NCBI GenBank assembly: GCA_027485695.1 | Contig: JAIXQO010000009.1 | Coordinates: forward strand, 73,157-137,156 | Source: Pseudomonadota bacterium | GTDB lineage: Bacteria; Bdellovibrionota; UBA1018 | Reading direction: 5' to 3' | Length of the DNA stretch: 64,000 bases | Shown: in pieces, positions 1 to 64,000 of the stretch | How positions within the stretch are numbered: position 1 is the stretch's first letter | Layout: every line of letters starts with the position of its first letter | The notes under the pieces: model-generated | The model's database searches: none | Told to the model about the DNA's origin: nothing | Seen by the model: only the letters and a program-made list of their open reading frames with translations | Position numbers and translations under genes: made by a program

Positions 1-117
1 GCCGGTGGGAAAAACATCGCGTTCTTAGGAAACTTGGGTCGGTCGACCGGCCCGCACGCAAACTACGAAGTGCGCGCGAACGGAATTCCCGTGGATCCTC
101 TCATAGACATCCTCTAG
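1..117 (+). CDS. 3' end of an M23/LytM-family peptidase gene (partial, possibly degenerate)
   Basis: Frame 1 reads AGGKNIAFLGNLGRSTGPHANYEVRANGIPVDPLIDIL*. This matches the M23 C-terminal consensus GxTGRSTGPHLHYEVRxNGxPVDP, but HxH reads HAN. Confidence 0.75.
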   Translation, partial: AGGKNIAFLGNLGRSTGPHANYEVRANGIPVDPLIDIL

Positions 118-227
118 ACCTGAAAACCCAATGGGCATCTTCATCGAGGGATTACTCTCAGGCGCAGATTAAAAATTGGATCTCACCTCACTTTGAACAG
201 ATCCAACTTAACAAAGACCAAAAAACG

Positions 228-3200
228 TCAATGAAATTGCTCCAACTTTTCTACGATCACTTTTTCTATGTTTTTAATTCTTTGCTGCGACTTCTGAATT
301 TTCTCCTCTTCGATGAAAAGACGCTGCTGAAAACGATCTTTTTTACGAGAAATCTCGCCTCCACCATTCATTCGATCATCCTCCTCGATTGCTTGTTTCG
401 CCTCCGCGAGTGTCCCTAAACATTTCGGCAGTTGAGCCCGCGCTTCATCTAGACCCTTCTCCAGCTGAATGAGCTTCAGTCCTAGTTGCTCCATTTGACG
501 ATCAATGAATCGAGGTTCGGTCGCTAATGACAAGCGCGCCGATTCTAAAGTCTTGATCTCAAACTCCAATGCGTAGATCTTTTTATCTAATCGCTCTCGA
601 TTTGTTTTTTTTGCATTTGCTTCTTGCGTAAGCTTCTCCTTCTGAAGTCCGCTCAACGCTGAACGATCTCGCTCCATTCGGTTGTCGATGTTTTCAATCT
701 GCAGCTCCAAAGCCGATGAACGGAGTTCTTCTAACACCCGAATCTCTATTTGGGCGCGATGAATTTCTGCGATCGGCAAATCCTTCAAATTCAGGACTGT
801 GCGCGATTCCGCGCTGAATGAACGCTCATCACCGGTGGAGTGATATATCTGCTGCTCAACTACCGCTAATGCCTCCCGAGCGTTTTTGAGCTGACTCGCT
901 ACGAAATCGATCCTCTCGATGGTTGCCGCAATTTTAGACCTCGTCTTTTCATAGGTCGCTATTTTTTCTAACTCTTCTTTAATCAACTCGTAATATTCTG
1001 ACAGCTGAAACTCATTGCGTTTTTCGATTCGATCTCCGCTTATTGCAAAAACGTACCAGAGCTGTGACCCATGCTCTCGGTTCTTAGCATCCGTTGAGTA
1101 AAACTCCCCAATATGATCTCCATCACGAAAAACGTTCACACGAGCTTGCACACCGTCCGCCGTAAGTGACATTTCACCGGAATAGTTGTACACCATAAAC
1201 TTATAGTCCATGAAGGCTCTACCACTCGAGTCTGTTTCAATTATCGTCGTCTCTGGACCATAACTCGAAACATCATCGCGATCTAATTGGGCATGTAATG
1301 ACCGAGAGACTTCTCGACTACTGATCGTCTTGTAATTCAACAATAGTCTTTTTCCGAAGAGGTGAGAGTCCAGATCTCGCGGTGACTTGTCCCAGGTCAA
1401 AACCGTTACAATACGGCGATCTGAATACTTCTCCCTCAGTAGAATTAAGTCTTTCTGTACATCCTTTTCAAGAACCTGAATGATTGTTTTGTACGAAGAA
1501 AATTGATCTTTCTTGACCTCAACTTGGTATTTCCCCGGGGGTACATCCTCAAAATAGAAGTGACCAGAAGTAGTGAGCACCGTGCGGTCTTTTCCTCGGA
1601 AACGCATGGAAACCTCCGCATTGGAGATCCCTTCTCCATTTTGGCCATCAATGACCCTGCCAGAAACTCTTGCATAGCGAGAGTTCAGGAAAACATCTCG
1701 ATTCCTGTGATCGATATAGGGAATGATCGCATTTCCCGCTCCATCCAAGGGAGAAACATCTTTTTCTGCTCTACCAATAAGAGTCACGTCATCAATAGCT
1801 GCCCACTCTTGCTCGAACGGGAAATAGATCGATGCTGTATCGCTCCCTGGATCCACCGCGTGGGTATCAAAAACTCGAACTCGGTATTTTTTCCCCAGAT
1901 GACCACTCGGTATGGACCGGTCGATCCATGAGTATCGTCCACTTGAATCCGTAATCATTCTTTTTATCTCACCGAACTGATCGGAGATCTCGACCTGCAT
2001 CCCGCTCAATACACTCCCTGATCTCGCCGAGCGAACAACGCCACTCAACGAAGTCACCCGAGGAGAAAGCTTAAAATCTATATTTACGATATTCTGTACA
2101 GAGCTTCCTTCGAATGAGCTTCTCCAAAGCTGAACGAATTTCGGCGCTTGATCTACATAGGCTCGCGACTTAAAAGCGACGGCGAATTGATTCCATGTAT
2201 TCGGTACATTTTCGATCGAGTATTTTCCGTGCGAATCAGTTTTCGTCGTAAACTTCCTTGAAAACAAGCTTCCATCCGGAAGACTGAGACCGAGAGTGAT
2301 TTCGATCGGCTCAGAGACGATTGGAAGATTCGTTTTTTCGTTGTAGGCGGTTCCCATTACAGTCACCAAGATCGGGGAGAGCGAATGATCATATCCACTC
2401 ATGTCGCGACCTACTGACATTCGATTGAGCTCAATGACTGATGAATGAAAACGTGTTTTCTCCGCACGAATTTTAGCGCGCTTTTCAACCGACATCGGCA
2501 ATCCGGTCACCCGGTATTTCCCCTCTGAGTTAGTCGATTCTAAAACATTCCGGTAGACCTTGACGCTAGTCTCCAGCTTGACCGTCGCACCGGATATTGG
2601 AAAACCTGTGACTGCATCCACCACGCCACCCGAGATACTGCCAGCAACCACGGCATTAGCGAGGGATAGATTCGGAGCGCGTATTTGTTCCTGAGAATGA
2701 TTCTCAAAAGCAACGATAGACCCACGATAATTGATGGATTTTTTAACCCTAGAGCCGATCACACACGCTCCACGATTCGCAGTTATATTTTTCATGCCTC
2801 GATGAATTTCTGGAATCCAACGAAATTGCCCATAAGTTTTGCCGCTGTTTTTCAACGTAGCGAGGTATCGTGGAACGAGGCATGCGACCTGGCTAGACTT
2901 AAAGTCCTGAACGCTTCGAGCTGACTGATGATCGGGAGTCAGGAAACAGATCGAAATCCATTTCAAGTCTCTGGTATCGCACCCCCTTTCGACCTGATTC
3001 CGTATTTGGTCTTGGACGAGCTCAAAATCTTTGAATCCAATACTAAATGGGATTGTTTGGTCAATGTCTTCGAATATTTGATATCGAACGACCGAAAATG
3101 CGTTTTTCTCTACGAATTCGTAACGATCTAGTTCGGAACACAAAAGACCAGTCGCGCGACGATCAAATTTCTGTCGATTTTCATGCAATCTTTTGAAATT

Positions 3201-3566
3201 TGCATCCATTCTCACTTCTAATCGGTCGAGATACTGAGCGCGAGTCGCCGAATAGGTCTCCAGCAGTTGCTGAAACGCTCGATCTATTCTTCCGCTCTGT
3301 TCTAGAAAAGACCAGCCACTCGGTGCATATAACCCGCGAATTTGTGCTGCAAATGCGGACCTTAAATTTCGAAGAGCACCATCGGGCGGTGATGAAGTAT
3401 TCGCGCGCGCCTCCGCCAACTTTTTGCGACAAGCCGCCTCCGCCCGTTCTAATCCTGAATTCGCAAAGAGAGTCGTGCTCCAAAAAAATGAACTAAACAT
3501 CAAGAGCGCAATGCCGCTCAATGGATTCCAAAATCGCTTCTTCGGCGAATGCGTGCCCATACTCAT
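228..3566 (-). CDS. Large secreted multidomain protein: carboxypeptidase-regulatory/CnaB-like repeats, YfaP/DUF2135-like domain, C-terminal coiled coil
   Basis: 1112-aa ORF with a signal-peptide-like N-terminus, about four GxVxD...G..I..A.V repeats, the motif LTWDKSPRDLDSHL...DDVSSYGPET, and a heptad-rich E/K/L/R tail. Confidence 0.8.
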   Translation of the reverse strand: MSMGTHSPKKRFWNPLSGIALLMFSSFFWSTTLFANSGLERAEAACRKKLAEARANTSSPPDGALRNLRSAFAAQIRGLYAPSGWSFLEQSGRIDRAFQQLLETYSATRAQYLDRLEVRMDANFKRLHENRQKFDRRATGLLCSELDRYEFVEKNAFSVVRYQIFEDIDQTIPFSIGFKDFELVQDQIRNQVERGCDTRDLKWISICFLTPDHQSARSVQDFKSSQVACLVPRYLATLKNSGKTYGQFRWIPEIHRGMKNITANRGACVIGSRVKKSINYRGSIVAFENHSQEQIRAPNLSLANAVVAGSISGGVVDAVTGFPISGATVKLETSVKVYRNVLESTNSEGKYRVTGLPMSVEKRAKIRAEKTRFHSSVIELNRMSVGRDMSGYDHSLSPILVTVMGTAYNEKTNLPIVSEPIEITLGLSLPDGSLFSRKFTTKTDSHGKYSIENVPNTWNQFAVAFKSRAYVDQAPKFVQLWRSSFEGSSVQNIVNIDFKLSPRVTSLSGVVRSARSGSVLSGMQVEISDQFGEIKRMITDSSGRYSWIDRSIPSGHLGKKYRVRVFDTHAVDPGSDTASIYFPFEQEWAAIDDVTLIGRAEKDVSPLDGAGNAIIPYIDHRNRDVFLNSRYARVSGRVIDGQNGEGISNAEVSMRFRGKDRTVLTTSGHFYFEDVPPGKYQVEVKKDQFSSYKTIIQVLEKDVQKDLILLREKYSDRRIVTVLTWDKSPRDLDSHLFGKRLLLNYKTISSREVSRSLHAQLDRDDVSSYGPETTIIETDSSGRAFMDYKFMVYNYSGEMSLTADGVQARVNVFRDGDHIGEFYSTDAKNREHGSQLWYVFAISGDRIEKRNEFQLSEYYELIKEELEKIATYEKTRSKIAATIERIDFVASQLKNAREALAVVEQQIYHSTGDERSFSAESRTVLNLKDLPIAEIHRAQIEIRVLEELRSSALELQIENIDNRMERDRSALSGLQKEKLTQEANAKKTNRERLDKKIYALEFEIKTLESARLSLATEPRFIDRQMEQLGLKLIQLEKGLDEARAQLPKCLGTLAEAKQAIEEDDRMNGGGEISRKKDRFQQRLFIEEEKIQKSQQRIKNIEKVIVEKLEQFH

Positions 3567-3569
3567 GAT

Positions 3570-3974
3570 CTAGTGGGAGGCTTCAAGATACTTCTTGCAC
3601 TCGGCCATAGGGAGAGTCGGGCCGTTTAATTTGCCTGTCGTCATCAGAACCGCCCAACCATCCAGTTTCGGGACACAAGCAAAACCATTCCGCGAGGTAT
3701 CCACTGCATCTTGACACTCTTTGAGCGATGGAGCGGTTCCACGCGTTTCTCCCGTCGTCAGCACAACTCCTTGATCAGCATAGCCCGGAACACATGCAAA
3801 ACCATTTTTTGAGGCTTTGACCGCCGCCAGACAAATGTCCATCGACCAAGTCTCGGCAAACGCCCCGCTAGATGAAAGCAAAATCCCTTTGTTTCTCCCT
3901 TCGAAACAAATGAAATCCGCCTGTGCGAATACCGGAATTGAGATGAGAAAACAAATCGCCTTAAAACGTTTCAT
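3570..3974 (-). CDS. Small secreted Cys-repeat protein
   Basis: Signal peptide ending VFA-QA. Internal repeats C..AV..S.NGFACVP...VL.TTG. Ends 3 nt before the start of the large downstream gene. Confidence 0.75.
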   Translation of the reverse strand: MKRFKAICFLISIPVFAQADFICFEGRNKGILLSSSGAFAETWSMDICLAAVKASKNGFACVPGYADQGVVLTTGETRGTAPSLKECQDAVDTSRNGFACVPKLDGWAVLMTTGKLNGPTLPMAECKKYLEASH

Positions 3975-4522
3975 AATAGTCCCTTCTGAACGTGCAAACC
4001 ATCACGCAGTTGCAAAGCGCAGACGTAATGATCGAGGGAATGCTACCACACCTCCGTCAAGGCAATTGTGACAAGAAGGTGCCAAAACTAGTCACTCCAC
4101 GCCGTGGATCGATCAGTCGATCATCTGAGAATCCACAAGCAATCAGGATTGCCATTCACTCTTGCGAAAAACGAGCGAGAGAACACAACAGCCTTGATCT
4201 GCCAGGATCACCTTGGTTTTCCCGATCGAACGGATAGACGCATCGGCGAAAGGGCCTGCGGATAGCACTGACGACAACCGGGCCATTTTAGTAAACTTCA
4301 TAAAATGCTGATCTACTTTTCAACGAAGCATTGTGGCGATGCAATGTGAGGGGGCAATCACTGGGCTACGGATTTAAGAACAACTGTTTTCGTTCGAAAA
4401 AAAACTGGGAGAACAACTCACGCGCTTGTTTCGCAATCGACACAAACGCGGACGCAAACACTAACAGTATCCTAAAAAATTCCACATCATCGAACTCGAT
4501 CCCGGCGACTATACATAACTTC

Positions 4523-5317
4523 ATGAATAATCCCTCGTTCACTCTCCTCGTTTCCCTACTATCTTTGACGTCCTGCTGGAAACAGTACGACCTCCCCGCC
4601 CCGGCCTTGAACGAGGGCGAATGCTCGTATGAATCGAGCGGATTCTCAACTGAGGCCTCCGCTCGCGCAGAAGCCGAGCGAATCAGCAAAATCATCAACG
4701 GCGCAAGCATCGCGGGCGAAAAAACCTACGTCATCAGGTACGACGTTTGGGACAAATTACACGCCAAAAAAGGCCAAAAAGACCGCATCGAAGGTTACGC
4801 CTACCAGCTCCGATTCCGTTGCGGCGCATTGGCATTTAAGTACGAGAACCATTTTTATTCCTCTGAAGATGCCCGCAACTCCGCCTATCAACAGCAGAAA
4901 AATGCGATCACCGCAAACCCCCTCAATGTACTGATTCAGGACAGCAAGGACTCTACGAGCTCCGAATCCTGTGAAGTCTGCGAATATGAACGCTACAGAG
5001 ACGGGGAGGTCTATTTCATCGAAGAGCCCTGCAATTGTGTCACCACGTACTCGTATCACTACACGCTCGCCTGGGTGGAGAAAAACCCAAGTAACGCTCG
5101 TCAGGGTCTCGTGATCAACGAACTCCGGGCCTTGGGCATGCTCGCCGATCCATTCGGTCGCCAGTCGAACCGTAAGCTAAGTGATTCGCTCCGCGCCGGC
5201 CTCCGCGTCCTGCCTGAGAAATCGGACGAGTACCGCGCGTCCCGCGATACATTAAAACTCTTGGATCAAGCCGAGGCGCGCCCGATTCCGCAATTCCGTA
5301 AAGCCGTGAAAAAATAG
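4523..5317 (+). CDS. Hypothetical lipoprotein
   Basis: ATG at 4523 gives MNNPSFTLLVSLLSLTSC with a lipobox LTSC. The track start at 4331 is probably too long. Confidence 0.7.
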   Translation: MNNPSFTLLVSLLSLTSCWKQYDLPAPALNEGECSYESSGFSTEASARAEAERISKIINGASIAGEKTYVIRYDVWDKLHAKKGQKDRIEGYAYQLRFRCGALAFKYENHFYSSEDARNSAYQQQKNAITANPLNVLIQDSKDSTSSESCEVCEYERYRDGEVYFIEEPCNCVTTYSYHYTLAWVEKNPSNARQGLVINELRALGMLADPFGRQSNRKLSDSLRAGLRVLPEKSDEYRASRDTLKLLDQAEARPIPQFRKAVKK

Positions 5318-5462
5318 TCCCGGCTAATCCGCTAGTCCGTGAATTCCAGTGGCACAAATGATCCGAAAAAAACTGTTCACCTAAATGTTTTCAAAATTAG
5401 ATGATTCCAATCTCGACAAGTTGCACTCAGACAACCCTTCGAGATTGGAATCACTTTTAGAG

Positions 5463-5993
5463 CTACTTGAAACAGCGAACCGCGCTTTGCTCTTTGGGGT
5501 CAATACTATACAGATCGGTGACTCTTTTAGACCATGGCTCAAACACGTAGTGCCTAAAAGCTCGATTTGGATTCGAGGTCCCAGACCAAATCGAATGAAT
5601 ACCGCCGGTGAATCTTGTATCTGCCGAGGGCTGGTCGTAATAAAACAAGACCTGCTCACGGCCTCCACTCCGATGGTAAATAGGAGTCAAGTTACGATCC
5701 GCAATAGGTTCTGGATACAACGCCCGCGGATTGTAACGGTTGACTAACTCCTCGATGGTGGGCAGGCGCCGACCGAGAGACCTGCAGTATTCTTCGGCCT
5801 GCCTGTGGCTCATCAATCGTCCTGCCAGGGGGCCCAGTCGATCGACAGTTCCTAGCTCCTCAATTCTGAGGGTAGCGGCTTGGATGAGGGTGCGGCACTC
5901 AGCTACCGAGTTACAAACCTCAACGGCGTTCGCGCGGGCGGACGAAGTAATACTAAAAACAAGCATTGAAACATAGGCAACTGACTGTTTCAT
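5463..5993 (-). CDS. Secreted protein with DUF1566/FGE-like (C-type lectin fold) domain
   Basis: Signal peptide (SARA). Motif MSHRQAEEYCRSLGRRLPTIEEL ... IWSGT ... AVRC. Confidence 0.7.
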   Translation of the reverse strand: MKQSVAYVSMLVFSITSSARANAVEVCNSVAECRTLIQAATLRIEELGTVDRLGPLAGRLMSHRQAEEYCRSLGRRLPTIEELVNRYNPRALYPEPIADRNLTPIYHRSGGREQVLFYYDQPSADTRFTGGIHSIWSGTSNPNRAFRHYVFEPWSKRVTDLYSIDPKEQSAVRCFK

Positions 5994-6239
5994 GAAGCAA
6001 CCTTTCTAAATTCAGTAAAACGAAACTAGAAAGGTCTAGATAGCTATGATTTGAGAAAGAAAATAGAACAGTGTTCATTCCACCCATCAAAGCGTGGACA
6101 AACTGTCCGCGTGATTTACTATTTCCGCACGGTGAGTTCGCAAACTCCAGCATCAATAAGGATTGTTTGAAATCGTTATCGTAATGTCAGCGGAATATCA
6201 TTCACTTTTGAACAGCTTAATTGGGCAACTAGAAACTCG

Positions 6240-6686
6240 TTAACCCCGTGCGCCCCAGATCACTCGCGTCGATTCGGCACCGCGATCGCCGGCCTGGATC
6301 GCATTTCGAATCGCATTCCAGAATGCTTCCTGCCCCTGCTCCTCGACCTCGGAACATTTGTAAGCGGTCGTATCCTCGTAGTCCGTCCCAACATCCGTGT
6401 GCAGAGACGCATTGAACGTTTTTTGATTGAGTTCAAAACGAACTTTGGAATTTTTGTCCCATCCATTGAACACAGAAACGAGTCCACGGGTTCGTTCGTC
6501 GACGTAAACTTGCCTACTGACGAGTGCAAGACTCGAGAGAGCCTGATCGTCGTATTTTGCGATCGAGTACTCTTTTACGGTGATCAGCCTCGTGCCGAAG
6601 TGGATGCTCTTACACTCAACAACGGTGTCGGCAAAAGCGATGCTGGAGGAAAAAGAAGCCAGAACCCACAATAAAATTTGTCGCAT
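6240..6686 (-). CDS. Hypothetical secreted protein
   Basis: GAGGTG RBS before ATG 6686. Signal peptide MRQILLWVLASFSSSIAFA. Confidence 0.7.
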   Translation of the reverse strand: MRQILLWVLASFSSSIAFADTVVECKSIHFGTRLITVKEYSIAKYDDQALSSLALVSRQVYVDERTRGLVSVFNGWDKNSKVRFELNQKTFNASLHTDVGTDYEDTTAYKCSEVEEQGQEAFWNAIRNAIQAGDRGAESTRVIWGARG

Positions 6687-7019
6687 ATCACCTCTCAAAG
6701 TTTCACCTAGAGCAACCGCGAACCAAAAGGACCCACACGGTTTCTTTGTGATTTCGAACTGAAAGTCGTGGCATGAACTACCACGATCGAATCAGCCGAG
6801 TCAGTGATATAACGCACCAAATCATTACGTGAGCTCGGTTTTTGTACCACTCCACACTGCGGTCGACTGCAAACAAACACACCGATCACGGGTCCTTTTT
6901 CGAGGCTTCGATGAGGACTCGTATCCCTCTCGAAATAATTCAAAAAACTATCTCGGTTTTCCGCTAATCTACGGATTCCATTGGCAGAAATGACCCTAAA
7001 AGTCTAAACTCTGTCCATC

Positions 7020-9887
<2,868 letters not shown>

Positions 9888-9924
9888 ACTCCGGCACGAC
9901 TTCAAAAAAGGACGAGCTCAAGGA

Positions 9925-11130
9925 ATGAGCGATGACAAAAAGGATTTAACGAAACTTTCGGATCTCCCTCCACCCGAGGAAGAACCACGAAAAAAAGACG
10001 AAGATCCGTTTGCGGGCGTTGAACCCTTCTCGTTCGAGTCCGCACTCGCCGATCTTCCGCCACTCGACTCTGAAATCATGAAAGCCGCGCAAGGCGACGG
10101 CAGCGGCGCGGACCTCCCGCCGATGGATTCGTCGAATTTTCCAACGAACGAGCCGAGCGAGAAAACGAGCGTAGATTTCCCGACATCAGAACCATCCGCG
10201 CCGTCCGGCGGCTCTGATTTTGAACCGATGTTTCCAGTGAGTGCGTCGGACGCCGCTCCAGACTCCCCCCCGTCGGACTCTCCGCTGCCGAGCGCCGATT
10301 ACAATTCGGATATTTTCAAGTCATTCGATGCCCCGAGCACTCCATCCGCACCCGTGAGCGACGGAAACTCCGGACTCATCGTCAAGCCACTCGATCCATC
10401 GGCCGCGTCCACAGAAGCGCCCGTCAATGCCCCGGCCGTCGCCGCGATTCGAGATAGCTTGGACAAGATCAAGAATTACTCCGACCGCATGACTCCCACC
10501 GGAACGACTGTTCCGGCCGGTATCCCGTTCAGCCTCGTCATCGAAGGCGAGCTCAAGGTGCACGAAAAAGAGCGCCTACTTGAGATCATTTCTCGTGAAC
10601 AGCTCGGTGTTCGCGAAGTCGAAATCGAGCCGCAGCTCGCCGCAGGCAAAATCCTTATTCCTCGTGTCAGTGAATATGCGGGAGTGCTGATTGCTCAAGC
10701 ACTCAGAAACTCAAACGCCCGTATTCGCCTAGGCCCAACCGACCAGATTTTTCAATCCAAGGAACTCTCCGACGACGATAGCCTCCTATTCCCTCGCTCG
10801 CCAAACTACGTGCGCAAAGAAGAGAACCATACGCACGCAGCCGACGAGATGACCTTAACGAGCGCAAACGAGGTCCCCGGGCATCGCGTCGCCAAGGTGC
10901 TCGATACGTTTGAGGTCTCAACGAACCTTCGAGCACTGCACGTGCATTCCTCGAACTCGACATTTTTTCAAGAGAGTTTAGAAGGACTCAAGAAACAGCT
11001 CAGGCTTCGTGCTCATCACAAAGGCGCCGATGCACTCGTGCGGTTCAAGACGGAACTTTTTCCGCTCGACGATCAGAGTCAGTACAAGCTACTTGCGACG
11101 GCGGTTGCCGTAAAACTTCAAGTGAACTGA
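9925..11130 (+). CDS. Conserved hypothetical protein: acidic/Pro-rich disordered N-terminus, YbjQ-like C-terminal domain
   Basis: 401-aa ORF directly after secA with an RBS. The C-terminus LTSANEVPGHRV...LRLRAHHKGADALV resembles YbjQ-type domains. Confidence 0.75.
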   Translation: MSDDKKDLTKLSDLPPPEEEPRKKDEDPFAGVEPFSFESALADLPPLDSEIMKAAQGDGSGADLPPMDSSNFPTNEPSEKTSVDFPTSEPSAPSGGSDFEPMFPVSASDAAPDSPPSDSPLPSADYNSDIFKSFDAPSTPSAPVSDGNSGLIVKPLDPSAASTEAPVNAPAVAAIRDSLDKIKNYSDRMTPTGTTVPAGIPFSLVIEGELKVHEKERLLEIISREQLGVREVEIEPQLAAGKILIPRVSEYAGVLIAQALRNSNARIRLGPTDQIFQSKELSDDDSLLFPRSPNYVRKEENHTHAADEMTLTSANEVPGHRVAKVLDTFEVSTNLRALHVHSSNSTFFQESLEGLKKQLRLRAHHKGADALVRFKTELFPLDDQSQYKLLATAVAVKLQVN

Positions 11131-11209
11131 ATCTCAGGCACCCTCCATCACGACGCATCCGCGCGCTCAGTCAAAATGACAACGCGGCGCCTTTCGCCCC
11201 ATCTCCCAT

Positions 11210-11226
11210 TCGGCATCCGTCTTGCT
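11210..11226 (+). promoter_or_regulatory. Sigma-54-like -24/-12 promoter
   Basis: TCGGCATCCGTCTTGCT has GG-N10-GC spacing and lies about 60 nt upstream of the OmpA-family ATG. Confidence 0.5.
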
Positions 11227-11286
11227 TTATCTTCATTCATAGATCGAGTCTCGATGTTTCGACTCGCAATGAACAGGAGACCTGCC

Positions 11287-11913
11287 ATGAAAAATTCAAA
11301 TCTGATCTTGACGCTCGCATCTGTTTTGTCGCTCACTGCATTCGCTAACCACGAAGCCGGGCACGCTGAAACGATGTTTAAACAATCGCATGCCGAAGAC
11401 TCCCTCGGGAGAGAGACGCTCTCCGGAGGACTCATGCGCAACCACGAGTTCATTCAAGAAAACTGCGGTGTCGGTAGCTACCTATTCCGTCATGATGTGG
11501 GATGTTCCAAAACCACGGCGCGTCTCACGGACGAGACGCGATCACTCCAATCCTCGTCCCGCACGTTTGAAACCCAGCCCATCGCTATGGAAGACTCCGT
11601 CTATTTCTCCACGAACCAAGCGGAGGTCAAATCGGACCATCGCTCCCATCTCAACGATCTAGCGTCCTACTTGAAAGAAAATCCAAACGCTCGAGTGATC
11701 CTGAGCGGATACGCCGATGCGACGGGCACCGTACCTTACAACGAGCGGCTGGCCGCAAGGCGCGCGCGCGAGGTCCGAAGCTACCTCATCTCGGCAAACG
11801 TTCCCAGGTCTCAGATCTCAGTCGTGACTCCGAGTCAACCCGTGTCGGAAACTCCGAACAACTCGGCTGATCGCAAGGTCGAACTCCAAGTTGAATCGTT
11901 CCTTGCCGAGTAG
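11287..11913 (+). CDS. OmpA-family peptidoglycan-binding domain protein, secreted
   Basis: RBS AGGAG, signal peptide, VYFSTNQAEV...ILSGYADATG...YNERLAARRAREV...ADRKVE. Confidence 0.9.
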   Translation: MKNSNLILTLASVLSLTAFANHEAGHAETMFKQSHAEDSLGRETLSGGLMRNHEFIQENCGVGSYLFRHDVGCSKTTARLTDETRSLQSSSRTFETQPIAMEDSVYFSTNQAEVKSDHRSHLNDLASYLKENPNARVILSGYADATGTVPYNERLAARRAREVRSYLISANVPRSQISVVTPSQPVSETPNNSADRKVELQVESFLAE

Positions 11914-11934
11914 CTTTCACCCGAAACGTGAAAA

Positions 11935-12219
11935 TTAGAATCCCTCAGGCACCCGAGCGGGAGTGGTTTCCGATTCATCGGAATCCGCTCCCGTTGTTTT
12001 TTCCGGACTCGGCACCGGCTCTCGCACGACGGCGTCCATCATGCGTGTACCCGAGCACCCCGGAACGATTTCCTCCGCACACCACCCCTTGGCGGCATAG
12101 TGGGCGCAGCAATCGTCCGGTTGTTTTTGTTCATACTGAAACTCTGGCGTTGCGCACGCGGAGAGCGCAAAAAGCAGAAATACGAACGTCGCTTTTTTCC
12201 AGTCTGGGGTCCGGGTCAT
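11935..12219 (-). CDS. Small putative lipoprotein
   Basis: Lipobox FALSAC after a basic N-terminus. Cys-rich mature part. Confidence 0.55.
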   Translation of the reverse strand: MTRTPDWKKATFVFLLFALSACATPEFQYEQKQPDDCCAHYAAKGWCAEEIVPGCSGTRMMDAVVREPVPSPEKTTGADSDESETTPARVPEGF

Positions 12220-12306
12220 TTGTCTCTCAGACTAATCGATCTCGTCAAAATTTCGGAGTCACAAATTCGTATGAATAAAATCATCACTCACGATATTCTT
12301 TTGCCT

Positions 12307-12591
12307 ATGAAAATCACCGCACTTCTCTGCTGGGTCGTTTCCTTAGTCTTGTATCCAATGTCCGCGCGAACGGATGAGGGCGCGAAACCGGAGGATGGCA
12401 TCGCCACCTCGATCAAGAACTCCGCAAGTGATGTCGACCTCGCCACGCGCAAAGCCATTCGCTGGACGAAAAAACAAGGCCGCAAAGTCGTCGGCGAAGA
12501 CACCGCTACCAAACGAGCCCAAGACCAGGCCGCCGATGCCAAGGACGAAGCAAATAACGAGGCTCAAAAAGCCGAAAATCGCGCCAAATAG
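12307..12591 (+). CDS. Small secreted protein with CsbD/LEA-like Ala/Lys/Asp/Glu-rich helix
   Basis: MKITALLCWVVSLVLYPMSA signal-like start, then AQDQAADAKDEANNEAQKAENRAK. Confidence 0.6.
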   Translation: MKITALLCWVVSLVLYPMSARTDEGAKPEDGIATSIKNSASDVDLATRKAIRWTKKQGRKVVGEDTATKRAQDQAADAKDEANNEAQKAENRAK

Positions 12592-12717
12592 TCATTCGCT
12601 CACCGAGCAAGTTAGCCCAGGTACAATTCTCCTGTTGATTGCACGAGTTGTTGCACAAATTCTGGCATGCATCCTGAAAACTGGTGAGGAGATGCACCAG
12701 AGTTCTAGGAGGACACC

Positions 12718-12945
12718 ATGACTGAACCCGCGCATACCCCTACCCATCCCGATCGCAAGCGTCTCTTACCGAGAGACGACAACTGGAGTTTCGATGGAGA
12801 GTTCCATCGCTCGGCAAGTGAGCGCGAGTCCTCGCCGAACTTCGGTGTAGACACCTGGGGACCCAGAGCCACTTTTGATTTCCATTCCGTCACTGTAACA
12901 AACATCCGCAAGCGACACGGCCGTTCTCAAGAAATCTTGCAGTAA
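12718..12945 (+). CDS. Small hypothetical protein
   Basis: Strong RBS AGGAGG before the ATG. 75 aa. Confidence 0.5.
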   Translation: MTEPAHTPTHPDRKRLLPRDDNWSFDGEFHRSASERESSPNFGVDTWGPRATFDFHSVTVTNIRKRHGRSQEILQ

Positions 12946-13129
12946 GCGCGGGACTGCTTGGCGAATGGATCGCCTCGGATCCGCGCGACTGCCCCGTTTT
13001 GCCTGGCATGCAATCTGTAACGTCCTGGACTCAACGTCGCATGACTCTCAACGGGTGAATGAACTCTAGAACGTTCATGACCACCGAGACCTGCGCGCGT
13101 TCACTCAAAACCGAACCAGGAGAAAAATC

Positions 13130-13867
13130 ATGACTCATAATAATCGTTTCTCAAACTCTCATGACCGCAGAAAATCCCGCCCGTCGAATCGTCCGTTTGC
13201 GTCCCAGCAAGGCAATTTACACCGAGCCTCGATCGAAAATCATTCGTCCATTCCCGATCGAAACGACTATGAATCACGCCAATACGCAGCCGAGCCGCGA
13301 TTTTCGGATCATGACTACACTCGCGACTACAACCGTGATTCGAGTCGCAATGACGATCGAGACGCAGACACGAAATACAATATGAACGACTATGGGTCGA
13401 GCTACCTGCCTTCGAATTACGGACGCAATACCTCTGACTACGGTCACTGGACGAATCCAGATGATCGACGCCAGGAACAAAACCGCGAATCTAACTCTAG
13501 CGCCAGTCGCGCAAGTTTCGCAGGTCGCGGCCCCAAAGGCTACAAACGCGCCGACACCCGTATCGAAGAAGAAGTCTGCGATGCGCTCCTTCATGACCAC
13601 GTGATTGATGCCAGTGACATCGAAGTCACCGTCAAAGACGGCGTAGTGACGCTCTCCGGTCACGTACCAGAACGCCGCATGAAACGCCTCGCCGAAGACT
13701 GCGCCGAGCAGGTCTCGGGCGTCAATGACGTACTCAACGAACTACTGACGAAATCAGAGACGAGTTCAGATCAAACTCACAACTCGAATCTCGAGCGCGG
13801 CAAAATGGGAGCGATGAACTCGAGCCAAAAATCGAAAACGGGCACCCAGAGTTCAAACGTGATGTAA
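13130..13867 (+). CDS. BON-domain protein
   Basis: GRGPKGYKRADTRIEEEVCDALLHD..IDASDIEVTVKDGVVTLSGHV...AEQVSGVNDVLNEL. RBS AGGAG. Confidence 0.92.
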   Translation: MTHNNRFSNSHDRRKSRPSNRPFASQQGNLHRASIENHSSIPDRNDYESRQYAAEPRFSDHDYTRDYNRDSSRNDDRDADTKYNMNDYGSSYLPSNYGRNTSDYGHWTNPDDRRQEQNRESNSSASRASFAGRGPKGYKRADTRIEEEVCDALLHDHVIDASDIEVTVKDGVVTLSGHVPERRMKRLAEDCAEQVSGVNDVLNELLTKSETSSDQTHNSNLERGKMGAMNSSQKSKTGTQSSNVM

Positions 13868-13889
13868 GCCATTTCCCTCAAGGCTTACC

Positions 13890-13925
13890 GAGGGCTAGCT
13901 CGCGAGGCTGGCCCTCTGTTTTTTT
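13890..13925 (+). terminator. Rho-independent terminator
   Basis: GAGGGCTAGC-TCGCGAG-GCTGGCCCTC followed by TGTTTTTTT. Confidence 0.8.
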
Positions 13926-13951
13926 CACTGCTTTTTTTTACTCCTCTTTCA

Positions 13952-14848
13952 CTACTCTCGACGCTGTCCCTCCCAGAAGACGGGCAATAGACGCGGATAT
14001 CCCGCCTGCTCAAGCGCGCGCGTAATTTGGCTGTCGATTGCGAACTGACTTAAATTCTCCTCGCGCCCACCGACCAAAGTCATCGTGTAGACACGATTCT
14101 CATGTCCGTCTTGCAAAATGATCTGACGATCGATGCGCTCGATTTCGGTTACTCGGTAAAACTGATGATTCTTACCGCCGTACGGGTGGTGGATTTCGAG
14201 TCCGGATGATGAAAACCGCAAATAAGGAATAAACATCAAGTAGTAGAGGAACGCCGCAAACGCGATGTATCCCAAGATCAAGACGGCGATGATTTTTGAT
14301 TCGTGACGCTTGAAAAAACTCGTGTCCGCCAGCGCGAGCGCAATCTGCAACTCATGAGAATGTTGCGATCTCATTTTTAAGTGCGCGTCGTCGGCCCGTT
14401 TCACGTGACGACGATAGACTTCGGCGTAGATGCCTTTTTCGGCAATCTGAGTTTTTGACCACCAGTTGGCCAGGCCATACATGAGCGGGAGCGCGAATAT
14501 CAGAAGAAACGGCAGGCGAATCCATTCGTTCATCCGGATCACTACGCCAGATCCCGTCACCTCAAATCCGGGTGCGAGCGTGAACCATGTGACCCCTAGT
14601 AACGCCGTCGACAAGAGCGCCAAGATCCAGCGGTAGCGTCTGAGCTGACCCAAGAATCGCTCGAGCTCAGCCTGCGAGACCACTTCATCGAGTTCGGGAG
14701 CTGAGAGAGACGACTCCGGATCGGGCTGTGGTCCCCTCAATCGACGACCGGACCTCCAAGCGCCCAGGGCAAACGCGATTGTCGCCAAGACCAGACTCGT
14801 GAGGATGGGACGAGAAAAGTCAGACCAGGTAATTTTGGACAGAAACAT
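13952..14848 (-). CDS. Hypothetical membrane protein
   Basis: 298 aa with four hydrophobic segments. No recognised family. Confidence 0.75.
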   Translation of the reverse strand: MFLSKITWSDFSRPILTSLVLATIAFALGAWRSGRRLRGPQPDPESSLSAPELDEVVSQAELERFLGQLRRYRWILALLSTALLGVTWFTLAPGFEVTGSGVVIRMNEWIRLPFLLIFALPLMYGLANWWSKTQIAEKGIYAEVYRRHVKRADDAHLKMRSQHSHELQIALALADTSFFKRHESKIIAVLILGYIAFAAFLYYLMFIPYLRFSSSGLEIHHPYGGKNHQFYRVTEIERIDRQIILQDGHENRVYTMTLVGGREENLSQFAIDSQITRALEQAGYPRLLPVFWEGQRRE

Positions 14849-14955
14849 GACTTAAGCTTACTGGAAACCTGCCCACCTGCACGCGAAAATACTAGCGCGA
14901 GACGAGCCAGACTCATCAGAGCCATCACTCGTTCGTCTCATGATATGTGCTAGGA

Positions 14956-15822
14956 CTACTCAGGAATGGCGTTCTTGGGATCGTAGTCGCCCAGCTCATC
15001 CGGCAAGGACTCACAACGACGACGGTAGGTATCGGCGTCCGCAAGTTTTAACTGATCTTCGTCAAAAATGGCGAGTGCAAGTAGGTCCCCCAAGATCGCC
15101 GAAGACTCGACCACAAATCGATGCTTGTCTCCGCACCACCGAAACGCGATAGAGATTTCTTCAATGACGTCAGACTTACTCGATTTTTTGACCGAGTGCC
15201 GAAGCGGCCATTTCTGCTGAAAATAACCCCAGTAATCCAGACTGATTTGTGTGTTCCGTCCCACTCGAAACGACTTGGCCCAAACATAGAGTGCCAATTC
15301 GATTTCCTGTTTCGGGCGGCCGGAGATTTTAGCGATGTATCCAACGCGAGACGCAAGGACCTGCGGCAGGCCAGTTGCGGTAGGCGTTTTCTCCTGCTCT
15401 AGACTCCAGGCTCTGATTTCAGCAAGCAGGTTCACCACCCGCTTGAAATCCGGCTGAACGTCCCGGTGAGCAGAGACCGCACCCACGCCATATTTTGACA
15501 AGAAACGTTGATCAACCTGGAGGCTCGGAGCATTGCAAACATTCAACTGGCGGTGACACTGAACGAGCTCTTGAGGCAAGTTCTCGGGTTTGGGATGGCA
15601 GAACGCTTGGTAGATCGCCTGACATGCCTCTAACTCATTTCGATCGCGGTAGCGCTGAGCCTGCATATCGCCATAGTTGCGCTCGCGGATATACGATCCC
15701 CCCGGCTCGTAGGGCTCGCTGTTCTGCCCCCAACGTTTAGAACTCGATTCGGCGGCAGGCTTGACTTGAGCGTTGACCAGGCCAGTAACCAGAAGACAAA
15801 TGAGCATAACGACACGCATCAT
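14956..15822 (-). CDS. Hypothetical secreted protein
   Basis: Signal peptide MMRVVMLICLLVTGLVNA. 288 aa. Confidence 0.7.
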   Translation of the reverse strand: MMRVVMLICLLVTGLVNAQVKPAAESSSKRWGQNSEPYEPGGSYIRERNYGDMQAQRYRDRNELEACQAIYQAFCHPKPENLPQELVQCHRQLNVCNAPSLQVDQRFLSKYGVGAVSAHRDVQPDFKRVVNLLAEIRAWSLEQEKTPTATGLPQVLASRVGYIAKISGRPKQEIELALYVWAKSFRVGRNTQISLDYWGYFQQKWPLRHSVKKSSKSDVIEEISIAFRWCGDKHRFVVESSAILGDLLALAIFDEDQLKLADADTYRRRCESLPDELGDYDPKNAIPE

Positions 15823-15927
15823 GGCGTCGGAGTCTAGGGGATGGAATGGCTTTTGTAAATACCCTTTAAATACAAATACCTATCCTCAACCCCTTTTGAA
15901 CTAAATCCCCCTAAACCCCCGTATTTG

Positions 15928-15936
15928 TGTTAGAAT
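15928..15936 (+). promoter_or_regulatory. Extended -10 promoter element of ssrA
   Basis: TGtTAGAAT lies 8 nt upstream of the mature tmRNA 5' end. Confidence 0.5.
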
Positions 15937-15944
15937 CTCCCCAT

Positions 15945-16295
15945 GGGGACGTCATGGCTTCGACAGGAGTCTTGAAATTCTTGATGCAAGCCGAGGTGCT
16001 GGAGGCCTCGTAAATAACCAGCTGCTTATAGTTGCAAACGATAACTATGCAATGGCTGCTTAATATAAGCTAGCTACGTTCAACCTCAAGTGCCCCCGGT
16101 TGGGGATTGAACGTCATTTAGGGGGCTAGCGGTTCATCTCTCATTGGTGGGTGAATCGCGAAATAACTGCCAATGGTGTCTTGCAGTAGCCGGCTCACGG
16201 GGCGCCTGAAAGACAAACTAAACCTGAGAGCTAAGCTTGTAGAGTTGCGGATGGATGGCTTTTGGACGTGGGTTCGATTCCCACCGTCTCCACCA
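15945..16295 (+). ncRNA. ssrA: tmRNA; tag peptide ANDNYAMAA* at 16034-16063
   Basis: 5' GGGGACG pairs with 3' CGTCTCC-ACCA including the G3:U alanine determinant. T-arm GTGGG-TTCGATT-CCCAC. Tag reading frame is present. Confidence 0.98.
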
Positions 16296-16304
16296 TTTTT
16301 AGAT

Positions 16305-16350
16305 AAAAGCAAAAGGCTCTGGACCGAAAGGTTCAGGGCCTTTTGCTTTT
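16305..16350 (+). terminator. ssrA terminator
   Basis: AAAAGCAAAAGGC..GGACC-GAAA-GGTTC..GCCTTTTGCTTTT hairpin. Confidence 0.85.
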
Positions 16351-16361
16351 GTTTGGATTGC

Positions 16362-16524
16362 TGCAGGCGGCGGGAATCGAACCGTGCAGGATCGGCCGCG
16401 GGGAATCGCAAAGCGATTTCGCGCGGAGAGGCGCACACGATGTGCGACTCAGATCCGGAACCCGCGACGGAGCTTTTCGCGTGAAGCGAAAAGCGCGAGG
16501 AGTCGATTCCCACCGTCTCCACCA
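16362..16524. repeat. Structured repeat bounded by inverted copies of the tmRNA 3' end
   Basis: Left arm TGCAGGCGGCGGGAATCGA (16362-16380) is 16/19 complementary to the right arm. The right arm 16503-16524 is an exact 22-nt copy of tmRNA 16274-16295. Three internal hairpins. Confidence 0.9.
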
Positions 16525-16529
16525 CTTTA

Positions 16530-16574
16530 AAAACAAAAACCCTCGGACCGAAAGGTTCGGGGGTTTTTGTTTTT
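16530..16574 (+). terminator. Second copy of the ssrA-type terminator
   Basis: AAAACAAAAACCCTCGGACC-GAAA-GGTTCGGGGGTTTTTGTTTT. Same GGACCGAAAGGTTC core as 16321-16334. Confidence 0.8.
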
Positions 16575-16576
16575 GG

Positions 16577-16622
16577 GGTGTTGATACCGAGGGAATCGAA
16601 CCGTGCAGGATCGGCTGCGGGG
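16577..16622. repeat. Second inverted T-arm copy plus truncated linker
   Basis: GGGAATCGAACCGTGCAGGATCGGC is identical to 16372-16396. Similarity stops at 16622. Confidence 0.85.
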
Positions 16623-16641
16623 GTTAAATTCTCTGAATCGA

Positions 16642-16663
16642 TGTGCAACGAATGTGCGGTTAC
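16642..16663 (+). repeat. 22-nt direct repeat, left flank of cargo gene
   Basis: TGTGCAACGAATGTGCGGTTAC versus TGTGCAACGAATGCGCGGTTAC at 17645-17666 (21/22). Confidence 0.85.
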
Positions 16664-16733
16664 ACGAAACACTTTAGCATATGCCTTGGTTCGAAAACTT
16701 TAGCTTGCGCCCGATTCATTATAAAGTTTGAGC

Positions 16734-17639
16734 ATGGGGACTTGGGGAACTCAAATAACGGAAAACGACACTTTCGCCGACGTTTATTCGACGTACTTTG
16801 ACTATTATGACGATGGTCTCGACGAAAGCATCCTCGTAAAGCAACTCGATCGTGATTTTCAGGAAGTATTAGACCACCCCGGTGACGCCCATAACTTCTG
16901 GTTCGCCGTCGCGGCCGCGCAATGGGAGTGTGGGCAACTCCGCTCTAATACACTGGAAAAAGTACAAAAGATTATCGAATCTGATGAACATCTCGCGAAC
17001 TGGAAAGATCTAGGAGCGTCATCTGACGAGCTTGAGGACAGGAAGTCCGCTTTATCGAATTTTCTCAGTAAGCTTCAGTCTAAAAATAGCCGCCCCCGTA
17101 AGCGAAAGAAGAAAACACTTTACGATTCCGTCTTCAAAAAAGGTGATTGTCTCGCATATCGAATGGCTGGTGGAAGATTTGGAGGTCTTTTCGTTTTAGA
17201 AGAAGAGCAAGCAACAAAGACTGGTTACAATTTAGTTGCATTGACTACGATAGAGAAGGAATCCGCACCTACGATTGATGACTTCAAAACCGCCTATGTC
17301 TTCGTTCAGCGTATAAAACAACACTTTGATGTAAACCTAGAGGGACAAAAGCTTTCAAGCAGTCGAGAGGTATGGAGAGAGCGCCCTTTAGTTGGCTGGG
17401 CAGGCGTAAGCACATTCACGCCTAAAGAAATTGAAATACAAAAGGTCGGAACTCTTCCGGTTAATAAAAATTATTCCTCTCAGTATCACGACTTCATGCA
17501 TATGAGATGGGATAGCTTCCTTTCTGCTCTTGCCGAGCGACAAATTAATAGCACTTCAAACCCTAAAACGAAGCTTAGAGACTGGAGATTGAATAAGAGA
17601 TGGCGTTCATTGGCCGATTGGTTTGGTTTAAAGCGCTGA
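16734..17639 (+). CDS. DUF4259-like N-terminus hypothetical protein (AT-rich cargo gene)
   Basis: MGTWGTQITENDTFADV...FWFAVAAAQWECG N-terminus. Visibly AT-richer than secA. Confidence 0.8.
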   Translation: MGTWGTQITENDTFADVYSTYFDYYDDGLDESILVKQLDRDFQEVLDHPGDAHNFWFAVAAAQWECGQLRSNTLEKVQKIIESDEHLANWKDLGASSDELEDRKSALSNFLSKLQSKNSRPRKRKKKTLYDSVFKKGDCLAYRMAGGRFGGLFVLEEEQATKTGYNLVALTTIEKESAPTIDDFKTAYVFVQRIKQHFDVNLEGQKLSSSREVWRERPLVGWAGVSTFTPKEIEIQKVGTLPVNKNYSSQYHDFMHMRWDSFLSALAERQINSTSNPKTKLRDWRLNKRWRSLADWFGLKR

Positions 17640-17644
17640 ATTGC

Positions 17645-17772
17645 TGTGCAACGAATGCGCGGTTACCTGTTCAGCGTGCCGAGTGGGCATAAATAAAGTC
17701 GCAACTACTCGCGATTGAAGAAGCTGGAGAGTCCCTGGACGGGCGTACGAACGCTCGAACAGGAATTATATG
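17645..17772. repeat. Right-flank direct repeat starting an imperfect attC-like hairpin
   Basis: CCTGTTC-AGCGT (17666-17677) pairs with ACGCTCGAACAGG (17751-17763) with one bulged base. Confidence 0.5.
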
Positions 17773-17800
17773 TGCGAAGACTTCATTTACTCTACTTGGA

Positions 17801-17856
17801 GCGAAAGGTTCGGCGCATTTTGTTTTTATGGTGTTGATACTGAGGGAATCGAACCG
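17801..17856. repeat. Eroded terminator plus inverted T-arm copy
   Basis: GGTGTTGATACTGAGGGAATCGAACCG (17830-17856) matches 16577-16603 at 26/27. Preceded by CGAAAGGTTCGG. Confidence 0.85.
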
Positions 17857-17963
17857 CGCTAGGTCACGCTTGATGCCACTTTGAATCCCCCAGCCAGGCT
17901 ATGATCAAAATCTGTCGCTCCCAATCCCCTCGGTCGAATTGCCCCCTTACCCATCAAAATGCA

Positions 17964-17980
17964 TTGGATGCAAAATTGCA
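17964..17980 (+). promoter_or_regulatory. Possible sigma-54-like -24/-12 element
   Basis: TTGGATGCAAAATTGCA has GG-N10-GC spacing and lies upstream of the host-attachment gene. Confidence 0.35.
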
Positions 17981-18051
17981 GGTCTTTGATAGGCGAGTCT
18001 TATTTATTGAAACCGTTCTGAGCTTTAGAGACCAAACAGGAGGTACATACG

Positions 18052-18489
18052 ATGAACTCGAAATTAACCTGGTTACTAGTAGCCCAAAGAGCGGAAGCAC
18101 GGGTGTACGAAATTGAAAACTCTAAATCCCTGAAACTCATTCACGACTTCGACCACCCAAGCGGACGAAAGAAAGATCATGAACTGGGATCCGATAGCCC
18201 AGGCCGGAGCTTTAGCTCCGCTGGCTCCAGTCGCCATAGTTACACCCAGGAAAACGGGCCGTCTGACCAAATTACCATCGAATTTTCAAAGGAGATTGCC
18301 AATTTTCTCGAAAAGGCGCGAAGTGAAAATCGATTTGAAGCACTCATGATTATCTCGGGACCGAGCTTTCTAGGGAACTTACGAAATGACATGACCTCAG
18401 ATACTCGTGATCTCGTCACTTCAGAAATAAGTAAAAACTTAGGCGGTTTTTCTGCGCACGAACTCAACGATTACATTAATAAAAACTGA
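18052..18489 (+). CDS. Host attachment protein (AtsE/baeRF12-like) family
   Basis: TWLLVAQRAEARVY...SDSPGRSFSS...FSKEIANFLEKAR..FEALMIISGPSFLGNLR. RBS AGGAGG. Confidence 0.88.
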   Translation: MNSKLTWLLVAQRAEARVYEIENSKSLKLIHDFDHPSGRKKDHELGSDSPGRSFSSAGSSRHSYTQENGPSDQITIEFSKEIANFLEKARSENRFEALMIISGPSFLGNLRNDMTSDTRDLVTSEISKNLGGFSAHELNDYINKN

Positions 18490-18540
18490 ATGATGTTTTC
18501 AATCGTGCCTCAAAGGAATTTGAGAATTCGACACAGGTTT

Positions 18541-18660
18541 AGGAATCGCAAAGCAAATTCGCGCCGAGAGGCGCATACGATGTGCGACTCAGATCCAGAA
18601 CCCGCGACTGAACTTTTGCCGGGAAGGCAAAGGCGTATGGATTAGATTCACGGCGTCCCA
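18541..18660. repeat. Second copy of the structured linker
   Basis: Colinear with 16401-16520, including GAATCGCAAAGC, CGATGTGCGACTCAGATCC and AACCCGCGAC. Ends in a degenerate tmRNA-end-like sequence. Confidence 0.9.
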
Positions 18661-18769
18661 ATTATTCACACAATATTCTATCCATTCAATTCCTTAGAAC
18701 GTTTCTGTTATTGGCTTTTTTGCGTGATACGATAGGGCTCTTGGGACTTTCTAAAGACTAGGAGTTTGA

Positions 18770-18865
18770 ATGGGTTTCAAAATTAAGGAGTTCGCAACGG
18801 TACGCCTGATTTCAAAAGACGTAGCGAAGAGTCGTGATTGGCTACGAATCTCCACTCTAAATTAG
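18770..18865 (+). pseudogene. Truncated N-terminal fragment of a VOC/glyoxalase-like gene
   Basis: RBS AGGAG plus MGFKIKEFATVRLISKDVAKSRDW, then an early stop. Confidence 0.45.
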
Positions 18866-19061
18866 AGCTTTTGGAAACTGCCCCAATTCAATAACTTCTT
18901 CAGTAATCAAATCTCAGCTCGCGTTGCTTAAACAAAGCTCTTAAACTCGTACCGAGATACGAATCCAAACAGAAGCTCCATTAATCGCCTTCTGCGAAAT
19001 GGTACCTACCAACCACGATCTATACCCTAGCCACAACCCCCCCCTCAGGTACCATCAAATC

Positions 19062-20150
19062 ATGCAGCTCTCCCGAACCCGCGCTTACTATGATCGAAAC
19101 CGAAGATGGATCCCCCCCGCGTTCTTCATTTTAGGCTTCGTCTTCGACGCCGTAACGCTCCAGCGCATCGACGAACTCTGGACCATCCTCCAGCAGGCTG
19201 CCTACCTCATCATCGTAGCTAGCCTGACTGGACTTGAGATCGTCGAATCGGCGCGCGAAGTACAGCCTCATCGTTTCATTCGCAAAATTTGGCAGTATCG
19301 CGAGGCGGCGATCCCGTTTTTTCTAGGCGCACTCTTAAACTGCTACGCGCTGTTCTTTTTTAAGAGTGCATCGTCGCTGACTTCTTTCGTCTTCATCACG
19401 GTCATCGGGATGCTTCTAGTCCTTCAGGAATTCAAGAAATTCGGAGCCGCTCAGACGCGGATTCACATGGCACTCCTGGGCCTCTGCCTGATTTCTTTTT
19501 TCGAGGTACTCTCCCCCATACTTTTCGGCTCAATCGGAATCATCCCGTTCGTCTGCGGAATGGTGGCCTCACTCGGCGTATCTGCCCTCTACTACCGCGT
19601 GATCCTCAAGTGGCTCAACGTCGATGCCGTGCACGCGCGCTCACAAATGGCGCTCCCATTCCTCGTCGTCCACGGGCTTTTTGCCGCTTTGTACTTCGGT
19701 AACGCCATCCCACCCGTTCCGCTCTCGGTGACGTACATGGGAATCTACCACGACGTTCGTAAGATCGATGAAAAGTATGAGCTCAGTTACGAGCGCTCAC
19801 CGCTTCAGTTCTGGCAGAATGGAGACCAGACTTTTCGCGCCCGTCCAGGCGACGTCATCCACTGTTATGTCCAGATTTTCGCGCCCACCGGATTTACGGA
19901 GCAACTACAAGTCCGTTGGCTCTATCGCGACAGCCTCAGAGGCTGGAAGCCCGCCGACGGCATCTCGATGAATATTACTGGCGGACGAGACGGCGGTTTT
20001 CGTTTCGTTACGAAGAAAACCAACTACGAGCCTGGCGACTGGCGCGTACTCATCGAAACCCACGATGGTCGCGAGGTGGGATGGATCAGCCTAACGGTGG
20101 AGCCCGACGACTCCGTAGGCGAGCGAGCACTCACCACCGTTTCCCGCTGA
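19062..20150 (+). CDS. DUF2914-type membrane protein
   Basis: About seven TM segments, then IHCYVQIFAPTGFTEQLQVRW...ITGGRDGGFRFVTKKTNYEPGDWRVLIETHDGREVG. Confidence 0.85.
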   Translation: MQLSRTRAYYDRNRRWIPPAFFILGFVFDAVTLQRIDELWTILQQAAYLIIVASLTGLEIVESAREVQPHRFIRKIWQYREAAIPFFLGALLNCYALFFFKSASSLTSFVFITVIGMLLVLQEFKKFGAAQTRIHMALLGLCLISFFEVLSPILFGSIGIIPFVCGMVASLGVSALYYRVILKWLNVDAVHARSQMALPFLVVHGLFAALYFGNAIPPVPLSVTYMGIYHDVRKIDEKYELSYERSPLQFWQNGDQTFRARPGDVIHCYVQIFAPTGFTEQLQVRWLYRDSLRGWKPADGISMNITGGRDGGFRFVTKKTNYEPGDWRVLIETHDGREVGWISLTVEPDDSVGERALTTVSR

Positions 20151-20248
20151 TAGCTATTCAAACGATTCGTTCCCCCCCCTAGGCTCAGCACTCAAGCGTC
20201 ATAAAACAGACTGCGCGATCTCTACGCAGTTGATGTAAAATAAAAGGA

Positions 20249-21175
20249 ATGAAAAACGCTCTGAGGCGACAGAATCGATCTCTGCTCGCTGGACTGCTCT
20301 CGATTACTCTTCTGATCGCTCCGGCTCCAGGCTTTGCTCAAGATCCCAATCTCGACCCAACGGGGTGTGGCGCACTGATCGGCAAGATTGACCCCAATCC
20401 CCAAGATCGACTCGTCACCGAAGACGGAACCGTGATCCACCTCCGCGTAGAGGGCCAAACTCCAGCGCGAAAACGATTCAAAAACGAGGGAAAAGCCTTT
20501 GAAGAGGCCGGCCCAGACGACCTCGTCACTATCGAATGGTTTTATCACCCGTTCACGCCCTACAGCGGTACCAATGGATTTCGCATCGGACAAAAGATGT
20601 ACGCCTACGGCCAAGACGGTTGGAAAATTCACGAAGGAGACGGGGACGATGCTCGTGCGTATGTTTTCGCAAATAATTGGTTCAAAGGCTTGTATCTTCG
20701 CTACAGAAACATCGGAATGCCTCCGTTTTCTGTAGGGATCCCATTCCAAGTACCGAAATCAAAAGCGCTCGCCGCCGATAAATTGGTTCGTGACCGTATC
20801 GAGAGTCCCGGCCCTCCGTTTTCTATCCTCTTCAATAATTGCAGTCAGTGCGCCGTAGAGGTTTTTGCTGCGGCCGAACTTGCGAAATTCAACGGCGGCG
20901 CTTACGAAGCATTCTCTTCGTTTGCGAGCACGAGAGCCGTGTTGCTCCAAAACATGGGCTCAGGCGCTGTGATCTATCCTTTGACGGGATTCAATTTTTC
21001 TGTCCCAGAGCTTTTGCACATGTTTCCGCCGGGTCTCTACGGACCCATTACTCTACCCGAGGTGAAACGAGACGTCCGAATCACGGCCGAGCATATTTTG
21101 GGATCACTCTACGGCAAGTTCAAAAGACTCACGGGGCTTCAAATTCCAGCAAATTGGCGATTTAAGAGGAATTAA
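20249..21175 (+). CDS. Hypothetical secreted protein
   Basis: Signal peptide ending PGFA. Contains [11 protein letters not shown]. Confidence 0.75.
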
Positions 21176-21299
21176 TGCTCGCGCTGCGCTTCTTACCCCA
21201 AGCGCACATGGCATCTAAAATCGGCCTCAAACTTTTTCCAGAATCCGTGACTGAGTATTCTACACGAGGCGGGATTTCAGCAAACGCCAACCTCGAGGC

Positions 21300-21926
21300 T
21301 TACTGTTCGACACAATAGAGTCGATTGGTGTTGTCATCGCAATTGGCGGTACCGGAATTGATCGCTCCATCGTGATCGACCGATGTGTTTCCCAAAGTGC
21401 CATTATCGCCACCATTGTTACTGGACCACTGATTGCAATGATTAGTGCCATCAGTGGTCCAGTCATTGGCAAAGCCAGTCCATGTCGTTTGGAAGCCAGT
21501 CCCGATACTTTGGGACAAAGCGAATGCAAAGATTCCGCTAGAATTGGTCGTTCCGATTACGGTTCCGTCGACTCGGGTATACTGAGTATTGGCGGCTAAA
21601 ACCCAATCAGTGTGTTCAGCGCTACCGCCACTACAATTTGGCGTGGTGCAAGCGACTCTCAATGTGCCTTCTGTAATGAGTGCTTTTGCGGTGGTGATCC
21701 CTTCAGCAGCAGCCTGACCTTGACAGATTGCATCTGCACCAAGAATTCCGTTCGCTGCAGCACCAATTGAGAGAAGGTCGCCGCTATTGACCGCAGTGCT
21801 CAAGAACATTTTCTTAATGGGAGTAGTGGTAGTTGCGGTAGGAGCTGCACTCGATGATCCACTCGATCCACACCCTAAGAGGCTTAGGGAAGCCAGGCCA
21901 CATACCACAGTCAAAATGTGATTCAT
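21300..21926 (-). CDS. DUF1554 (endostatin-like) domain lipoprotein
   Basis: Lipobox SLLGC, Ser/Thr linker, GADAICQ...RVAC...DWVLAANTQYTR...NHCNQWSS...LYCVEQ. Confidence 0.85.
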   Translation of the reverse strand: MNHILTVVCGLASLSLLGCGSSGSSSAAPTATTTTPIKKMFLSTAVNSGDLLSIGAAANGILGADAICQGQAAAEGITTAKALITEGTLRVACTTPNCSGGSAEHTDWVLAANTQYTRVDGTVIGTTNSSGIFAFALSQSIGTGFQTTWTGFANDWTTDGTNHCNQWSSNNGGDNGTLGNTSVDHDGAINSGTANCDDNTNRLYCVEQ

Positions 21927-22187
21927 TATTTTCCCCTCGCCTGAATACAATCGTAAGCTCCACTCCGGGAGTTTGCCAAAGAAAATTCCTACTCCGATTG
22001 ACACCCGTATATTACTTCAAAGTAAAAAGTTTATTACAAAGGAACCGCAACATGATCGCCGCTTCGGGTGTAGTAACGTTTGCCATGGTCAGACAGTTCG
22101 CAATTGGTATGATGAGACGATGAATCGCGCTCGGGCGATTCGTTCACCCGCTCCCAACGTATCTATTGACGAAGATCGGAGAAATGC

Positions 22188-22562
22188 ATGTTTGATCACC
22201 TGGGTTTTGATGTCAGAGATCTAAAAATCAGCAAGGCATTCTATGAATCCGCACTAGCTCCACTCGGTGTACGATTGCTCGCCTATTCCGAGGACTGGCA
22301 AGCAGCGGGATTCGGTACGGATCGTCCACGTTTTTGGATCGCAAAAGGGGATCCTACGAATGGCGACGACGAACTCCATGTTTGTTTTTCAGCGAAATCG
22401 CGTGCCGAAGTTCGAGCCTTCTATGAGGCTGCCCTAAAATCTGGCGGCCGAGACCACGGCCAACCCGGCCTCAGACCGCAGTATCATGAGAACTACTACG
22501 GTGCATTTATCCTCGATCCTGACGGACACAATATCGAGGCGTGCTGTCATCTGCCTGAGTAG
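22188..22562 (+). CDS. VOC/glyoxalase family protein
   Basis: MFDHLGFDVRDL...HVCFSAKSRAEVRAFY...NYYGAFILDPDGHNIEA. Confidence 0.93.
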   Translation: MFDHLGFDVRDLKISKAFYESALAPLGVRLLAYSEDWQAAGFGTDRPRFWIAKGDPTNGDDELHVCFSAKSRAEVRAFYEAALKSGGRDHGQPGLRPQYHENYYGAFILDPDGHNIEACCHLPE

Positions 22563-22565
22563 CTC

Positions 22566-22886
22566 ATGGCAAAACTTAGAAAAGCACTCGTCAAAAAACT
22601 AGAGCGTATTCCAGGCCTGAAAGACCAACCCTCGCCTGTCGCAGGTGGATCGGCGATCTTCTATCGAGACCAAGAAATCGCTCACTTTCACCATGACCAT
22701 GAGATCGACGTACGCCTGACGAAAAAACTCATTCGCCAAGAGGGCCTGAAACACCCAAAAGACTCCGAGCAACACCGAAATCGATCTCCTCAATCCGATT
22801 GGATAGAATTGCGATTTGAAACCTCAAAAGAAGTCGACGAGGTCGTCAGACTATTTCGGCTATTCGTAGAGCTCTCCGGCAACTGA
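22566..22886 (+). CDS. DUF5519/luciferase-like family protein
   Basis: FYRDQEIAHFHHDHEIDVRLT motif. Confidence 0.75.
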   Translation: MAKLRKALVKKLERIPGLKDQPSPVAGGSAIFYRDQEIAHFHHDHEIDVRLTKKLIRQEGLKHPKDSEQHRNRSPQSDWIELRFETSKEVDEVVRLFRLFVELSGN

Positions 22887-22989
22887 GCCCGATTCCCAAA
22901 TCAATACCTAGACAAGCTCATCGAACTTCACCGAACACTTCTTTCGGCGAAGTATTGACTTGTCGCGGCGCACTATGGAATCTTGCGCC

Positions 22990-23829
22990 ATGCCCGCAGA
23001 GATCACCTATCGCAACATCCTTCAAGAAGAGCTAGAGAAGCGTCTTCGGAGAAATCCACAGTATTCACTCCGATCTTTCGCCAAAGACTTAGGAGTTTCA
23101 AACGCTCTGCTGTCGGACGTACTCCGCGGCAAGTGTGGTCTGTCATTAAAACGAGCGATTACGATCTCCGATCGTCTCGGCATGTCTCATCAAAGGAAGG
23201 AATGGTTTTGTTCCTCAGTCGAATCTCTTCATGCACGCTCTCAGGGCAGGAAAACCATCGCGCTGGCTCGCCTTAAAAAACTCATTGAAAGCAAAGCGAG
23301 CAATGTACGAATGAAATCGCTCAGCCACGAGGAGTTCTCCGTCGTTTCGGAATGGTATGCATTTGCCATTCTCGAGTTAATGAAAATGAAAGAGGCACCC
23401 GCAGATCCTCGATGGTTTGCGCGGCGACTCAATATTTCTGACTATCTCGCGAAATCAGCAATCGAGCGTTTCACCAAAATGAATGTCATCGAGATGAGAA
23501 ATGGTCGCTGGCACGTACTATCTGAGGTCATTGAAACTCCGGTTAACTTCTCGGGCGAAGCCATTCGACATCACCACGACCAATTCCTGCAGCTCAGCAT
23601 TCAAGCCCTCTACAGTCAGCCCAAAGAAGAACGGGATTTCCGCGGCTTAACGATCAAATGCAACAAATCTTCGATCGAATCCGTACGCAGTCGCCTGAAA
23701 CAATTCCTGATCGAACTCGACTTGGAACTGTCGCAGGACCCGGAAGCGGATCACGTTTATCGCCTCTCCACCCAGTTCTTTCGCCTCACAGACGAGAAAT
23801 TTTCATTCCAAAATAACCCCATCAAGTAA
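22990..23829 (+). CDS. TIGR02147-family protein (HTH + DUF4423-type domain)
   Basis: RNPQYSLRSFAKDLGVS..LSDVLRGK..LS; VSEWYAFAILEL; IRHHHDQFLQLSIQAL..Q..EERDF; VYRLSTQFFRLT. Confidence 0.9.
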   Translation: MPAEITYRNILQEELEKRLRRNPQYSLRSFAKDLGVSNALLSDVLRGKCGLSLKRAITISDRLGMSHQRKEWFCSSVESLHARSQGRKTIALARLKKLIESKASNVRMKSLSHEEFSVVSEWYAFAILELMKMKEAPADPRWFARRLNISDYLAKSAIERFTKMNVIEMRNGRWHVLSEVIETPVNFSGEAIRHHHDQFLQLSIQALYSQPKEERDFRGLTIKCNKSSIESVRSRLKQFLIELDLELSQDPEADHVYRLSTQFFRLTDEKFSFQNNPIK

Positions 23830-23831
23830 GG

Positions 23832-24830
23832 ATGTCCCCCATGATTCACCTCAAATACTCGACGCTACTCAGTCTCATCACATTAAGCATTCTCAACCCC
23901 CATTTGGCTCATGCCCAGCTATTCACCTCTGATCTCGCACCAAGCGCATTAAAAGAGGGTGGCCACAGCAACAACGGTGGCGATCCTTTTGAACTAGCGG
24001 AACTGACTGGAAAAAATGGATCACGCCTGAGTTCTTGGTACTCAGTAAAAATGGACTTGATTCAAGGACTAGAGATGGGTCGCCATCACTCCATTAACCT
24101 CTATGAATGGACTCCGGAAACTTTCAAAGAAAAGCTGCTCTACTCACTAAAATCGACGGCCGTGGAATTTCGTCATGAGTGGATCCAAGTGAACGGTGTC
24201 GACCGGCCCTGCAAGAACTATCGAATTGGAGAAAAAAACTACCGTATTCAGTGCAACCCCGCTCAGTATCTGCCAGCAACGGAAAAGCTCTCCATCGAAG
24301 AACATGTGAAATTTATCGCCCACGAGTACATGTCCGCAGCAGAACTCGAACCGAACCGGTACGGCCTATCGGACTTCCGCTTCAGTGAACAAATTTCAAG
24401 AAACCTCGAACAAGTCACCGTCCGTCGTTGGGCGACTGCTACACCTCCTTCGACCACACCCGTGCCCGAATATTGTCAAACGGTCCCCGTCTTAAAACAA
24501 ATATTTCGAATTCTATTTGATAGTGCCGGGGTCGACGAAACAAAATTAGAAGTCCCCTTTGATCAAATGGGCATTTTTCGAGCAGCTTTGACCCCCTATA
24601 TGATTTTTGATGGCAAAGCTAACTTACGCATTTCACAAATCGACTGGTCAAAAGAGAATCAGATCCACTTCCTCTACTCTTACTGCTCTCAAGGAAATGA
24701 CCGCTATGTTGGCCGCCTTACAGCCTATGGGAACGAACGCGTATGCTTACGTCGCGTCGAAACTGAGGTGGTCTCTCGATGCACGAAAGTTCCTCCCAAG
24801 ACCGATCGCAGATCTAGAGGGCGATCATAA
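23832..24830 (+). CDS. Secreted protein with GGHSNNGGD motif
   Basis: Signal peptide ending AHA. KEGGHSNNGGDPFE and FIAHEYMS motifs. Abuts the TIGR02147 gene. Confidence 0.8.
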   Translation: MSPMIHLKYSTLLSLITLSILNPHLAHAQLFTSDLAPSALKEGGHSNNGGDPFELAELTGKNGSRLSSWYSVKMDLIQGLEMGRHHSINLYEWTPETFKEKLLYSLKSTAVEFRHEWIQVNGVDRPCKNYRIGEKNYRIQCNPAQYLPATEKLSIEEHVKFIAHEYMSAAELEPNRYGLSDFRFSEQISRNLEQVTVRRWATATPPSTTPVPEYCQTVPVLKQIFRILFDSAGVDETKLEVPFDQMGIFRAALTPYMIFDGKANLRISQIDWSKENQIHFLYSYCSQGNDRYVGRLTAYGNERVCLRRVETEVVSRCTKVPPKTDRRSRGRS

Positions 24831-24890
24831 ATAGCTCAAACTCTCAGGAAAATCCCAAAACCGAGCAGGACCTGACTTCTTACATCCGTA

Positions 24891-24946
24891 TCAAAAGAAA
24901 AAGCTTCGGACCGCCCGGTTCGGAGCTTTTTCTTTTGATGGTGTTG
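24891..24946. terminator. Terminator hairpin related to the ssrA trailer repeat
   Basis: TCAAAAGAAAAAGCT-TCGGACCG...GGTTCGG-AGCTTTTTCTTTTGA followed by TGGTGTTG, as at 17829. Confidence 0.75.
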
Positions 24947-25192
24947 CACTCCTGAACTGAAATATATTGTTATCCATTGCTCACCATCATGATGGCGCGT
25001 CAATTTCTTACCGCGGCACCTTGCGCGAAAATCTCAAAGAACAAAAAACGTACGCTGAGGCTAGTTTGGCAAACCAACTCCGCTTTGATGACATCATCAA
25101 GATTCGATTCGTTCTGGAGCGGTGCTCACCCCATGACAAGCGATTAGTTCAATTCCATACGATTTGCGAGATTCGCCCTGTATCATAAAAAT

Positions 25193-26110
25193 ATGCATCT
25201 TATTTTGCTTCTTGGATGGTTTTTCTCTGGCAGTGTCGCAATTGCTGACCTCGGCGATCCGGGAAAGGTCGCCTGGACTACCGTTACTTTCAAGGACGGT
25301 CAAGTTCACGAAGGGCTCACTTTTGTAGTAGAGGCCGCTTATGATCCGAAGGATTCCAAAATGGGAATCCTCCTCGTGAATAACGATGGCGCACGAAAAG
25401 ATGTCCCGTTCGTCATCAACGATAAAGAACTCAGAGTCGAATTTGACTGGAAAAAACTTAAAGACGCCGTGGTGTACGCGCGAGTGTTGACGAATGCTAC
25501 GCCTACCCTCGCGTTAACCTCTCGCTACAAAAATCGCTGCCAGCCGAATGAGGTCCGAGAAATTCCATTGCGAGATATTCGGTCGATTCATTGGCAATAT
25601 AAAATTTCCTCGTCCCACCATAAAAAGATTCTGAAAGAGTTTTCGGAGTCCGAGAACTTCAAAGATTGTCCGATTGCAAGTTGCTTCATTGGCGGAGATG
25701 GAGATTGCCGAGTTACCTTCACTCCCGGGACTCTGCCAAAAGACAAAGTAAAAGACGCACTTGAACTCTACTACCAAGCGGAGTCCGGAACTTGGGAGGA
25801 TTACCATGAAGTCGAAACATTTCAGGCAAAATTTCAGAACTTTCCGCAGGGCGCAGAATACAATCGAGTCAAGTCGCTCATCGAGCGCAGCCACGCGGTC
25901 ATGAAAAAGATAGAGCCCACTTGTACGACCATACCTGAGTCTGAGCGTGACGATTGCTGGTGGAAGCTTTCGGCGCAGATTCGGACGGAGGTAGAGGCCT
26001 CGATGAAGCCTTTCCTGGAAAAATGGCAAGTAAAATTGATCTCTTCAGATCCTTTTAGAGTCGAGGATCGTCTTCTTCCGGCCATCGAGATCAACGAGGG
26101 ACACCGATAA
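25193..26110 (+). CDS. Hypothetical secreted protein
   Basis: Signal peptide MHLILLLGWFFSGSVAIA. 305 aa. Confidence 0.75.
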   Translation: MHLILLLGWFFSGSVAIADLGDPGKVAWTTVTFKDGQVHEGLTFVVEAAYDPKDSKMGILLVNNDGARKDVPFVINDKELRVEFDWKKLKDAVVYARVLTNATPTLALTSRYKNRCQPNEVREIPLRDIRSIHWQYKISSSHHKKILKEFSESENFKDCPIASCFIGGDGDCRVTFTPGTLPKDKVKDALELYYQAESGTWEDYHEVETFQAKFQNFPQGAEYNRVKSLIERSHAVMKKIEPTCTTIPESERDDCWWKLSAQIRTEVEASMKPFLEKWQVKLISSDPFRVEDRLLPAIEINEGHR

Positions 26111-26204
26111 TAGCGTTGAATAGTGCTCCTTGTTTCAATACTGACCCAAGCACTTCCCTATTTTTCCGCGGACATCCTTCAAACTCTCACTCAGATACTA
26201 GCCC

Positions 26205-26255
26205 GACCGGTTCGGAGCTTTCTTTTTGATCAAGCTGATACAGTGGGAATCGAAC
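26205..26255. repeat. Eroded terminator half plus inverted T-arm copy
   Basis: GACCGGTTCGGAGCTTTCTTTTTGAT...CTGATACAGTGGGAATCGAAC. Shares sequence with both 24916-24939 and 16581-16601. Confidence 0.75.
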
Positions 26256-26269
26256 GCTTCAGTATTTAT

Positions 26270-26305
26270 GTATACAGTGTATACCTAACAGTATACACTG
26301 TATAC
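26270..26305. promoter_or_regulatory. Tandem palindromic operator, probably bound by the TetR at 30601
   Basis: GTATACA-G-TGTATAC (26270-26284) and GTATACA-C-TGTATAC (26291-26305), ending 3 nt before the ATG. Confidence 0.75.
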
Positions 26306-26308
26306 TCC

Positions 26309-29300
26309 ATGAGCCAAAATTTGTCTATTTTGAGAAGCCGGTCCCAAATCGTGATTTTCTTAGTCACAGCGCTTTCACTTTTAGGTCTTATCGCATTTTT
26401 AGTCATGCCACGAGAAGAAGACCCTCGCATTAAAAGACGAAATGCCATTACGACCGTCGTCCTTCCCGGCGCGGCCCCAGAAAAACTCCTTCGGACAGTG
26501 GTAAGACCCATCGAGGACAAACTACTAACCGTCCAAGAGTTAAAAAAGGTTGAAGTCGAGATTCGCCCAGACGTCGCGGTTTTTCAGCTCGAACTGCGCG
26601 ATGGTGTCCGGGATATTCCCGATGCTTGGCGTGAAGTAGAAAGAGCGCTCGATCGTGCCGCGCCCGACATCCCGAATTCATTGCCCGTTCCCGTGCTTGA
26701 CTTCTCAGTGATCGACGTAGAAGCGCTCGTCCTCGCAGTCACTGGATCAGATGATCGGGTCTTGTTAACAGACGCCGCACTTCGACTAAAAGACCGTCTC
26801 GCTCGCGACCCCGACGTAGCGGAGATAAAACTATTTGGTGAGCCAGGCTTGGAAGTTTTGGTCTCAGTAGACTCTCCTCGCCTACACTCACTCGGAATAC
26901 CGATCGAGCGGTTGCTCAGCGCAGTTGCTACGAACAACTCTGCACGCTCGACGGGTTTTTCGATCATCAGTGGTTCGCGAGTTCCGCTCCAACAAGATAA
27001 TGACGCAGTTTCGGTGGAATCATTGAAACAGATCCGTCTCGAGACCGGTCGCCTCATCACGCCAGCTCTAGAAAGTTACGCGTCCGTCTCGCGCGTTTCT
27101 TCCACTCCCGCTCGCGCACTTTTTAGATGGAACGGCAAGAGTGCGATCGGACTTGGCGTCATTCCGCGTTCAGGGATCAACATTGTCTCCTTCGGCGATC
27201 GATTCCTGAAAGAAGTCCGTGAATCCCAAGTAGAAATCGCTCCGTTAAACGTAGAGGTCGTCGCATTTCAACCCGAGCGCACTCGAACCCGAATCAATGA
27301 TCTACTCATTTCGCTGCTCGCTGGGGTTGGCCTGATGGCGGCATTCCTGGGCGCAACGGCAGGCGCAGCATTTGCTGCGATCGTCAGCGTGAGCGTCCCG
27401 ATCATCACGTTGGTTAGTCTATTTTTCTACTACATTACCGGAGGCGTACTTCATCAAATATCGATTGCGGCATTCGTCATCTCAATCGGACAGTTCATCG
27501 ATAACGTCGTGGTGGTAATCGACTCAATACAGACGCGACTGCGAAATGGCGAAAACCCAGAACAGGCCGCGAGCGCAGTTTCTGAGGAACTCCGCTTGCC
27601 GATGGCATACGCGACACTAACCGGGATCTGTGCTTTTTTGCCGATGCTCTCCGCCCAAGGTTCGCCGGCAGATTTTGTTTTCTCACTCCCCCTGGTCGCG
27701 GTGATCTCGCTGGTGTCGAGCTATTTTGTGGCCGTCTGGTTTGTCCCTCTGTTGGGCAGGCGTCTGATTCGGCCGGATTCTCGGCCCTGGCTCGAACTTC
27801 CTTTCGGGCAATTGCAGCGACTATTCACTTCGGTTGCCGAGGGCCCCCCTTGGCGTATCGCAGTTCTGGTCACAGCCATCACCGTCGCGAGCTTACTGAG
27901 CGCTTTATTTATTGAAAAAGAGTTTTTCCCAGAGTCCGATCGTAACGAATTCATTTTAGCCGTCGAACTCCCCCCCGGTTCCGATATCACGAGTACAGAT
28001 CGCGTTCTACGAACCGTAGAGAGCTACCTCAGCAAAGATCCGCGGGCCACTCTGGTCGCTACGTTTGCAGGCGGAGGCATACCTCGTTTTTACTATAATA
28101 TTCCGAATCCTCGTCGCGCACCGGAAATGGGACAAATCCTCATTTCAACACGAAGCCCCAAAGACGTGAAACCGCTGGGTTTGCATTTAGAAGAAACACT
28201 TGCTCATGATTATCTGGGTATTCGATTTACAGCACAGTTCCTACAACAAGGCCCGCCCATTAATGCGAAGGTCGAATTGAACTTTTTTTCCGAAGAACCA
28301 TCCCGAAGAGAGGAATTAAATCAACGCTTGTCGGAAATCATCACCCAGGAGCCTGGAGTTCGTTCGGTTCGCCCTGACGACCAAAAAGGGATGCAACGTT
28401 TTAGTTTCGTTTCCCGCGACGAAGCACTTGCAAATTTAGGGTTAGATCGTAACAACTTGAACTCAATTTTAGCCTTTTACTCCTCTGGAGTGACAGTCTC
28501 CGAATTTAGACGAGACCGAGAGATTATACCGGTTGTTGTCCGGGATCGGTCTGGCCTCACTCGATCACTTGACGATACCCTCAAACAAATTGCAATCCGA
28601 GGACGGGATCATGACTTTAAAGTCGGCGAGCTGGTCAAAGCATCCGTCGAACTAGAATCGTCTATTTTGCGCAGGAAAAACGGCCAGACTTTTACTCGAT
28701 TGCGCGCTGATCTACAGCCAGAACACACTTTCGATCGCGTCTTAAAAAAGATCCGACCAAAACTAGATGGAATCAAACTCAAGAACAAAGAGAGGATCGA
28801 ATTCGGGGGCGATGCTCAAGGCTCTGCCGAAGCAAACGCCTCAATCCTAAAAGTCGTGCCGACTGCCATGACGCTTTTGATTCTCTTTCTCCTTCTTCAA
28901 TTTCGGTCCTACCGAAAAGTAATGATCGTGGCGCTGGCGATACCCGTGACAATCATGGGTGTTTTCCCAGGTCTGTGGTTGAGCGGTCAGCCTTTTGGAT
29001 TCATGTCACTACTTGGAGTGCTAGCGCTCGTGGGCATCGCAGTGAACAATATCATTCTGCTACTTGAGGCAGTTGAAACAGAAGGATCAGTAGGCGCGGC
29101 CGTTAGGACGCGCTTTCGAGCGATATTTCTCACAACACTTCTCACGCTGCTCGGCCTCATACCGCTTGCACTCGAAGACTCCCCCCTTTGGCCGCCACTG
29201 GCCTGGACCATGATATCAGGATTGATCACCGGAACGATTGCGACATTGATCGTTGTGCCTGGGCTGTATCGGGTTTTCTTTCGTACATCGGCTACCGAAA

Positions 29301-30604
29301 TCGCAGCACGCGCGCCGATGCTCCTGACTTTTGTGATCTCAGTAGTTGGCGCTCTATCGCCGTCACACCAAGCATACGCAGAAGAACCCATTCGCTTAAC
29401 AATCGCACAGGTAGGCGATCGCGCGGACTCCAGCGATGAACAAGCGATCGTGAACCTTGAAGTCGAGGAAGCCGAAGTAGCCAATCGTTTAAACTGGCGA
29501 GCGACATATTTGCCGCGATTGATTGCAGGAGCCGACTTCTATCGCCGGGACCGCGAACTTCGCACCCCTACCCCGTTTGGATTGCTACCATTCGAAAGCC
29601 AAGGAAGGCTTGACGCCCAAATTGAGCTTCGACAACCGATCTTTAATGCAGAACAAATGCTAGCCGGGCGGGGACAATCCGCCACTGCGGCTCGAGCAGC
29701 TCGTCGAATCGGTGAACACCAGAGCCAAGAGTTGCGCTTTCGTTGGATGACTCGGGCACTCGAGACACTCATCCTGGAACGCGAACTGAAGTTTCTACTA
29801 GAAACGATCGAAAATCTACGTGGGAGACGACGCGATATGGAAACCCTCATTCGAAAAGGGCGCACCTCTCGAACCGATTTGATTCGGATCGACCTCTCCA
29901 TTGAGCGTTTCGAGCACGAAGCAGCTCAGGCAAAGAATGCGCGAGAAGTGGCATTGCAGCAGCTCGCGAGCGAGCTGGGAATCGACGGGTCGCTCGAACT
30001 GATCCCGCCCGTCGGCACGGTTCGTCCAGTCACTCGAGACATTCAACCCACCGCGCAGATAGATAGCCTACGACTTCGGGTGGTCGAACTGGACGAATCT
30101 ATTCGTCGGCTGCGCCTATCAGCATTTCCGACCGTCGATACTTTTGCCCGAGTCGTTCAAACCAATGGTCGCAACCTAGTTGAAACTCGATGGCTTGAAG
30201 CCGGATTGGGGCTAAGGTGGGAAATTTATGCGGGCGGAACAAGGTCAGCAGAAGAAAGGCAGTTAGCAACTCGGAGAGCCACTCTAGAAAGACGTATTGA
30301 GATACTCCAACGGGATCATCAGAACGAAATCCTAAAACAGCGCCTATTCATAGAGGAGAGCTTGCGTCGGCAGGAAAGACTAGACAAACTGCAATCTAGG
30401 GCTCGTGAAAATCGTGCAGCCGAAAGTCAAAGGTACCGCGAAGGGAGGAGCAGTGTGAATGATTTAGTGGAAGCGGATTCAGCCGAGATCGAAACAAGAA
30501 AAGACCTAGACCTAGTGAATCTCAAACTACGGATTGCTTGCATGCAAATTGAGCTGTCCTCTGGGCGCGCCGTCTCTCCGGACTGCGATGGAAAGGGTCC
30601 GTGA
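26309..30604 (+). CDS. AcrB/AcrD/AcrF-family RND permease fused to a C-terminal TolC-family outer-membrane factor
   Basis: MPREEDP..., GQFIDNVVVV, GIAVNNIILL, RFRAIFLTT, followed in frame by an OEP-like helical/beta region (ELRQPIFN, GLGLRWEIYAGG). Likely start ATG 26309. Confidence 0.9.
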   Translation: MSQNLSILRSRSQIVIFLVTALSLLGLIAFLVMPREEDPRIKRRNAITTVVLPGAAPEKLLRTVVRPIEDKLLTVQELKKVEVEIRPDVAVFQLELRDGVRDIPDAWREVERALDRAAPDIPNSLPVPVLDFSVIDVEALVLAVTGSDDRVLLTDAALRLKDRLARDPDVAEIKLFGEPGLEVLVSVDSPRLHSLGIPIERLLSAVATNNSARSTGFSIISGSRVPLQQDNDAVSVESLKQIRLETGRLITPALESYASVSRVSSTPARALFRWNGKSAIGLGVIPRSGINIVSFGDRFLKEVRESQVEIAPLNVEVVAFQPERTRTRINDLLISLLAGVGLMAAFLGATAGAAFAAIVSVSVPIITLVSLFFYYITGGVLHQISIAAFVISIGQFIDNVVVVIDSIQTRLRNGENPEQAASAVSEELRLPMAYATLTGICAFLPMLSAQGSPADFVFSLPLVAVISLVSSYFVAVWFVPLLGRRLIRPDSRPWLELPFGQLQRLFTSVAEGPPWRIAVLVTAITVASLLSALFIEKEFFPESDRNEFILAVELPPGSDITSTDRVLRTVESYLSKDPRATLVATFAGGGIPRFYYNIPNPRRAPEMGQILISTRSPKDVKPLGLHLEETLAHDYLGIRFTAQFLQQGPPINAKVELNFFSEEPSRREELNQRLSEIITQEPGVRSVRPDDQKGMQRFSFVSRDEALANLGLDRNNLNSILAFYSSGVTVSEFRRDREIIPVVVRDRSGLTRSLDDTLKQIAIRGRDHDFKVGELVKASVELESSILRRKNGQTFTRLRADLQPEHTFDRVLKKIRPKLDGIKLKNKERIEFGGDAQGSAEANASILKVVPTAMTLLILFLLLQFRSYRKVMIVALAIPVTIMGVFPGLWLSGQPFGFMSLLGVLALVGIAVNNIILLLEAVETEGSVGAAVRTRFRAIFLTTLLTLLGLIPLALEDSPLWPPLAWTMISGLITGTIATLIVVPGLYRVFFRTSATEIAARAPMLLTFVISVVGALSPSHQAYAEEPIRLTIAQVGDRADSSDEQAIVNLEVEEAEVANRLNWRATYLPRLIAGADFYRRDRELRTPTPFGLLPFESQGRLDAQIELRQPIFNAEQMLAGRGQSATAARAARRIGEHQSQELRFRWMTRALETLILERELKFLLETIENLRGRRRDMETLIRKGRTSRTDLIRIDLSIERFEHEAAQAKNAREVALQQLASELGIDGSLELIPPVGTVRPVTRDIQPTAQIDSLRLRVVELDESIRRLRLSAFPTVDTFARVVQTNGRNLVETRWLEAGLGLRWEIYAGGTRSAEERQLATRRATLERRIEILQRDHQNEILKQRLFIEESLRRQERLDKLQSRARENRAAESQRYREGRSSVNDLVEADSAEIETRKDLDLVNLKLRIACMQIELSSGRAVSPDCDGKGP

Positions 30605-31233
30605 AGAAATCAACAAAGGGCCCAAAGCGCGAGATCGGGCTGCGCGAACGCTTGATAACAGTGGCCCTCCGCGAAATCAAACGCCAAGGCGCTCACGGCA
30701 TGACCCTACGAGGAGTTGCAAAACTTGCCGGATGCACCCCGATGGCGACCTATCGCTATTTTGATTCAAAAGAAGCACTTCTAGCCGAAATAGCAAGAGA
30801 AGGGTTTATTCATCTACGCACGGAGATGCTCGAAGCGACTACTCGATCGAACCTCACCCCTCTTGAGCAAATCGAGGCCGCCGGAAACCGTTATATTCGC
30901 ATGGCCCTCGAGCGCCCGGCCCACCTACTCATGATGTTCGGTGGATTTATTGGAGACCCTGATGATTTCCCAGAAATGAAAGCTGCCGGAGAATCGACAT
31001 TTTTTACGCTCGTAGAAATGATGAACGCCGGCCAGCGCGAAAAACTGCTCCCTAAATGTGACCCGATCCAGCAGGCGGTAGCAGCCTGGTCCATCGTGCA
31101 CGGGTTTTCGATGTTGATCATCAATGGGAATTTGGAATTCTTAGGGATCAACCTCGACAACTCCAAGGAACACGCGCGTTTCGTTGCACGTTCCGTAATC
31201 GATGGTCTACGCGCATGCACGAATTTTAAGTAA
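30601..31233 (+). CDS. TetR/AcrR-family regulator
   Basis: MTLRGVAKLAGCTPMATYRYFDSKEALL and AAWSIVHGF. 4-nt overlap with the RND stop. Confidence 0.93.
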   Translation: MKKSTKGPKREIGLRERLITVALREIKRQGAHGMTLRGVAKLAGCTPMATYRYFDSKEALLAEIAREGFIHLRTEMLEATTRSNLTPLEQIEAAGNRYIRMALERPAHLLMMFGGFIGDPDDFPEMKAAGESTFFTLVEMMNAGQREKLLPKCDPIQQAVAAWSIVHGFSMLIINGNLEFLGINLDNSKEHARFVARSVIDGLRACTNFK

Positions 31234-31304
31234 ACTTTTGGTTTGGTGAGTCTGCCTTATCATTTGAAGATCGAGACTACGGTCGACCCGATCTCATCAC
31301 GCTA

Positions 31305-32549
31305 CTAAAAAATCTGTAATTTTCTCGACTCGATCGCCGAAAGCTTTCCACCTTCACCGCAGCCAGAAAACATGAACCTCACGAGATAATTTCCAGTAGC
31401 CAAACCACGTAAATTCTCCCGACTCAGCTTCTCCGTTTGGCCCACCTCTGAAAAGGTTTCTCCGGACCACACTGTCAGAATTTTCGTACCGTTCAGACTG
31501 AAAACCGCAACTTCGGCTCGCACGCATGCGAACTCCGTTTTAAAATCAATGGTCACAGATTCGTCGACCGTCGATACCGGATTTGGAAACACCTGGACGT
31601 CTACCCGGACTGAATCTTTTCGGAATGTCTCATAATTGGCCGAAGAATAAGCGACCACAGAACAAGGCGACACGTCTCCACGATGGATCCCGTCGATGCA
31701 CGACTGAATCCAAGAACCATTTGAATGGATCGAGGTGAACTTGTAGGGAAACCTGAACCAATTCATTCGCCGAAACGGAGCGCAGTTGTCTTCGCCGCCT
31801 TTTGGTCCCATAGACAGGACTCCGACGATGCGACCCAATGAATCAAAAATCGGACTCCCGCTGTCACCAAAACAAGAAAGGAGACTCGATGGAGCGGACA
31901 CTTTGATGCTAGCTTCATAACCGTCTCGACCATCCTGAACCAGACCGGCATACCGTAAAGTCGCGTGAGCCTGATCAAACGACGCCAGGTAATAGGCCTG
32001 ATGACTCGCGCGGTAACCTCCCACGAAGTGCTCGATCGAAAACCAATCCAGCTTTTCCCACTTTCGGAGCGGAGACCTACCGAGAACAATAGGCTCCGGC
32101 AGTGTCGGCTCGTCACGAAAATCCACTTCAAGAAGCGCTAAATCGGATTCAGTCGTCCCGGTCACGTCATCGCTCGAGAACTTTGGGTGCGGAAAATTTC
32201 GCAGGATTCTTCGACAGGTCGCGCCTTTGAATGCTGAGTGATTGGTCGGTTGAGAATTACCGAGGCAAAAATATTCTTCTCCAACGCAATGAGCAGCAGT
32301 GATCACCACTTGCGAGTCGATGAGGGTGGCAACACAAGTGGAGGTTTTGGCGAATGGATAAGATACGAGAAATCCGACTCGTATTTTAGAATTTTCCGCC
32401 GGCCTTTCGCCATTCAACATCGCTTGCGCGACTGGAATGGGCGCAAACCCGACGGCTAGCGCCAGAATGAGGTCAAAAAACAACCCTGATTGAACGGACT
32501 TGCCCGGGTTTTGAACACGATCAAACTTACGTATTAAATGGTCGAACAA
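31305..32549 (-). CDS. Trypsin-like (S1) serine protease with T9SS-CTD-like C-terminal tail
   Basis: VITAAHC, SDLALL, CFGDSGSP. Tail VFPNPV...VFSLNG...LATGNYLVRF...SRKLQIF. Confidence 0.88.
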   Translation of the reverse strand: MFDHLIRKFDRVQNPGKSVQSGLFFDLILALAVGFAPIPVAQAMLNGERPAENSKIRVGFLVSYPFAKTSTCVATLIDSQVVITAAHCVGEEYFCLGNSQPTNHSAFKGATCRRILRNFPHPKFSSDDVTGTTESDLALLEVDFRDEPTLPEPIVLGRSPLRKWEKLDWFSIEHFVGGYRASHQAYYLASFDQAHATLRYAGLVQDGRDGYEASIKVSAPSSLLSCFGDSGSPIFDSLGRIVGVLSMGPKGGEDNCAPFRRMNWFRFPYKFTSIHSNGSWIQSCIDGIHRGDVSPCSVVAYSSANYETFRKDSVRVDVQVFPNPVSTVDESVTIDFKTEFACVRAEVAVFSLNGTKILTVWSGETFSEVGQTEKLSRENLRGLATGNYLVRFMFSGCGEGGKLSAIESRKLQIF

Positions 32550-32718
32550 AATGAGCTCCTGATTTTCCGCTGGTTATAGTGGAGCTTCCTTATTTGTTCT
32601 ATTAATAATATGTATTTAATTAAATCTACGAGCATACTACTTCTCGAGCCATTCTTTTCCGAAACAGGTCTACGCCCGGGACTGAGCCCGTTCCGCCAGA
32701 CCTCACCTCTCGAGTCGT

Positions 32719-33132
32719 TTAACCCTTTTTTTTCATATCGCGCAGACTCGCTCGGACCAGTTTTTTCACCAGACCACTAGGAATCGGCTTATCGAACAGA
32801 AAACTGATCACGGCCTTACTGGTCACGAAGCGCTTAACGTCCTTGGAGTAAAGCTCGAGCGCAGCAGGCCGAACGTGCAAGCGAACATGAGGCGCCTGGA
32901 AGCTGAACCAAACAAACATTCCATTGTACGCATAGCCCTCGTATGAATAACCGGGCATATCGAAATAGCTGAGAGTCTCTAAGGCATCGGGAGCGACCGA
33001 CCGAATTGATGCACGAATCGTTTTTAGTGCCGTCCGGGATTCTTTTGGGCATCCCGCGATGTATTCATCGACTCCACCTGGCTCAAGGGTTCTCTGGTTT
33101 TTTGACGGGCGAGCGGCTGGTTTCTTTTTCAT
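32719..33132 (-). CDS. DUF1801/YdhG-like protein
   Basis: VDEYIAG...LKTIRASIRSVAPDA.ETLSYFDMPGY...DKPIPSGLVKKLV. Confidence 0.85.
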   Translation of the reverse strand: MKKKPAARPSKNQRTLEPGGVDEYIAGCPKESRTALKTIRASIRSVAPDALETLSYFDMPGYSYEGYAYNGMFVWFSFQAPHVRLHVRPAALELYSKDVKRFVTSKAVISFLFDKPIPSGLVKKLVRASLRDMKKKG

Positions 33133-33149
33133 CTCTGAGGTCTCTTGGC

Positions 33150-33629
33150 CTAACCGTTCCCTCGCCCCACGACCCATTGCTCGAGCTGTTCAAGCTGTTC
33201 CGGCAACGCCCCACTGGAGCCATCGGCTAAAGCGGCGTCGAGCGCCTCCTTGGACGGAAACAGATCCGTCACCGTTACCCAGGTGGCGCCATGCATTTCT
33301 TCGAAACTCACGGTGGTCACGTTTGCAGCTTCCGGTCCGGCTTCCTCATTCGTCCAAACTAAACGCGAGTGCGGAGTGACTTCGAGGTACTTGCCAAAAA
33401 ATTCTGCGCTCTGCTCATCAAAACTAAACTTGAGGCGATAGGTTCCGCCAGTACGTACATCCATCTCACAAGACTCAAGCCGGATCGGAGCTGATTTCGG
33501 TACCCACCAGTTTTGGAAACTCTCAGGATTTATCCAGGCCTCAAACACGACGCTTGCCTTGCCAGGAATGATCCGAGAGGAAACCAGTTCACATTCTGAT
33601 TTTCGTTCAGCGTCCATTTGGATTTTCAC
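33150..33629 (-). CDS. SRPBCC/AHSA1-like domain protein
   Basis: VFEAWINPE...WWVP...CEMDVRTGGTYRL...YLEVTPHSRLVWT. Confidence 0.9.
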   Translation of the reverse strand: MKIQMDAERKSECELVSSRIIPGKASVVFEAWINPESFQNWWVPKSAPIRLESCEMDVRTGGTYRLKFSFDEQSAEFFGKYLEVTPHSRLVWTNEEAGPEAANVTTVSFEEMHGATWVTVTDLFPSKEALDAALADGSSGALPEQLEQLEQWVVGRGNG

Positions 33630-33646
33630 GTGTGCACCGGTCCTTT

Positions 33647-34300
33647 TTAGATCTTCTTTAAACGATACGCTTTTTCGATCACTTCGATTCCAGAAAACTT
33701 GGGCGCGCGGTCCGACAGAATCGGATCACGGGCTCTGTTCACCTGACGAATCTCGAACGCCTGGCCATAGAGGTTTGCGATTTCACTTTCGGTCACTGAA
33801 AACGGCGGACCCATCGGCTCTGGCGCTGGGTACTCTACCGCAATCAGGAGCATCGGCGCCCCAGGAGACGCGCGCCACCTCTGAATCACTTCGGTCGTGT
33901 AGCTCCGGCGCATGTCCTCGGGGAGCGCAATCATCGCCGCGCGATCATAGAGCGCAGTACAACCCGTCCAGGCAGCATCGGGAGCGGAGAAAAAATCTCC
34001 GCACCAAATCGTCACTCGCTCGCCCTCGAAAACCGTAAATGCACCTTCTTCGCGAATGTTATATGCGATCGAATTCTCCGCAAAAAACGATTCACACGCT
34101 ACTCGACTGAGTTCGATCCCCACGACCCGGTGTCCTTGATGGATCAGCCAGATCAAGTCATTTGACTTGCCACAGAGCGGAACCATGACGACGCCCGGTT
34201 CAACATCCGAGAAATGTCGTACGAGTTGCGGATGCGGACGATCTAAGTGAAACCCGATATCGCCGGATTCCCATTTTTGTTTCCAGTAAGGGGCTTCCAC
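33647..34300 (-). CDS. tpm: Thiopurine S-methyltransferase
   Basis: YWKQKWESGDIGFH, VMVPLCGKSNDL, CGDFF, LYDRAAMIALP, GPPFSV. Confidence 0.93.
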   Translation of the reverse strand: MEAPYWKQKWESGDIGFHLDRPHPQLVRHFSDVEPGVVMVPLCGKSNDLIWLIHQGHRVVGIELSRVACESFFAENSIAYNIREEGAFTVFEGERVTIWCGDFFSAPDAAWTGCTALYDRAAMIALPEDMRRSYTTEVIQRWRASPGAPMLLIAVEYPAPEPMGPPFSVTESEIANLYGQAFEIRQVNRARDPILSDRAPKFSGIEVIEKAYRLKKI

Positions 34301-34302
34301 TG

Positions 34303-34668
34303 CTACTTGATCTCGATCTTGACTTGATCCGCGCCCACCGCAATCGCTTGTGCGGTCGCACCGGTCGGGCCTGACTTGTCCATGGCATCTCCCGAAACCG
34401 AATAACGAGCGGTCACAAAATGAGATCCCGTGAACGTGGCACCGGGGGACATCGTATTTTTTTCGCTCAGAGAAAATTTCACGGGAAATTTCGGATTCGG
34501 AATTCGAAGCACGGCGGCTGGCATCCCTTTTTCTCCGGGTCTTGCAAAAACAAAGAGAACGCCGCCCGGTTTCAGAGTGGTGTTTTTGGAAACGGTGATC
34601 TCACCTGAAATCTCGCCAGGACCGGCATAAGCAGAGAACGACAACATAAGCGCGAATAGAACTTTCAT
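34303..34668 (-). CDS. Secreted stand-alone CcmI/CycH C-terminal-like domain protein
   Basis: Signal peptide, then LFVFAR..GMPAAVLR...FPVKFSLSEKNTM...VTARYSVSGDA. Confidence 0.7.
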   Translation of the reverse strand: MKVLFALMLSFSAYAGPGEISGEITVSKNTTLKPGGVLFVFARPGEKGMPAAVLRIPNPKFPVKFSLSEKNTMSPGATFTGSHFVTARYSVSGDAMDKSGPTGATAQAIAVGADQVKIEIK

Positions 34669-34669
34669 A

Positions 34670-35035
34670 CTATCCTTTCACCAGTACTTTGCATCCGGCC
34701 ATCGAGAAACGTTTGGTGTCAAACGGCATCTCGCCGCCACTCGTGCCGTACTTCTCAGCAAAATAGGCGTGAACTTTTTTATTCACGGCGTTCCGGTGCG
34801 CCTTGGACTTAAAAACAATGAACGAGAATACGACCATCTCGCCTGCTTTGAGCTTGGCCATTTTTGGGAGTGGGATACCACCGTACGGCATCTGGGTATC
34901 GTCGGCCACGCACTCATAATAATCGAGCGCGCCAAACTTCATCCAGGCATCGCGGCCCATGGTTGCCATCTTCTTGTAGGCAGCGAGCTTGCTTTTCTTG
35001 ATCGGGATCACGAATCCATCTACGTAGTTTGCCAT
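34670..35035 (-). CDS. DUF1428 family protein
   Basis: YVDGFVIPI...GALDYYECVADD...VVFSFIVFKSKAHR...MPFDTKRFSMAG. Confidence 0.92.
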   Translation of the reverse strand: MANYVDGFVIPIKKSKLAAYKKMATMGRDAWMKFGALDYYECVADDTQMPYGGIPLPKMAKLKAGEMVVFSFIVFKSKAHRNAVNKKVHAYFAEKYGTSGGEMPFDTKRFSMAGCKVLVKG

Positions 35036-35051
35036 GGTGATTTAAGAGTGA

Positions 35052-35068
35052 CACCGGCTCCACCATTT
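35052..35068 (+). repeat. att-like copy of the tmRNA 3' end
   Basis: CACCGGCTCCACCATTT matches 16282-16298 at 16/17. Intergenic. Confidence 0.65.
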
Positions 35069-35169
35069 GACTAGTGGCTAGAACGGTCTTGACGCTTGAA
35101 TCACTCAAAAAAATCGCAGATCGAAACTGAGAGTATCCGTTGAGCGCTGGAAATCTCAAAATTCATGAT

Positions 35170-35796
35170 CTAACGGAGATGCTCCAGATTTGAGTAACAG
35201 TAGTCCGTGTCAAAACGGCGGTCTTCCTGATCAGATAAAACCGCGCGATTTTTACTATTTCTACGGATGTTTTTCTTCATCACCAAATAAGCCTCATTTT
35301 TGGTAGCAAACTTTTTTACGCGAATCAGAGTAGGAGCAGAGTTTGGTTGCTCGTAGGACACGATGGTCAGAATGGCGTATCCGTCCGAATCGATCCAAAG
35401 AGGAATACCGAGGTCGAGCGTCTTCCTTTTGGTACCATCAATCGTTTTCTTGACCTTAACTAGGTTCGAATAGGATTTTTTATAGTGGGGGTTGTTAAAA
35501 TCGTCCTCACTAAAATCAAGCGATATGGGCTCCACCCGCAAAAAACTACCATCCTGGGCTGTGAACGTGTTTTCGGTGCGATCATGGGGCTTGGACTCAT
35601 AAGTATGAATCCCTTCAAATTCCGCTAGGTTTGGAGTTTTCGAGGAGAAACATTTGAAAATATTCATACCGCGAATCTCGTCTGGCGTGACTTTAATCCC
35701 CTGAGCGTACAAACCTTTTACATCTAGGTAGTTTCCGGGGGCGCAAAACGCAGAAGAAGACATCAAGCTGATCAAAGCAAAAGCAAATTGTTTCAT
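35170..35796 (-). CDS. Hypothetical secreted protein
   Basis: Signal peptide MKQFAFALISLMSSSAFC. AT-rich ORF. Confidence 0.7.
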   Translation of the reverse strand: MKQFAFALISLMSSSAFCAPGNYLDVKGLYAQGIKVTPDEIRGMNIFKCFSSKTPNLAEFEGIHTYESKPHDRTENTFTAQDGSFLRVEPISLDFSEDDFNNPHYKKSYSNLVKVKKTIDGTKRKTLDLGIPLWIDSDGYAILTIVSYEQPNSAPTLIRVKKFATKNEAYLVMKKNIRRNSKNRAVLSDQEDRRFDTDYCYSNLEHLR

Positions 35797-35951
35797 AAAC
35801 TTACCCAAATCCTCGTTCTTAAACCCAGGACACTCCTGAATGACTTGATCGATTTATACTACATTAGTTATGTAATAAATAAGTAAAAACGAACTGGATT
35901 GCAATGGGTGTTCACGGCTTTAGAAAAACTAAGAAATGAAACACTTCAAAA

Positions 35952-36860
35952 TCAACGGCCTGCCGACAAAATCCCTTTTGACTTCAGGTAGTCCAATCCC
36001 CCTCGTACCGCTGCCACCTGCGCATCGATACAGATCTGATCGTTCACGCGTGGGCTATCGGGATAGACCTCAGTCGTCGTGGTAAACGGAGCGTTTGATA
36101 ACCCGGCGCAGAGCGAGAGCCGCTTCAGCGGATAATGAATCACGCCTTCCTGCGCGATCGGCTCACCGATAATACAACCCTGCTCGTCAGCCGGCGCGAT
36201 GTGGGTGACCTTGCGAACAGAGTCGATGATCGCTTTTTCAAATTCAGGGAGTGGATGATCGGAATCTCCCACCGTATAGAATCCGTCCGGAATCGGAGAA
36301 AATGGTTGCGGTTTCGCGTCCCTGGCCTCAAGCGCCGGACGAAACACGGTATTGTCCGTGTCTGTCGTCTCATGCAGGTCAAAATGGGCCAAGATCGAGG
36401 ATTGATAGGGCTCAAGAGCACGGAGCAGACTTACGCACTCCTCGGCTGGACTTCCCGGAACAAAATTGCGATTCGGATCCAGAGCATGCGGGTTCCAACG
36501 ATTGATCGTCTCATAAGCCCAAGGGCTCACGCAGGGGGCACAGACGAAATTAAATATTTCTTCGTAGGGATGAGCCTCATTTTTCATAAACGCCAGTGCC
36601 CCGTGGACACCGCTCGTTTCATAGCCGTGCACGCCACCCGTGATCAGGACCGTTTTCTTGTTCGCATCCCAGTTTTTTGAGCTCACCAAAAAGAGCGGAT
36701 ATTTCTTGGGATCGATCGATAACACACCGTAGGATTCGACGACGTACTGACCGGAGAGTGCCTCAATTTTTCGGACGACTTCACGCTCATATGAACGTTT
36801 GATCGTTTGCGCTTTGAACCACTGATCTTTGTCGGCCGAAGTCCACGGGGCTGTGCTCAT
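35952..36860 (-). CDS. M14-family metallocarboxypeptidase / succinylglutamate desuccinylase-like
   Basis: ITGGVHGYETSG, DPNRNF, HFDLHETT, TTTEVYP. Confidence 0.9.
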   Translation of the reverse strand: MSTAPWTSADKDQWFKAQTIKRSYEREVVRKIEALSGQYVVESYGVLSIDPKKYPLFLVSSKNWDANKKTVLITGGVHGYETSGVHGALAFMKNEAHPYEEIFNFVCAPCVSPWAYETINRWNPHALDPNRNFVPGSPAEECVSLLRALEPYQSSILAHFDLHETTDTDNTVFRPALEARDAKPQPFSPIPDGFYTVGDSDHPLPEFEKAIIDSVRKVTHIAPADEQGCIIGEPIAQEGVIHYPLKRLSLCAGLSNAPFTTTTEVYPDSPRVNDQICIDAQVAAVRGGLDYLKSKGILSAGR

Positions 36861-37037
36861 CGAATGATTTCCTTCTCAGAGCCCCACCCTAACACTGATT
36901 CATCTCCCCAAAAAGCGGGGCCAGCGTTTATCCATCATTTCAGCCGTGCCATGAACGCAATTTCCAATGACAGTTCGGTAAAAACTACCTACGCTTAAGA
37001 GAAACGTGACTGAGATTCCATGACCACGGAGGTCTAG

Positions 37038-37661
37038 GTGAACCGAATTCCAAGGATTGGTTTCAGGATTGGCTTTTTGAGTGTCTGCTTGAGCTTACTC
37101 GGCTCACCCGCGACTGCCCGAGCAGAGTTACTGGGCCCGCCGATGCTCGGCCTTGAGGTCGGCAGCAGTTTCTCAAACATGGGCAACAAGATCACCTCTT
37201 CTGCCGACGCCTCACGCTCTCTTTTGGGAACGCATCAACTGATTTTTGGCGTCAGTGGCTACTTCTTGGGCCTAAAACCAGAATTGGGCTACACGATTCT
37301 CGCGCGCAAGGGCAAAGGCGATTCGCACACCTCCCGTATCATCACCCTACAACTCCCCTACGTCGTCGCAGCGGCAGGGCCTCTGCATATCAAAACAGGA
37401 CCTTCTTACTGGATTCACCGAGTTTCCGGCAAAGGCGGGAGCGTCGAACTGAACAACGGCACCGGAACCGCAACGTTCTACCGCCCCTCTGGCACCAAAA
37501 GCTCCAGCAGTCTGGCCTGGTTGATCGGCGCCTATTTCGCCATTCCAGGCGTTATACCCGTTGTCCCAAGTGGAATCGATTTTGATCTGCATTTGCTGGC
37601 ACCCTTTTCCAGCCGAAGAACTGTCAACGCTATGATTCAACTCTCCTGGGGGATTTTGTGA
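37038..37661 (+). CDS. Outer-membrane beta-barrel-like protein
   Basis: Signal peptide, amphipathic beta strands, C-terminal IQLSWGIL. Confidence 0.7.
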   Translation: MNRIPRIGFRIGFLSVCLSLLGSPATARAELLGPPMLGLEVGSSFSNMGNKITSSADASRSLLGTHQLIFGVSGYFLGLKPELGYTILARKGKGDSHTSRIITLQLPYVVAAAGPLHIKTGPSYWIHRVSGKGGSVELNNGTGTATFYRPSGTKSSSSLAWLIGAYFAIPGVIPVVPSGIDFDLHLLAPFSSRRTVNAMIQLSWGIL

Positions 37662-38485
37662 AAACTCATACATTCGCCAAAACGATTTCAAACGCCATTC
37701 CTCTCGCGCTCCTCATTCTTTGCGCAAATCCTACACTCTCATCCGCATTCACCTTAAACGAGGCCGACGTCAAAGGCTGGTCCTCAAACGATCTGTCCGT
37801 CGACTATAACTTCGACAACTGCGGATCGATCTCGGCCGACGCGATGAAAAACATCGCTCAAAACGCGTTCGATCTTTGGAATAGCGCGCCGAATTCACGT
37901 TTAACGATCAAACTCGGAGCCGCAGTGACGACGACCGGTGCCCAGGCGCGCGCACTCAGTTTCACCGCCTCCTCTCTGGTACTCGTCTGTGATCCAAGTT
38001 TTTCCACGACCACTTCGAGCCAATCTGGCAATGGCACGCTCGGGGTCGGAAGCGCCGGCGCCAAAGACGGCAGCGGCTACTACACCAAAGGATTTCTGAT
38101 CCTCAACACCCAGAGCGGTAACACTCCGAACGTCACGACGATCTCGACCGCTCAGGCCGAAATCACCATCGCGCATGAGCTCGGTCACTCACTCGGATTT
38201 GGACACTCCTCTGATTCTACTGCGCTCATGCACTACACGACGGGCTCCAAAGCGAGCCTCTCTTTTTCGCAAGACGATATTGATGGAATCACCTACTTGT
38301 ACGGGCGCTCTGAACCCAAGCAATCGATCATGGGTTGCGGAACTCTGCAATATCCAGCCGGCCCCGGAAATGGTCCGATGAACGGCCCATTTTGGCTGTT
38401 TCTCGTGTGGTTCTTGATCATTCCGGCGATCCTGACGAAACAACACCGCAAGCTCCTCAGTCGCAGCTTCAGTCGTAGCTATTGA
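37658..38485 (+). CDS. Matrixin (M10) metalloprotease with C-terminal GCG + TM + basic tail
   Basis: HELGHSLGFGH, Met-turn ALMHY, DDIDGITYLY, then MGCGTL...FWLFLVWFLIIPAILTKQHRKLL. Confidence 0.9.
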   Translation: MKTHTFAKTISNAIPLALLILCANPTLSSAFTLNEADVKGWSSNDLSVDYNFDNCGSISADAMKNIAQNAFDLWNSAPNSRLTIKLGAAVTTTGAQARALSFTASSLVLVCDPSFSTTTSSQSGNGTLGVGSAGAKDGSGYYTKGFLILNTQSGNTPNVTTISTAQAEITIAHELGHSLGFGHSSDSTALMHYTTGSKASLSFSQDDIDGITYLYGRSEPKQSIMGCGTLQYPAGPGNGPMNGPFWLFLVWFLIIPAILTKQHRKLLSRSFSRSY

Positions 38486-38516
38486 TGAGAACAAGAACCG
38501 TCGGGAAGTCCACCTC

Positions 38517-39104
38517 ATGAGTCAGGCAAGCATTGGAAAAAATCGCCTCGAAGCATTCAGCGATGGCGTACTGGCCATCATCATCACGATCATGGTCCTC
38601 GAACTCAAAGTCCCACACGGGGACACTATTGACGCGATCCAAGGACTCTATCCGAAGTTTTTGAGTTACATTCTGAGTTTTGTTTACGTCGCCATCTATT
38701 GGAACAATCACCATCACATGATCCATACTTGCCGTAGCGTGAACGGCGGCATTCTCTGGGCGAATATGCATTTACTATTTTGGTTGTCTCTCGTTCCATT
38801 TACGACCGGATGGATGGGAGAAAATCATTTTTCGTCTATCCCCACCGTGATCTACGGCATGAACTTGCTGGCCGCGGCCATCGCTTATTACCTTCTGCAG
38901 CTCTCGATCATTGCTAGTCAAAAAGATGAGCCCATTTTGAAACGAGCCATCGGCAATGATTGGAAAGGTAAACTTTCCCCCCTCATCTATGTAACCGCGA
39001 TTTCGGCCGCCTTCTGGCTCCCCACCCTTGCGCTCATGCTCTATTCGGTTGTGGCCCTGATCTGGATCGTCCCCGACAAACGGATCGAACGCATGTACCG
39101 TTGA
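38517..39104 (+). CDS. TMEM175-family (DUF1211) potassium channel
   Basis: RLEAFSDGVLAIIITIMVLEL, IYWNNHH, PDKRIE. Confidence 0.95.
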   Translation: MSQASIGKNRLEAFSDGVLAIIITIMVLELKVPHGDTIDAIQGLYPKFLSYILSFVYVAIYWNNHHHMIHTCRSVNGGILWANMHLLFWLSLVPFTTGWMGENHFSSIPTVIYGMNLLAAAIAYYLLQLSIIASQKDEPILKRAIGNDWKGKLSPLIYVTAISAAFWLPTLALMLYSVVALIWIVPDKRIERMYR

Positions 39105-39310
39105 GCGATTCTCGCGGATACCCTACTCGTCGGCCGATAAAATTTAAAAACGAGAGCGACTGTTTCAATTCTGGCTGAGGTTTAGAATTTTCGAAATGGA
39201 CTCCACATTCGATTCCTCCGCGTAATCGCTCCAAGCATCGGATTACTTTTGTAATCAGTTTTGATCACAACAAATTGACTTAGATCCACGGCTCCCATAA
39301 TCCAACGCCC

Positions 39311-40075
39311 ATGCAACTGGACTTTGACGGATTTATGAAAAATCCGATGGAACACGTGAAATTTCTCTACACGAGAAAACGCGAGACCAATCCAAGATAT
39401 ACGCTTCGAGCCTATGCACGCGACCTGGGAGTGAGCCAAACCTTGCTGAGCTTCCTACTGACGGGAAAACGACCGGTCTCCATCAAACAGGGACTCAAAC
39501 TCTACGAATACTACCGCAAATCTACGCCAGGTGCCCCTCCCATCGACGTTCAGGTTTTTGATCTCGACATCGATCACGAGGCTCTTTTACGGCAGTGGTA
39601 TCACTTACCCGTCTTGGAACTTGCTCCGCTAGAGCTCTATCGCGGAGATCCTCACAAACTCGCAACAGCGCTCGGAATTACTCCGATCGAGGTTGAACAA
39701 GCGATCCGTCGCCTGATTCGAGTGGAGCTCCTGGAGAAGAAAAAAGATGGTAGCTACCGCAAGGTCCACCTTCATCAATTTTTTGAGATCAAGCAACCCC
39801 GGGCGAGCGTGCGGACGTTTCATCGAAAACTACTCGAGAAAGCGAGCGAAGCCATGGAACGAGAGGATGGAGCCTCCTACGCCATGCGGGACATCACGAG
39901 CCACATCATTGTATCTAACCCAGATCAAATCGAAGAAGCACGCAAACGAATTCGAAAATTCCAAAAATCTCTCATTCGTTTTCTCACCCAAACCAAAGGC
40001 GAAACCGTTTTTCAACTGGGAATTCAGCTTTTCCCGATCAGTCAACCACCCCAAAAAACTGGAAACAAAATATGA
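39311..40075 (+). CDS. TIGR02147-family protein (HTH + DUF4423-type domain)
   Basis: NPRYTLRAYARDLGVS, LRQWYHLPVLEL, VRTFHRKLLEKA, VFQLGIQLFPIS. ATG 39335 is an alternative start. Confidence 0.9.
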   Translation: MQLDFDGFMKNPMEHVKFLYTRKRETNPRYTLRAYARDLGVSQTLLSFLLTGKRPVSIKQGLKLYEYYRKSTPGAPPIDVQVFDLDIDHEALLRQWYHLPVLELAPLELYRGDPHKLATALGITPIEVEQAIRRLIRVELLEKKKDGSYRKVHLHQFFEIKQPRASVRTFHRKLLEKASEAMEREDGASYAMRDITSHIIVSNPDQIEEARKRIRKFQKSLIRFLTQTKGETVFQLGIQLFPISQPPQKTGNKI

Positions 40076-41679
40076 AATACTCAAACTACTGCACACTCAT
40101 CATTCTCAGTTTCTTCTTCTCCACCTCCTGGTCTTACGCCGGAAAAGGCGGATCAAGCGGCGTGGGCGGTGGTGGTGATGTACTGATTTTACCGAACGAT
40201 CAGGTGCTGCTGGCCGATTTCTATATACGAGAAATCGGCACCCATGCCGAACTCCCGAAACAAGCCGTCGAAGAACTCAAACGAGTTCGGTTCATTTTCG
40301 ATCGATATGCCGGCGTGGGTAAATTCGTCGACGATCAGATCTTTAATCCTTTTATTGAATATCGACTCGTACCTGGCATTCAGATGCCTTGCCAACGCGT
40401 TGAACTGGGCGAGCACCCGGGAGAGCGGGCCTTGGGGGGTTGCTCGACTGGTATGACGACCTACCTAGACAAAAGCTTTATGCCGCGCCTCACGATCCGA
40501 CAATTCGCGGAACTCGTGGTGCATGAACGACTCAGAGGACAGTTTCCGAATATCGACGATTCAGATCTCAAAGAAATCACCATCGGACTTGATACCGCGC
40601 TCGACGTCCTGTCCGCTCAGCTACGCGAATCCCAGAGAATTGGTCAGCTCGTCGAGGCAAATCCTCGCTCGAAGGTGGAATGGCAGCTCCCGAGCTTAAC
40701 CGATCAGGAGCTGCGAAATTTAAATCAGCTCCGCTGGAGACTCTACCGCCTATTTAAGCGCGATCAAGCGGCAGAGATGAACGCCTGGACCATTCATCGA
40801 AATGGAGGCGGATTAATCGATGTAACCTCTCGGCCTCTGATTTCCGACTCGATTACCGTAACCCTCTCGAGCCGACTTGCACTCAACCACTGTAAGATCG
40901 GAGCAGGAACCGTGCTACACAATCAAACACTTCTGTGTCCAGAATCTCCCGAAATCGGCGGTTATTTTGAAATCGGCGAGAGGTGTTACATTTCAGGTTC
41001 GCGATTCTATTCGAAGATCTCTTCGATCGAAAATGCCCTCAGACCCGTTATTGTGGGCAATCGCGGAAAAGTGATTGGCAACTCGTTCTCTGATACGCGA
41101 CTCATTGCCGCTCAAGATGCAGTCGTCATAGACTCCGGGTTCTCATTCGGAGACGTTCACGTAAATGAATCTGCCGTGTTACAAGAGTCGAGCAATGGAC
41201 ATAGTGGATTTATCTATTTAGCGAACAATTCTCAAATGAAACAGTTTCGCGGTTCGTCTTGGATCGATGGTGCGCACGTCGTTGTCGGACCATCAGCTAC
41301 CATCGAAAACGTGGTTTATGGATCAAGCGGCGCAGGAGTTGCTCTATTCGTCGGACAAAACTCGAGGGTGATCGGCCTCCAAAACAACGAAGGCAGTTCG
41401 AGTTTTGAGTGGACGAGCATCAGCCGCAACCGTCGGACGAGTCGACTGGAGAGAACCCAATCGCGAGATCGTGATACTCAGCGCCCCATTCCGCCAGGAG
41501 TTTTTGAACTACTCAAAGCTCGAAATAAGAACATTTTGCACATTCGTCCAGACATCCGTTTCGACGCCAGGACTTCGAAGTGCCAAAGCCTGAGCCTCCA
41601 GGTTTCGGGGTACCGAGCGATTTCGACTGAGCAAGACCTTATCGGGGCATGCAGTAGGGGCACCGAGATTCAAAAGTAA
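40072..41679 (+). CDS. Secreted protein with GGSSGVGGGGD motif and beta-helix-like C-terminal repeats
   Basis: Signal peptide ending SYA, LVVHERL, repeated [IV]G..[ASC].[IVL] units. ATGA overlap with the upstream gene. Confidence 0.8.
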   Translation: MKYSNYCTLIILSFFFSTSWSYAGKGGSSGVGGGGDVLILPNDQVLLADFYIREIGTHAELPKQAVEELKRVRFIFDRYAGVGKFVDDQIFNPFIEYRLVPGIQMPCQRVELGEHPGERALGGCSTGMTTYLDKSFMPRLTIRQFAELVVHERLRGQFPNIDDSDLKEITIGLDTALDVLSAQLRESQRIGQLVEANPRSKVEWQLPSLTDQELRNLNQLRWRLYRLFKRDQAAEMNAWTIHRNGGGLIDVTSRPLISDSITVTLSSRLALNHCKIGAGTVLHNQTLLCPESPEIGGYFEIGERCYISGSRFYSKISSIENALRPVIVGNRGKVIGNSFSDTRLIAAQDAVVIDSGFSFGDVHVNESAVLQESSNGHSGFIYLANNSQMKQFRGSSWIDGAHVVVGPSATIENVVYGSSGAGVALFVGQNSRVIGLQNNEGSSSFEWTSISRNRRTSRLERTQSRDRDTQRPIPPGVFELLKARNKNILHIRPDIRFDARTSKCQSLSLQVSGYRAISTEQDLIGACSRGTEIQK

Positions 41680-41802
41680 TTGTCCCATCCCATTTTGTTC
41701 CCTTTCAAGAGACGTTCACTCCTCACGGAGTCGACGTCTTTTGTTTTTAGGGCTACAGAAAACGCTCGACCCTATTCGTCGTTTGATGAAAACTTGAACC
41801 CG

Positions 41803-42204
41803 ATGATTACTGGAATCGCACTCACCGCACTCCTCGTTCGCGACTATCAAGAGGCACTGGCCTTTTATTGCGAGAAACTTGGATTTTTGGTGGTCGAAGA
41901 CACGTCACTCGAGTCAAAACGCTGGGTCAGAATCAGAGCCCCAGGCGGTGGCGGTGGCGAACTTCTCCTCTCAAAAGCATCAGATGAGAAACAAGCTGAG
42001 ACCGTCGGAAATCAAGCCGGCGGTCGCGTCTTCCTATTCCTGTCCACGAATGATCTCGATCACGATTACAAAAAAATGTGTTCATTATGCGTCGAGTTTA
42101 CCGAGGCACCGGTTGATCACTCATACGGAAAAGTGGCCGTATTCAAAGATCTCTACGGCAATCGGATCGACCTGATTGAGCCAAAAACTGCGATCGAATA
42201 TTGA
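41803..42204 (+). CDS. VOC/glyoxalase family protein
   Basis: TALLVRDYQEALAFYCEKLGF, GNQAGGRVFLFL, YGKVAVFKDLYGNRIDL. Confidence 0.92.
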   Translation: MITGIALTALLVRDYQEALAFYCEKLGFLVVEDTSLESKRWVRIRAPGGGGGELLLSKASDEKQAETVGNQAGGRVFLFLSTNDLDHDYKKMCSLCVEFTEAPVDHSYGKVAVFKDLYGNRIDLIEPKTAIEY

Positions 42205-42219
42205 TTCAGGAGGTCTGCA

Positions 42220-42555
42220 TTGATTCAAGCATCTTTGATTCTCAATATCGTCGTTCTCGTGCCGGTCATTCTCGGGCTGATCTTAAACGTCGAAAAAATG
42301 GCTCCGGTTTTTGGTGCTAGAACGACCGCCCGAGATATCTTGCTCTGTTTGTATGTGACGATTCTCTTAGCAAGTGGACTTCTCTTATTTGCCCAATCAA
42401 GCCCCATTGATTTTGTCACCGCCCTCTTGATGGGGCAGGTCTTTTACAAACTGCTGTCCATCATCTTGGTCAGAGACAAGAAAACGCCGGTGATCTGGTT
42501 CAATTTAGCGATCGCGATTTTTCACCTTTGCACCCTCAGAATGATCTTCGCCTGA
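42220..42555 (+). CDS. Small membrane protein
   Basis: RBS AGGAGG before TTG. Four hydrophobic segments. Confidence 0.7.
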   Translation: MIQASLILNIVVLVPVILGLILNVEKMAPVFGARTTARDILLCLYVTILLASGLLLFAQSSPIDFVTALLMGQVFYKLLSIILVRDKKTPVIWFNLAIAIFHLCTLRMIFA

Positions 42556-42713
42556 ACCGCCTCATTTCCCAAAAACCCGCCCCAGAGGCTCTACTCCCGT
42601 GCGAGGAACCTGCCAAGCCCGATATAGCTCGTCCTGGGTGACGAGAAGCAGAAATACTCCCTTCCATCCCCCTCGACATCCCCTTTTCTAAATGCCAGAA
42701 TCGACTTCATTCC

Positions 42714-45700
42714 ATGACCCCATCTTCTCCAAATAACGGCTCGCGTCGCCGACGCCGCCGCCGACCGATTGACCAGCGAAATGATCCGCGTTCTGAACAG
42801 CGCCCTCACTCGCCCCATATTCCGCGCATCATTCCTGCTTCCGAAAAACCATCGGTTGAGCGGCTAGAGTCTTTTGCCGATTCGGTGCCTGAATCGGCAC
42901 CCTACTCGGCAACGGAATCGGATTCGAATTCTGATTCAAATATGGATTCAAATGCGGACGCAAACTTTCGCCCCGAGTCTGACGGATCCATCGACACTGG
43001 GATTTCGCCCCCAAGCGAACCAGGTATGGACTCAGATCCGAACCAAGCTCCTTTTCAAAATTCAAATCCCCGCCATCGACCGCACCGCAATGACCGCCGT
43101 CACAACGGACGTCCGCGACCGGGCGCCCGCCCGAATCACCCGAACGATCGAAATAACGGACGGGAACCTCGCCCTCCCGGCGCACCGAACGGTCTTGAAC
43201 AACGCTGCATTCGCCAATTCGCTCGAAGCGTACTGATCCGCGGACGCCAGTATTTCCGCTCGGGTCACGTTTCAGACGCCACACAAATGGGCGACGCATT
43301 CTCACTCGTCGTCGAAGGAAATGGCGAGCGCTACACGATCTGGATCGATTTCTCCAAGGCCGGCGCCGATGGATCCATCGAGGCGCGTTGTTCGTGCCCG
43401 TACTATGAGACGGCAGGACTGTGTAAACACCTTTGGGCTTCGATCATTAAACTCGAGCAATCCGGCTTCTCGACCAAAGTCCCCGGAACCGGCCCCTTGC
43501 GGTTTCGTCGTGAGGGCCCAGCGCCCACTCGTAAACCCGGCGCACCTCCGATACGCATCGCGCCTGTACGCGTGATTCCCGTTTCGACGGAATCTTGGCT
43601 TGCGCGCCTCGACCAGATCCAAGGCAAAACGAACCGCGCAACGACTCACTCGAGCGGTCAGTTGCTCGCAGCTTTTGTCATCCATGCGGCGGGAACCTCC
43701 GCCGGTGGTAAATTAGTTTTAGATTTCTGGTCCCAGCGCAAAGGTCTCGGCCGCGATACCGGCCCACTTCGCCCGGATCGAGCCCCCGAACGCGACTTAA
43801 GTATCCTTCAAGAACCGCGTGACCGCGAAATTGTTTCGCTCCTCTTACGAACCGGAGAACCCAAAGTCGCCAACTCTTTTGGCGGCTCTTGCACGCGATT
43901 CACGGTGGATCCAATCTTGGAATCCCAAGTCCTGACAACGATCGCCGGATCCGGCAAAGTATTTATTTCTCGCTCTCCCAATGGATCGCCCGATCAAGCC
44001 GATCGCCCGATCCGCATGGACCGCGGCAAATCTTGGGATCTCGAAATGCGCCTGGAATCCGTACCAGGTGGCCGTTTCCGCATGATCGCAGCGCTTCGTC
44101 GCGATCATGAAATCGAGTCATTGAACGAGCCAGAATTCATCTTGAGCTCAGGACTCTTCTTGCTCGACGAAAAAATCTGCCGACTCGCAGAACCGAGACA
44201 TGCTTCGTGGATCAAGAACCTGCGCTCGGGAGAGTTCATGATTCCCGAAGCCGAAGTCGATGCATTCTTGCAACGGATTCTCACCGACCCGAACGCGCCG
44301 CAAGTCACGTGGCCCGAGGGCCTGGGTTGGAAACGCACACTACCCACTCCGACTCCGATCTGCGCATTCCTGCCACTCGGTGGCGATCGCTCGAGCGGAC
44401 GTATGACGGCAACGGTTAGTTTCGATTACGCGGGACAAATCTTGTCGCTTGCCGATCAAACCCAGAGCTTGGTGGATGTCGAGAATCGCCAAGTTTACAT
44501 GCGCAATTTTGCATTCGAGGAATCTGCTCTCGCTCAGGTGCTAGAGATCCTCCGTGATCCGACCGGCGCCATTCCGATCAGCGATCTGCAGCGTTCAGCT
44601 ACGGCACTCAGCCTCGAAGGCTGGAAAGTGCTCATCGAAAATCAACGCGTAATCACGGCCGATGATTTCTCCTTGAATGTGAAATCTTCCACCGACTGGT
44701 TCGATATCACGCTCGAAGCCTCGTTCAGTGGCAGCCCCATTCGCAAAGCGGAAATCTTAGCCGCACTCGATGCCCAGAGCACGGTCATCAAACTCAAAGA
44801 CGGCACCATCGGATTTCTCCCCGAAGATTGGGTCTCGCGCTACGCGACACTCAAGCGTTTGGGTAGCCAAGATGCAACAGGCTCGCTTCGTTTTGAAAAA
44901 TCACAAGGACTACTCCTCGACGCCGCCTTGGGCGGTGCTGGAGATATTCACGCCGACAAGGCGTTCAAATCGTTTCGTAAACGCATCGCGGATTACGACC
45001 TAACCAAGACCGCCAAGGCTCCGATTGGTTTCAAAGGTAAACTCCGCGACTATCAAAAAGAAGGACTCACTTGGCTTGAGTTCCTCGCTGATTTTGAAAC
45101 GGGCGGAGTCCTGGCCGACGACATGGGTCTTGGTAAAACCATCCAAGTCCTCGCGTTCCTGCTCTCCCGCAAAAAAGAGAGCAAACTCCCGAGCATCGTC
45201 GTCGCTCCAAAGAGCTTGGTGTTCAACTGGATTGACGAGGCTCAGAAGTTCGCCCCGAAATTAAAAATCGTCGAGTACGTCGAAGCCGGGCGCAACAAGG
45301 TATTCCACGAAATCAAAGAAGCAGACCTCGTCGTCACGACTTACGGCACGCTCCGCGCGGATATCGATAAACTCCGTGACCTGGATTTCGACGTCGCCAT
45401 CGTCGATGAGGCGCAAGCCATCAAAAACCCAAAATCGCAATCCGCGCTCGCCTGCAAACAACTCCGAGCCACGCACCGAATCGCGCTCACCGGTACGCCG
45501 ATTGAGAACTCGGTCGGAGATCTGCTCTCGATCCTCGAATTCACGAATCCGGGCCTCCTCCACTTCTCCTCGCGCGATGATGTGTCCGAAGACTTGGAAG
45601 CAACGCTGGCACGCGTATTAAAACCATTCCTCCTCAGGCGCACAAAAGAGGCGGTTCTGACCGAACTTCCAGCCAAATCCGAGCAAGTACTCTTCTGCGA

Positions 45701-46394
45701 AATGAGTACGGAGCAATCGGAATACTACTCCGTCATTCGCGATCGCTACCGCGATTCGATCGCGCGATCGGTGACCGAGAACGGCCTTGCGAAATCAAAA
45801 CTGCACGTGCTCGAGGCGCTTCTACGTTTAAGACAAGCAGCCTGTCACCCAGGTCTCATCGAAGACGCGAGACGCACGGATCCAAGCGCGAAACTCGACC
45901 GTCTCTTGACCCAGCTCAAAGAGGTCCTCGCCGAGGGCCACAAGGCGCTCGTATTCTCGCAGTTCACCAGCTTGCTTTCGATCGTCAAAGACAAACTCGA
46001 TTCCGAGAAAATCACTTACGAATACCTCGATGGCCAGACGACCGACCGAAAAACACCGGTCGAACGGTTTCAGTCCGAGGGCGGAAGCTCGGTTTTCTTG
46101 ATTAGTTTGAAAGCCGGCGGCACGGGTCTCAACCTCACCTCAGCCGACTACGTATTCATCCTCGATCCTTGGTGGAATCCCGCCGTCGAGGCGCAGGCGA
46201 TTGGCCGCGCGCACCGCATGGGCCAGCAACAAAAAGTATTCGCCTACCGCATGGTCGCCCGTGGAACGGTCGAGGAGAAGATCCTCGAACTTCAGAAAAA
46301 GAAAAAAGCGCTCGCAGAATCTATCGTTTCTGAGAACACGGATTTCATGAAGAAACTGACCAAGGCGGATCTCGAGAGTTTGCTCGCGCCTTGA
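42714..46394 (+). CDS. SWIM zinc finger / SNF2-family helicase
   Basis: CSCPYY..AGLCKH, LADDMGLGKT, DEAQAIKNP, LTGTPIEN, SLKAGGTGLNL, QAIGRAHRMGQ. Confidence 0.97.
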   Translation: MTPSSPNNGSRRRRRRRPIDQRNDPRSEQRPHSPHIPRIIPASEKPSVERLESFADSVPESAPYSATESDSNSDSNMDSNADANFRPESDGSIDTGISPPSEPGMDSDPNQAPFQNSNPRHRPHRNDRRHNGRPRPGARPNHPNDRNNGREPRPPGAPNGLEQRCIRQFARSVLIRGRQYFRSGHVSDATQMGDAFSLVVEGNGERYTIWIDFSKAGADGSIEARCSCPYYETAGLCKHLWASIIKLEQSGFSTKVPGTGPLRFRREGPAPTRKPGAPPIRIAPVRVIPVSTESWLARLDQIQGKTNRATTHSSGQLLAAFVIHAAGTSAGGKLVLDFWSQRKGLGRDTGPLRPDRAPERDLSILQEPRDREIVSLLLRTGEPKVANSFGGSCTRFTVDPILESQVLTTIAGSGKVFISRSPNGSPDQADRPIRMDRGKSWDLEMRLESVPGGRFRMIAALRRDHEIESLNEPEFILSSGLFLLDEKICRLAEPRHASWIKNLRSGEFMIPEAEVDAFLQRILTDPNAPQVTWPEGLGWKRTLPTPTPICAFLPLGGDRSSGRMTATVSFDYAGQILSLADQTQSLVDVENRQVYMRNFAFEESALAQVLEILRDPTGAIPISDLQRSATALSLEGWKVLIENQRVITADDFSLNVKSSTDWFDITLEASFSGSPIRKAEILAALDAQSTVIKLKDGTIGFLPEDWVSRYATLKRLGSQDATGSLRFEKSQGLLLDAALGGAGDIHADKAFKSFRKRIADYDLTKTAKAPIGFKGKLRDYQKEGLTWLEFLADFETGGVLADDMGLGKTIQVLAFLLSRKKESKLPSIVVAPKSLVFNWIDEAQKFAPKLKIVEYVEAGRNKVFHEIKEADLVVTTYGTLRADIDKLRDLDFDVAIVDEAQAIKNPKSQSALACKQLRATHRIALTGTPIENSVGDLLSILEFTNPGLLHFSSRDDVSEDLEATLARVLKPFLLRRTKEAVLTELPAKSEQVLFCEMSTEQSEYYSVIRDRYRDSIARSVTENGLAKSKLHVLEALLRLRQAACHPGLIEDARRTDPSAKLDRLLTQLKEVLAEGHKALVFSQFTSLLSIVKDKLDSEKITYEYLDGQTTDRKTPVERFQSEGGSSVFLISLKAGGTGLNLTSADYVFILDPWWNPAVEAQAIGRAHRMGQQQKVFAYRMVARGTVEEKILELQKKKKALAESIVSENTDFMKKLTKADLESLLAP

Positions 46395-46410
46395 TCGGTC
46401 CACTCGACTG

Positions 46411-46941
46411 ATGAGGAAAAAACTAATGGGCTTTTTCGATGGCTTCGCGAATTCGGCATTCAAAAAGGACTCTGAGGGCCGCGATCTTTTTTTTCCGTGG
46501 GGGCCTTGGAGTTCGGGATTCATCCTCAAGTCCGAAGATCAATTGAACGAACTTCGAAGCTTCCGAATGAAAACGTTCATGGTGGCATTGCCGGCGGCGA
46601 TCATCAGCATGGAAATCGTCGACGAAATCTGGGGCACCGTCGGAATCCTCTCGCTCTATTTTTTGGGGTACTACTTTTGGGTCAAAAAGTTGACTCAGGA
46701 TCTCGCACGTTCGAATGTGAAAATGAAACCTTTTGAATCCGATCAAATCTTTGCGAGGAAGACTCCTCTAAAAACTTTGATCTTCTTCGAGATCGCTGCC
46801 ATCGGGTTTTTCTCAATGTATGTCTGGCTATTGATTGCAGGGAATCAGACTTGGATACCCTTCGCCGGGATCGGACTTTTTGGCCTCATCGCGCTATCGA
46901 TCGGGTACATGATCGCCGTGAAGCTCAGAAATCGGAAATGA
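46411..46941 (+). CDS. Hypothetical membrane protein
   Basis: FKKDSEGRDLFFPWG followed by four TM segments. Confidence 0.75.
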   Translation: MRKKLMGFFDGFANSAFKKDSEGRDLFFPWGPWSSGFILKSEDQLNELRSFRMKTFMVALPAAIISMEIVDEIWGTVGILSLYFLGYYFWVKKLTQDLARSNVKMKPFESDQIFARKTPLKTLIFFEIAAIGFFSMYVWLLIAGNQTWIPFAGIGLFGLIALSIGYMIAVKLRNRK

Positions 46942-46986
46942 GATTTGAGACTCTGATCGGACCGATCTCGAGTCACTGAAGAGTGA

Positions 46987-47517
46987 TCAGGCTCTCTCAC
47001 CGTTCGACCGAACAGCTTGTCTAAGCGCAATTCGTTCTTGCGGGATTCTCACGGTTAACAATGCGTAGGCGTTTGACAGGCTGAATACGACTGCCGTGAA
47101 ATAAAGCCCGAAGATCATCGGGAAAAACAGGATCTCGATCGTCACGATCAGATAGTTCGGATGAGAAACGAATTTGAATGGCCCACCAGAAACCAGACGT
47201 TCTCCCGGAAGAACCAAGATCCGCGTGGTCCAGCGCCCTTGCATGGCACGCATGACCCAAACTCTCCCCGCCTGAGCTAGAACAAAAACAACGAAACAAA
47301 TCGGCCAAAAGGTCGGGACCTCGGGACGGCGTACCCAGTACTCGACGATGAGACTTAAAAAAAACAGCACGTGAAGTGCGACCAGGATCCAATAGTGATC
47401 GGCCCCAAACTCAATGGCTCCTTTTTGGAGGAGTACACGCGTGTTTCGCTTAGCGACGAAGAGCTCGACCATTCTCTGAAAAACAATAAACGCGATCCCC
47501 GCAAAAAATAACGTCAT
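46987..47517 (-). CDS. Isoprenylcysteine carboxylmethyltransferase-family protein (BpsB/SrsB-like)
   Basis: QRMVELFVAKRNT, EFGADHY, RWTTRILVLPG, GPFKFVSHPNY, RIPQE. Confidence 0.92.
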   Translation of the reverse strand: MTLFFAGIAFIVFQRMVELFVAKRNTRVLLQKGAIEFGADHYWILVALHVLFFLSLIVEYWVRRPEVPTFWPICFVVFVLAQAGRVWVMRAMQGRWTTRILVLPGERLVSGGPFKFVSHPNYLIVTIEILFFPMIFGLYFTAVVFSLSNAYALLTVRIPQERIALRQAVRSNGERA

Positions 47518-47518
47518 G

Positions 47519-48586
47519 CTAATCCCATTTCAACAGAACCATCTCTGAACTAAACCCGGGCCCGAGAGATGCCAGGAGACCGTACTCGCCAGATTGATCT
47601 GGGGCTTGTTTCAGTACTCTCTCCAGCACGAAATACACCGTGGCACTCGACATGTTTCCGTATTGCCTCAGAACTTCGGCCGAATTCCCGAGTTTATCGG
47701 CAGGAATACCTAAGCCTTCGGAATAGGCGTCGAGCACCTTGGCACCGCCCGGGTGCATGATGAAGTGTGAAATCTGTTCGATCGGTAGTTCGCGCGACTG
47801 AAGAAACTCAAAAACATCTCGTTTTACGACCGAAGTAATGATCGATGGAATGTCTTTTGAGAGCTGGACCTTAAAACCGTCGGTCGTAACGATCCAGCCC
47901 ATGACTTCCTCTGTGTCCGGATAGATCGTAGAGAGACTGCCTAGTGTTGACGGTCGCGAATGCTCGCTACTAGTGAGCGGTACATCATCTCCGACCATCA
48001 GACAGGCCGCCGCTCCGTCTCCAAACAGGGCCGCAGAAATTATCCCGCTTTTGGAGAGATCATCCCGCTGAAATGCCAAACTACAAAGCTCGACCACAAC
48101 AATCAGTGCACGATGGGTCGGATAGGCGCGGAGATAATCGTGAGCTCGTGCAATTCCCGCGGCACCGCCTGCGCAACCGAGCCCCCAAATCGGCACTCGT
48201 TTAATGTGAGATTGGAACTGGATACGATTCGAGAGACGCGCATCGAGGCTCGGCGTCGAAACACCCGTCGTGGAGATCAAGAAAATGACATCGAAATCGA
48301 CCGTTTTTACTTGGCAGTGATCGGCAAGTTTTCGCACGACGGCTTCACTGAGCGAGAGGGCCGTTTCAATATAAACATCGTTCATCTGGGTAAACGTATG
48401 AAATTCCTGAAACCACTCCAGGCTCTTTGAAAAATAACGGGTTTCAACCTTGGCGTTTTCAAACACCGGCATCAAGCGGCGAAAACGATCGGTATCTCCG
48501 AAGAGTTTCGCGGCAAATGCAGAAATCTCCGACTGAGAGACAGCATGAGGTGGTGTGATCGTAGAAACTCCCGCTATTCGAGGCAT
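47519..48586 (-). CDS. Type III polyketide synthase (BpsA/SrsA-like)
   Basis: Catalytic triad motifs WGLGCAGG, HPGG and YGNMSS, plus ALFGDG and LGPGFSSE. RBS before ATG 48586. Confidence 0.96.
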   Translation of the reverse strand: MPRIAGVSTITPPHAVSQSEISAFAAKLFGDTDRFRRLMPVFENAKVETRYFSKSLEWFQEFHTFTQMNDVYIETALSLSEAVVRKLADHCQVKTVDFDVIFLISTTGVSTPSLDARLSNRIQFQSHIKRVPIWGLGCAGGAAGIARAHDYLRAYPTHRALIVVVELCSLAFQRDDLSKSGIISAALFGDGAAACLMVGDDVPLTSSEHSRPSTLGSLSTIYPDTEEVMGWIVTTDGFKVQLSKDIPSIITSVVKRDVFEFLQSRELPIEQISHFIMHPGGAKVLDAYSEGLGIPADKLGNSAEVLRQYGNMSSATVYFVLERVLKQAPDQSGEYGLLASLGPGFSSEMVLLKWD

Positions 48587-48721
48587 GCCCCACTCTACTG
48601 CAAGGGGCGCGCTTGACACCAGATCGAACGTAGAGAAGTTGAGTCTGCAGAGTGGAATTTTTCCCCACGTCATTTGAGTCGAGAGGCAAAAGGTCCATCA
48701 AGAAATTCGGGCAGTGCGTCC

Positions 48722-49321
48722 TCAGCTCGCCTTGGGTGCAAAACACTCGATCAAGTGAGCTCGTCCATCCATGAGAATTCGTCGAGCGCGATCTGAGTCT
48801 TTTACTGTACGCGCCATCGTCAAAGTACCGACCAGACCTGCATAGAGGTTTCTTGCTCGTGCATCGAGCTCTGCGGAAGTAGCTCTGGGAAAATGAACCT
48901 GGAGCGCATGAGCAAACAGACCAAAAATTCTCTCCACATGCGTCTCAAACAGTTTTCGATGCGCGGCTTTGCACCGCTGCATATCACTACTGAGTGACGT
49001 AAAAACGCAACTTGCACCGACGTCGTTTAAACTCCGCTCAGACAAATGATCTTCGATGATCGATCTTAAAGCGCGAACACCTTGTTCACGGAAGCGATTT
49101 TCCAATGAGGCTTCGAGCTGCTCTAAATCGGCACAAACCGCCTGCACAAATAGATCGTCCTTGGATTTAAAATGGCTATAGAGCGCCCCTCTCGTCAGCC
49201 CCAACTGCTCCATCATGGCCTGGGTACCAGCTCCGACTCGACCGTTCTGTTTCAGGTAAACCAGTGTTTTATCGAGGATGGTTGCTCGCAGTTTTTGCTT
49301 CTCGCCCGCTTTGGTTCTCAT
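48722..49321 (-). CDS. TetR/AcrR-family regulator
   Basis: LGLTRGALYSHFKSKDDLF HTH and LVGTLTMAR C-terminus. Confidence 0.9.
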   Translation of the reverse strand: MRTKAGEKQKLRATILDKTLVYLKQNGRVGAGTQAMMEQLGLTRGALYSHFKSKDDLFVQAVCADLEQLEASLENRFREQGVRALRSIIEDHLSERSLNDVGASCVFTSLSSDMQRCKAAHRKLFETHVERIFGLFAHALQVHFPRATSAELDARARNLYAGLVGTLTMARTVKDSDRARRILMDGRAHLIECFAPKAS

Positions 49322-49334
49322 ACATTCAGAATAC

Positions 49335-49382
49335 AATACTGACCTGTATTAATAAACTTGTATTTTAATGCAGATCAGTATT
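49335..49382. promoter_or_regulatory. Paired operator in the divergent promoter
   Basis: AATACTGACCTGTATTAA (49335-49352) and TTAATGCAGATCAGTATT (49365-49382) are inverted copies at 16/18. Confidence 0.7.
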
Positions 49383-49433
49383 ATAAAATAAGAACCGGCA
49401 ACTGATTTATTTAGCGCTTCATACGGAGTAAAA

Positions 49434-49775
49434 ATGAACCCCATCCCCAAGACCATTGCCCAATTCATAGACGCATCGAACCGATACGATATCGATCAGA
49501 TGGCCCGGTGTTTCGCAGACGACGCCACGGTACACGACGTTGGAGAAGACCTACAACTCACAGGTCGTTCCTCTATTCGTCAGTGGCTAGAGGACACCCG
49601 CGGAAAATATTCGCTACAAACAAGACCGCTCGAAACCTCGGGCGATGACGAGAACTTTGAGATCTTAGCCGAGGTCTCTGGAACTTTTGACGGAAGCCCC
49701 TTGAAGTTTCGCTATCGGTTCAATCTTCAGGGAGAATCCATCCGATTCCTCAGCACCACCTACGTGGATGAATGA
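49434..49775 (+). CDS. NTF2/SnoaL-like protein
   Basis: CFADDATVHD, VSGTFDGSPLKFRYRF. Confidence 0.88.
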   Translation: MNPIPKTIAQFIDASNRYDIDQMARCFADDATVHDVGEDLQLTGRSSIRQWLEDTRGKYSLQTRPLETSGDDENFEILAEVSGTFDGSPLKFRYRFNLQGESIRFLSTTYVDE

Positions 49776-50469
49776 GCTACTTTACTCCGTCACTACAAAC
49801 GCGCAAGATCACCTCATGAGACCTATCCTCACCGCATTCAAAGATTCCCCGGACCGAGGCCAAGGGTTCGCGCGAGATATGCGCGTACGTTGGGCGCTTG
49901 AAGAAGCGGGACAAACTTATGACGTTAAGCTCGTCACTTTTGATGAGATGGAACAACCGGAATACTTGGCTCTCCAGCCGTTTGGGCAGATCCCCGCGTT
50001 CATCCAGGGAGACCTCACCCTGTTTGAAACGGGCGCTATTTTGCTTCATCTTGCCGAAACATTTCCAAGCCTGTTGCCCGCCCATCCCACGAAACGCGCG
50101 CAGGCTATTTCGTGGATGTTCGCCGCCCTCAACACGGTCGAACCCCCCATCGTACAACTCGAGGTCGCCCATCACCGAGAGACCGGAGAGTCCTGGTATT
50201 CAAAACGTCTGCCATTTCTACAAAACCAGATTCGGGACGTGTTGAGCGACCTCGCAAAATTTTTAGACTCCCGAGATTGGCTACTCAACGAGTTTTGCGC
50301 AAGTGACATTCTCATGATGACCGTGCTCAGGAGGGCTGAGGGCACTGGCCTCCTTGATGAGTTCCCTACGCTCCCTGCATACATCAAGCGCGGAGAAAGC
50401 CGCCCGGCTTATCAGCGGGCGTTTGCGGATCAACTCGAAATTTACCTACGACAGAATCCAAAAAAATAG
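49768..50469 (+). CDS. Glutathione S-transferase family protein
   Basis: SPDRGQGFARDMRVRWALEE, QPFGQIP, LFETGAIL. ATG 49816 is an alternative start. Confidence 0.93.
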   Translation: MNELLYSVTTNAQDHLMRPILTAFKDSPDRGQGFARDMRVRWALEEAGQTYDVKLVTFDEMEQPEYLALQPFGQIPAFIQGDLTLFETGAILLHLAETFPSLLPAHPTKRAQAISWMFAALNTVEPPIVQLEVAHHRETGESWYSKRLPFLQNQIRDVLSDLAKFLDSRDWLLNEFCASDILMMTVLRRAEGTGLLDEFPTLPAYIKRGESRPAYQRAFADQLEIYLRQNPKK

Positions 50470-50501
50470 TTCCGATTAACCACGCGGTTGATCCACATCG
50501 A

Positions 50502-51377
50502 CTACATCAATGATTCTATTTTTTTTAGTGTCGCCTCACACCAGGTCTGATCGTCGCTCGTGAGCTGCTCGAAATAGACTCGTACTTGTTGACTGGCGTG
50601 AGTAAATCCAGACAGATCATTCCGAGCCAGCTCGACTAGAGCCAAAACTTCATACCCAAAGAAAAACTCAAGCGCAGGAGCGTTGTTTTCTTTTACCATC
50701 GCTAAACAAGCACGAGCATGCTCAAGCGCGCGATCCAAATCGCCCGCTTTTAAATGAGATTGGGCAAGTCGATACTCGGCCCTCTCCACCTGAAGCCAAC
50801 CCCCAGCGATCTCCCAGTGTGTTCTTGCCGTCTGAGCAGCTAAGATCATGAGCTTCTCTTCGATCGACGTGCGAGACGCAAGACTCTCTAACTCACATGC
50901 CAAGTTATTACCCGCCACTGCGAGCGCGCGATGCGCTGGATCTCCGCTCGGCAGCCCTTGACCCGCGAGCAACTGTGACTTTTGAAATAGTTCAAGTGCT
51001 CGATCATTCAGCCCCCGACCACTCAGCGCAGCCGAAGCGACCGATAGGATCTGAACTTGATCAGATAAGGAAAATTCTATCAGCGTACTTCTCTCGCCAC
51101 TCGCTAGCTCGAGCGAAGCAATCGACCGAGCTATCACTGACTCCGCATCGACTCCCTTTTGGTAGCCGAGTGCATTTCTCAATTCTGCTAGGGTACGAAT
51201 CCCCTCGTCCCAGCGACCGAGATGCTCCCCCATCACGTGAGTGATGAGTTTTGCGATCGGCGCGATTTGTTCGCCCTCCGTCACGAGCTGGATGGCATCT
51301 GCGAATCGCCTGGCGACGCCCTCAGCCTGCGTTCCATGATCGTTCCAAGCCTGTTCCATGAACTCTTTGAAACTCAC
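50502..51377 (-). CDS. TPR-like all-helical hypothetical protein
   Basis: Ala/Leu-rich helical repeats, including RAEYRLAQSHLKAGDLDRALEHARACL. Confidence 0.75.
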   Translation of the reverse strand: MSFKEFMEQAWNDHGTQAEGVARRFADAIQLVTEGEQIAPIAKLITHVMGEHLGRWDEGIRTLAELRNALGYQKGVDAESVIARSIASLELASGERSTLIEFSLSDQVQILSVASAALSGRGLNDRALELFQKSQLLAGQGLPSGDPAHRALAVAGNNLACELESLASRTSIEEKLMILAAQTARTHWEIAGGWLQVERAEYRLAQSHLKAGDLDRALEHARACLAMVKENNAPALEFFFGYEVLALVELARNDLSGFTHASQQVRVYFEQLTSDDQTWCEATLKKIESLM

Positions 51378-51453
51378 GATACTGCTCCTTCCTGCAGATT
51401 ATATTGTATACAACTGCTATACAATTTCCACTCGACTGCGACCGGATCTCCCA

Positions 51454-52446
51454 CTAAAAAGCGCTCACCATTTGGAGCAACTCCCCAGCCGTCCGCGCGT
51501 TCTTCACCGCCATGAGAACCGGACGTGGCACCTCATCTGAAATATCTCGGACCATTCCCACCCACTGCTTGACCCGACTTGGGATAAACCCTGCGTTGTC
51601 GGCCTGGTCTTGAATCAGTTGAACGTAGCGCTCAATCCCCATCCGCAAACGATCTGAATGATTCAATGGAACATCGGCACGGAGAATGGGTAGCTTCAGC
51701 GACTGACGTATATCGTGAGCCAGGAACGGATTTTTTAGAATCCCGCGACCGATCATGAAATGCGAACACCCGGTCTCCGCAATACAGCGCGCGACGTCTT
51801 CGGAAGAAAATAGGTCTCCATTTGCGATCACCGGTATTGAGATTTTTGATCGCACCCGCGCCACTGCATCCCAATGCACTCCCGGCTGATAGCGCTCTTG
51901 TTTGGTACGCGCATGAATCGTGAGCCAACTAGCGCCGCCCGCTTCGACGGCTTTGGCGATTTCGTCGATCTCATTCGGATTTTCCCAACCGAGTCGCACT
52001 TTTGCGGATACAGGAATTTGTGCAGGCAGTGCCTTGCGAACGGCACTTAAGATGTCGGTAAGCGCGCAAGGGGTTCGGAGGAGCGCAGAGCCGCCTGACC
52101 TGCGAAGGATCGTAGGGGCGGGACAACCAAAATTAATATCTATTGCGCGAGCGCCCGCGATACACGCCTCAATCGCCGTTCCGGCCATGAGCTCTGGCGA
52201 ATCGCCTAAGATCTGCAATTGAATCGGAAGGCGCGCGCGACCAAACACGGGCCCATTCAAATCGGGTATCTCTTGAAGGATCCTCGCGGCACTTACCACC
52301 TCTTGCCCGACGCGAACAAACTCCGAAACACCGTAATCAAAACCACCCAGATCAGCGATCAGTGCCCGCATCGGCGCGTCCATGACGCCTTCCATCGGCG
52401 CAAGTACCAGTGCAGTCTGATTTGGATCGAGGAAATTCATGATCAA
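51454..52446 (-). CDS. dusC: tRNA-dihydrouridine synthase (DusC-like)
   Basis: LAPMEGVMD, INFGCP, HART, ANGD, MIGRG. Confidence 0.88.
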   Translation of the reverse strand: MIMNFLDPNQTALVLAPMEGVMDAPMRALIADLGGFDYGVSEFVRVGQEVVSAARILQEIPDLNGPVFGRARLPIQLQILGDSPELMAGTAIEACIAGARAIDINFGCPAPTILRRSGGSALLRTPCALTDILSAVRKALPAQIPVSAKVRLGWENPNEIDEIAKAVEAGGASWLTIHARTKQERYQPGVHWDAVARVRSKISIPVIANGDLFSSEDVARCIAETGCSHFMIGRGILKNPFLAHDIRQSLKLPILRADVPLNHSDRLRMGIERYVQLIQDQADNAGFIPSRVKQWVGMVRDISDEVPRPVLMAVKNARTAGELLQMVSAF

Positions 52447-52462
52447 ACTTCCTGAAAGCGCG

Positions 52463-53716
52463 TTAACGAGCTGAACGCGTTTTCAGCTTGAGTTTGACTT
52501 TCACTTTTAATGCCCCGGGAGTCTGATCCTTGGGAATGATCTTGAGCCTTGGTTTGAACTCAGGCTCACTCGGCCACTCGGCGGAGCTGTCTTTCTTTTT
52601 AGATTTCTCATGCCGCACGCTCGCAAGCTTGCTCATGAATCGCTCGTCCCGCTCGGTGACAAAATTGATGACCAGTCCTTTGCGACCAGCACGCGCGGTA
52701 CGACCGACGCGGTGGAGATAATTCTCCATTTGAGTCGGCAAGTGGTAGTTGATCACGCGGCCGACGTGCTCGATATCCAAGCCACGCGAGGCCAGATCGG
52801 TCGATACGAGAAACGGGATCTTGCCTTCGCGGAACAGTTTTAAGTTTTTGCGTCGTTCAACCTTATCCATCTCACCACGGTAGATCACGCTCGTATGGCC
52901 GAGCTTCTTCATTTCTTGAGCAAGCTTATCGCACTGTTCGCGCGTATTGGTGAACAGGAGCGTCCCACCTTCGACCGGATCAGCGAGCAATTCCTCGAGT
53001 ACCGGGACCCGCTTGCCGTTAAAAATATCAATGTTCTGAGTCTTGAGTCCGGAAACGACTTGGTGATGGCCTTCGCTCCGAATGACTTCAGCGTTCGCAA
53101 ACAGTTGGGTGATGAGTTCCTGAACTTTTGGCGAAACAGTCGCCGAAAAAAGCGCCATCTGACGACGAGCCGTGCATTCGTTGACGATGCGATTCGCGCC
53201 CGGCAGAAATCCTGGGTCGAGCATCTGGTCCGCCTCATCAAACACGAGGAAGCGTACGTCTGCGAGGCTCACGAGCTTGCGATCGATGAGCTTGATCAGT
53301 CGCCCTGGAGTCGCGACGAGGACTTCGAATTTACCGACGAGGTTCTTTTTTGCGACCTCTAGATCCGTACCACCGAGCACGCTCCTCACACGAAGGCGCG
53401 TCGTATGGGTAAACGGCTTAAACACGCGCGTGACCTGTTCACCTAAGTCACGAGTCGGCACCATCACGATCGCGCGTGGTTGCCCTTCAACGGAAACGGC
53501 GTCCCCGTCATTTTCCATGGTCTTCAGCAAGTGGAGAATCGGTAGTGCGTAAGCAAGCGTCTTACCTCCACCGGTTTCAGCAATACCAACGATGGAGCGT
53601 CCCTCGAGCAGTGCGGGCATTGCTTTGATTTGAATCTCGGTAGGCTCGAGGAAATTCTTCTCGGTGAGCGTCTCTTGAATCGTGGGTAATAGGCCTAAGG
53701 AATTGAAATTTTTCAT
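52463..53716 (-). CDS. DEAD-box RNA helicase
   Basis: AETGGGKT, PTRDL, DEAD, SAT, SRGLD, HRVGRTAR. Confidence 0.96.
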   Translation of the reverse strand: MKNFNSLGLLPTIQETLTEKNFLEPTEIQIKAMPALLEGRSIVGIAETGGGKTLAYALPILHLLKTMENDGDAVSVEGQPRAIVMVPTRDLGEQVTRVFKPFTHTTRLRVRSVLGGTDLEVAKKNLVGKFEVLVATPGRLIKLIDRKLVSLADVRFLVFDEADQMLDPGFLPGANRIVNECTARRQMALFSATVSPKVQELITQLFANAEVIRSEGHHQVVSGLKTQNIDIFNGKRVPVLEELLADPVEGGTLLFTNTREQCDKLAQEMKKLGHTSVIYRGEMDKVERRKNLKLFREGKIPFLVSTDLASRGLDIEHVGRVINYHLPTQMENYLHRVGRTARAGRKGLVINFVTERDERFMSKLASVRHEKSKKKDSSAEWPSEPEFKPRLKIIPKDQTPGALKVKVKLKLKTRSAR

Positions 53717-53992
53717 GAACGAAACAGACTAGAGCAATCAACAATACGCGTCAAGGCGATCCATTCAGCCGCAAATGAACCGGGTTTCTGATCGTGCAAA
53801 AGGCGCGTTCCACAGCCAGGACCGTGGCGACTCCCGAGGGTTTTGGAAACCGTGCACGCATTCGAGCTCAATAGAGGCCTCAGGATTCGTATATGATATT
53901 ATTATCACTATAAACGATTATATTATTGACACATCAGATATCTCAACTCATAACGCAGCGGAGCCGCTTAATCGACGGTTGAGGAGTCATCT

Positions 53993-54358
53993 ATGAAACG
54001 TTCACAGTTTGCAATTTTAGCGTTCACGCTCACCACGTTGACTCTCTTCAGCTCAACTGCGAATGCTTTCACACCGAATCGCACCCTCGGGGATTCCTGC
54101 ACGCTCTCTGCGCAGGATCAAACCGCGCTTTTCTTGCGGTCTAAGCCGATATTCAAAAACCTGCTCGCCGCCGAAAACATTCAGTACCGCATGATCGGAA
54201 TGAGTTGGGCAACGGTGGCCGGAATCCGCTGCAGTTCCTTTATCATCGTTTTAAAAACAGAAGCTGACCGAGTGAAACTACGTACGCTGACCGGCGATTT
54301 TTACCAAGGTCTGCCAGTGATTACCGACGTCGATGCGGAGCCCGTGACCGCACATTAA
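53993..54358 (+). CDS. Hypothetical secreted protein
   Basis: RBS GAGGAG. Signal peptide ending TANA. Confidence 0.7.
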   Translation: MKRSQFAILAFTLTTLTLFSSTANAFTPNRTLGDSCTLSAQDQTALFLRSKPIFKNLLAAENIQYRMIGMSWATVAGIRCSSFIIVLKTEADRVKLRTLTGDFYQGLPVITDVDAEPVTAH

Positions 54359-54626
54359 ACTGTATTTTTACTCGTCTATGAAAACTATTGAACAAATCTG
54401 GCAAGACCGGGCTGTTTGATTCTATCCAGCTCACTCAGATTCTGGGGCAAAAACACCTAAAACTCCTGAGATACGAGACAGATCGTGCTCAACATCATCC
54501 AGCATTTCAAGACTGGGGCTTTTCGCCCCTGAGACTGCAAAGCAGTTGCACTTACTTCAGGGATTATCAAAGCTATTTACGCAAAAGAGCGTTACGCTCC
54601 CCGTAGCCCATTGAAAAGGAGCTGTT

Positions 54627-55892
54627 TTGCCGACCGCCCAAAACGACGAACTCCTCCGCTTACAACGACTCACTCGCGACATCAAAGTCGTTACATCTCT
54701 CCCCTCTATTTGGGTTCACTACACCGTCGATCAAATTGCAAACAGTCTTGCCGAGACGCTGCATCAAAACCTGAATCTAGAGTTTACCTGTGTCTACCTC
54801 ACCAGCTCCCATGAAAATAGCATGAAGGCCTATGGGACCTCTGGTCTCGTGCAAACTGAGCGACTCACGCATTTCAGCGCAATCGTCGATGCGAGCCTCG
54901 AGTCAGGAGAACTCGGCCCTGGACCACGCACGCTCCCAAGCCCACTGGACGGACGGGAGATCTCCGTATTTTTCACGCCAATCGGAAACAACTTCAAAAA
55001 CGGCGCCTTGATGACGAGTGCTAGCCGCCCAGATTTTCCATCTGATTCTGAACGCCTGATCCTCGATATCGCTAGCAGTCAATCTAACGTGGTCGCGGAA
55101 TATAAGTGGGCTCAACACGAGGCAATCCATGCACAGGGCCTGGCCGAAGAAAATTCTCTACGACTTGCGAACATCGTTCTTCAGCTCGAAAGCGAAAAAG
55201 AGCTGCGTGAACGATTCGTCTCGGCACTCACTCACGACCTACGCACACCACTCACAGCGGCAAAAATGAGCGCCCAGCTCCTCTCGCGCAAAGCAGACGA
55301 TCCCAAGATGGTCCAAATGCTGGCCATCCGTATTGCAAAAAACATGGATCGCTCTGACCACATGATTCAAGATTTGCTCGACGCGAACCGGATCAAAGCC
55401 GGCGAAGGCATTCCTATTCACTTGCAAGCCTGCAATTTCGTCGGCTTGATTCGGGAATCCATTAGCCTCCTGGAGCAACTGTACGGACAACGTTTCGTCC
55501 TCCGCGTTGCTTGCGAAGATGCGGTTGGATCTTGCGATATCGGGGCCATGGAGCGAGTGATCGAAAATCTTGCTTCAAATGCCGTAAAATACGGAACGCC
55601 CGGCACACCCATCACCGTTCAGGTTGCCAGGCATCAGGAAAATTGGATTCAACTATCGGTCCACAACGAAGGCAGCCCCATACCACCCGAAGACCAAGAA
55701 ACACTATTCAGCCAGTTCCGAAGAACCGTCTCCGCCGATAGCAGCGGAAAAAAAGGTTGGGGAATTGGCTTAAACCTCGTCCGGGGAATCACAGAAGCGC
55801 ATGGCGGAAACGTCAGCGTCGAGAGCATCCCTGGTAACGGAACGCTATTTACAGTTCAGCTACCCCTGAACGGCAAGGACCTCTCGTCATGA
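54627..55892 (+). CDS. Cytoplasmic sensor histidine kinase
   Basis: H-box LTHDLRTPL, N-box NLASNAVKY, G2 GWGIGL. No TM segment. Confidence 0.93.
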   Translation: MPTAQNDELLRLQRLTRDIKVVTSLPSIWVHYTVDQIANSLAETLHQNLNLEFTCVYLTSSHENSMKAYGTSGLVQTERLTHFSAIVDASLESGELGPGPRTLPSPLDGREISVFFTPIGNNFKNGALMTSASRPDFPSDSERLILDIASSQSNVVAEYKWAQHEAIHAQGLAEENSLRLANIVLQLESEKELRERFVSALTHDLRTPLTAAKMSAQLLSRKADDPKMVQMLAIRIAKNMDRSDHMIQDLLDANRIKAGEGIPIHLQACNFVGLIRESISLLEQLYGQRFVLRVACEDAVGSCDIGAMERVIENLASNAVKYGTPGTPITVQVARHQENWIQLSVHNEGSPIPPEDQETLFSQFRRTVSADSSGKKGWGIGLNLVRGITEAHGGNVSVESIPGNGTLFTVQLPLNGKDLSS

Positions 55893-56269
55893 CCCCGTCA
55901 TCTGCAAAATCAAAAACGATCTTGGTCGTGGAAGACGACTTCAGTATTCGTGAATCGCTCAAAATCGCACTCGAACTCGAGGGATACAAAGTCATCACGG
56001 CCGAAAACGGAAAAATCGCGCTCGAACTGATCAAACAGGAACCAAAACCCTGCCTCGTATTGCTGGATATGATGATGCCGATGATGAGTGGCCGAGAATT
56101 CTTAGATCAAGTCCTTGCCGACTCCGTACTAGCCCCGATACCGGTATTCGTCGTTTCGGCGGTCGCCGACCAGCAAAAATCCGAAGGCGCGATTGGCTTC
56201 ATGAAGAAGCCTGCCGACCTAGATCTACTCCTCAAGTTCGTGGCACAACACACCAGTCGTCTCGCTTGA
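55889..56269 (+). CDS. Single-domain response regulator
   Basis: ILVVEDD, LLDMMMPMMSG, FMKKP. 4-nt overlap with the kinase. Confidence 0.95.
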   Translation: MTPSSAKSKTILVVEDDFSIRESLKIALELEGYKVITAENGKIALELIKQEPKPCLVLLDMMMPMMSGREFLDQVLADSVLAPIPVFVVSAVADQQKSEGAIGFMKKPADLDLLLKFVAQHTSRLA

Positions 56270-56350
56270 AAAACAGCGGATCGTTCGAGCAACACCTCGC
56301 TTGCATAGCGACAACGCGCCTTCTAATCTAGTTAAACAGGAGAACGAACC

Positions 56351-56830
56351 GTGTCGAAAATCTATGCGAGTATCTGGTCGAACGACCAAGCCAGCGAAAT
56401 GGCGAAATTCTATAAATCCGTTTTCAAGGGTACCAAGATCGGCAACACGTCATACTGGGGCAGCAACCCGATGGGCGTCAAAGAGGGCTCTGTACTTACC
56501 ATTCACCTCACTCTGCTCGGCCAGAAAGTTATGCTCCTCAACGGCTTCACCAAGATGCCTTTCAATGAATCAGTGTCGTTCGTTATTCCTTGCAAAAACC
56601 AGCGCGAGATCGACTACTACTGGAAAAAACTTTCCAGCGGTTGCGGCAAACCCGTACAGTGCGGTTGGGTGATTGACCGGTTCGGCGTCCACTGGCAGGT
56701 CGTACCCGCTGAATTTGATAAATGGAACACGAGCAAGAACAAGAAAAAGAAAGAAGCCGTGATGCACGCGATGTGGCAGATGGTAAAACTCGACCACGCC
56801 AAACTGAAAAAAGCCTTCGAAAGAGCCTAG
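56351..56830 (+). CDS. VOC family, 3-demethylubiquinone-9 3-methyltransferase/PhnB-like
   Basis: FNESVSFVIPC..QREIDYYW..LS, QCGWVIDRFGVHWQVVP. Confidence 0.92.
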   Translation: MSKIYASIWSNDQASEMAKFYKSVFKGTKIGNTSYWGSNPMGVKEGSVLTIHLTLLGQKVMLLNGFTKMPFNESVSFVIPCKNQREIDYYWKKLSSGCGKPVQCGWVIDRFGVHWQVVPAEFDKWNTSKNKKKKEAVMHAMWQMVKLDHAKLKKAFERA

Positions 56831-56998
56831 AGTTTCGTTCCGCATTAAGGACCGCGATCATGGTCTACCATCCACTCATTGCACTCCGTTCGAGCACTCC
56901 GACCTTCGTAGACGAGTAGACTACACTCATTTCGCTCTACAAAAGAGAATCGCCATTTCCCATTTGCTGCGGAATGCGTCTGCAAATATACATACGCA

Positions 56999-57838
56999 AT
57001 GTATTTATTTTCCCTGAAACTTCTTCGACCTGCTTTCGGACTGGCTCTACTCATCTCCAGCACCACAGCGCTGCGCCCTGCAAATGCAGCTACCGACGAA
57101 ACTTGGAGTCAATCGCCGATCAGCGAACAAATATTCGATCCAACCGACGATACGAGCAGTGTTGATCCACGTTATCCATTCGGCTATCCAATTGGACAAG
57201 CCCTGAAAAGTCGAAAAACCGGAGATAAAATACAATTTTTTTGCCTCGAACAAGGCGTGGAGATCTGTAACAAATTTCAATTCGTTCTGATTCCAAACGG
57301 TGGCTCCGTACGAGACTGGAGTCGCCTCGGGCCCGTTCTAAAAATAGGACAATATTTTGAGTCAGTATCAGGAAAAAAACAGATCAAGCTCATCAAATCA
57401 AGACTCCGCGAACTCATCCAGAAACACGACCGGAGCGGTGATCACGCCATTGGATTACTGATTTCCGCAGGAGTGCTCGGCAGTTGGCTGACCATCATTT
57501 TGAAACGGCAAGACCTCGTCGAGTCACAAACGACGGACCGCCAGTTTGGTATCTGGATGGCGACATTAGGAAGCTGGGTTGCTTGGAACCTATTCAAAGG
57601 GGGATCTGGCGCGTTCGACCTCACCTATTGGACTGCCCGAGGGTTTGCTAAGTTCAAGGCCAAACATATCCAAGACACGACTCGCGAGAACTACCCGATT
57701 CGTTCTCATTCGATCAGCCAAAAACGTTTCGATATGATCATCGATCGCCTGAAACAGGACCGCCCATACTGGTCGCTCGATCGCATCGACGGCATCGGGA
57801 ACTTGAAACCTGTTCTAGAAGCAGATGTTGGGCAATAG
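56999..57838 (+). CDS. Hypothetical exported/membrane protein
   Basis: Signal-like N-terminus and two internal hydrophobic segments. Confidence 0.7.
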   Translation: MYLFSLKLLRPAFGLALLISSTTALRPANAATDETWSQSPISEQIFDPTDDTSSVDPRYPFGYPIGQALKSRKTGDKIQFFCLEQGVEICNKFQFVLIPNGGSVRDWSRLGPVLKIGQYFESVSGKKQIKLIKSRLRELIQKHDRSGDHAIGLLISAGVLGSWLTIILKRQDLVESQTTDRQFGIWMATLGSWVAWNLFKGGSGAFDLTYWTARGFAKFKAKHIQDTTRENYPIRSHSISQKRFDMIIDRLKQDRPYWSLDRIDGIGNLKPVLEADVGQ

Positions 57839-58186
57839 TTTCTACCCGACCTTTTTCAGAATCAAGTAGTCTCAAACGAGATTTCGATGAGCCAAGTGGA
57901 CATGAAAATCGTGACGCCCACCTCGAAAACCGTTATCGTGGATTCATGACGACGACCACCTGCTATTTCTGCAAAAGCGCCAAAGCCGAATCCCAATGCG
58001 AAACCTGCAAACGTTGGGTTTGCATGCAATGCTCTGGGTCCTACAACCACAATTGCTACCCCCGGGATTAAACCTCTCGGCTCGGGCAACGGCCCCTGAA
58101 TCTTGCTCTGGGTCGTTCCCGGCTTTGGACCGAGGTTCATCTCTATCCAAATTGACAGGACCGGCTTTTCCAACGAGTATCCAGCG

Positions 58187-58504
58187 ATGCCAGAAATTAT
58201 CCTCCGCACCACGCTCGGCCAGTCCTCGCCCAATGACCTGAAAATCAGCGTCAAAGACAATACCTTTAAATTCCTACAGATCTCCTCCGCTGAAACGATT
58301 CGCGTCTCCGCGTATTTCGAACGCGACGAAGCACTCGTTGAAAAAAATTATGCCGAGATTTTCGTAGTCGATGATTGCCGATTTGAGTCTCGAATCCTCG
58401 GCATCACCCCTGGCAGCCGCACTCGCCAAGGCATCTCTCTTCCGAGCGCAATGTACGCCGGTGAGCAGCTCGTGATTGAAGTCGAGCGCGCGCGTCGTCA
58501 GTAG
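58187..58504 (+). CDS. Small hypothetical protein
   Basis: ATG 58187 inside the track ORF 58103-58504. Plausible codon usage. Confidence 0.5.
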   Translation: MPEIILRTTLGQSSPNDLKISVKDNTFKFLQISSAETIRVSAYFERDEALVEKNYAEIFVVDDCRFESRILGITPGSRTRQGISLPSAMYAGEQLVIEVERARRQ

Positions 58505-58657
58505 TCGGTAGGACCGCGATCGAATCGATTCATCCGTATTGTTTCATTCTTTGAGTCCCCCGACGATGACCTTGATCAGATTCGAGAGAGTCTCCCGTGA
58601 GGATCTCCGCATCCTCCATGCTGTTACGCTCTAGATCCGCTACTATCGAGCTTCATC

Positions 58658-59818
58658 ATGAACTCTATTTGCCGATTTCTTTTGGTCGCACTGTTCGTAG
58701 GCGCCTCTCATCTCAATCCAGCCGTCGCACAAACTACGCCGACCGGCCGGAGTATACTAACCCTGATCAGAGAGATCATTCAAATCGCCCAGCAGTTCAA
58801 CGCGACGAGCGGCCCGCAGACCATTCGACTGACGTTCCCGGCATCTCGTATTGTCTATCAACAGGATCTCAAGAAGCAGGGCCGCATCCTGATTGAAGGC
58901 ATCTCGGGAGGAAATCCCACACGCGCATTCGTAAGCCTGAAACGGCGCCCAACTAAAAATAATCCGAACCCGTCGACGACCGCCACTTGGACGGAAATTC
59001 CGGTAAACTCTCAGACGGGAAAAATCCAAACCTCCATTAACGCTCCCTCGGGATGGTATGACCTCAAGATCGTCACGTTTAGAGGTTCAGTACTCCAGGC
59101 CGTGTCCATGATCGAACGCGTCGGCGTGGGAGAAGTATTCCTCATCGCCGGACAGTCGAACGCCTACGGCGCCTACAGCCCACTCCACGTCGCCCACGAT
59201 GATCGAGTCTCCGTGCTGAATGTCGACGCCGGAGGCGCCATCGATACCGCGAACTTGCCGATGAATTTTGCTCAAGCAGGCCCCGGAACCATCACCGGCC
59301 CAAAAGGACATCTATTCGTTTGGGCGGAAATGGCCGACGAACTTGCAGGCCGATTGGATGCTCCCATTTTATTGTTCAACGTCGCGCATCCCGGAACATC
59401 CACTCAGGACTGGGTCCGCACTAAAAACGGCGAAGAAAACGTTGTTTTCGGCGCTGCTCATCCAAATGCGCCTTATTATCACATGCGAGTCGTGCTTCGG
59501 AATTACATCCGCAAACTCGGGGTTCGCGCCGTGCTCTGGCATCAAGGCGAATACGACGGAGGGATCTACACCGAGAACAACACCGGCAAACCCGAAGACA
59601 GAGTCGATGCAGGCACGCCGGTCCCGGGTGGACCTTCTACCCTTTATCGACTCGTGCGGCCGACTTCCGCCGACGAATATGCACAGCGCCTCGGCGAAAT
59701 CGTTCAAGCGAGTCGAAGCGACGCAGGGTCCTCATCACTCGCCTGGGTCGTCGCTCGCGCCTCTTACATGCCGTACAAACCGCCACATTTCTATGGCACG
59801 GCTATGCATCCACGGTGA
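58658..59818 (+). CDS. Sialate O-acetylesterase (SASA/SGNH) family protein, N-terminal part of a frameshifted gene
   Basis: Signal peptide, GVGEVFLIAGQSNA, VLWHQGE, WVVARASY. Lacks the DxxH motif, which is in the next ORF. Confidence 0.85.
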   Translation: MNSICRFLLVALFVGASHLNPAVAQTTPTGRSILTLIREIIQIAQQFNATSGPQTIRLTFPASRIVYQQDLKKQGRILIEGISGGNPTRAFVSLKRRPTKNNPNPSTTATWTEIPVNSQTGKIQTSINAPSGWYDLKIVTFRGSVLQAVSMIERVGVGEVFLIAGQSNAYGAYSPLHVAHDDRVSVLNVDAGGAIDTANLPMNFAQAGPGTITGPKGHLFVWAEMADELAGRLDAPILLFNVAHPGTSTQDWVRTKNGEENVVFGAAHPNAPYYHMRVVLRNYIRKLGVRAVLWHQGEYDGGIYTENNTGKPEDRVDAGTPVPGGPSTLYRLVRPTSADEYAQRLGEIVQASRSDAGSSSLAWVVARASYMPYKPPHFYGTAMHPR

Positions 59819-60450
59819 TTCAGGGCCAGAACAAGATCATCGCGGACAAAAAATTGGGAAATATTTTCGCCGGCCCCAACACCGACACGTATGTCTCTCC
59901 GCTGCCTTCGGAGCGCCCGGACGGATGTCATTTTGGCGAGTCGGTTTACACCAAGGTCGCAAAACTCTGGAGTGACTCGCTATCAAATACATTTTTCTCC
60001 GGTAGCTCGCCATTCATACCCAGTGCACCGACAGGAACTCGCCCTGGACTCATGATTGGGCTCGATGAAAGCGCACGTGCAGAGAACTCCGCATGGATAG
60101 AGTCCCAAGACCCCGGAGCCGAATCCAAACTCGCTGGATTTTCAACGGTCGTTCAAGTCCTCGATACACTCGATCATTCCAGCTCCGCTCCCGAATTTGC
60201 TATCTCCATCGGACCTGTTCCCGTTCTGAATGGAGAGGCAACACTCTGGATCTCAAGCGATCCAGCGCGGGATTTCACCTACCAAATCTACAATCAGGCC
60301 GGCCAAGAGGTTTTAACTGCCAGCGGCTCAACGACGAGCGAGCTCACCGAAGTGCCCATGAATCTCAGCCGCCTAAGTCCGGGTATGTACATCGTACAAG
60401 TCGAGCTCAATCAAAAAGTTCAGCGCAAAAAAATCGTCGTCTTGAACTAG
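59815..60450 (+). CDS. C-terminal part of the same esterase with T9SS-CTD-like tail
   Basis: GPNTD..., RPDGCHF (DxxH), tail PVPVLNG...IYNQAGQEV...LSPGMYIVQV...RKKIVVLN. Confidence 0.8.
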   Translation: MIQGQNKIIADKKLGNIFAGPNTDTYVSPLPSERPDGCHFGESVYTKVAKLWSDSLSNTFFSGSSPFIPSAPTGTRPGLMIGLDESARAENSAWIESQDPGAESKLAGFSTVVQVLDTLDHSSSAPEFAISIGPVPVLNGEATLWISSDPARDFTYQIYNQAGQEVLTASGSTTSELTEVPMNLSRLSPGMYIVQVELNQKVQRKKIVVLN

Positions 60451-60455
60451 TCTAA

Positions 60456-61709
60456 CTACTCAACGACGAGCCTCGAGCCAGGGTAATAAAAATCCAGAAC
60501 TCGCCGATAATCCCATTGATAGAGTGGACCTGTCAGAATCCAGGCCCCCGTCTGACTCATGCCGACGCCATGCCCCCACCCTCGGCCTTGAACTTGAAGA
60601 TCGGTCGTGCTCGGATTCACCGAGAAAAACCGACTTTTGAGGCGATGAGTCGTGACGAATGTGGCGACTGATTCACGGAACACGATCCCTTGAGCCGTTT
60701 GATAACGTATCTCAAGCGGACGTCCGCCGTCTGTCGTAGCAGACTGAGAGACACTCGCATCTATCACGCGATCATCAGCGCTGATCTTGCCCGCAACTTT
60801 CAACCGATTCGTGAGCACATCCCAAGTGATCTGAACGCTCCACTCGCTCATCGGACTCTCCGAATCCAAGAACGGTTCTCGGCGAGCGGCACAATACGTC
60901 AGCGGCGTTCCGAAGTAACTCGCAGAACTCTCGGTCACCCCGCCTGCATCATCCGAAAAAAATGCCGCAACTAAACCCGAACCAAATCGAAGAATCTCGC
61001 CTTGCGTCTCTAGCACTGCTCGGTCAGAACGCGGATCCACTCGACGCAATCCCTGATAAGCTTGAAAACGAACCGTATCATCGATATCAAAATCGCCGAG
61101 CGCCTCACCGGGCACGCCCGGTGGCAAATAGCCCAGAGCATAAGTCCGCGCGGCAACCGCTTGAACCTTGAGCGCTTCGACTCCCCAATTCACGTCCATC
61201 TCCGTGGGCACCACTCCACGCAAGTAGGCCTCCATCGAGACGCGGTTGACGGCCTGAATAAACGATGCGCCGGTTGCATCCCGGGCCGTCACGACATCGA
61301 TCTCGCCTTCATATGCATAACTTTTTAGTCCCGCTTCGCGCTCGACCCAGATGGGTGATTGGCACCTCAAACGAAAATTCACAAACCCACCGACCACAAG
61401 GGATTCATCCACCATCGGTTCGGGAGTCGTTGATGCGACCGTGATCCGTTCGCAGGGACCTGCCGAGCGAATGCGCAGTTCTCGGGTCTTACGATCTTCA
61501 CCATGTGGAGTGACGTAACGTCCTACATGAGGAAAAACGCGCACCCGTACCAGAGCCGGAATCGCCGCGTGAGAGGACCGTGCCAATAGAACTAAACTCG
61601 GTTCATGAAAAACCGGCAAATAAGTGGGCTCGGCAACCGCCGATGCGCTCCCCAGCAAACTGCCCAGCAAAACCCATCCAGGGAAACTTAAACTCTTCCG
61701 TGATTGCAT
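60456..61709 (-). CDS. SpoIID/LytB-domain protein
   Basis: EAYLRGVVPTEM, EALKVQAVAARTYA, DDTVRFQAYQG, GRGWGHGVGMSQTGA, LDFYYPG. Confidence 0.93.
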   Translation of the reverse strand: MQSRKSLSFPGWVLLGSLLGSASAVAEPTYLPVFHEPSLVLLARSSHAAIPALVRVRVFPHVGRYVTPHGEDRKTRELRIRSAGPCERITVASTTPEPMVDESLVVGGFVNFRLRCQSPIWVEREAGLKSYAYEGEIDVVTARDATGASFIQAVNRVSMEAYLRGVVPTEMDVNWGVEALKVQAVAARTYALGYLPPGVPGEALGDFDIDDTVRFQAYQGLRRVDPRSDRAVLETQGEILRFGSGLVAAFFSDDAGGVTESSASYFGTPLTYCAARREPFLDSESPMSEWSVQITWDVLTNRLKVAGKISADDRVIDASVSQSATTDGGRPLEIRYQTAQGIVFRESVATFVTTHRLKSRFFSVNPSTTDLQVQGRGWGHGVGMSQTGAWILTGPLYQWDYRRVLDFYYPGSRLVVE

Positions 61710-61817
61710 AGGACTATTAAATCAAAGATCGAACCATTCTGCCAACGACCTACTGATTCTCAGAGCAACTGCATTCGTATTGCGGTGGGGATCGGTTCGA
61801 CGTTACTCTCAATAGGC

Positions 61818-62420
61818 ATGGAAACAATGTTCCGAGCGTCGCTCTTCTTGGTAGCCATTCTGTGTTTGATTCCTTCATCAACGCGAGCAGAGGTAGGCGC
61901 ATTCGGTATTGTCCCGCCCTACCTCCAGGCCCCAGTAGAAAACAGCACGATCCGAGGTAGCCGATTTAGTCTGGGATGGGCTCGCCACCGCAAGGTGGTT
62001 GGCTGGGATATCGGCTTGATCGGAAATATGACGACCACGACATTCATCGGGATCGGAACGTCCGGGATTTTCAACGAAACATACGGTGATACCTACATTG
62101 TACCGCTGCAACTTGCAGGACTGTGGAACCGTAACACCGGATCATTATACGTATTTGGTCTCCAGATTGCTGCCGGTATGAACATCACCGGCAAGTCCGG
62201 GAAAATTTTTGGATTACAGATTGCTGGAATCGCGAATCGAGGACCAAACGATATCTACGGAGTTCAGGCCGCACTCTACAACGAAGCTCGTCGGGTTTAC
62301 GGATTTCAAATCGGCGCCGTCAACATCACCGAAGAACTCCATGGAATCCAGATCGGCGTGATCAACGTTCACAAGAAGGGCTTGCTCAAGTTCTTTCCAA
62401 TTGTGAACGTGTCGTTCTGA
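61818..62420 (+). CDS. LA_2272-like repeat surface protein
   Basis: Signal peptide, repeated G[LVFI]Q[IL][AG]G..N units, C-terminal FFPIVNVSF. Confidence 0.8.
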   Translation: METMFRASLFLVAILCLIPSSTRAEVGAFGIVPPYLQAPVENSTIRGSRFSLGWARHRKVVGWDIGLIGNMTTTTFIGIGTSGIFNETYGDTYIVPLQLAGLWNRNTGSLYVFGLQIAAGMNITGKSGKIFGLQIAGIANRGPNDIYGVQAALYNEARRVYGFQIGAVNITEELHGIQIGVINVHKKGLLKFFPIVNVSF

Positions 62421-62503
62421 CCGTATCGCGGTCCTAAATGCTTGCAGATGAAGGTTTCGCCAAATTTATGAAATCTTGATCCGCCTTTTGAGATCCTAGA
62501 TCC

Positions 62504-62770
62504 ATGAAAACATGGGTATTTGAAATCATAGGAAATCATGCGTCCGTCTACATTGTGAGCGGCCTCACTGGAGCCGCGATTCTCTATCGACAAATTCGTT
62601 ACCGTTGCTCGACTGCCACAGGATTTACAGAACAACACCACAATTTCTTAAAATATATTTCCAGAGAAATTGCGATCGCCGAAGCACCAGGTACAAACGC
62701 TCGCTGTCGAATTCGAGGCACCCAGAGTGACATCAAACGCATTCAAGAGCTCTTGATCAAGTCAAGCTAG
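62504..62770 (+). CDS. Small hypothetical protein
   Basis: 88-aa ORF with one hydrophobic segment. No family recognised. Confidence 0.4.
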   Translation: MKTWVFEIIGNHASVYIVSGLTGAAILYRQIRYRCSTATGFTEQHHNFLKYISREIAIAEAPGTNARCRIRGTQSDIKRIQELLIKSS

Positions 62771-62776
62771 ACGATT

Positions 62777-62843
62777 CGAATCGCATCCAGCGGATTCTTG
62801 AACTCGCCCGCTAGCTCCGGACGCCTCAAGCAGGACCGCAGAA
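62777..62843 (-). pseudogene. Displaced fragment of a radD allele
   Basis: 55/67 nt identical to 63670-63736. Encodes [21 protein letters not shown] versus [21 protein letters not shown]. Confidence 0.8.
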
Positions 62844-62960
62844 GGCGCTAGTTACTTGAATGTAACCGGCTATTTCACAAAGAATGTTGACTGCGAATGA
62901 CATCAAATTAGACTTAAAAGACTCGTTCACAATACCGTGATCAAAAAAGAAGGCCCCTCA

Positions 62961-63503
62961 ATGAGAACATATACGTCTCTGTTGAAGTTGTTTTGCGTAA
63001 CCACCTGTGTATTCGCTCAATTTTTGATTGTTTCAAATGCTACGGCCAACGATGTCGACTGGACTAAAAAACTCGACAACACCCAAAAACACATCGACCT
63101 ATACACAAAAAGTCGCCAAAAAAACGAACTCTGGTCGGTTCAAATCACTTTCAATCGCGATTCACTAGGCGGGGCAGCGAAATTCTGCGCAGTGGAACAC
63201 TACTACTGCTCCACAGAGAAATCGAATATAGACAGCTTCGTGAAGAACTTCGTCGATCGAGTTTTCTTGATGAATATCGCTGGCCGAAAAAAGGCTACAA
63301 AACATCCGGAAATCTGGGCACCCATTCAGAAAGTCCAAAAAATCGAATTTGTGAATGGAACGGAAAAGAAAGTGGAACTCCAAGGCGGAAATCTCTTCGT
63401 CACTGTCGATTGGACTTCAGCTCCCTACAAAGCAACGAATGGCAACATTCCCGATGAAGACTTTTATGTTGCAGAAGTCAAGAAGGCGATCCAAGCGAAA
63501 TAG
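62961..63503 (+). CDS. Hypothetical secreted protein
   Basis: Signal peptide ending ATA. 180 aa. Confidence 0.75.
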   Translation: MRTYTSLLKLFCVTTCVFAQFLIVSNATANDVDWTKKLDNTQKHIDLYTKSRQKNELWSVQITFNRDSLGGAAKFCAVEHYYCSTEKSNIDSFVKNFVDRVFLMNIAGRKKATKHPEIWAPIQKVQKIEFVNGTEKKVELQGGNLFVTVDWTSAPYKATNGNIPDEDFYVAEVKKAIQAK

Positions 63504-63526
63504 CCACCTGCACCGAATGATTTCAT

Positions 63527-63563
63527 AGGGCAAAAAGACCTACAAAATAGGTCTTTTTGCCCT
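63527..63563. terminator. Bidirectional terminator between convergent genes
   Basis: AGGGCAAAAAGACCTA-CAAAA-TAGGTCTTTTTGCCCT is a perfect 16-bp stem. Confidence 0.85.
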
Positions 63564-63572
63564 TTCTATTTT

Positions 63573-64000
63573 TCATAACTCTTCGGCAAACACCTTCTCG
63601 GTCACCTTCCAGAATTTTTCTTGTTTGCGTGCGATCACGAAGGCCGGCAATCGAAAAAGTTTTTGATATCGAATAGCATCCAGAGGGCTTTTGAACTCAC
63701 CCGCTAGCTCCGGACGCCTTAAATGGGATCTCAGAAAATTAATGTGAAATTTCTTAAGCGATGATGGGTTTCCAAAAAAATGGGCCTCACTCAGGTAGCG
63801 ACCATCGTGATCGTAGTAACGGATCTCTAAGTACGAATTCGAATTCTTGTCGGAACGCTCTTCGAACGTAATGCGATCGGGCGTCATGACGTGCGCATTT
63901 TTTGAAAGCTTGGCTTGTTTGAGTTTCGCGTCCGCATCGATCAAGGCTGCGTCACACTTCTCACAAGCCCGGGCAGTGATATCATTCTCGGTCCCGCAGG
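63573..64000 (-). CDS. radD: RadD/YejH DNA-repair helicase, C-terminal part (5' end outside window)
   Basis: [15 protein letters not shown] zinc ribbon, [28 protein letters not shown]. Confidence 0.85.

Follow-up and report, generated by a model that had tools for sequence, protein, structure and literature searches.

Repeats behind a bacterial ssrA gene belong to a structured unit that also follows tRNA genes

The 10 kb behind ssrA

The window analysed here is a 64-kb stretch of DNA in which the tmRNA gene ssrA lies at 15945-16295 on the plus strand (ARAGORN; Rfam, 206.5 bits; tag ANDNYAMAA). The last 22 nt of the gene, from the T-loop to CCA, form the putative attachment core, core0 (16274-16295, +); this sequence, TCGATTCCCACCGTCTCCACCA, is present exactly twice, at 16274-16295 and 16503-16524 (exact repeat search; 0 expected in shuffles), and a third, degenerate copy of the ssrA 3' end lies at ~18640-18660. 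Exact duplication of a gene's 3' end is a classic mark of site-specific integration. The second exact ssrA 3' end at 16503-16524 is the most telling repeat of the region, and was absent from the original prediction, which described eroded pieces of an ssrA trailer between cargo genes.

Directly behind the gene is T1, a bidirectional terminator hairpin now used by ssrA (16305-16350, +; repeat search and terminator analysis). It is followed by unit a (16358-16524, +), which is intact, non-coding and free of cargo, and is defined by repeats, a fold z of -6 and a score of 134.6 bits with model R1. The 5' arm of unit a (16359-16383, +) is 84% complementary to 16271-16295; its hairpins H1-H3 correspond to what was earlier termed the linker, and its 3' arm is core1, the exact second ssrA 3' end (16503-16524, +; exact repeat search). 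Next come terminator T2 (16530-16575) and 5' arm b (16577-16622), together spanning 16530-16622 on the plus strand (repeats; blastn) and interpreted as the left end of an ORF303 insertion. Cargo B (16622-17666, +) consists of ORF303 (16734-17639) with a 42-nt direct repeat on either side (16622-16663 and 17625-17666; 83% identity); the former repeat resembles a leftover ORF 3' end, TGA included. ORF303 has 87 homologues at ~40% identity; the few with source-given names are mostly from Bacteroidota.

The remnant of terminator T3 and 5' arm c occupy 17795-17869 (+), with a partial R1 match at 17830-17901. Cargo C is ORF145 (18052-18489, +), assigned by Pfam to Host_attach / baeRF family 12; it sits within unit c, with the 5' arm on one side and H1 on the other. 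Hairpins H1-H3 of unit c and its degenerate 3' arm (TAGATTCACGGCGTCCC) follow at 18541-18660 (+), where R1 scores 89.5 bits over 18507-18664. Block D (18999-24830; ORF calls, Pfam, comparison with the sister species X5 and X6) is a 6-kb run of seven genes that encode a DUF2914 protein, an unknown protein, a DUF1554/LenA-like protein (minus strand), a glyoxalase, a luciferase-like protein, a TIGR02147/DUF4423 protein and a further unknown protein; it is partly common to X5 and X6, and is therefore older. Terminator T4 with a truncated arm (GGTGTTG) lies at 24890-24946 (+). Cargo E (24967-26110, +) comprises ORF73 (24967-25188) and ORF305 (25193-26110), neither of which has a Pfam domain; nothing matching it was found in X5 or X6. 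The last element is the half terminator T5 with 5' arm e (GATACAGTGGGAATCGAAC; 26203-26255, +; repeat searches), directly upstream of an RND pump gene. GC content at 17-19 kb is 44-45%, compared with ~50-55% in the flanks; together with the ~40% identity of ORF303 to its relatives and the largely Bacteroidota origin of the few named ones, this makes the cargo look foreign.

The predicted repeats are all present, in one orientation and between real ORFs, with pairwise E values from 1e-4 to 1e-29. The match of 26/27 positions to 16577-16603 is found at 17830-17856, within a similarity of 17795-17859 to 16542-16606 (86% identical, E 1e-16), and the reverse complement of 17829-17855 reads as had been claimed, that is, like a tRNA 3' end. 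Segment 18542-18657 matches 16402-16517 at 82-86% identity (E 1e-26 to 1e-29), 24893-24946 matches 16530-16583 at 78% (E 1e-8), and 26203-26262 shares 70-75% identity with copies 2 and 3 (E 1e-4 to 1e-5). Low-stringency blastn of the 64-kb window returns no copy outside 16.2-26.3 kb, so the repeats cannot be explained as generic terminators dispersed across it; GGGAATCGAAC occurs exactly at 16272 (minus strand, inside ssrA), 16372, 16591, 17844 and 26245, and nowhere else in the window. The predicted decay with distance from ssrA is not monotonic: the ssrA-adjacent copy (16267-16403) is only 77% identical to copy 2, while copies 2 and 3 share 86%. The accompanying idea that the age of insertions increases with distance agrees only loosely with the data.

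A structured unit shared with tRNA genes

In the unit, a terminator is followed by an arm reverse-complementary to the local T-loop, then by three hairpins and a copy of the gene's T-loop-to-CCA end. The middle hairpin, H2, is nearly invariant, and the loops of H3 are GNRA-like. An alignment of six units contains 35 pairs, with 89% of cells paired; compensatory changes occur at 13 pairs, as against 6.3 ± 1.6 in shuffles (0/500) and 0-7 when the partners are slid. G-U and A-C exceptions in this alignment occur at roughly the same frequency and hence reveal no strand preference. A terminator hairpin comes after every unit, and no promoter-like site in plus orientation precedes any of them; each unit begins directly after the preceding terminator.

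Matches to R1 in the window are confined to units a and c (the two scored above and the partial one); 92 control ssrA loci gave no match, and an inverted T-loop within 300 nt was found in 0/117 other genomes that share the same ssrA 3' end. Only ssrA reaches the gathering threshold when the window is searched with Rfam 15; the best hit of the unit is tmRNA_permuted at 28.5 bits, below the threshold of 47. Searches of plasmid and phage collections with the unit returned no match.

The same unit lies behind tRNA-Leu(GAG) and tRNA-Arg(UCU) genes in lake metagenomes, often in tandem and often without cargo, and the cargo-less form predominates over the cargo-bearing one. Both arms match whichever gene precedes them, be it ssrA, tRNA-Leu or tRNA-Arg. 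In loci L125 and L126 the unit follows tRNA-Leu, with arm GAGGGACTCGAAC matching T-loop GTTCGAGTCCCTC and the tRNA 3' end copied exactly; in L124, L127 and L128 it follows a tRNA-Arg(UCU)-type end, with AbiEi/AbiEii cargo in L127 and three units in tandem in L128. Rfam reports only tRNA-Leu in L124-L128. Cargo position varies: in the window it precedes H1, in L126 it follows it. The evidence for the family comes from only about four independent lineages; the trailer pieces of the original prediction are parts of this conserved unit.

X5 is a sister species in which the flanking genes are 85-92% identical and ssrA differs at 2/285 positions. Its counterpart of 16372-16473 is ~98% identical, the sole listed changes being A16435G and T16443C, which compensate each other; a 24-nt arm patch is replaced. 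No X5 or X6 sequence matching ORF303 or ORF145 was found, at the low depth available there.

Relatives, recombinases and known systems

In the relative L123, homology with the window stops exactly at 16295, the ssrA 3' end; L123 has other genes downstream, lacks modules and contains a single core. The exact T-loop-to-CCA duplicate and this break support the ssrA 3' end as the anchor of a hotspot for site-specific insertion. The predicted serial capture at the ssrA trailer is upheld to that extent, but no excised circle, empty site or alternative joint appears in the source reads (Logan contigs of only ~5x). In X5, the break near module 4 is at 24831, 60 nt ahead of the repeat.

No recombinase domain was found by Pfam in ORFs of at least 95 aa across the window, in agreement with the original prediction; tyrosine recombinases and intI are absent from it, as are recombinase pseudogenes, for which the intergenic spaces are too short. 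Next to ssrA in L004, a Bacteriovoracaceae MAG unrelated to Bacteroidota, lies a large serine recombinase that has Recombinase and Zn_ribbon_recom domains; tblastn of this protein on the window finds nothing past the ssrA overlap. No recombinase that can be linked to the unit was found in any locus examined.

Tandem islands at ssrA are known from Dehalococcoides, where they are bounded by ~20-bp repeats of the ssrA 3' end and about half are described as lacking an integration module (McMurdie et al. 2011, PMC3146451). Both systems display serial insertions downstream of ssrA, accessory cargo and repeats that all lie near ssrA; however, the Dehalococcoides islands are 10-30 kb and many have the serine recombinase DsiB overlapping attL, whereas the putative modules here are 0.2-6 kb and recombinase-free, and the window has no reverse-strand large serine recombinase over the ssrA 3' end. 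The inverted T-loop arm and the conserved hairpins at the junctions here do not feature in the parts of the Dehalococcoides description drawn on (PMC3146451). In Prochlorococcus tycheposons (bioRxiv 10.1101/2020.12.28.424599) and Islander-type islands (PMC4383910), the split gene is restored and the displaced fragment lies at the far end; successive integrations push older elements outward, and partial tRNAs are scattered within. The window resembles these islands in having an intact ssrA with a direct-orientation 3' fragment downstream and a relative whose homology breaks at the gene's 3' end, but it has no integrase inside the island; the target-matched inverted arm and the shared hairpin core lie outside the definition of these integrase-bearing elements.

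Cis-mobilizable elements are described as att-flanked elements that have lost integration and transfer genes, occur as tandem arrays where a target gene ends (3') and are movable by a neighbour's integrase (Pavlovic 2004 and Bellanger 2011, via PMC5704250). Unit a, which lies between two exact cores and has no coding sequence, is likewise flanked and free of such genes; however, cis-mobilizable elements in that account are decay products of integrative conjugative or mobilizable elements with no common structure, whereas a conserved, structured minimal unit recurs here at different genes, and no parent integrative element of it was found. MITEs have terminal inverted repeats, a short target-site duplication and genome-wide dispersal; the unit has inverted arms, but the repeat that flanks it consists of the 22-nt end of the gene itself, and every copy in the window is restricted to the ssrA tail. 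The general phenomenon, comprising tandem ssrA/tRNA islands and cis-mobilizable elements, is thus already known; the module itself looks new in form.

Origin of the unit

The reading favoured here, with a probability of about 0.5, is serial accretion behind ssrA of miniature integrative modules that carry no recombinase and depend on one acting in trans. These 10 kb would be a stack of at least five small modules, each inserted within the T-loop of the tmRNA gene by site-specific recombination and none with its own enzyme. The ssrA-proximal end of a module would supply a replacement ssrA 3' end, a terminator and the arm that is reverse-complementary to T-loop and T-stem; the distal end would carry the three hairpins and then the displaced copy of the ssrA 3' end, with cargo, if any, placed between arm and hairpins. 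Unit a would be a complete module of ~229 bp without cargo and unit c a module bearing ORF145, while the ORF303 module and the two distal modules would have retained terminator and arm alone; for these three of the five, module status is assigned from terminator and arm because the right end is missing. A recombinase encoded elsewhere is presumed to act in trans, the inverted arm and hairpins may be components of the attachment site it uses, perhaps in the form of a folded strand, and excision and integration joints would be expected at TCGATTCCC. The modules would belong to one family with those behind tRNA-Leu(GAG) and tRNA-Arg(UCU), both arms being re-matched to the local gene. Several observations sit awkwardly with such modules: a ~229-bp circle of double-stranded DNA is an awkward recombination substrate, cargo enters at no fixed nucleotide, the X5 break falls short of the repeat, and the only homologue of ORF305 has no repeats or modules around it.

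Conventional ssrA islands or prophages that once bore integrases could instead have decayed by deletion to att scars and a few genes, the route by which cis-mobilizable elements arise. The exact core duplicate and the synteny break are compatible with this, tandem ssrA islands of which about half are reported without integration modules are documented (PMC3146451), as is the path from decay through cis-mobilizable elements to accretion (PMC5704250), and L004 places a large serine recombinase beside ssrA. Decay is nevertheless considered unlikely as the origin of the unit: random loss would hardly yield the same cargo-less unit of ~170-230 bp at three genes in several lineages, neither compensatory conservation of hairpins nor ~98% unit identity between species whose genes differ by ~10% would be expected, and the intergenic spaces, too small for a recombinase pseudogene, contain none.

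It is also conceivable, if improbable, that the unit encodes a structured non-coding RNA and has a terminator of its own, a copy of the neighbour's 3' end providing the closing stem; unequal crossing-over would have multiplied it, and cargo would later have entered dead copies. The strong fold (z about -6), the covarying stems, the GNRA-like H3 loops, the nearly invariant H2, the terminator hairpin after each unit, the majority of cargo-less units, the tandem of three in L128 and conservation above that of neighbouring proteins all suit an RNA. The lack of promoter-like sites before units that start right after the previous terminator, of an Rfam match and of a visible strand preference argue against one, and this reading leaves unexplained both the synteny break at the ssrA end and the same hairpin core behind three genes with both arms re-matched.

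An integron cassette is a single promoterless ORF followed by attC, with the motif RYYYAAC ... GTTRRRY. The unit has an attC-like polarity of arms (...ATCGAAC, a variable structured centre, G(T)TCGAT...), and, like integron cassettes and folded-hairpin integrators of the CTX type, it is recombinase-less, lies in one orientation, has imperfect-palindrome sites, keeps structure more than sequence and exists in cargo-less forms. A true integron-type system, with ssrA as attI and a folded single strand recombined by an IntI-like enzyme, is nonetheless very unlikely, as intI, attI and a Pc promoter are absent from the window, ORFs are placed inside units and not between them, block D has several genes of which one is on the minus strand, and the crossover core would be a 22-nt gene end instead of the 7-nt core site of integrons. 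The end of a tRNA or tmRNA gene serves as anchor, no link to IntI or Xer was found, and single-strand folding is predicted here. The term integron-like in the original prediction holds as an analogy; circles and alternative joints, which would point to cassette mechanics, do not appear in the ~5x contigs. Chance or convergent recurrence of similar terminators is refuted: the copies contain ordinary terminator hairpins, but similarity passes beyond them into arms and linker (E down to 1e-29), copies are absent elsewhere in the 64 kb, and the 22-nt core is duplicated exactly.

An extension of the module reading is offered tentatively: the unit may be the attachment site of undescribed miniature recombinase-less cassettes, with arms that either derive by copying from the T-loop end of the host gene or are under selection to match it, and with a trans-acting recombinase recognizing the folded hairpin; in freshwater bacteria, genes for tRNA and tmRNA would thereby act as integron-like capture platforms.

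Bacteria gain many of their genes through tandem islands at tRNA and tmRNA genes, and the elements studied so far have their own integrase. The present finding points to a conserved, structured, enzyme-less junction module of ~170-230 bp, found at different genes and matched to each target in its arms. If the unit is an RNA instead, it would represent an uncatalogued family tied to tRNA and tmRNA genes. If the module reading is true, R1 would provide a sequence-and-structure signature for locating modules and their recombinase, and the modules would make up a layer of non-autonomous integrative elements, either parasitic or cooperative, comparable to MITEs among transposons and to cassettes in integrons.

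The ssrA-proximal repeats and their cargo

The window contains a single tmRNA gene, ssrA (15945-16295, + strand), encoding the tag ANDNYAMAA. Every repeat listed in the original prediction was found, in a common orientation and between real ORFs; when each piece was compared with the whole window by low-stringency blastn, the repeat pairs gave E values from 1e-5 to 1e-29, and no repeat copy was seen outside 16.2-26.3 kb. Exact matches to GGGAATCGAAC in the window are limited to ssrA itself (minus strand) and four downstream modules. The proposed decay of the repeats with distance from ssrA is not steady, however; the ssrA-adjacent copy matches copy 2 at 77%, whereas copies 2 and 3 match at 86%. 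An exact second copy of the final 22 nt of ssrA from the T-loop to CCA (TCGATTCCCACCGTCTCCACCA, termed the core) is located at 16503-16524 and was absent from that list.

The repeat period has five parts, in the order core, terminator hairpin, 5' arm, a linker of three hairpins (H1-H3), and core again; the conserved stretch of the 5' arm, GGGAATCGAACC, is exactly reverse-complementary to the T-loop and T-stem. Complete and cargo-free, unit a (16358-16524) has a fold z of -6; in unit c ORF145 separates the arm (17829-17869) from the hairpins (18541-18660); the ORF303 module (16530-16622) and two distal modules (24890-24946 and 26203-26255) retain the terminator and arm alone. R1, a covariance model derived from the units, matches the 64 kb at 16358-16524 (134.6 bits), 18507-18664 (89.5 bits), and 17830-17901 (17 bits), with no other matches. 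Rfam contains no family above threshold for the unit. A tmRNA_permuted match at 16265-16380 scores 28.5 bits, below the threshold of 47, and reflects a stretch behind the ssrA 3' end that resembles a tmRNA 5' end (GGCGGCG..GGAATCGA); the arm here is ambiguous, readable either as a 3' end in inverted orientation or as a 5' end in direct orientation. With this sub-threshold match only, and no likeness to the ssrA body, the unit was rejected as a reduced second tmRNA or a permutation intermediate.

The cargo is a mixed set that includes ORF303, ORF145, a 6-kb block (block D, 18999-24830), and ORF305. Homologues of ORF303 are ~40% identical, and the few with a named source are mostly from Bacteroidota; ORF145 is a Host_attach/baeRF12 protein; block D encodes DUF2914, DUF1554/LenA-like, glyoxalase, luciferase-like, and TIGR02147 proteins. 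ORF305 has no recognised domain, and no modules surround the locus of its homologue. PADLOC returned zero matches among the cargo proteins. As originally predicted, no recombinase is encoded in the window; no ORF of at least 95 aa contains a recombinase domain, and no recombinase pseudogene was found there. Two 42-nt direct repeats, 83% identical, bracket ORF303; that at 16622-16663 directly adjoins the 5' arm and resembles the leftover 3' end of a paralogue now lost, and that at 17625-17666 overlaps the ORF303 stop codon. The pair could represent a second junction type or a partial tandem duplication. Past the last module is one 1431-aa ORF (26309-30604) with an unusual fusion of ACR_tran (AcrB-type RND transporter, 11-990) to OEP (outer-membrane factor, 1051-1223); a TetR gene is next (30601-31233).

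Units behind tRNA genes

A search of JGI metagenomes with the H2 hairpin gave five loci. In two of these (L125 and L126) the unit stands behind tRNA-Leu(GAG): after a trailer come an arm, GAGGGACTCGAAC, that is the reverse complement of this tRNA's T-loop, then H1-H3, and then the tRNA-Leu 3' end, copied exactly. A second unit comes after it, with its H1 and H2 separated by a 190-nt insert. The arms of the other three (L124, L127, and L128) match GTTCGACTCCTGTCGGGATCGCCA, with which a tRNA-Arg(UCU) gene ends on a contig from another lake run. These matches indicate that both arms track the local gene at three different targets. The 5' arm was also considered as a piece of a convergent minus-strand tRNA gene; this was rejected, as there is no such tRNA and the arm tracks the local T-loop at three genes. 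L128 features three tandem units, and words from these are present in more than 20 freshwater and lake runs. In L127 a unit whose 3' arm is truncated is immediately followed by an AbiEi/AbiEii toxin-antitoxin pair (2065-3429); the corresponding locus in L124 has a ParA-like gene upstream.

Across loci GCGCGGAGAGGCGCRCACGAYGYGCGACTCAG is nearly invariant, H1 and H3 keep their hairpins despite unrelated sequences, and the H3 loops are GNRA-like. The consensus structure of six units has 35 pairs with 89% of cells paired; compensatory changes occur at 13 pairs, compared to 6.3 ± 1.6 in shuffles (0/500) and 0-7 when the partners are slid. Such a structure could be that of an RNA gene family, a reading considered unlikely here; G-U and A-C exceptions are balanced in the unit, and RNA and DNA structure are therefore indistinguishable.

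Matches to the ssrA 3' end were mostly from Bacillaceae; this search supplied the control set and also the L004 locus discussed below. An inverted T-loop within 300 nt was found in 0 of 117 genomes of other phyla sharing the same ssrA 3' end, and R1 had no match in 92 ssrA loci with this end. Nothing relevant was matched in plasmid or phage collections, the linker and arm patterns had no match among IMG/VR viral contigs, and a literature search found no described equivalent of the unit.

Relatives and source metagenomes

The lineage is scarce in public data; protein searches of genome contigs with the 288-aa upstream protein and searches of JGI metagenomes with the tmRNA tag pattern gave no match. 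The nearest assembled relative, L123, has an ssrA 90% identical to that of the window with an identical tag, and a neighbouring protein 62% identical. The two are syntenic upstream of ssrA, and homology is lost precisely at the 3' terminus of this gene; beyond that point L123 has a different terminator, YcaO-type genes, one core only, and no modules. A second indel relative to L123 is located upstream of ssrA (~12600-14960), where genes that adjoin each other in L123 are separated by a BON-domain gene (13130-13867) and a 298-aa ORF (13952-14848).

A sister species was recovered from two biofilm metagenomes (X5 and X6), with flanking genes 85-92% identical to the window and an ssrA differing at 2 of 285 positions. 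Behind this ssrA the terminator, arm, and linker are contiguous; window positions 16372-16473 are ~98% identical, the only listed differences being A16435G and T16443C, a compensatory pair within H2. The unit is thus nearly identical in two species whose genes differ by ~10%. At the outer edge of the 5' arm, 24 nt (16348-16371) are replaced in the X5 contig, with 11 substitutions and 3 deleted bases, by sequence resembling copies 2 and 3; this forms a hypervariable patch in otherwise near-identical sequence, with the conserved terminator on one side and the conserved inner arm on the other. Parts of block D are shared with the sister species, and the X5 match to its final gene stops at 24831, 60 nt short of module 4; at a depth of only ~3x, X5 and X6 gave no match over ORF303, ORF145, ORF305, or the RND pump gene.

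No alternative joints were seen in the source runs (X1-X4). These runs contain 2-3 more contigs of similar depth with linker-like pieces, which match H2/H3 at 80-90% and touch window positions 16411-16452 and 16462-16503; some source-run contigs end in ...GGAGTTCGAATCCTCTTTAGGCCGG, and one linker-like contig runs into TCGAATCCTCTTTAGGCCGG, a different tRNA-like end. These contigs and their ends hint at further units behind other tRNA genes in the same community, perhaps in the same genome as the window.

A recombinase-less module as the proposed explanation

An exact duplicate of a gene end, a terminator supplied by the element, and a break in synteny are the standard signature of site-specific integration at tRNA and tmRNA genes (Islander, PMC4383910), as is well established; all three features are found at ssrA, where the duplicated core starts in the T-loop. 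Insertion would give the order ssrA body / core / terminator - arm - (cargo) - hairpins / core / older material, which fits all copies in the window and in L126. The best explanation, with a probability of about one half, is a stack of recombinase-less modules at ssrA, the unit being a minimal integrative module that is non-autonomous and mobilised in trans. Decayed islands, of which the repeats would be random scars, are an improbable alternative; while islands at ssrA are known, the absence of a recombinase, the recurrence of a cargo-free unit at three genes, and its near-identity across species argue for a minimal module instead.

We infer that the inverted arm and hairpins have a role in integration. 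Core and arm lie 64 to 107 bp apart, depending on the locus, and the idea of a protein bridging them at fixed phase was rejected on this ground; a hairpin tipped by the terminator fits the variable distance better. The attachment site may therefore be a folded strand, as it is in attC or CTX-type elements. Matching ends, guide geometry, and enzymes are all absent, which led to dismissal of a Tn7/CAST-type homing guide, an IS110 bridge RNA, and a retron.

The closest described system is that of the Dehalococcoides tandem ssrA islands, which are bounded by 20-bp ssrA 3'-end repeats; 15 of 31 are without an integration module and were read as cis-mobilizable elements (PMC3146451; definition in PMC5704250). 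In Prochlorococcus islands, serial integration displaces older elements outward (bioRxiv 10.1101/2020.12.28.424599). A layout like that of DsiB does occur in the group to which the window belongs: L004, from an uncultured Bacteriovoracaceae MAG, encodes a large serine recombinase (1622-2830, minus strand; Recombinase and Zn_ribbon_recom) overlapping the ssrA 3' end (1697-1721), the same layout as Dehalococcoides DsiB; no recombinase of this type is in the window. In L008, from Peribacillus huizhouensis, the same 25-nt ssrA 3' end is present in two exact copies (2583-2607 and 3693-3717) 1.1 kb apart; a further att-flanked insert of very small size thus follows ssrA in a member of a different phylum.

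The serial capture anchored at ssrA that was originally proposed is borne out in part, as an accretion array of a known kind; its integron-like character is an analogy, and a strict integron is very improbable, as intI, attI, and Pc are missing from the window and the cassette layout fits poorly. The novel part is the junction unit itself, which is conserved, matched to its target, structured, and recombinase-less.

Follow-up and report, generated by a model that had tools for sequence, protein, structure and literature searches.

The window analysed here, a stretch of 64,000 nucleotides (64 kb), contains a complete tmRNA gene, ssrA, and the DNA 3' of this gene is a tandem array of one unit of ~230 bases, composed of a terminator, an arm, a linker, and a copy of the tmRNA end. 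The features of the array, all on the + strand, are the following:

15945..16295, +: ssrA, complete tmRNA gene with tag peptide ANDNYAMAA (ARAGORN; Rfam RF00023, 206.5 bits, full-length)
16274..16295, +: end0, putative attachment core, the tmRNA 3' end from the T-loop to CCA (TCGATTCCCACCGTCTCCACCA)
16304..16351, +: terminator hairpin 1, ~20 bp, with T runs on either side
16359..16383, +: arm 1, an inverted imperfect copy (21/25) of the tmRNA 3' end
16384..16502, +: linker 1, intact (from the fold, pair list, pair counts, and family comparison)
16503..16524, +: end1, an exact 22-nt direct repeat of the tmRNA 3' end and the attR-like boundary of unit 1
16528..16575, +: terminator hairpin 2, 79% identical to terminator 1
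16580..16622, +: arm 2 with the initial 20 nt of a linker, the left half of unit 2, cut at 16622 (16591-16622 is 97% identical to 16372-16403)
16623..18541, +: the 1.9-kb interruption of unit 2
18542..18633, +: linker 2, the right half of unit 2, partly decayed (82% identity to linker 1; 83 bits against the covariance model)
18634..18660, +: end2, a decayed copy of the tmRNA 3' end seen by alignment (GCGTATGGATTAGATTCACGGCGTCCC)
26209..26256, +: an orphan terminator remnant with an arm, ~10 kb downstream, which has no pairing partner (fold z +0.8)

The array begins at 16296, directly 3' of a functional ssrA, and a repeat of the ssrA end stands at the unit boundaries. The 22-mer that starts at the T-loop has two exact occurrences in the window (0 expected by chance), at 16274-16295 and 16503-16524, and a third, decayed copy lies at 18634-18660; end1 sits 229 nt downstream of end0, and the tmRNA gene itself is intact. 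Unit 1 (16296-16524) is intact and closes with the exact 22-nt repeat; unit 2 has 1.9 kb between its two halves (16622/18542) and ends in the decayed copy. The terminator, arm, linker, and end modules each recur within the window, which holds one complete copy of the unit. All four arms in the window are 80-84% reverse-complement copies of the tmRNA end and have in common, exactly or nearly so, the 12-mer GGGAATCGAACC; arm 1 has two pairing partners, end0 on the far side of terminator 1 and end1 on the far side of the linker. A search for inverted similarity to the tmRNA beyond the 25-nt arm found none. We regard both the origin and the role of the inverted arms as putative. A preliminary description of this DNA had overlooked the repeat unit that is anchored on the tmRNA end beside ssrA; the linker is a module of that unit, and the locus therefore reads as a site-specific integration hotspot and not as a free-standing RNA locus.

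Two further modules lie farther from the tmRNA gene. The orphan module at 26209-26256 follows a gene ending at 26110 and keeps GGGAATCGAAC together with a degenerate terminator; a weaker relative of the terminator module, at 24893-24946, follows a gene ending at 24830 and has a good terminator and an arm reduced to 'TGGTGTTG'. These two modules may be the marks of older integrations, up to 10 kb from the tmRNA gene. Similarity to a decayed linker or end, sought in 17640-17800 and upstream of the 24.9-kb and 26.2-kb modules, was no better than chance. A 184-codon open reading frame on the - strand (window 16118-16672) spans arm 2, terminator 2, and all of unit 1 and runs into the tmRNA gene; it is almost certainly spurious, a trap for annotation.

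Comparison with relatives reveals the empty site. In one relative (L012), which has a flanking protein 62% identical to that of the window and the same tmRNA tag, the locus is collinear with window 9138-16295 and synteny ends exactly at the tmRNA 3' end, past which there is only a plain terminator followed by unrelated genes. No arms, repeats, or traces of a unit were found downstream of the tmRNA in four relatives, i.e. L012 and three more distant loci. In a distant relative (L016, region 15740-17870) a large serine recombinase of 616 aa is encoded on the reverse strand, its gene overlapping the tmRNA 3' end by ~64 nt; a recombinase abutting ssrA in this manner has the same layout as the integrase of the Dehalococcoides ssrA islands (PMC3146451). 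Among the 56 larger ORFs scanned across the 64-kb window, none has a recombinase domain of any class.

The preliminary description had reported a second linker copy, which takes up where a truncated copy stops, and had proposed that about 1.9 kb of cargo inserted into one linker. The second copy is real: 18542-18657 aligns with 16402-16517 over 116 nt at 82% identity (blastn E 4e-27). The left fragment stops at 16622, which corresponds to unit position 16403, and the right fragment starts at 18542, which corresponds to 16402, so that the two overlap by 2 nt, GG. The uninterrupted form is present in three independent copies, namely unit 1, an allele from a biofilm metagenome (X5), and the copy V3, in all of which arm and linker are contiguous, and of the 68 predicted pairs, 41 join bases on opposite sides of the 16403|16404 break, which falls inside hairpin 1 of the linker; unit 2 is therefore an interrupted copy, and the proposed insertion of cargo is supported. 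Terminal inverted or direct repeats and a target duplication were sought at the ends of the 1.9-kb insert and none was found. The GC content of the interruption is 0.44-0.45, against ~0.52 in the flanks, and it contains the following:

16734-17639: a gene of 301 aa with a weak DUF4259 match (E 0.021)
17795-17875: degenerate terminator 3 with arm 3
18052-18489: a Host_attach/baeRF12 gene of 145 aa

A direct repeat of 42 nt flanks the 301-aa gene (16622-16663 and 17625-17666, 83% identity, core TGTGCAACGAATGYGCGGTTAC), its second copy overlapping the last codons of the gene; judged from sequence, it could be an att-like pair or a duplication. Linker 2 begins 52 nt past the stop codon of the 145-aa gene. 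Searches of the cargo genes against PADLOC, PHROGs, and NCBIfam returned nothing. Readings of the locus as a retron, an IS110 bridge-RNA system, or an IS200/IS605 element were dropped, the cargo proteins having no reverse transcriptase, DEDD, or HUH domains.

The complete unit (16352-16530) is predicted to form a rod (z -5.7 on either strand), and the end-terminator-arm stretches are predicted to fold as DNA into long hairpins, with z of -7.5 (end0-terminator 1-arm 1) and -5.9; the end/arm pairs are inverted target-like sites, 63 and 57 nt apart. Linker 1 is predicted to form a three-way junction of helix P2 (16389-93/16452-56), helix P3 (16396-16400/16422-26), hairpin 1 (16402-16420), and hairpin 2 (16428-16450), beyond which come a small hairpin (16462-70) and then hairpin 3 (16472-16494, matched in copy 2 by 18612-18634). 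The wobble pairs all favour the + strand, and this bias, together with the orientation that the linker has in common with the tmRNA and the cargo genes, points to a single-stranded + strand form, RNA or DNA, in which we infer that the linker acts. When the window was searched with the Rfam 15 covariance models, tmRNA alone reached its gathering score; at E up to 10 there were sub-threshold matches for the terminator hairpins only and zero for the linker.

The compensatory base changes reported for the second copy are as described. Hairpin 3 reads CTTTTCGC-GTGAA-GCGAAAAG in copy 1 (16473-16493) and CTTTTGCC-GGGAA-GGCAAAGG in copy 2 (18613-18633); two adjacent pairs (16478/16488 and 16479/16487) are swapped on both arms, a CG>GC flip that keeps both pairs, and A16492>G turns a further pair into a T.G wobble. 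The CGCACA of hairpin 2 has become CGCATA through 16436 C>T and still pairs as a wobble. A full tally of unit 1 against the re-joined unit 2 gives 2 compensated pairs, 2 wobble-preserving changes, and 5 predicted pairs broken. Hairpin 1 loses two of these pairs (16415 G>A and 16417 T>A); P3 loses one, both sides of which have changed to a non-pair (16397 C>T and 16425 G>C); the small CCG/CGG hairpin loses one at 16469; and hairpin 3 loses its outer pair (16472). Folded by itself, copy 2 is no more stable than shuffles of its sequence (z -0.8). Across three reconstructed alleles, 3 pairs have both of their bases altered; slid controls give 0-1 such pairs, and the count of 3 is reached in 37 of 500 shuffles. 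Compensation across the three alleles is suggestive and not significant. Copy 2 is a decaying, split relic and as such is, on its own, poor evidence for structure.

More informative copies come from public sequencing runs that were compared with the region: the metagenomes of the source study (X1-X4), the biofilm metagenome X5 from another study, and a metagenome of the rhizosphere (X9). The strain found in X5 is a related one; over 16372-16473 its linker has just two differences, A16435>G and T16443>C, which fall on either side of a single hairpin-2 pair and so amount to a compensatory change from A-T to G-C. The same allele is a mosaic, with ~98% identity to the right of GGGAATCGAACC against ~60% just to the left, where it resembles arms 2 and 3; the boundary, near 16372, is sharp and falls at the conserved 12-mer, the pattern expected of a recombination crossover. 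At least 6 further linker-like contigs are present in X1-X4 and X9. Of the contigs concerned, V3, V4, and V5 (from X1-X4) are 1184, 529, and 835 nt long, those from X9 measure 261, 197, and 144 nt, and that from X5 measures 407 nt. Copies V3, V4, and X9 record 1 were read from 30-nt flanks and mismatch counts (1 to 5), with the letters of the window standing in for their cores. In those flanks, helix P2, which the window builds from GGAUC/GAUCC, is formed by GAAAAC/GUUUUC in V3 and by UUCGC/GCGAA in V4, and in every case compared (flanks only) its 3' strand starts at G16452; by our own estimate the chance of exact complements in the flanks is about 0.006 for V3 and 0.025 for V4. Hairpin 1 is GGAAUCGC-AAA-GCGAUUUC in the window; V3 keeps the window stem and has a GGAA loop, one nucleotide longer, V4 has GAACGC-CAAG-GCGUUU, and X9 record 1 has CAGACAUGAC-AGAC-GUCAUGUCUG. 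Every reconstruction that uses the window core as a stand-in refolds to the same three-way junction. These models, in which the core letters of the V3, V4, and X9 copies are those of the window, show the three-way-junction fold to be conserved across copies of differing sequence.

X9 record 2 also has the linker followed by the same tmRNA end, beyond which the flank is a different one; in V5 and X9 record 3 the place of the tmRNA end is taken by other T-loop-like ends, TCGAATCCTCTTTAGGCC... or TCGATTCCCTCTTTACGC.... In long-form members from X1-X4 and X9, hairpin 2 and the CCGCGACGG motif are separated by an additional segment (...GGAGGGGAGCC.ACAGCGCAAGC... / ...GACUGAGAGAGGGAG); at this point the window has AUCCGGAAC alone. 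Two metatranscriptomes showed coverage of tmRNA-like sequence only, and no RNA run holds the unit.

The earlier suggestion that the structure, and not only the sequence, has been under selection thus stands in good part, mainly through the X5, V3, and V4 alleles and paralogues; the copy for which it was made lends it weak support, with its z of -0.8 and five broken pairs. On covariation across more copies, which had been put forward as a check at the same time, the compensatory pair in X5 and the helix replacements favour the structure, and the count over three alleles, equalled by 37 of 500 shuffles, is not significant. The folded core of the linker appears to be conserved as a structure, in models for which the evidence comes mostly from copies other than copy 2.

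Other searches for the unit were largely empty. Exact-word scans of genome and metagenome contig collections gave chance matches to a ~20-nt seed only, and those of viral contigs gave zero matches. A six-frame translation of the unit had no match in a database of 5.8 billion proteins, and a distant-mode blastn search of phage and plasmid collections returned only a terminator-like match and a match to a Burkholderia gene. A covariance model built from the three alleles, run over the window and the loci of the relatives, found only the two known copies. No excision or circle junction was seen in the material covered, which consists of assembled contigs, from which rare variants are dropped.

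Integration hotspots at tRNA and tmRNA genes are already well known. Integration into T-loop and 3'-end sublocations of these genes was reportedly described by Williams in 2002. [quoted passage not shown] The array resembles these islands in its tandem units directly 3' of ssrA, its conserved element-side sequence by the repeat, the absence of an integration module from some members, and the break of synteny at ssrA. It differs in that the window has no integrase among the scanned ORFs and in the size of its units, 0.23 to 2.1 kb as against about 10-30 kb; further, the inverted copy of the ssrA end past the terminator and the structured linker of ~120 nt have not been described for the Dehalococcoides islands. 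Prochlorococcus islands contain tycheposons and degraded remnants of them, in which successive integrations at tRNA and tmRNA genes push older elements outward (bioRxiv 10.1101/2020.12.28.424599). What is left behind, namely partial tRNA repeats in arrays, segments with cargo only, and remnants in decay, makes the array similar to tycheposon remnants (bioRxiv 10.1101/2020.12.28.424599); tycheposons, however, carry tyrosine recombinases and replication genes, and neither inverted target copies nor a conserved structured linker has been reported for them.

A different kind of likeness is to sites that recombine as folded single strands. In CTXphi attP(+) and other elements that exploit Xer (PMC3442271) and in integron attC (PMC4792948), two inverted imperfect target-like sites are separated by a short spacer and the stem of the single-stranded DNA mimics a double-stranded target; the recombinase is supplied in trans, and structure rather than sequence is conserved (PMC3442271, PMC4792948). 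By analogy, the array would match CTXphi attP(+) in its tandem copies with inverted site pairs between them and in imperfect target copies ~60 nt apart (PMC3442271), and integron attC more loosely. Unlike CTXphi and integrons, the array has the tmRNA-gene end as its target, in place of dif or attI, and XerC/D-type or GTTRRRY cores, phage genes, and an integron integrase are all absent. The sites copy the tmRNA T-loop and acceptor end, with no dif-like XerC/XerD sites as target; no integron integrase and attI lie beside the array, the upstream genes having no recombinase domain and being conserved in a relative that has no array; and attC R''/R' cores (RYYYAAC ... GTTRRRY) are not found, with GTTAAAT at the left junction only (16623-16629), GTTTAGG at the right, and GGGAATCGAACC in the arms.

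With moderate confidence we favour the explanation that the array consists of the footprints of small recombinase-less elements that integrate site-specifically into the segment of ssrA from the T-loop to the 3' end. It builds on how the array is organised, on the 22-nt repeat being exact, on the relative with an empty site, on the presence of the linker in other habitats with the same or other T-loop-like ends, and on a three-way-junction fold that is kept where sequences differ. An incoming element would supply a replacement tmRNA 3' end and terminator, keeping the tmRNA functional, and would place past the terminator the arm, an inverted imperfect copy of the end it supplies; the structured linker would be at the other end of the element and, once integrated, would abut the displaced old tmRNA end. 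On this account unit 1 (16296-16524) would be the youngest and intact, and unit 2 would be older, split within hairpin 1 by 1.9 kb of accessory genes and with its end copy decayed, 18542-18660 being its right half. A unit of 229 bp is too small to be a plausible free element, and unit 1 would therefore be either a remnant or mobilised in trans; a recombinase would likewise act in trans. In the mechanism that we prefer, arm and end would pair in single-stranded form and so mimic the duplex target in the tmRNA gene, after the manner of CTXphi attP(+) and integron attC, and the linker would serve as a structure-specific accessory module. The linker is best read as a conserved structured module of this element family, for which a role as transcribed RNA and a single-stranded DNA mechanism are about equally likely.

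Other explanations account for parts of these data. The linker could be an independent structured non-coding RNA gene on the + strand, a small RNA or a 3'-UTR element with a tRNA-like tail, its neighbourhood to the tmRNA merely reflecting the site at which it is carried; this is possible, if on the unlikely side. The three-way junction kept with sequence-divergent helices, the compensatory change in X5, the G.U wobbles that all lie on the + strand, and the GNRA-type GGAA loop in one copy would all be expected of an RNA, as would the orientation of the linker with the tmRNA and cargo genes, the terminator after each unit, and the start of linker 2 only 52 nt past the stop of the 145-aa gene. 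An RNA gene would, however, leave unexplained the exact tmRNA-end repeat, the inverted arms, and the empty site of the relative, and it has to be set against zero Rfam matches up to E 10, the RNA runs, none of which holds the unit, and a position behind a strong terminator, with no promoter-like site between terminator 1 and the unit. Intergenic folding units also call to mind ERIC and Correia palindromic repeats and MITEs, which are small, strongly folding units flanked by inverted repeats, and the unit could be a MITE or Correia-like element with arm and end as its terminal inverted repeats and a transposase encoded elsewhere. Its 166 nt, imperfect terminal inverted repeats of 25 nt, strong fold on both strands, intergenic location, and several copies across metagenomes agree with this. 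We nevertheless think it improbable: no target-site duplication accompanies the unit, its 'right repeat' reproduces the 3' end of the adjacent gene exactly, and the family has variable ends and a conserved interior, the reverse of a MITE, with one complete copy in 64 kb. In contrast to ERIC, Correia, and MITE elements, the ends here are derived from the target and vary, the interior is conserved, the target is not duplicated, and the copy number is low.

Two further alternatives bear on the base changes themselves. The compensatory changes of copy 2 could be mutational by-products, quasi-palindrome correction by intrastrand template switching having converted both arms of a hairpin at once. 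The flip in hairpin 3 is the same CG>GC dinucleotide on both arms and fits one templated event, elsewhere copy 2 is in decay, having lost five pairs, and the three-allele count is reached by 37 of 500 shuffles; what such correction fails to explain is the exchange of whole helices for unrelated complements in V3, V4, and X9 record 1, as read from the 30-nt flanks, and the consistent + strand bias of the wobbles, and its probability is low. Lastly, the linker could be a protein-coding relic in which the hairpins are incidental, since the frame ...RGEAHTMCDSDPEPATEL (+ strand, 16401-16482 and 18541-18648) resembles a motif of Old Yellow Enzyme-type flavin oxidoreductases, blastn aligned 50 nt at 84% (E 2e-4) within an Oxidored_FMN gene of Burkholderia, and of the 7 core positions at which copies 1 and 2 differ, 5 are third codon positions whose change is synonymous in that frame. 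Against this, the peptide has no Pfam or PDB match at E up to 10, the six-frame protein search was empty, tblastn of the full enzyme gave a match of only 12 residues (E 0.13), both X5 changes alter the encoded residue (His>Arg and Cys>Arg), the hairpin-1 loop of V3 differs in length by 1 nt, and copy 1 has a stop codon in the hairpin-3 loop. We judge the likeness of the frame to be coincidental or at most an ancient relic, and a coding origin of the linker to be very improbable.

The footprints of tmRNA-targeting elements, our preferred reading, have two features that are not part of the described islands: the inverted target copy just past the replacement terminator, and, by the attachment core, a three-way-junction module that is conserved while its sequence varies. 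A bolder form of this reading, which we consider quite unlikely, is by analogy that the units are an undescribed class of small recombinase-less cassettes that would integrate as folded single strands into the tmRNA gene, the arm and end mimicking the double-stranded target, the linker serving as an accessory site, e.g. for priming or recombinase loading, and the tmRNA gene becoming an integron-like platform. If the modules do act single-stranded, folded-hairpin recombination, so far known at dif and integron sites, would extend to a tmRNA target, and the accumulation of tiny integrase-less cassettes at a tmRNA gene would be explained. If instead the linker is a transcribed RNA, it would represent an unclassified structured RNA family of freshwater, biofilm, and rhizosphere communities.

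Elsewhere in the window, nested palindromes (TATACAGTGTATAC ... GTATACACTGTATAC) occupy 26260-26310, just upstream of a gene for an AcrB-type efflux protein that is followed by a TetR-family gene (30601-31233); from their sequence, these palindromes are probably the operator of a repressor.
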